Shown: positions 1 to 13,119 of the stretch, piece by piece
How the letters are laid out: each line of letters begins with the position of its first letter
Position numbering within the stretch: position 1 is the stretch's first letter
Source of the DNA: Candidatus Caldarchaeales archaeon
GTDB lineage: Archaea; Thermoproteota; Nitrososphaeria_A; Caldarchaeales; Wolframiiraptoraceae
Length of the DNA stretch: 13,119 nucleotides
Assembly: GCA_039630055.1 (NCBI GenBank)
Contig: JBCNVN010000031.1
Span: forward strand, 1 to 13,119
Direction: 5' to 3'
Notes under the pieces: generated by a model
Database searches by the model: none
The model's input: only the letters and a program-made list of their open reading frames with translations
Told to the model about the DNA's origin: nothing
Translations under genes and position numbers: made by a program

Positions 1-476
1 AGGTAGGGAAGCTTCCTCAATCCTATCGTATCTTTCGAGATAAAGCTATTCCCTCTCAGAGTTACGAGCTTTACTCTTACCTCGTCGTCTATATGGGGTG
101 AAAAATGATGATCTAACCGTTGAATTATCTTCTGTCCAGGTGATATGAGAAAAGAGTGTTCTAGTCTTCTCAAACCCTCCGCCCCACTCTCCAAATAGAC
201 TGCGGGGACGGCTACAGAGATTATTCCAGGATTGGTCACTATTAGATAGAGCTGTCTCCTTCCAAATCCATCTATATTCTTACTTAATGAAACATATATT
301 TCGAGTCTTTCGTTAAGTCTCTCCAACTCGTACTGGAGCCGTCTATTGGCTTCCTGCATGAACAAGCTTTGGAGACTCTGCATGTAGAGAAACAAAGGTA
401 TTATTATCGTAAAGACTATGCTTAAAGCTATCGCCGTACCTATTATGGCCGATATACCTTTACGTCTATTCCTCAA
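1..476 (-). CDS. Archaeal type IV pilin-like protein with class III signal peptide (partial, runs off left edge; not in ORF track)
   Basis: TTG at 476, 1 nt after the stop of the upstream gene and preceded by AGGTGAT SD. Manual translation is open to the edge: MRNRRKG|ISAIIGTAIALSIVFTIIIPLFLY...ELERLNERLEI...LYLIVTNPG...VKLVTLRGNSF. It shows a basic leader, KG cleavage site, hydrophobic helix and pilin-type beta motifs. Confidence 0.85.
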   Translation of the reverse strand, partial: MRNRRKGISAIIGTAIALSIVFTIIIPLFLYMQSLQSLFMQEANRRLQYELERLNERLEIYVSLSKNIDGFGRRQLYLIVTNPGIISVAVPAVYLESGAEGLRRLEHSFLISPGQKIIQRLDHHFSPHIDDEVRVKLVTLRGNSFISKDTIGLRKLPY

Positions 477-477
477 C

Positions 478-1701
478 CTAATCACCTGCAGCCACCGTCC
501 TCGTCGTCGTAACAGTTACAATTGTCGTAGTGGTAACTAAGGTCGTAGCAGTCGTCGTTACCGTTTCTGTAATAGTTTTTGTCTCTGTAACTAGTGGAGA
601 AATATCTGTGATATTCATCACAACTCTAAAGACATCGCTAATCAAAGGGTTTGAGTCAAGTGCTACACTATATTCTTCCCATATACCTATTCCACTACCC
701 AAGGCTACCTCTTTTACACTACTACCTTTAGCGATAAGCCTATCGAAGCAGTCATATATCTTCACATCTACTCTATAGATCCCATCATCATTATGAAAAG
801 CTTTAGCGAAAACTTCTATAACTCTATTGTTGAAAGAATTCCAGAGAAGCTTTACGAAATCTACGTATGCTGTCCTATCTCTTCCAAGATACCATCTATT
901 CTGTACTATGGTCCAGTTGGGGTCCTCTATATTCAGAAAGACCTCGGCAGGATATCTTAATCCACCTGGTGAATCGGTCTCAATAATCTGGTCCATATCC
1001 GACATGCTGGGCAGGACTCTACTACCTTCAGCAGATCTTCCCGTGTAATCTCTAACGGTGACATGAACTTTAACATCTTTCAAGGTTGATGCTTTTGAGA
1101 GTCTTAGTTTAACCATTCTAGATAGAGCCCCTTCTTGATCTTCTTCTACAGGATCAACAAAGTCGACCCAGATCCAGTTTGATTGGATAGGACAGAAGCC
1201 TGAGAGGCCTAGACCTATCCTTTGAACGGGAAATGAAGCTACTCTAAATAGTGCAACATCTGAGGTGGGATTGATCAGCTCTGGATTGGATGGGTCGTAT
1301 AATTTCTTTGGGATATAGTGTACCTTTAATACTATTATATCATCTTCTCTACATAGAGGACACTCATATGAGATTTTCTCTAGCTCACCTATATCTAGTG
1401 TGGTTATCTCTCTCACCCCTGAATCCCATACAGGTGTTCCATTATTCAATACGATGAGCCTGAATATTACGACAGGTTCTTTACCTATATTCCTCATATA
1501 TGCATCTCTATGGAATACGTAGTCTGCAGATATCAATGACCGGAGTACTAGTGATTCTGCATTAACTTCTTCCAGAGACTTCAATCTGTATATTGCTGCG
1601 TAACCAGATAGGAGACCCCATAGGAAGAAACCTATCCCAATAACTATAGCCGTTACTATTGCAATAGTTAGAAGATTACTCTGCCCATACCTTTTCACCA
1701 A
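478..1701 (-). CDS. Large minor pilin/adhesin-like protein, class III signal peptide, CPxC motif, Thr-rich C-terminal tail
   Basis: ORF track gives 478..1719. The GAGGTGA SD (about 1713-1707) favours a start at TTG 1701 or GTG 1698. The sequence reads KRYG|QSNLLTIAIVTAIVIGIGFFLWGLL and ends TETKTITETVTTTATTLVTTTTIVTVTTTRTV. Confidence 0.75.
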   Translation of the reverse strand: MVKRYGQSNLLTIAIVTAIVIGIGFFLWGLLSGYAAIYRLKSLEEVNAESLVLRSLISADYVFHRDAYMRNIGKEPVVIFRLIVLNNGTPVWDSGVREITTLDIGELEKISYECPLCREDDIIVLKVHYIPKKLYDPSNPELINPTSDVALFRVASFPVQRIGLGLSGFCPIQSNWIWVDFVDPVEEDQEGALSRMVKLRLSKASTLKDVKVHVTVRDYTGRSAEGSRVLPSMSDMDQIIETDSPGGLRYPAEVFLNIEDPNWTIVQNRWYLGRDRTAYVDFVKLLWNSFNNRVIEVFAKAFHNDDGIYRVDVKIYDCFDRLIAKGSSVKEVALGSGIGIWEEYSVALDSNPLISDVFRVVMNITDISPLVTETKTITETVTTTATTLVTTTTIVTVTTTRTVAAGD

Positions 1702-1711
1702 TCTGGTCACC

Positions 1712-2867
1712 TCATCCAATTTCTGCTATACTTGTTTCAACATAATATATCTGGTCAAAGCTTACGGGTGAGGATAAACCGATAAAGGTTGTTATACTAT
1801 ACATGCCCGGCATCACATTAATGGTACTTGAAGCACTTTGAAGTATATCTTTATTACAATTTCTTAATACTATAGAGACTCTGTATATTCCTTCTTCTCC
1901 TGCTCCAAGCTCAATCATCACCGAGTAGACGTTTTTATCTCTCTCAAACCACTGGAGATGTATCCCGCTAACATGGATCTTGCGGGGTATTCCATCAAAT
2001 AACCATGATCCTTGAATCATTGGCCATTCAGAGGATACTGTGATTAGGAAGGGTACTTTGATTCCAGCATATTGTCCTGTGATCGGTATATCGTTATGGG
2101 TAGGTATCGTAACTATCCTAGAGCCTGAACCCTGTCTACCACCAACAATCTCTTGAGCTCTTACAATTATTTCAACTTCACCTGATTGAGAGGCGAATAC
2201 AGGTCTGACATAGATCTTATTCGTTGAGTAGATTTCACCAGCTTCTACATCTGTTATAGGATCGACCTTGTCGACTAAGACCCAGCTCTGTGATAATGGA
2301 CATATAGGGGGTGGAACCGTTCCCACTGGCTTAACTATCTTAATTTCAACATATAACATGTCGTTGAGAGATAATAGAGGCTGTTCTTCATTGTATGAGG
2401 CTGAAGAGATATACCAAACTCTATAAACTAGGGTATCTCCTCTTTGACATTGTGGACAAGTGGGAGCCTCTAGGGTACTACTATTCCCGATACCTAGTTT
2501 CGTAAGATTTCCAAAACCTGTAGAAGGTATGCTACCGTATAATACATTTTCTGCTGAGAGTAACTCTATCCTAGTTATCGTTAAATCTATAGGTTGTTTT
2601 GCAATATTTCTAACAGTTATCTCTGCATGTTCTACACCATCTGTTTCAGTATAGTTTACAGCTTCTATAAGTAATAATCCTCTAAGAAGCTGAATATTTC
2701 TATCAGTCTCTTCTGTTAAATCCAAAGTTGTATTAGAGAATAGCCCAGCGGAGATACCCATTAAGAATAATCCTAAAATGAGTACAAGTGGTGCTATCAC
2801 GGCCGCCTCTACGACCGTAATACCTCTCCTCTCTTTAGATGAGCTCTTTGCCTTCTTTAAACCTCAT
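1712..2867 (-). CDS. Large minor pilin-like protein with TadE-like N-terminus; paralog of 478-1701; apparent +1 frameshift in the first 10 codons
   Basis: The ORF track starts at GTG 2800, but the frame stays open upstream as ...KSSSKERRG|ITVVEAAVIAPLVLILGLFLMG with no in-frame start codon. An ATG at 2867, 25 nt below a TATA box, is one base out of frame. Confidence 0.75.
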
Positions 2868-2892
2868 TATACCAATAAATTATTATTCAAAG

Positions 2893-2907
2893 TATATAAA
2901 ATTTTCG
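2893..2907 (-). promoter_or_regulatory. BRE + TATA box for the minor-pilin operon
   Basis: Minus strand reads CGAAAAT-TTTATATA, ending 25 nt before ATG 2867, which is leaderless geometry. Confidence 0.65.
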
Positions 2908-3128
2908 ATTTGAGCCGTAAAAGTCACATCATTATAAAAGCTTCAATCGTATTATTCAGGAATAAGTTAGAAGAACCATCATTAACCTTATCTTTCAGCC
3001 ATTTTTAATTGAGGTAGAGAACCTGTATTCATTGCAGAACGAGAAGGGATTATGTGATTATTAAAAACAATAGAAATAAGAATAGATGATATCTAGATAG
3101 ACACTTATAGTTTACAGAGTATCCATCT

Positions 3129-3497
3129 CTAGTCTAGTAAATCTTTCAGTTTTTCTACTGCATCTTTTACATCCATAATTAATAATCCGATCTTTGCCTT
3201 GGGGCTCATAAGCACTACCAGCGATGCCTTCTTTCCAGCATAAAGGATCGAGCCGCCTTTATCTGTTAAGAGTATAAGATAGTTAAGCTTACCCAAAGCT
3301 ACCTGTTCTGATACCCTCTCAACTATGCTCTGAAGTGCTGAGATCGCCGCTGAAGCCCGTTCTTCATCTATTCCAGCAGGCAAGTTACTCGATATCATTA
3401 ATCCATCGGCACTTATAATCGCCGTACCAGTTACATCTGGATTACCCTTAGTGAGCCCACTTATTACAGCTTGTAATCTTTCAGCACGAGTAGACAC
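3129..3497 (-). CDS. mglB: Roadblock/LC7 (MglB-like) protein, about 122 aa
   Basis: Motifs VTGTAIISADGLMISS, DEERASAAISAL, LGKLNYLIL and AKIGLLIMDVK are typical Roadblock. The start is revised from 3572 to GTG 3497, which follows a GAGGTGG SD. Confidence 0.9.
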   Translation of the reverse strand: MSTRAERLQAVISGLTKGNPDVTGTAIISADGLMISSNLPAGIDEERASAAISALQSIVERVSEQVALGKLNYLILLTDKGGSILYAGKKASLVVLMSPKAKIGLLIMDVKDAVEKLKDLLD

Positions 3498-3580
3498 ACC
3501 TTCCCACCTCTGAAATAATTTACATACATTATTATATATGCTTGCTGGTCTAATCTTATTAAAACCTTCCATGATGGTTA

Positions 3581-4164
3581 TCAGCCTCTTCCCAGAAGTT
3601 CTTCATATACTCGCTTCATTTTCCTATAAGTTTCTTCATCAATCTTTTTTCTTTCAATAGTTTCTCCAGCTTGGCCATTCTCTCACTTATTGTCGACCTG
3701 AATATATTGGATGCAAAGACTTCTTCAGCTTCAGCCTCCTTCTTCAATTCTTTCTCAACAAGACTCTGAGCAGTAGTTGCTAGATGATAAAATATCTGCT
3801 CTGCATTAATGTAGGTGCTACTGGTAAGTAATGCGTGGATATCGGATGCGATTTCCAAGACGTATGGGCCTGTTAATATCTTTTCACCTATCTTGACGGC
3901 GGGAATACCGTTTATCCCAAACCTAGTCTTCATATCTTCTTCATAGTTTTTAAGAGTTGTCCAGATCTCGAATTCAAGCTCTTCGCTTTTGCCTAAAGTC
4001 GATGGAAGAGATATTCTAACCGTCGTTACAGCATGGGCTGGCCAAATATCCTTTGAGGAAAATTTCGACCTATCCTTTAGATCTCTAATTAATCCATTCA
4101 GAATTCTTAAAACTTTATTAGATGTTTCGTCTTCCGATGTATAGAACGTTATTTTGTATGGCAT
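3581..4164 (-). CDS. Thioredoxin-superfamily-like protein lacking CxxC, with a probable SHOCT-like C-terminus across a -1 frameshift
   Basis: ORF 3616..4164 has the N-terminal strand-helix YKITFYTSEDETSNKVLRIL and the cis-Pro-type motif FGINGIPAVKIG. Adding one A in the A6 run (3645-3650) gives KLEKLLKEKKIDEETYRKMKRVYEELLGRG, stopping at 3581. Confidence 0.55.
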
Positions 4165-4186
4165 GAGTATTTAATGTCATCAGATG

Positions 4187-4200
4187 TTTTTAAACTTTAT
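4187..4200 (-). promoter_or_regulatory. BRE/TATA for the 4164 gene
   Basis: Minus strand reads ATAAAG-TTTAAAAA, ending 22 nt before ATG 4164. Confidence 0.5.
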
Positions 4201-4218
4201 TCATTGAGTGCTGCAGAA

Positions 4219-6021
4219 TTATCTTCCCACAATCTCTTTAAGTTTGACATTCATAGAGTCGACAAATATTCTTCCATCTTCTCTCAACTGTTTTAAAGCC
4301 TCTACGAGTACATCTTTCGGCAAAGGTATCTTAACAAATATCTGATAGTATGGTGCCGTCCCATTATTCGATCTCAATAACTCTACAATATAGTCGACTG
4401 CGGTTCTAACCTTTTCTATAGAGACCTCTCTAGGTTTAGTAATAACAACTGGCATATATACTTCCTCTACTCTTATGCCCATCTCTCTAATGAATCTCTC
4501 AGGATCTGTATAGTAAGAATAAACAACTTTAGCAACTTCATTTACTCCTTCAATGCCTTTGCTCACCATCCACTCCAACACAGCTTTCCTCTTCATCAAT
4601 TCTCTGACTACATCAATCTTCTTCTTCCCCCATCTCAGAGCAATCTGTTCAAGTATGATGCTCTTCTCAATATCAAACTTAAAAGTATCTGTTAATGGAT
4701 CCCACTCACCTATTAGTTCATACTTTTCATAATCTGATATCTCCCAAACATATCTCATCCTTCTTCCAAATGTCATACCTTTAACCGGTCTTGGAAGTAG
4801 AGTTCTCTCAACGAGACAGAGTACATCCATCAAAGGGATATGGCTAGGAGGTATATTCATCGGAGGACTTATCAGCCTCTTAACGGCGGTCTCTATACTC
4901 TCTGCGTGAACTGTGGAAAGTCCACCATGACCTGTAGCGATGGCTTGGAATAAGACGAATGCTTCTTCTCCTCTTATCTCTCCAACTATCAGATAGTCTG
5001 GACGATATCTTAAACTCATCCTAACCAAGTCGTATAGGGTTATCTGACCTATCTTAGCACCTATCCCGTAACTTTCACGTGTAACAAATCTCACCCAGTT
5101 CTCTGTAGGCATGTTCAATTCAGCGGTCTCTTCACATGTTATTATCTTCATTCTCGGCTTTATGAAGCATGAGAGAGCGTTTAGGAGAGTCGTCTTTCCG
5201 CTTCCCGTCGCTCCAGCTACCATGATGTTTGCCTTATTCTCTAAGAGTATCCAGAAATATGCTGCAAGCTCAGTACTCATAATATTATTCTGTAGTAATT
5301 CAACTATGCTGAAAGGTCTCTCTCTAAACTTCCTTATAGTGAAGGTTGATCCTCTTGGAGAGATCTCTTCTCTAAATGTTGCTGCAAGCCTATGCTTACC
5401 ATATATCATAGCATCAAGCATTGGGAAGGCTGAAGAGATATGCTTCCCAGCCTTATGAGCCAGCTGAATTATAAAATCATCCAATGCTGCTCTATCTATG
5501 AATGTTATGTTTGTAGGCATGCTTTCATAATCTCTATGCCAGACATATATAGGTACATTTACCCCATCACATGAGATATCTTCAATCCTATAGTCTTCCA
5601 TAATCACATTCAACAGACCGAATCCCAGCATATCTCTCTCAAGATGGTAGAAGAGCTTCTTCTTAGAATTCTCATCAACTACACCTATACCTTTACCATA
5701 CTTATTCAACAATTTTTCAGCAGAAGATATCAGCATCTTCTTAACTTCTTCTTCCTCTCCAACGGTAGGCGGCTCAAGCTCTTTCGATAAAAAATCTTTC
5801 AACTTCTTTAGAGTATTTTTTTCAGCTTCATTTAACTCTACTTCTCTAACGAAGTATACTGGCTCGAGTACTATTCCAGGTTTAGCGGCTATGACTACCT
5901 CGGCCAAGCCTTCTCTCACTGGATACCGTTGAAGAACTTCATAATCTGATGGTAGAGGATCGACTTTAACTCCAACATCTTCTTTAGGTTTCTCTTCATC
6001 CTTCTTCTTAAACAATGGCAT
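4219..6021 (-). CDS. Type IV pilus/type II secretion assembly ATPase (archaeal VirB11/FlaI/TadA/AapE-like) with C-terminal extension
   Basis: Walker A GATGSGKTT, Asp box TCEETAEL, Walker B RPDYLIVGEIRG, His box GHGGLSTVHA, plus IEDISCDG and GSTFTIRKF. An AGGAGAGG SD lies upstream. Confidence 0.96.
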   Translation of the reverse strand: MPLFKKKDEEKPKEDVGVKVDPLPSDYEVLQRYPVREGLAEVVIAAKPGIVLEPVYFVREVELNEAEKNTLKKLKDFLSKELEPPTVGEEEEVKKMLISSAEKLLNKYGKGIGVVDENSKKKLFYHLERDMLGFGLLNVIMEDYRIEDISCDGVNVPIYVWHRDYESMPTNITFIDRAALDDFIIQLAHKAGKHISSAFPMLDAMIYGKHRLAATFREEISPRGSTFTIRKFRERPFSIVELLQNNIMSTELAAYFWILLENKANIMVAGATGSGKTTLLNALSCFIKPRMKIITCEETAELNMPTENWVRFVTRESYGIGAKIGQITLYDLVRMSLRYRPDYLIVGEIRGEEAFVLFQAIATGHGGLSTVHAESIETAVKRLISPPMNIPPSHIPLMDVLCLVERTLLPRPVKGMTFGRRMRYVWEISDYEKYELIGEWDPLTDTFKFDIEKSIILEQIALRWGKKKIDVVRELMKRKAVLEWMVSKGIEGVNEVAKVVYSYYTDPERFIREMGIRVEEVYMPVVITKPREVSIEKVRTAVDYIVELLRSNNGTAPYYQIFVKIPLPKDVLVEALKQLREDGRIFVDSMNVKLKEIVGR

Positions 6022-6189
6022 TTTAATGATCCTCTCCTATCCTTAAAATATACTATTTAATCGCTCTTAAATTTCTTTCTCTTAAGTAGGACTAGAGTTA
6101 CAAATATAAAAAATGTAGAGCGTCTCCCCATAGGGTTTTTATATACTGTAGTTCTCTGACATTAGAGATTGCTATTATGTAGTTTGTTC

Positions 6190-6442
6190 ATCATGCTGGC
6201 CAATATTTTGATGTTTAAGACTTTATGATAAGTTCTCTAATATTCATAGTTGGATTCATGATTCAAGAGTATTGGTCTCTGTGAAACATCTATCTATACA
6301 GAGTCTAGAAGATATACGAAGCCAATCTTCAGATAGATTAGGTGACCATTAGTGATTACTGTCAGCCTTAGAGATTCATCAGCTTCTCAATGATTCTAAA
6401 GGTTTGATAAATTCATTCTAAAACCTTGAAGAATTTGGCCAT
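6190..6442 (-). pseudogene. Possible heavily decayed ArsR/SmtB-family regulator
   Basis: Fragments appear in ArsR order across frames and stops: MAKFFKVL..FRIIEKL, NGHLIYLKIGFV, QYS.IMNP..IRELII, KILAS. The resemblance is weak. Confidence 0.2.
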
Positions 6443-6452
6443 TCGGCTTTTA

Positions 6453-6468
6453 CGAAAATATTTTAAGG
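6453..6468 (+). promoter_or_regulatory. BRE/TATA for the Roadblock-GTPase operon
   Basis: CGAAAATA-TTTTAAGG ends 24 nt before ATG 6493. Confidence 0.55.
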
Positions 6469-6492
6469 GAGAGTGTGATTAATTAAGTTAAG

Positions 6493-7098
6493 ATGGATGG
6501 ATTTTTAGGGGCAGTATACAATATTTTGACAAATCCATTGATGACCTTTTTAATTTTCATTCTTATCATAGTTGCTGTAGCATTATCTATTCTTTCATTT
6601 GTCAATACATTTTTATTATCAAAGAAGATACCCTCTATGATTTCTTCCAAGATTCCTACAACTCCATCCCCAGAACTACCTCAAAGAGTATCTAAACCTA
6701 CCCCATCCATACCTCCATCAAAGACCGCTACAGAATTCATTAGGATTACAAGTGGATTAGAATCTCTAGAAGAGATCTCTAGCGCTCTCACCGTTAATTC
6801 TATCTTCCTATTCAATTTAACAGGTATGTCGATAGAATCTTATAATGTGAAAGAAGAAGAAAAATTGGCCGCTGCCTTAGCAGATATAGTTGCAACTTTA
6901 AAGAAGTCTGGTTTTCCAACGGAGTCCATAAGTATAAGAGATGGAGTTCAAGGCCTCATACTGTTTGTTTCACAGATAGGAGAGATGGAAGTATATGCAC
7001 TCCTCCTAGGAGGGCCAGATGTTTCAGTAGATGTTGGAGAGGCTAGAGAGCTCTTAAAGAATTATGTATCATCAATGATTAAGAGGAAGGGTGAATAG
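6493..7098 (+). CDS. Single-pass membrane protein with Pro/Ser/Thr linker and C-terminal divergent Roadblock-like domain
   Basis: TM segment MTFLIFILIIVAVALSILSFVNTFLL is followed by KK and the linker IPTTPSPELPQRVSKPTPSIPPS. The C-terminal domain VNSIFLFNLTGMSIES..EEEKLAAALADIV..TESISIRD..LILFV parallels the Roadblock pattern. Confidence 0.65.
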   Translation: MDGFLGAVYNILTNPLMTFLIFILIIVAVALSILSFVNTFLLSKKIPSMISSKIPTTPSPELPQRVSKPTPSIPPSKTATEFIRITSGLESLEEISSALTVNSIFLFNLTGMSIESYNVKEEEKLAAALADIVATLKKSGFPTESISIRDGVQGLILFVSQIGEMEVYALLLGGPDVSVDVGEARELLKNYVSSMIKRKGE

Positions 7099-7100
7099 TT

Positions 7101-7463
7101 GTGGCCACGGCTTACGAGGCTCTTCAAGTACTTGTGGAGAGCATAATGGTTAGCAGTAAAGGATGGGTTGAGGCTGTAGCCGTAGTCTCACAAGATGGCA
7201 CTCCTGTAACATATAATACAAATGTTGAATTTAATCCAGATTATATCGCAGCCACTACCGCGGCTATTGCTGGGGCAACATCAGCCGTCGTAGAGCTACT
7301 AAACTCTAAAGGTTTCGATAGAATAGATGTTCAGTTAAAAGATAAAAGATACTTGTTGATTAGAAATTATAAAGACCAGTATATCATCTGTGTTACTAGA
7401 CCGAACCCTAACCTAGGATTTGTAAACTTGATACTTGAAGCATTCCTATCTGGTAGGTCATGA
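7101..7463 (+). CDS. mglB: Roadblock/LC7 (MglB-like) protein
   Basis: Motifs VEAVAVVSQDGTPV, PDYIAATTAAI, FDRIDVQLKD and PNLGFV. GTG start after a GGGTGA SD; ATGA overlap with the GTPase gene. Confidence 0.9.
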   Translation: MATAYEALQVLVESIMVSSKGWVEAVAVVSQDGTPVTYNTNVEFNPDYIAATTAAIAGATSAVVELLNSKGFDRIDVQLKDKRYLLIRNYKDQYIICVTRPNPNLGFVNLILEAFLSGRS

Positions 7464-8023
7464 AGATACTTAAGATACTCATTACAGGACCTTACAATGC
7501 TGGTAAAACAACTCTAGTAAAAACTCTCTGTGCTAATGCGCTTACAACCGATAAACGTACAATATCTGATGAATTGGTCAAACCAACTACAACTGTTGCG
7601 TTAGACTTCGGGTTAGTAAATATTAAAGGAACATTGGTAAGATTGTTCGGTACACCTGGTCAGAGCAGGTTCTCATTTATGTGGCGTACTCTCTCGATAG
7701 GAATAGACGGATACATATTCATGGTAGATAGTAGTGATCCATTAAGCCTAGATGATGCTCTCCACATGTATATGTTTTTTAAATCTATGCATCCTAAAAC
7801 AGTTCACGTAATCTCAGCTAACAAATATGATAAAGAGAAGAAGTTAAGTATAGATGCTATCAGATCTGCTCTTAAAGCCGAAAAGGATATCCCAATATAT
7901 CCGACAGTGGCCTATGATCTAGATAGCGCTACAAGACTATTAGAACTCTTAATAGATATGATCAAAAGTAGAGTAATGATCCAGCTTAAGGAGTATGAAC
8001 AAAAGAGACCACCTAAAGTATAG
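7460..8023 (+). CDS. mglA: MglA/CvnD-like small Ras-superfamily GTPase
   Basis: G1 GPYNAGKTT, G2 region TTTVALDFG, G3 LFGTPGQSRF, G4 NKYD. Directly downstream of a Roadblock gene. Confidence 0.92.
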   Translation: MKILKILITGPYNAGKTTLVKTLCANALTTDKRTISDELVKPTTTVALDFGLVNIKGTLVRLFGTPGQSRFSFMWRTLSIGIDGYIFMVDSSDPLSLDDALHMYMFFKSMHPKTVHVISANKYDKEKKLSIDAIRSALKAEKDIPIYPTVAYDLDSATRLLELLIDMIKSRVMIQLKEYEQKRPPKV

Positions 8024-8051
8024 ATTAGACATAGTTGTTTTGATAGTTTTT

Positions 8052-8352
8052 CTATCGAGATTCTCTAAAGCCTTCTTGAATTGGGCCATAACGTATTTTG
8101 AATATTTTCAGCTTTGGTATAGGTCTAGATTCCCTATAATTAATCTTTTGTGATGATTGGTTGTGGAGGGCTTCTCGCTTCCTCTATGAATTGTTCAAGC
8201 TTTTCAGGTTTTGATTGTTAGAATAGTTTAACTCTTCCATCTTGGATGTTTCTCAAATGTCCAGCGATGCTTAGGAGGCGTCTTCTATAGCCGACCCTCT
8301 GGATTCTTCCTCTAACCGGGAACCCAAAGACTTTAATCTCTTCTCTCACCAA
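8052..8352 (-). pseudogene. acyP: Acylphosphatase pseudogene
   Basis: Manual translation gives VRGRIQRVGYRRRLLSIAGHLRNIQDGRVKLF*QSKPEKLEQFIEEARSPPQP, then after a frameshift near 8140 FKIRYGPIQEGF. It matches GxVQxVGxR and GxVxNxxDGxV, with an internal stop at 8218-8220 and an apparent short deletion. Confidence 0.8.
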
Positions 8353-8463
8353 AAGTTCTTATAGATTCTCCAGGTTACCCGATTACATCATTTTTAATAG
8401 TTCATCTATTAACGATAGAAGTTTTATGTTATTTTATATCGTATTCTGGGTTTCCAGTCTGGA

Positions 8464-8479
8464 TTATAAATCTTATATA
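8464..8479 (+). promoter_or_regulatory. TATA box for the platform-protein gene
   Basis: TTATAAAT-CTTATATA ends 20-23 nt before the tandem ATGs at 8500 and 8503. Confidence 0.5.
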
Positions 8480-8499
8480 CTGGGAGAAGGTTTGATAGA

Positions 8500-10278
8500 A
8501 TGATGGGCTTTCTCGATAGTTTTAGTGGGTTCTCATATTCAAACTTTAGAGGTTTAGGTTTGTACATTCTAAAACTATTTCCAAATATCTCTGCTAAGCT
8601 GGAGAGCTCTGGAAAAAGGATTCATCCTGAAGCATATGCTTCTATAGTGGCTGGAGTAACCGTCATCAGTCTAATATTTGCATCTATCTTATCGTTACTT
8701 CTCTTTCTATTCACATCTAACATACTAGTTTCCTTGATACTATTTATTATTCCAGGATTAGCTTTTATGATAGGCGTTCTCTATCCCTATGGTGAAGCTT
8801 CCTCAGTAGCCTCAGTTCTTGAGAGCGAGATACCGTATGCCGCAACCTACCTAGCAGTCATGGCCACAGGAGGCATCGCTCCATACACTAGCTTAAGCCG
8901 TATCTCTAAAGGTGAGCTTATGCCTAATATTGCTCGGGCGGCGAAGAATGCAGAGATAAGGGTTAAGATCGGTGGGGTGGACCCCGTATCTGCAATGGAG
9001 GATATGGCTAAGGGTGTTCCCTCAAAAGAATATAGAGACCTGATTATGGGTTATGCTTCAACATTGAGGAGCGGTGGAGATGTTGTACACTTTCTGATAA
9101 GGAAGACTGAGCAGATATTTGATTCTAGGATGGGGAAGATGAGGATAATAGGGGAGAGGATGGGGATGTTGATGGAAGCTTATGCTGCTATAACTATGAT
9201 GCTCTCTCTGATCATATACATTATCTATATTGTTTCTAGGGCTATGCCGAGCGAGTATCTCGTTTTACCTTCCGAGCAGTTCGTCATTCTAGCATACTTT
9301 ATCATGCCATTACTAGCTCTAATATTTCTCTATCTAGCAGATATTACTCAGCCTAAATACCCGATGACGGATGTTAGACCATACAGGATATTCTATATGA
9401 CGGTTCCATTCTCTTTTATATTCTTGATGTTATTCGTTGCACCATTCTTCCTAGATGTTTTAAGATTTACCCCACCATTCAATCTTACAAGTTCCCTCAT
9501 AGTCGAGCTTAGGAGTAGGATGGGTCTAGTTCAAGGATACGAGTCTTCAATCGCTCTAAGCATATTCTTCATGATATTGTTTGCTCCAGGGATGGTCTTC
9601 TATGAGAGATATGGTAAAGAGAGCATGAGCATCCTTCACGGGATGACCCTCTTCTTGAGAGACCTCACAGAAGCTAGGAAGACAGGTATGAGCCCTGAAA
9701 AATGTATCATCACTCTCAAGGATAGGCCTTACGCTGGATTCAGCAAGCATCTTAAGATTATTGCTAAGCAGATCGGTTGGGGAGAGTCTCTAAGAAAGGT
9801 TTACCAAGATTTCACAAAACGTGTCCATGGATGGATGAGTAGGGCAAGCCTATACATATTGATAGATGCTATAGATGTTGGAGGAGGAGCTCCAGAAACA
9901 TTTGATGTCTTATCTACATTTATGGAGAATCTTGAAGAGGTTGAGAGGCAGAAGAGGTCCACCCTACTACCACTGATGATAATCCCCTATATGGCCGCTA
10001 TAATGCTAGTAGTAGTCGTAGTAATACTGGTGAGCTTCATGCGTAACTTACTCCAGATCGCCAGGATCTACATCTCTCTCGCAGAGTTCATCCACTTCTT
10101 CCTTCCACCAGTAATCCTCATAGCTGTTATAAGTGGGCTCGTAGCAGGAAAAGTCTCCTCTGGGGCTATAGCTGCAGGGTTCAAGCATGCATTCATATTA
10201 TCGATCGTATCACTTATAGCTGTATGGTTATCTGGGACAATCTCGATACAGATATTCTTAACACCTATGATGACATAG
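8500..10278 (+). CDS. Type IV pilus membrane platform protein (TadC/GspF/FlaJ/AapF-like, two T2SSF domains)
   Basis: Domain 1: ESEIPYAATYLAVMATGG..GVDPVSAM..PSKEYRDLIMGYASTLRSGGD. Domain 2: FLRDLTEARKTGMSP..IGWG..DAIDVGGG. Multiple TM helices. Confidence 0.94.
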   Translation: MMGFLDSFSGFSYSNFRGLGLYILKLFPNISAKLESSGKRIHPEAYASIVAGVTVISLIFASILSLLLFLFTSNILVSLILFIIPGLAFMIGVLYPYGEASSVASVLESEIPYAATYLAVMATGGIAPYTSLSRISKGELMPNIARAAKNAEIRVKIGGVDPVSAMEDMAKGVPSKEYRDLIMGYASTLRSGGDVVHFLIRKTEQIFDSRMGKMRIIGERMGMLMEAYAAITMMLSLIIYIIYIVSRAMPSEYLVLPSEQFVILAYFIMPLLALIFLYLADITQPKYPMTDVRPYRIFYMTVPFSFIFLMLFVAPFFLDVLRFTPPFNLTSSLIVELRSRMGLVQGYESSIALSIFFMILFAPGMVFYERYGKESMSILHGMTLFLRDLTEARKTGMSPEKCIITLKDRPYAGFSKHLKIIAKQIGWGESLRKVYQDFTKRVHGWMSRASLYILIDAIDVGGGAPETFDVLSTFMENLEEVERQKRSTLLPLMIIPYMAAIMLVVVVVILVSFMRNLLQIARIYISLAEFIHFFLPPVILIAVISGLVAGKVSSGAIAAGFKHAFILSIVSLIAVWLSGTISIQIFLTPMMT

Positions 10279-10450
10279 TGGTGAGGCTAGATCTTTCCAA
10301 CAATGTATTCGTATAAATGATCACTTACGACTTCTAAATTCTTAAAACATACTCTAAACTTTTGTGTATATCTCAGTTCCATGATTTCTAGCTACTTATA
10401 ATGCTCTATCTTCAATATATAGTATTACTATGATGATTTAAGATGGCTTT

Positions 10451-10495
10451 TCTATCTTTCTGTAGAAGGTCGAGGATCTCTCCTTTTAAACTTAA
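10451..10495 (-). pseudogene. Possible short N-terminal remnant of a DUF3782/PaRep-like gene
   Basis: LSLKGEILDLLQKDR resembles the start of the remnant at 11605 (KLKQEFIELLEK). It is very short. Confidence 0.2.
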
Positions 10496-10681
10496 AGGTC
10501 TTTCTTATTATCAGCTTGCCATCTATTTAATTAAAGTTTTACCATGATTGGTCCTAAGACTTGAAGATACATTTCTATAGATCTAAGATGTTAAGAGGGT
10601 CGAGCATGGCCAGAGAAAGCTTCCTAGAAGCTAATAAGATTAGAGCTTATCTTAACAATATCTATACGGGTAAACCTTTCT

Positions 10682-10696
10682 CAAAACATTTATAAG
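10682..10696 (+). promoter_or_regulatory. BRE/TATA for the short pilin gene
   Basis: CAAAACA-TTTATAAG ends 23 nt before GTG 10720. Confidence 0.65.
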
Positions 10697-10719
10697 AAAC
10701 ACTGAACATATAATAGACA

Positions 10720-11178
10720 GTGAGGTTTAAGGGTAAGTCTGGTATAAGCCCCGTGGTTGCAACGGTGATCCTCGTAGCTGTATCGATAGTTTTAGCGATC
10801 GCAGTAGCATTCTGGGCATCAGGACTAGTAGGAATATTTACAAGATTCGAGAAATTAGAGATAGTCTCAGCCGTAATGATAAACGCGGATACTTTCCAAG
10901 TAATAATAAGAAACACAGGATCAGCAGATACATCAATAATACGGGTCGTTGCTCAAGGACAAGCTCATTATTTGTTCGATCCACCGCGACCTATAATGGT
11001 AGGACAAGCACTTCAATGTGATATAGTTACAAATGCAGTGCCCCCTGGGATAACTGTAGAATTATCATTCTATACTTCGGGAGGAAAGACCTATCCAACC
11101 GCTGTATTATCAACACTTGGACAGGGACAGGGACCATGGAATCCACAAATACGAGGTGTTTACTGCGACCGACGGTAG
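10720..11178 (+). CDS. Archaeal type IV pilin, probable major pilin
   Basis: MRFKGKSG|ISPVVATVILVAVSIVLAIAVAFW is a canonical archaeal class III signal. It also has FEKLEI, IRNTGS and YTSGGKTYP. It has its own promoter and a downstream T-rich tract. Confidence 0.92.
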   Translation: MRFKGKSGISPVVATVILVAVSIVLAIAVAFWASGLVGIFTRFEKLEIVSAVMINADTFQVIIRNTGSADTSIIRVVAQGQAHYLFDPPRPIMVGQALQCDIVTNAVPPGITVELSFYTSGGKTYPTAVLSTLGQGQGPWNPQIRGVYCDRR

Positions 11179-11250
11179 GGCGGAGTAGGGAATCAAACAA
11201 CTACGAGGACCTAAAGAAGAATATGATCTGTAATTAAAATTTGTCCGGCA

Positions 11251-11282
11251 TTCTTTTAATCTCCTTTTTCTATGTATTTTTT
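11251..11282 (+). terminator. Putative oligo-T archaeal terminator after the pilin gene
   Basis: TTCTTTTAATCTCCTTTTTCTATGTATTTTTT lies about 70-100 nt after the stop codon. Confidence 0.4.
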
Positions 11283-11604
11283 AACTTGATATAATTCAAA
11301 TTGGTAATCATTTATCCGTATCGGTCCATGTAGATTGTTCAAAATATAGACGAGTTTAACCGAATATTTCTATTGTAGATAAGGCTTTAAATTAAATCTT
11401 TGAAAATAGGTGGATGGAGAAACTTGCCCATGAATGTAAAAAGATGGTCTTACCGAGAAAGTGGATTAAACTATTTAGGGCTAACATGGTGCATTTTAGA
11501 GGAAAAACTTAAAAAGTGAAAAATTCTACAATTTCTCAACTATCTTTAGTCAACTTTTCAACCTTTTAAATATGATCTCTCTATTCCATCCTTTGGAGAA
11601 CAGT

Positions 11605-11813
11605 ATGGCTGAGAAGCTCAAACAAGAGTTCATAGAACTATTAGAGAAATATGTAGAATTCTGTTACATTATTGTAAGATATCTAGGATTAACAGAGATA
11701 TTGAAGAGACCTGATGAATAGAAGGGAGACAGATAGAAGTATCAGAAGTGCAGAGGAGACTCTTGAAAGAGTAGAGGAAATTGTTTAAATATTTAGAAAG
11801 GCTATGGGATGAC
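11605..11813 (+). pseudogene. N-terminal remnant of DUF3782/PaRep-type coiled-coil (PD-(D/E)XK-associated) protein
   Basis: MAEKLKQEFIELLEKYVEFCYIIVRYLGLTEILKRPDE* resembles the family start LKxEFLxLLEKDxEFRYAVAGYLGLxEILKRLD. Broken heptads follow (EVQRRLLKE*RKLFKYLERLWDD). A TTTTAAATA box lies upstream. Confidence 0.6.
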
Positions 11814-11816
11814 ACA

Positions 11817-12069
11817 ATAAACTCTGGCAAGATTGTTAGAAGCTATAACTTCTTAGAGATTGGAGAAATCATAGAGAATGAGCTAGGAATCAAGATAGAT
11901 CCAATCCTGAAAGACCTAAGAGAATTGACGATCCATTTACACCATACCAAGATGGCCAAATGCTATCAACGCTTCACCCTCAGAACTACATGATTAGGCC
12001 ATGTCTAGAGAACTTGTAGGAAGAGCTGAGAGAGGGGTAAGATGGATAAAGCAGTATTTACGTAGATAG
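11817..12069 (+). pseudogene. HEPN-domain protein pseudogene (5'-truncated)
   Basis: GKIVRSYNFLEIGEIIENELGIKIDPILKDLRELTIH, then after a frameshift YTIPRWPNAINASPSELHD*AMSRELVGRAERGVRWIKQYLRR. This matches the HEPN pattern HnL..LtxHYxxxRYPNA..PxExY..A..AE..W. Confidence 0.7.
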
Positions 12070-12286
12070 TCAAGAAGAAACATGTAGAAGAATAAGAGGA
12101 TTCTCAGCGAATGCTTACAGCTCTGTATAAAGAGACCTAAAGATTGTGAAAGCATGTCTTCTAAGCCTAAGAGCTAGGAGCAGCTAAGTGGAAGATGGCG
12201 ATATAGACTTGATACTCATCGTTGGAGGAGAAGATCTAAACCAGTTGAGGAAAGAGGAAATAGAGATAACTGCAAACCAAACATGA
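12042..12286 (+). pseudogene. Minimal nucleotidyltransferase (MNT) pseudogene
   Basis: LKIVKACLLSLRARSS*VEDGDIDLILIVG is a decayed hhLFGSxARGxxxxxSDhDhhhh motif. ATG 12042 overlaps the end of the HEPN remnant. Several stops are present. Confidence 0.7.
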
Positions 12287-12436
12287 TCTTATGCTATTCA
12301 CTCTCTATACTCTAAGCTTGCTTTTTTACCAAGCAAACTTCTAAATTTATTTAGTATGCTTGGTCACAGTAGATCTCCTATAAGATAGACGACCTACATG
12401 AATTATGATCTATGATATAGTGGGATCTCCAAGATT

Positions 12437-13119
12437 CTAAGATTTTTTGTACGGTCTTACTTCTTCAATAATCTTTTCTTCAAGTATCAATGGTAGACCA
12501 TGTAGTGGAAGCTGCTCGATAAAGGGTTTAGGATTAAGTTGTTCAGGGAAGAGTAAGCCTCTCTCTTTTATCTCATCTCTAATTAATAGTGATACGCCTA
12601 TGGCAGCAGGTAGACCAACTAGATATGATGTACCGTTTACTCCATACCTTGCATAGGCTTCAGTATGAGAGATATAGGTAAATATCTTCTTCGAGATGGA
12701 TTTTCCATCCTTCTTCCCAGTAACCTCAACCTCTATCCCAGCATACCCCGATACATCTACTAGATCTATTGGTTGAGGTAGAACTTCTACGACTAGATCA
12801 AATGGAGAGACTTCTACACCTCTAACATTAACCTTCTCCCTAGACAGTAGCTTCATCTTCCATAAAGCTTTTATAACATCAGCAGAGACTCCATCATAAT
12901 TATACCAGAAAGTGATCTTTCTAGCTTTCTTCGGTAAGAAGGTTGAGAGGGTCCAGACCTCTGGATGCTCTTTTAGATATATCTTCTTGAGACCTACAGG
13001 TTCAGAGAATAAATAATTCTTATAGATGCTTAATGGTTCAGCCTTCTTGAATTCTCCATCTTCATAGTATACTGCAGGTGCAATACTCGATAAGAGTAGT
13101 TCTTCTCTACTCCATAGTG
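12437..13119 (-). CDS. Saccharopine dehydrogenase/carboxynorspermidine dehydrogenase-family protein, C-terminal part (partial)
   Basis: The frame is open from the right edge, well beyond the 12856 start in the track. It reads LWSREELL..PAVYYEDGEFKKAEPLS..FSEPVG..EHPEVWTL..VEVSPFD..GTSYLVGLPAAIG..GLLFPEQLNPKPF. Confidence 0.85.
   Translation of the reverse strand, partial: LWSREELLLSSIAPAVYYEDGEFKKAEPLSIYKNYLFSEPVGLKKIYLKEHPEVWTLSTFLPKKARKITFWYNYDGVSADVIKALWKMKLLSREKVNVRGVEVSPFDLVVEVLPQPIDLVDVSGYAGIEVEVTGKKDGKSISKKIFTYISHTEAYARYGVNGTSYLVGLPAAIGVSLLIRDEIKERGLLFPEQLNPKPFIEQLPLHGLPLILEEKIIEEVRPYKKS

What the first reader, a model, noticed from the sequence alone, without database searches (positions are those of the whole stretch)
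1..11178. Archaeal type IV pilus locus with an embedded MglA/MglB-like GTPase switch
Seen in sequence: the pilus ATPase and platform genes, normally adjacent, are separated by an operon encoding a membrane Roadblock-like protein, a Roadblock protein and a small GTPase. A further Roadblock gene lies between the ATPase and the minor pilins. Established knowledge: in Myxococcus xanthus MglA (GTPase) and MglB (Roadblock GAP) set the pole at which type IV pili are active, and the well-studied Sulfolobus Aap and Ups pili are not known to use such a switch. Inference: this may be an archaeal pilus whose placement, or whose extension versus retraction by a single ATPase, is controlled by a Ras-like GTPase. 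That would be a candidate uncharacterised polarity/twitching system, relevant to the origin of Roadblock/longin-GTPase signalling.
Basis: partly seen in the sequence, partly recalled or inferred. Interest (0 to 1): 0.88.

Follow-up and report, generated by a model that had tools for sequence, protein, structure and literature searches.

The report
Archaeal pilus locus with embedded GTPase switch
A hot-spring archaeon's only type IV pilus gene cluster carries, inside it, the cell's only small Ras-like GTPase and its only Roadblock proteins, an arrangement kept across related genera that suggests, but does not prove, that a GTP switch controls the pilus machine.

Summary
The window is a whole 13.1-kb contig of a 1.54-Mb MAG. 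It holds a non-archaellum type IV pilus cluster: a T2SSE ATPase, a T2SSF platform protein and four pilin-like genes. Between the divergent ATPase and platform genes sits a tight three-gene operon. It encodes a membrane-anchored protein whose C-terminal domain folds like MglB, a Pfam Roadblock protein, and a small GTPase. The GTPase has the GTPGQ G3 motif and the Thr-Thr switch I of MglA-family groups 2-5. A second Roadblock gene and a gene of unknown function follow the ATPase.

- The linkage holds in 15 of 16 GTPase loci of the same family. The 16th has pilin genes alongside.
- The linkage is derived. Sister families have the same pilus with ATPase and platform adjacent and no module (0 of 12 loci). 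One sister family keeps the module elsewhere, in housekeeping context (0 of 6 linked).
- Comparable linkages occur in two other Thermoproteota lineages and in Actinomycetota type IVa pilus operons.

The MglA/MglB-like identity and a functional tie to the pilus are well supported. Control of polarity, or of extension versus retraction, is untested. A complex prediction gave only weak support. I rate it a new variant of a known kind, of moderate to high interest.

The parts
3..485 (-). Pilin-like gene. Its N-terminus carries a class III signal-like motif (RRKG followed by a hydrophobic helix). Its C-terminus runs off the contig end.
   Evidence: translation; weak matches to UpsA and UpsB over the N-terminal part (28.9 and 22.9 bits, far below the cut-offs). 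Orthologues sit in relatives' pilus loci.
478..1719 (-). Large pilin-like protein (413 aa) with an N-terminal hydrophobic helix after an RYGQ motif and a Thr-rich C-terminal tail. It overlaps the next gene by 8 bases.
   Evidence: No Pfam, NCBIfam or PHROGs match. It is a paralogue of 1712-2800 (cross-hits at 20-28% identity in relatives). It is conserved beside the pilus genes in f1, f2 and f4.
1712..2800 (-). Large pilin-like paralogue (362 aa as called). A class III signal-like stretch lies in frame just upstream of the called GTG start, and no standard start codon precedes it.
   Evidence: Most of the 7 orthologues read upstream carry a basic-Gly signal-like motif followed by L/I-T-V/I-V/I-E.
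3129..3572 (-). Robl1, a canonical Roadblock/LC7 (MglB-type) protein with the Asp-Gly pair. The true start is probably downstream, since orthologues are 121-128 aa.
   Evidence: PF03259, E 3.5e-10, 39.9 bits against a cut-off of 23; nearest solved chains are the Thorarchaeota Roadblock 7f8m (E 4.2e-12), 9jue and CvnB5 3leq. One search gives the orthologue lengths.
3616..4164 (-). hyp182, a conserved protein of unknown function. It has an alpha/beta domain with no CxxC motif followed by a long helix. It always lies between the ATPase and Robl1.
   Evidence: 12-row alignment A4. AF2 model mean pLDDT 83.5. No Foldseek match at E <= 0.001; the best compact match is the SasA thioredoxin-like domain 6x61 (probability 0.95, TM 0.51 on the target). 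The Atlas gives thioredoxin-fold clusters at 0.86-0.88, which are leads only.
4219..6021 (-). Type IV pilus assembly ATPase of the FlaI/TadA/VirB11 superfamily. It is not an archaellum FlaI equivalog.
   Evidence: T2SSE, E 3.7e-34, and PilB3_C. FlaI model 346 bits against a cut-off of 550; BasE 232 against 1000.
6022..6492 (.). A 471-bp AT-rich divergent intergenic region between the ATPase operon and the memRobl operon. It is presumably the promoter region; this is an inference.
   Evidence: GC 0.34-0.35; sequence. No promoter tool for archaea was available.
6493..7098 (+). memRobl, a membrane-anchored Roadblock-fold protein. It has an N-terminal TM helix, a disordered Pro/Ser/Thr-rich linker and a C-terminal MglB-like domain (87-201).
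   Evidence: By sequence the link is weak.
7101..7463 (+). Robl2, a divergent Roadblock/LC7 protein with Asp32-Gly33 and an invariant C-terminal P-N-x-G signature.
   Evidence: PF03259, 25.9 bits against a cut-off of 23; alignment A3; best solved chain is the 9jue Roadblock, E 1.3e-4.
7460..8023 (+). Small GTPase of the MglA family, of the group 2-5 type. Motifs: P-loop GPYNAGKT, switch I Thr-Thr, G3 GTPGQ, G4 NKYD.
   Evidence: the profile matches T. thermophilus MglA 3t12 at E 2.1e-15 over its full length, tied with 8oun at 1.8e-15. The motif definitions come from PMC4316618.
8218..8352 (-). 44-aa relic of an acylphosphatase-like gene, inside the 476-bp gap between the GTPase and platform genes.
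   Evidence: ORF; an intact 284-aa gene lies at the same place in a congener (L022:6382-7236); that gene matches acylphosphatase models at E 2.4e-17.
8500..10278 (+). Polytopic platform protein (TadC/FlaJ/UpsF-like) with two T2SSF domains.
   Evidence: T2SSF, E 1.9e-23, 2 stretches. UpsF 71.6 bits against 400, BasF 57.8 against 1300, ArlJ 42.9 against 550; all are below their cut-offs.
10720..11178 (+). Pilin with an archaellin/type IV pilin N-terminal domain. It is the candidate major pilin.
   Evidence: TIGR02537, 23.1 bits against a cut-off of 20; UpsA 32 bits against 130. It lies beside the platform gene in f1, f2 and f4 loci.

Best explanation
The contig is the single type IV pilus (non-archaellum, TACK 'clade 4'-like) gene cluster of a Caldarchaeales (Aigarchaeota) archaeon close to Wolframiiraptoraceae. 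An older, self-contained three-gene module was recruited into this cluster. The module encodes a membrane-anchored Roadblock protein, a soluble Roadblock protein and an MglA-family GTPase of the GTPGQ type.

Proposed mechanism:
1. memRobl and Robl2 form a Roadblock heterodimer. The memRobl helix holds it at the cytoplasmic face of the membrane.
2. The heterodimer binds the GTPase and regulates it.
3. The nucleotide state of the GTPase then gates the pilus motor, either through the ATPase hexamer or through the cytoplasmic domains of the platform protein. This decides whether, and possibly where, pili are made.
4. Robl1, together with hyp182 and encoded behind the ATPase, is a second, canonical MglB-type partner. 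It would act as a GAP or as an ATPase-side adaptor.

Shown here: gene content, motifs, the fold of memRobl, operon tightness, the conservation and phyletic pattern of the linkage, and independent recurrences of it.

Inferred: the heterodimer, the cytoplasmic orientation, binding to the GTPase (only weak in-silico support), any contact with the ATPase or platform, and the output.
For: Family assignments
- Pfam and NCBIfam assign the ATPase, platform, pilin, two Roadblocks and the GTPase.
- A prepilin peptidase is present elsewhere in the genome.

GTPase motifs
- G3 is G-x-P-G-Q, with Gly in place of Asp, in 44 of 49 homologues examined. All f1 rows have it.
- In alignment A1 (17 rows) G64, P66, G67, Q68, T44 and T45 are invariant.
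- PMC4316618 (passages) defines MglA groups 2-5 by GTPGQ plus Thr in place of the Arg finger. It says their coupled MglBs carry an Asp-Gly pair. Robl2 has D32-G33 and Robl1 has one too.

memRobl fold.

Operon coupling
- The window junctions are a 2-base gap and a 4-base overlap.
- In genera g3 and g5 the GTPase hit ends 5-27 bases from the platform hit (L026, L030, L032, L033).

Conservation
- 15 of 16 f1 GTPase loci hold the ATPase and/or the platform. The 16th, an 8.8-kb contig, holds pilins and Robl1.
- Two congeners, 97% and 84% complete, matched neither the GTPase nor the ATPase query.
- The only Roadblocks and the only Ras-like GTPase of the genome sit here.

Recurrences elsewhere
- L113 (family f38) reads, on one strand: platform, five pilin-like genes, memRobl-like, Robl2, GTPase, pilin-like. 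The ATPase is divergent.
- L123 (f28) reads: ATPase, platform, Roadblock, Ras-family GTPase. A GAPGQ GTPase and another Roadblock lie nearby.
- 18 of 30 Actinomycetota loci show T2SSE hits downstream of the GTPase.
- Two of those were annotated as PilB/Roadblock/PATAN/GTPase/PilB/PilT/PilC and as (Roadblock hit by tblastn only)/PATAN/GTPase/PilB/PilT/PilC.
- The GTPase tree puts these cases in three separate clades.

Complex prediction: weak support
- Input was memRobl 87-201 plus Robl2 plus the GTPase as partner.
- Score 0.38 (runs 0.38, 0.38, 0.00), best of 3 controls 0.00.
- The mark was reached by 58 of 80 solved complexes and 2 of 110 mismatched pairs. At 0.60 or under it was reached by only 7 of those 80 and by both mismatches.
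- The runs agree in at least 79% of contacts, and the partner's pLDDT is at least 72.
- MglA-MglB complexes are solved, so this pass may reflect likeness rather than binding.
Against: - The pilus does not need the module. Orthologous ATPase/platform/pilin loci in f2, f3 and f4 have no Roadblock or GTPase hit (0 of 12 loci). No GTPase was found in f3 or f4 (0 of 10 genomes; none).
- The module does not need the pilus locus. In f2 it lies among proteasome, tRNA-endonuclease and Nop genes (0 of 6 loci linked). In the one f2 genome where both lie on one contig it is about 620 kb from the ATPase. In Thermoproteaceae it lies by Rpb6 and thermosome genes.
- Of 17 further Thermoproteota GTPase loci, only 2 are pilus-linked.
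- Genus g4 keeps memRobl, Robl2 and platform, but profile A1 found no GTPase in 7 genomes that are 93-99% complete.
- The kin in f1 are not independent observations.
- The complex score is weak, and one of the three runs gave 0.00.
- No interaction with the ATPase or platform was tested, and there are no expression data.
Confidence: 0.6

Rival explanations
1. The Roadblock pair memRobl/Robl2 is itself a cytoplasmic accessory or adaptor of the pilus machine, comparable to the accessory rings of other type IV filament systems. The GTPase is a dispensable, lineage-specific modulator. The 'switch' is therefore peripheral to how the pilus works.
For: - Genus g4 (L041, L042) has memRobl, Robl2 and platform with no GTPase found.
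- Several genus g2 loci (L027, L028, L031; partial in L053) carry a second memRobl/Robl2 pair directly upstream of the platform without a GTPase, in addition to the pair that has one.
- A Roadblock pair directly precedes the platform gene, or is separated from it only by the GTPase gene, in genera g1, g2, g4 and g5 and in one of the two g3 genomes.
- PMC4858521 notes Roadblock genes, not GTPases, in varied archaeal T4P loci.
Against: - In f2 and in Thermoproteaceae the Roadblock-like genes travel with the GTPase and away from the pilus. The ancestral partner of this Roadblock pair is therefore the GTPase, not the pilus.
- The GTPase is retained in 16 of 24 f1 genomes.
Confidence: 0.2
2. The module is a general cellular switch, for example for membrane or envelope processes. 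Its position in the pilus cluster reflects gene-order drift or co-regulation only, with no direct action on the pilus.
For: - The module stands alone in housekeeping neighbourhoods in f2 and in Thermoproteaceae.
- 15 of 17 other Thermoproteota loci are not pilus-linked.
- PMC4316618 found no conserved neighbours for archaeal MglA or Rup groups.
Against: - Tight operon coupling to the platform gene.
- Conservation through four genera.
- Neither gene was found in two congeners.
- At least three phylogenetically separate linkages to type IV pilus genes, including bacterial ones.
Confidence: 0.12
3. The GTPase and the Roadblock-fold proteins work like the SR-beta/SRX pair. They would form a membrane receptor that helps target or insert prepilins or the platform protein, rather than a motor switch.
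For: - Pfam SRPRB matches the GTPase weakly (25.6 bits against a cut-off of 25).
- One partner is membrane-anchored.
- That SRX has a Roadblock/longin-like fold is recalled, not tested here.
Against: - The G3 motif is of the MglA type and lacks the Asp that PMC4316618 says is highly conserved in GTPases other than MglA.
- The best solved relatives include MglA over its full length.
- No SRP component lies in the locus.
Confidence: 0.04

Closest known systems
MglA/MglB polarity module of Myxococcus xanthus and Thermus thermophilus (MglA group 1 with an MglB homodimer)
   Same: - A small Ras-superfamily GTPase is encoded beside a Roadblock/LC7 protein.
- The G3 motif lacks the usual Asp.
- Profile A1 matches T. 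thermophilus MglA at E 2.1e-15.
- The memRobl domain's best fold match is M. xanthus MglB.
- In M. xanthus the module controls type IV pili (abstracts of PMC7668184 and PMC9481161, seen in listings).
   Different: - G3 is GTPGQ, not TVPGQ.
- Switch I has Thr-Thr in place of the intrinsic Arg finger.
- There are three Roadblock-fold proteins, one of them with a transmembrane anchor, instead of one soluble homodimer.
- The genes lie inside the pilus operon.
- The host is an archaeon with a single pilus ATPase and no PilT.
MglA groups 2-5 of Wuichet and Sogaard-Andersen 2014, including the actinobacterial conservon CvnB/CvnD and the archaeal group 4
   Same: - The GTPGQ G3 motif.
- Thr at the Arg-finger position.
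- A coupled Roadblock with an Asp-Gly pair.
- Robl1 matches CvnB5 3leq at E 3.4e-6.
   Different: - That paper reports no conserved neighbours for archaeal group 4, and places group 4 in Euryarchaeota plus one korarchaeote.
- Here the host is a Caldarchaeales member and the neighbours are pilus genes.
- There is no histidine kinase and no CvnC.
- I did not place the window GTPase in their tree.
Crenarchaeal type IV pili: Ups, Aap and the bindosome of Sulfolobales; clade 4 of Makarova et al. 2016
   Same: - A FlaI-like ATPase, a TadC/FlaJ-like platform and class III signal-peptide pilins.
- Weak best matches to the UpsA, UpsF, BasE and BasF models.
- Extra large pilin-like proteins, as described for subclade 4A.
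   Different: - All equivalog scores are far below their cut-offs, so this is none of those named systems.
- Roadblock genes are present, whereas the PF03259 control search did not ring in S. acidocaldarius.
- A small GTPase is present, which that paper does not mention among T4P-linked proteins. Its only 'GTPase' is an FtsZ-family one.
Ragulator-Rag (LAMTOR Roadblock heterodimers anchoring Rag GTPases on a membrane)
   Same: This is a resemblance only. Roadblock-fold proteins, one of them membrane-tethered, are encoded with a small GTPase. Rag and LAMTOR chains appear among the Foldseek matches of memRobl.
   Different: - The tether is a transmembrane helix, not a lipidated LAMTOR1.
- The GTPase has no fused Roadblock domain.
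- There is no evidence of homology beyond the shared fold.
- The heterodimer is inferred, not shown.

Membership tests
MglA family, groups 2-5 (Wuichet and Sogaard-Andersen 2014) | The G3 motif is GTPGQ, with the canonical Asp replaced. | tested here: met
   The window has R-L-F-G-T-P-G-Q. G64, P66, G67 and Q68 are invariant in 17 rows. 44 of 49 homologues have G-x-PGQ.
MglA family, groups 2-5 (Wuichet and Sogaard-Andersen 2014) | A Thr stands in place of the group 1 intrinsic Arg finger, next to the G2 Thr. | tested here: met
   T44 and T45 are invariant in A1. The T-T-V/I pattern was picked up in 45 of 49 homologues; in the other 4 the pattern search hit the P-loop instead.
MglA family, groups 2-5 (Wuichet and Sogaard-Andersen 2014) | The GTPase is coupled to an MglB-type Roadblock gene that carries a conserved Asp-Gly pair. 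| tested here: met
   Robl2 overlaps the GTPase gene by 4 bases. In A3, D32 is nearly invariant and G33 is invariant. Robl1 also has an Asp-Gly pair. memRobl keeps only the Gly, G111.
MglA family, groups 2-5 (Wuichet and Sogaard-Andersen 2014) | GTP binding and hydrolysis, stimulated by the Roadblock partner. | not testable with these tools
   The P-loop, NKxD motif and catalytic Gln are present, but activity needs biochemistry. The complex prediction gave only weak support.
MglA group 1 (M. xanthus / T. thermophilus type) | A TVPGQ G3 motif and an intrinsic Arg finger in switch I. | tested here: not met
   The window has GTPGQ and Thr-Thr. It is therefore not a group 1 MglA.
Roadblock/LC7 (PF03259, MglB-like) | A Pfam model score above the gathering cut-off of 23 bits. 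| tested here: met
   Robl1 scores 39.9 bits and Robl2 25.9 bits.
Roadblock/LC7 (PF03259, MglB-like) | Whether memRobl belongs, judged by sequence model and by fold. | tested here: inconclusive
   By sequence it is not a clear member: no Pfam match, hhalign probability 9.6%, and PDB profile E 0.025 to dynein Roadblock chains. By fold it does belong: the predicted alpha-beta-beta-alpha-beta-beta-beta-alpha domain best matches MglB 6hjm at E 8.5e-6.
Archaeal type IV pilus system (non-archaellum) | A T2SSE-family ATPase and a T2SSF-family platform protein in one locus. | tested here: met
Archaeal type IV pilus system (non-archaellum) | Pilins with a class III signal peptide or archaeal pilin N-terminal domain, and a prepilin peptidase in the genome. 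| tested here: met
   TIGR02537 scores 23.1 bits against a cut-off of 20 for 10720-11178. Signal-like motifs are visible in 3-485 and 478-1719. A Peptidase_A24 match of 37.8 bits (cut-off 26.5) lies on contig C12. Cleavage itself was not tested.
Archaellum (FlaI/ArlI, ArlJ equivalogs) | NCBIfam equivalog scores above their cut-offs. | tested here: not met
   FlaI scores 346 against 550 and ArlJ 42.9 against 550.
Ups pilus / bindosome of Sulfolobales | NCBIfam equivalog scores above their cut-offs. | tested here: not met
   UpsA scores 32 against 130, UpsF 71.6 against 400, BasE 232 against 1000 and BasF 57.8 against 1300.

The most novel reading that the evidence does not exclude
In these archaea a membrane-tethered Roadblock heterodimer and an MglA-type GTPase dock directly on the lone pilus motor. 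They would set its mode (assembly versus disassembly) or its site on the cell. That would be a nucleotide switch doing the job that PilB/PilT pairs and polarity modules do in bacteria, and a prokaryotic counterpart of membrane-anchored Roadblock/GTPase platforms such as Ragulator-Rag. The separate recurrences in f28 and in Actinomycetota pilus operons would then mark an unrecognised, widespread class of small-GTPase regulators of type IV filament machines.
Probability: 0.15. Interest if true: 0.85.

Novelty: new variant of a known kind. Interest (0 to 1): 0.62.

Why it matters
Archaeal type IV pili have no PilT-type retraction ATPase. Even so, the Aap pili of Sulfolobus acidocaldarius retract and drive twitching (PMC11178785, title and start of the abstract seen in a listing). 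What switches a single motor between modes is therefore an open question.

This locus offers a concrete and tractable candidate regulator: three small soluble domains and one GTPase from thermophiles. They are suited to binding, GAP and structural assays against the ATPase and the platform.

The locus also gives the archaeal GTPGQ-type MglA relatives a specific genomic partner. The 2014 survey found no conserved neighbours for them.

It further adds a membrane-anchored Roadblock/GTPase pairing in TACK archaea to the discussion of how Roadblock/longin-GTPase signalling arose.

The Actinomycetota operons (Roadblock, PATAN, GTPase, PilB, PilT, PilC) extend published hints that MglA/MglB homologues, PATAN domains and pilus motors go together (bioRxiv 10.1101/2021.06.11.447907, passages).

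Tried and rejected
- RNA genes: there are no tRNA genes and no Rfam family in the window.
- PHROGs gave nothing for the six proteins without a family.
- hyp182 has no convincing fold relative: 0 Foldseek matches at E <= 0.001. The Atlas scores are all below 0.9 and are leads only. I reject any firm naming of it. 'Thioredoxin-like, KaiB/SasA-like' is a lead.
- memRobl could not be tied to Roadblock by sequence alone. Only the predicted fold does that.
- I considered an archaellum, Ups or bindosome identity and rejected it on equivalog scores.
- I considered a Rup/Arf identity for the GTPase, since Pfam's best model is Arf, and rejected it on the G3 motif.
- Expression: no RNA holder was listed for window 3000-10300. 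Three DNA runs of one study hold it or part of it. I laid no reads.
- I did not fetch 7 of the 22 non-f1/f2 Thermoproteota genomes that matched profile A1 (G149, G176, G188, G232, G244, G249, G271). They belong to genera I had already sampled.
The 55 loci are a pattern-limited sample, not a census.
Table S4 of PMC4858521 and Table S2 of PMC4316618 may list comparable loci that I could not see.
- The Wolframiiraptor paper (PMC9246946) has none of the words pili, pilus, motility, GTPase, archaell or roadblock in its main text.

Full report
**What is there**

The window is the whole of contig C25 of a 1.54-Mb, 80-contig assembly that is 92% complete.

On the minus strand, downstream of a 471-bp AT-rich divergent region (6022-6492), lie in order:
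- an ATPase at 4219-6021 (T2SSE, E 3.7e-34; FlaI model 346 bits against a cut-off of 550);
- a 182-aa protein of unknown function at 3616-4164;
- a canonical Roadblock/LC7 protein, Robl1, at 3129-3572 (39.9 bits against a cut-off of 23);
- two paralogous large pilin-like genes at 1712-2800 and 478-1719;
- a small pilin-like gene at 3-485, which is cut by the contig end.

On the plus strand lie:
- memRobl at 6493-7098;
- Robl2 at 7101-7463 (PF03259, 25.9 bits);
- a 187-aa GTPase at 7460-8023 (Arf, E 1.5e-12; small_GTP 49.1 bits against a cut-off of 42.5);
- a 476-bp gap;
- the platform gene at 8500-10278 (two T2SSF stretches);
- a pilin at 10720-11178 with the archaellin/pilin N-terminal domain (23.1 bits against a cut-off of 20).

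A prepilin peptidase gene lies on another contig. There is no tRNA gene and no Rfam family in the window.

In this assembly the only two PF03259 matches, the only PF00025 match, the only T2SSF gene and the only strong T2SSE match are all on this contig.

**The embedded module**

memRobl has no Pfam match, and its profile aligns only weakly to Robl2 (hhalign probability 9.6%, E 0.0034). Its AF2 model (mean pLDDT 81.5) has three parts:
- a long N-terminal helix at 2-50;
- a disordered Pro/Ser/Thr-rich linker at 51-86;
- a confident domain at 87-201 with the order alpha-beta-beta-alpha-beta-beta-beta-alpha.

Foldseek ranks M. xanthus MglB 6hjm first (E 8.5e-6, TM 0.64 on the target). Other Roadblock, LAMTOR and Rag C-terminal chains follow, and 47 matches have E <= 0.001. 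Basic residues follow the hydrophobic helix, so I infer that the Roadblock domain faces the cytoplasm.

The GTPase has a P-loop, a Thr-Thr switch I, a G-T-P-G-Q G3 motif and an NKYD G4 motif. G64, P66, G67, Q68, T44 and T45 are invariant in 17 orthologues. The G-x-PGQ form is found in 44 of 49 homologues.

Passages of PMC4316618 say that MglA groups 2-5 share GTPGQ and a Thr in place of the group 1 Arg finger. They also say that the coupled MglBs share an Asp-Gly pair. Robl2 (D32-G33) and Robl1 have that pair.

A profile of the GTPase matches T. thermophilus MglA 3t12 at E 2.1e-15 over its full length. That is level with an unnamed 'GTP-binding protein', 8oun, and ahead of Arf, Sar and Rab chains.

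So the label 'MglA/MglB-like' is right at the family level. This is not, however, the M. xanthus type, which has TVPGQ and an Arg finger.

**Taxon**

Titled public records with the same architecture or with the closest GTPases are a Candidatus Wolframiiraptor MAG, Calditenuis and 'Archaeon HR02'. The NCBI taxonomy places Wolframiiraptor in Nitrososphaerota. The paper that describes it places it in Caldarchaeales, a synonym of Aigarchaeota (PMC9246946, abstract). I therefore read the host as a Caldarchaeales member close to Wolframiiraptoraceae.

**Comparative evidence**

The GTPase was found in 23 of 41 related genomes. By family the counts are f1 16 of 24, f2 6 of 6, f3 0 of 4 and f4 0 of 6.

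I fetched all 16 f1 loci and all 6 f2 loci and mapped the window's proteins on them by tblastn.
- In f1, 15 of 16 loci hold the ATPase and/or the platform next to the module.
- The 16th is an 8.8-kb contig. It holds Robl1, the module and four pilin-like genes. That genome's ATPase and platform sit together on a separate 3.6-kb contig.
- In genera g3 and g5 the GTPase hit ends 5-27 bases from the platform hit, so memRobl, Robl2, GTPase and platform form one operon.
- In several genus g2 genomes there are two memRobl/Robl2 pairs. One is followed by the GTPase and the other by the platform.
- In genus g4 there is only memRobl, Robl2 and platform, and profile A1 found no GTPase in 7 genomes of g4.
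- Two congeners of the window, 97% and 84% complete, matched neither the GTPase nor the ATPase query.

Orthologous ATPases at 46-62% identity exist in f2, f3 and f4.
- Their 12 loci have no Roadblock or GTPase hit.
- ATPase and platform abut in 9 of them, are separated by pilin genes in 2, and 1 locus is cut short by the contig end.
- In f2 the module, preceded by a 215-218-aa ORF that resembles memRobl only weakly, lies among proteasome, tRNA-intron-endonuclease and Nop genes.
- In the one f2 genome where both lie on one contig, the module is about 620 kb from the ATPase.

So both the pilus and the module are older than their linkage. The linkage is a derived trait of family f1.

**Beyond the order**

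Profile A1 matched 44 of 301 sampled Thermoproteota genomes. I fetched 17 loci from 16 of these genomes, which cover 15 of the 22 that are outside f1 and f2. Two of the 17 loci are pilus-linked.
- L113 (family f38) reads, on one strand: platform, five pilin-like genes, a 216-aa protein with an N-terminal hydrophobic helix, Robl2 (PF03259), GTPase, and a 567-aa pilin-like protein. The ATPase is divergent.
- L123 (f28, genus g114) reads: ATPase, platform, Roadblock (E 8e-14), then a Ras-family GTPase (PF00071, E 3e-40). A GAPGQ-type GTPase and another Roadblock lie within 3 kb.

In Vulcanisaeta the GTPase lies beside Rpb6 and thermosome genes.

Among the titled loci, 18 of 30 Actinomycetota loci show T2SSE hits 1.2-7.5 kb downstream of the GTPase. 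I annotated two of them.
- The Candidatus Geothermocultor locus reads: PilB, Roadblock, DUF4388/PATAN, GTPase, PilB, PilT, PilC, pilin.
- The second reads: (Roadblock by tblastn only), PATAN, GTPase, PilB, PilT, PilC.

An ML tree of 49 GTPases gives the following picture.
- f1 groups with L113, at a moderate support of 80/90.
- f2 is apart.
- L123 sits on a separate long branch.
- The actinobacterial proteins group with Chloroflexota and a cyanobacterium.

The tree is rooted at the midpoint for drawing only, and its long branches are flagged as unsafe. I read it as at least three separate linkages of this GTPase type to type IV pilus genes.

**Complex prediction**

I ran memRobl 87-201, Robl2 and the GTPase (as the scored partner), each with its alignment. 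The result was weak support.
- Score 0.38 (runs 0.38, 0.38 and 0.00) against a best control of 0.00.
- The mark was reached by 58 of 80 solved complexes and 2 of 110 mismatched pairs. At 0.60 or under it was reached by only 7 of those 80 and by both mismatches.
- The runs agree in at least 79% of contacts, and the partner's pLDDT is at least 72.
- MglA-MglB complexes are solved, so this may be likeness recalled by the model.

It raises my belief in the triad only slightly. It says nothing about the motor.

**Interpretation**

The simplest reading is that a pre-existing membrane-tethered Roadblock/GTPase switch was captured by the pilus operon in this family, and that it now regulates the pilus machine.

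The points against a necessary role are real. The pilus exists without the module. The module exists without pilus linkage. Genus g4 keeps the Roadblock pair without the GTPase.

The g4 and g2 patterns raise a rival reading: the Roadblock pair is the machine-side adaptor and the GTPase is a modulator.

Robl1 and hyp182 were found only in f1 genera that also have the GTPase. PF03259 found only the weak Robl2 match in one g4 genome and nothing in another. This fits a role for Robl1 as the GTPase's canonical partner, but it does not show it.

Polarity, twitching and extension versus retraction remain untested.

**Literature**

[quoted passage not shown] Its only 'GTPase' is of the FtsZ family (passages).
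- PMC4316618 reports no conserved neighbours for archaeal group 4 MglA or for group 2 Rup (passages).
- PMC10933270, on Asgard Roadblock proteins and GTPases, does not mention pili (word search).
- PMC9246946 mentions none of the relevant words.
- A preprint notes that MglA/MglB homologues are often encoded near PATAN proteins, and that PATAN regulators bind PilB1 (passages).
- Searches found no description of a small GTPase embedded in an archaeal pilus operon.
- Supplementary tables were closed, so earlier tabulation cannot be excluded.

**Verdict**

This is a new variant of a known kind: an MglA/MglB-type switch wired into an archaeal type IV pilus operon, with a membrane-anchored Roadblock.
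- Confidence that the module is functionally tied to the pilus: about 0.6 for the stated mechanism, or about 0.8 if the adaptor rival is counted as well.
- Interest: 0.62.

Noticed in passing
L022:1242-4499(-); also L023, L028, L031 and G015:C90: In several relatives, including congeners, the orthologous pilus ATPase is a single ORF of about 990-1130 aa. It is interrupted after about residue 362 by an intein (Intein_splicing, E 1e-15, plus LAGLIDADG_3). The window's ATPase (600 aa) has no intein.
   Followed up: partly
window 8218-8352(-); L022:6382-7236(-): The 476-bp gap between the GTPase and platform genes holds a 44-aa relic of an acylphosphatase-like gene. A congener has an intact 284-aa gene at the same place, with an acylphosphatase-like domain (E 2.4e-17) and a tail of short repeats rich in Glu, Phe, Arg, Asp and Tyr.
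   Followed up: partly
window 2800-2860(-): The class III signal-like stretch of the large pilin-like gene at 1712-2800 lies in frame upstream of its called GTG start, and no ATG, GTG or TTG precedes it. An ATG lies one frame off. This could be a one-base indel in the assembly, a real frameshift, or an unusual start codon. Orthologues have an intact signal with Glu at +5.
   Followed up: partly
window 3616-3680(-): The window's hyp182 lacks about 15 residues of a C-terminal motif that 10 of its 11 aligned orthologues carry. I recall this motif as looking like a SHOCT-type motif; that was not tested.
   Followed up: no
L073:6329-15694; L077:8336-15075; 16 further loci: Uncultured Actinomycetota have type IVa pilus operons that contain a Roadblock protein, a DUF4388/PATAN protein and a GTPGQ-type GTPase beside PilB, PilT, PilC and a pilin.
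   Followed up: partly
L123:151-8938: In another Thermoproteota lineage (f28, genus g114) a Roadblock gene and a true Ras-family GTPase (PF00071, E 3e-40) follow the platform gene directly. After them comes a 263-aa protein that starts with a Cys-x-x-Cys motif and has no Pfam match. A second GTPase/Roadblock pair lies nearby.
   Followed up: partly
G015:C11:5714-6169, G019:C19:13632-14087, G011:C19:16225-16683, G017:C6:33767-34228: Genera g5 and g3 have a second, more distant copy of the GTPase domain (40-41% identity) inside open frames of 403-419 aa. That is a fused or extended form, and I did not examine it.
   Followed up: no
window 11179-12436: About 1.25 kb has no ORF longer than 70 aa, no Rfam match and no tRNA gene, at GC of about 0.36. 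A gap of similar size lies between the same flanking genes in a congener (L021). Its content is unexplained.
   Followed up: no
window 12437-13117(-): This is the C-terminal part of a saccharopine-dehydrogenase-fold enzyme. It resembles carboxynorspermidine synthase (93 bits against a cut-off of 800) and is cut by the contig end. It is not part of the pilus locus.
   Followed up: no
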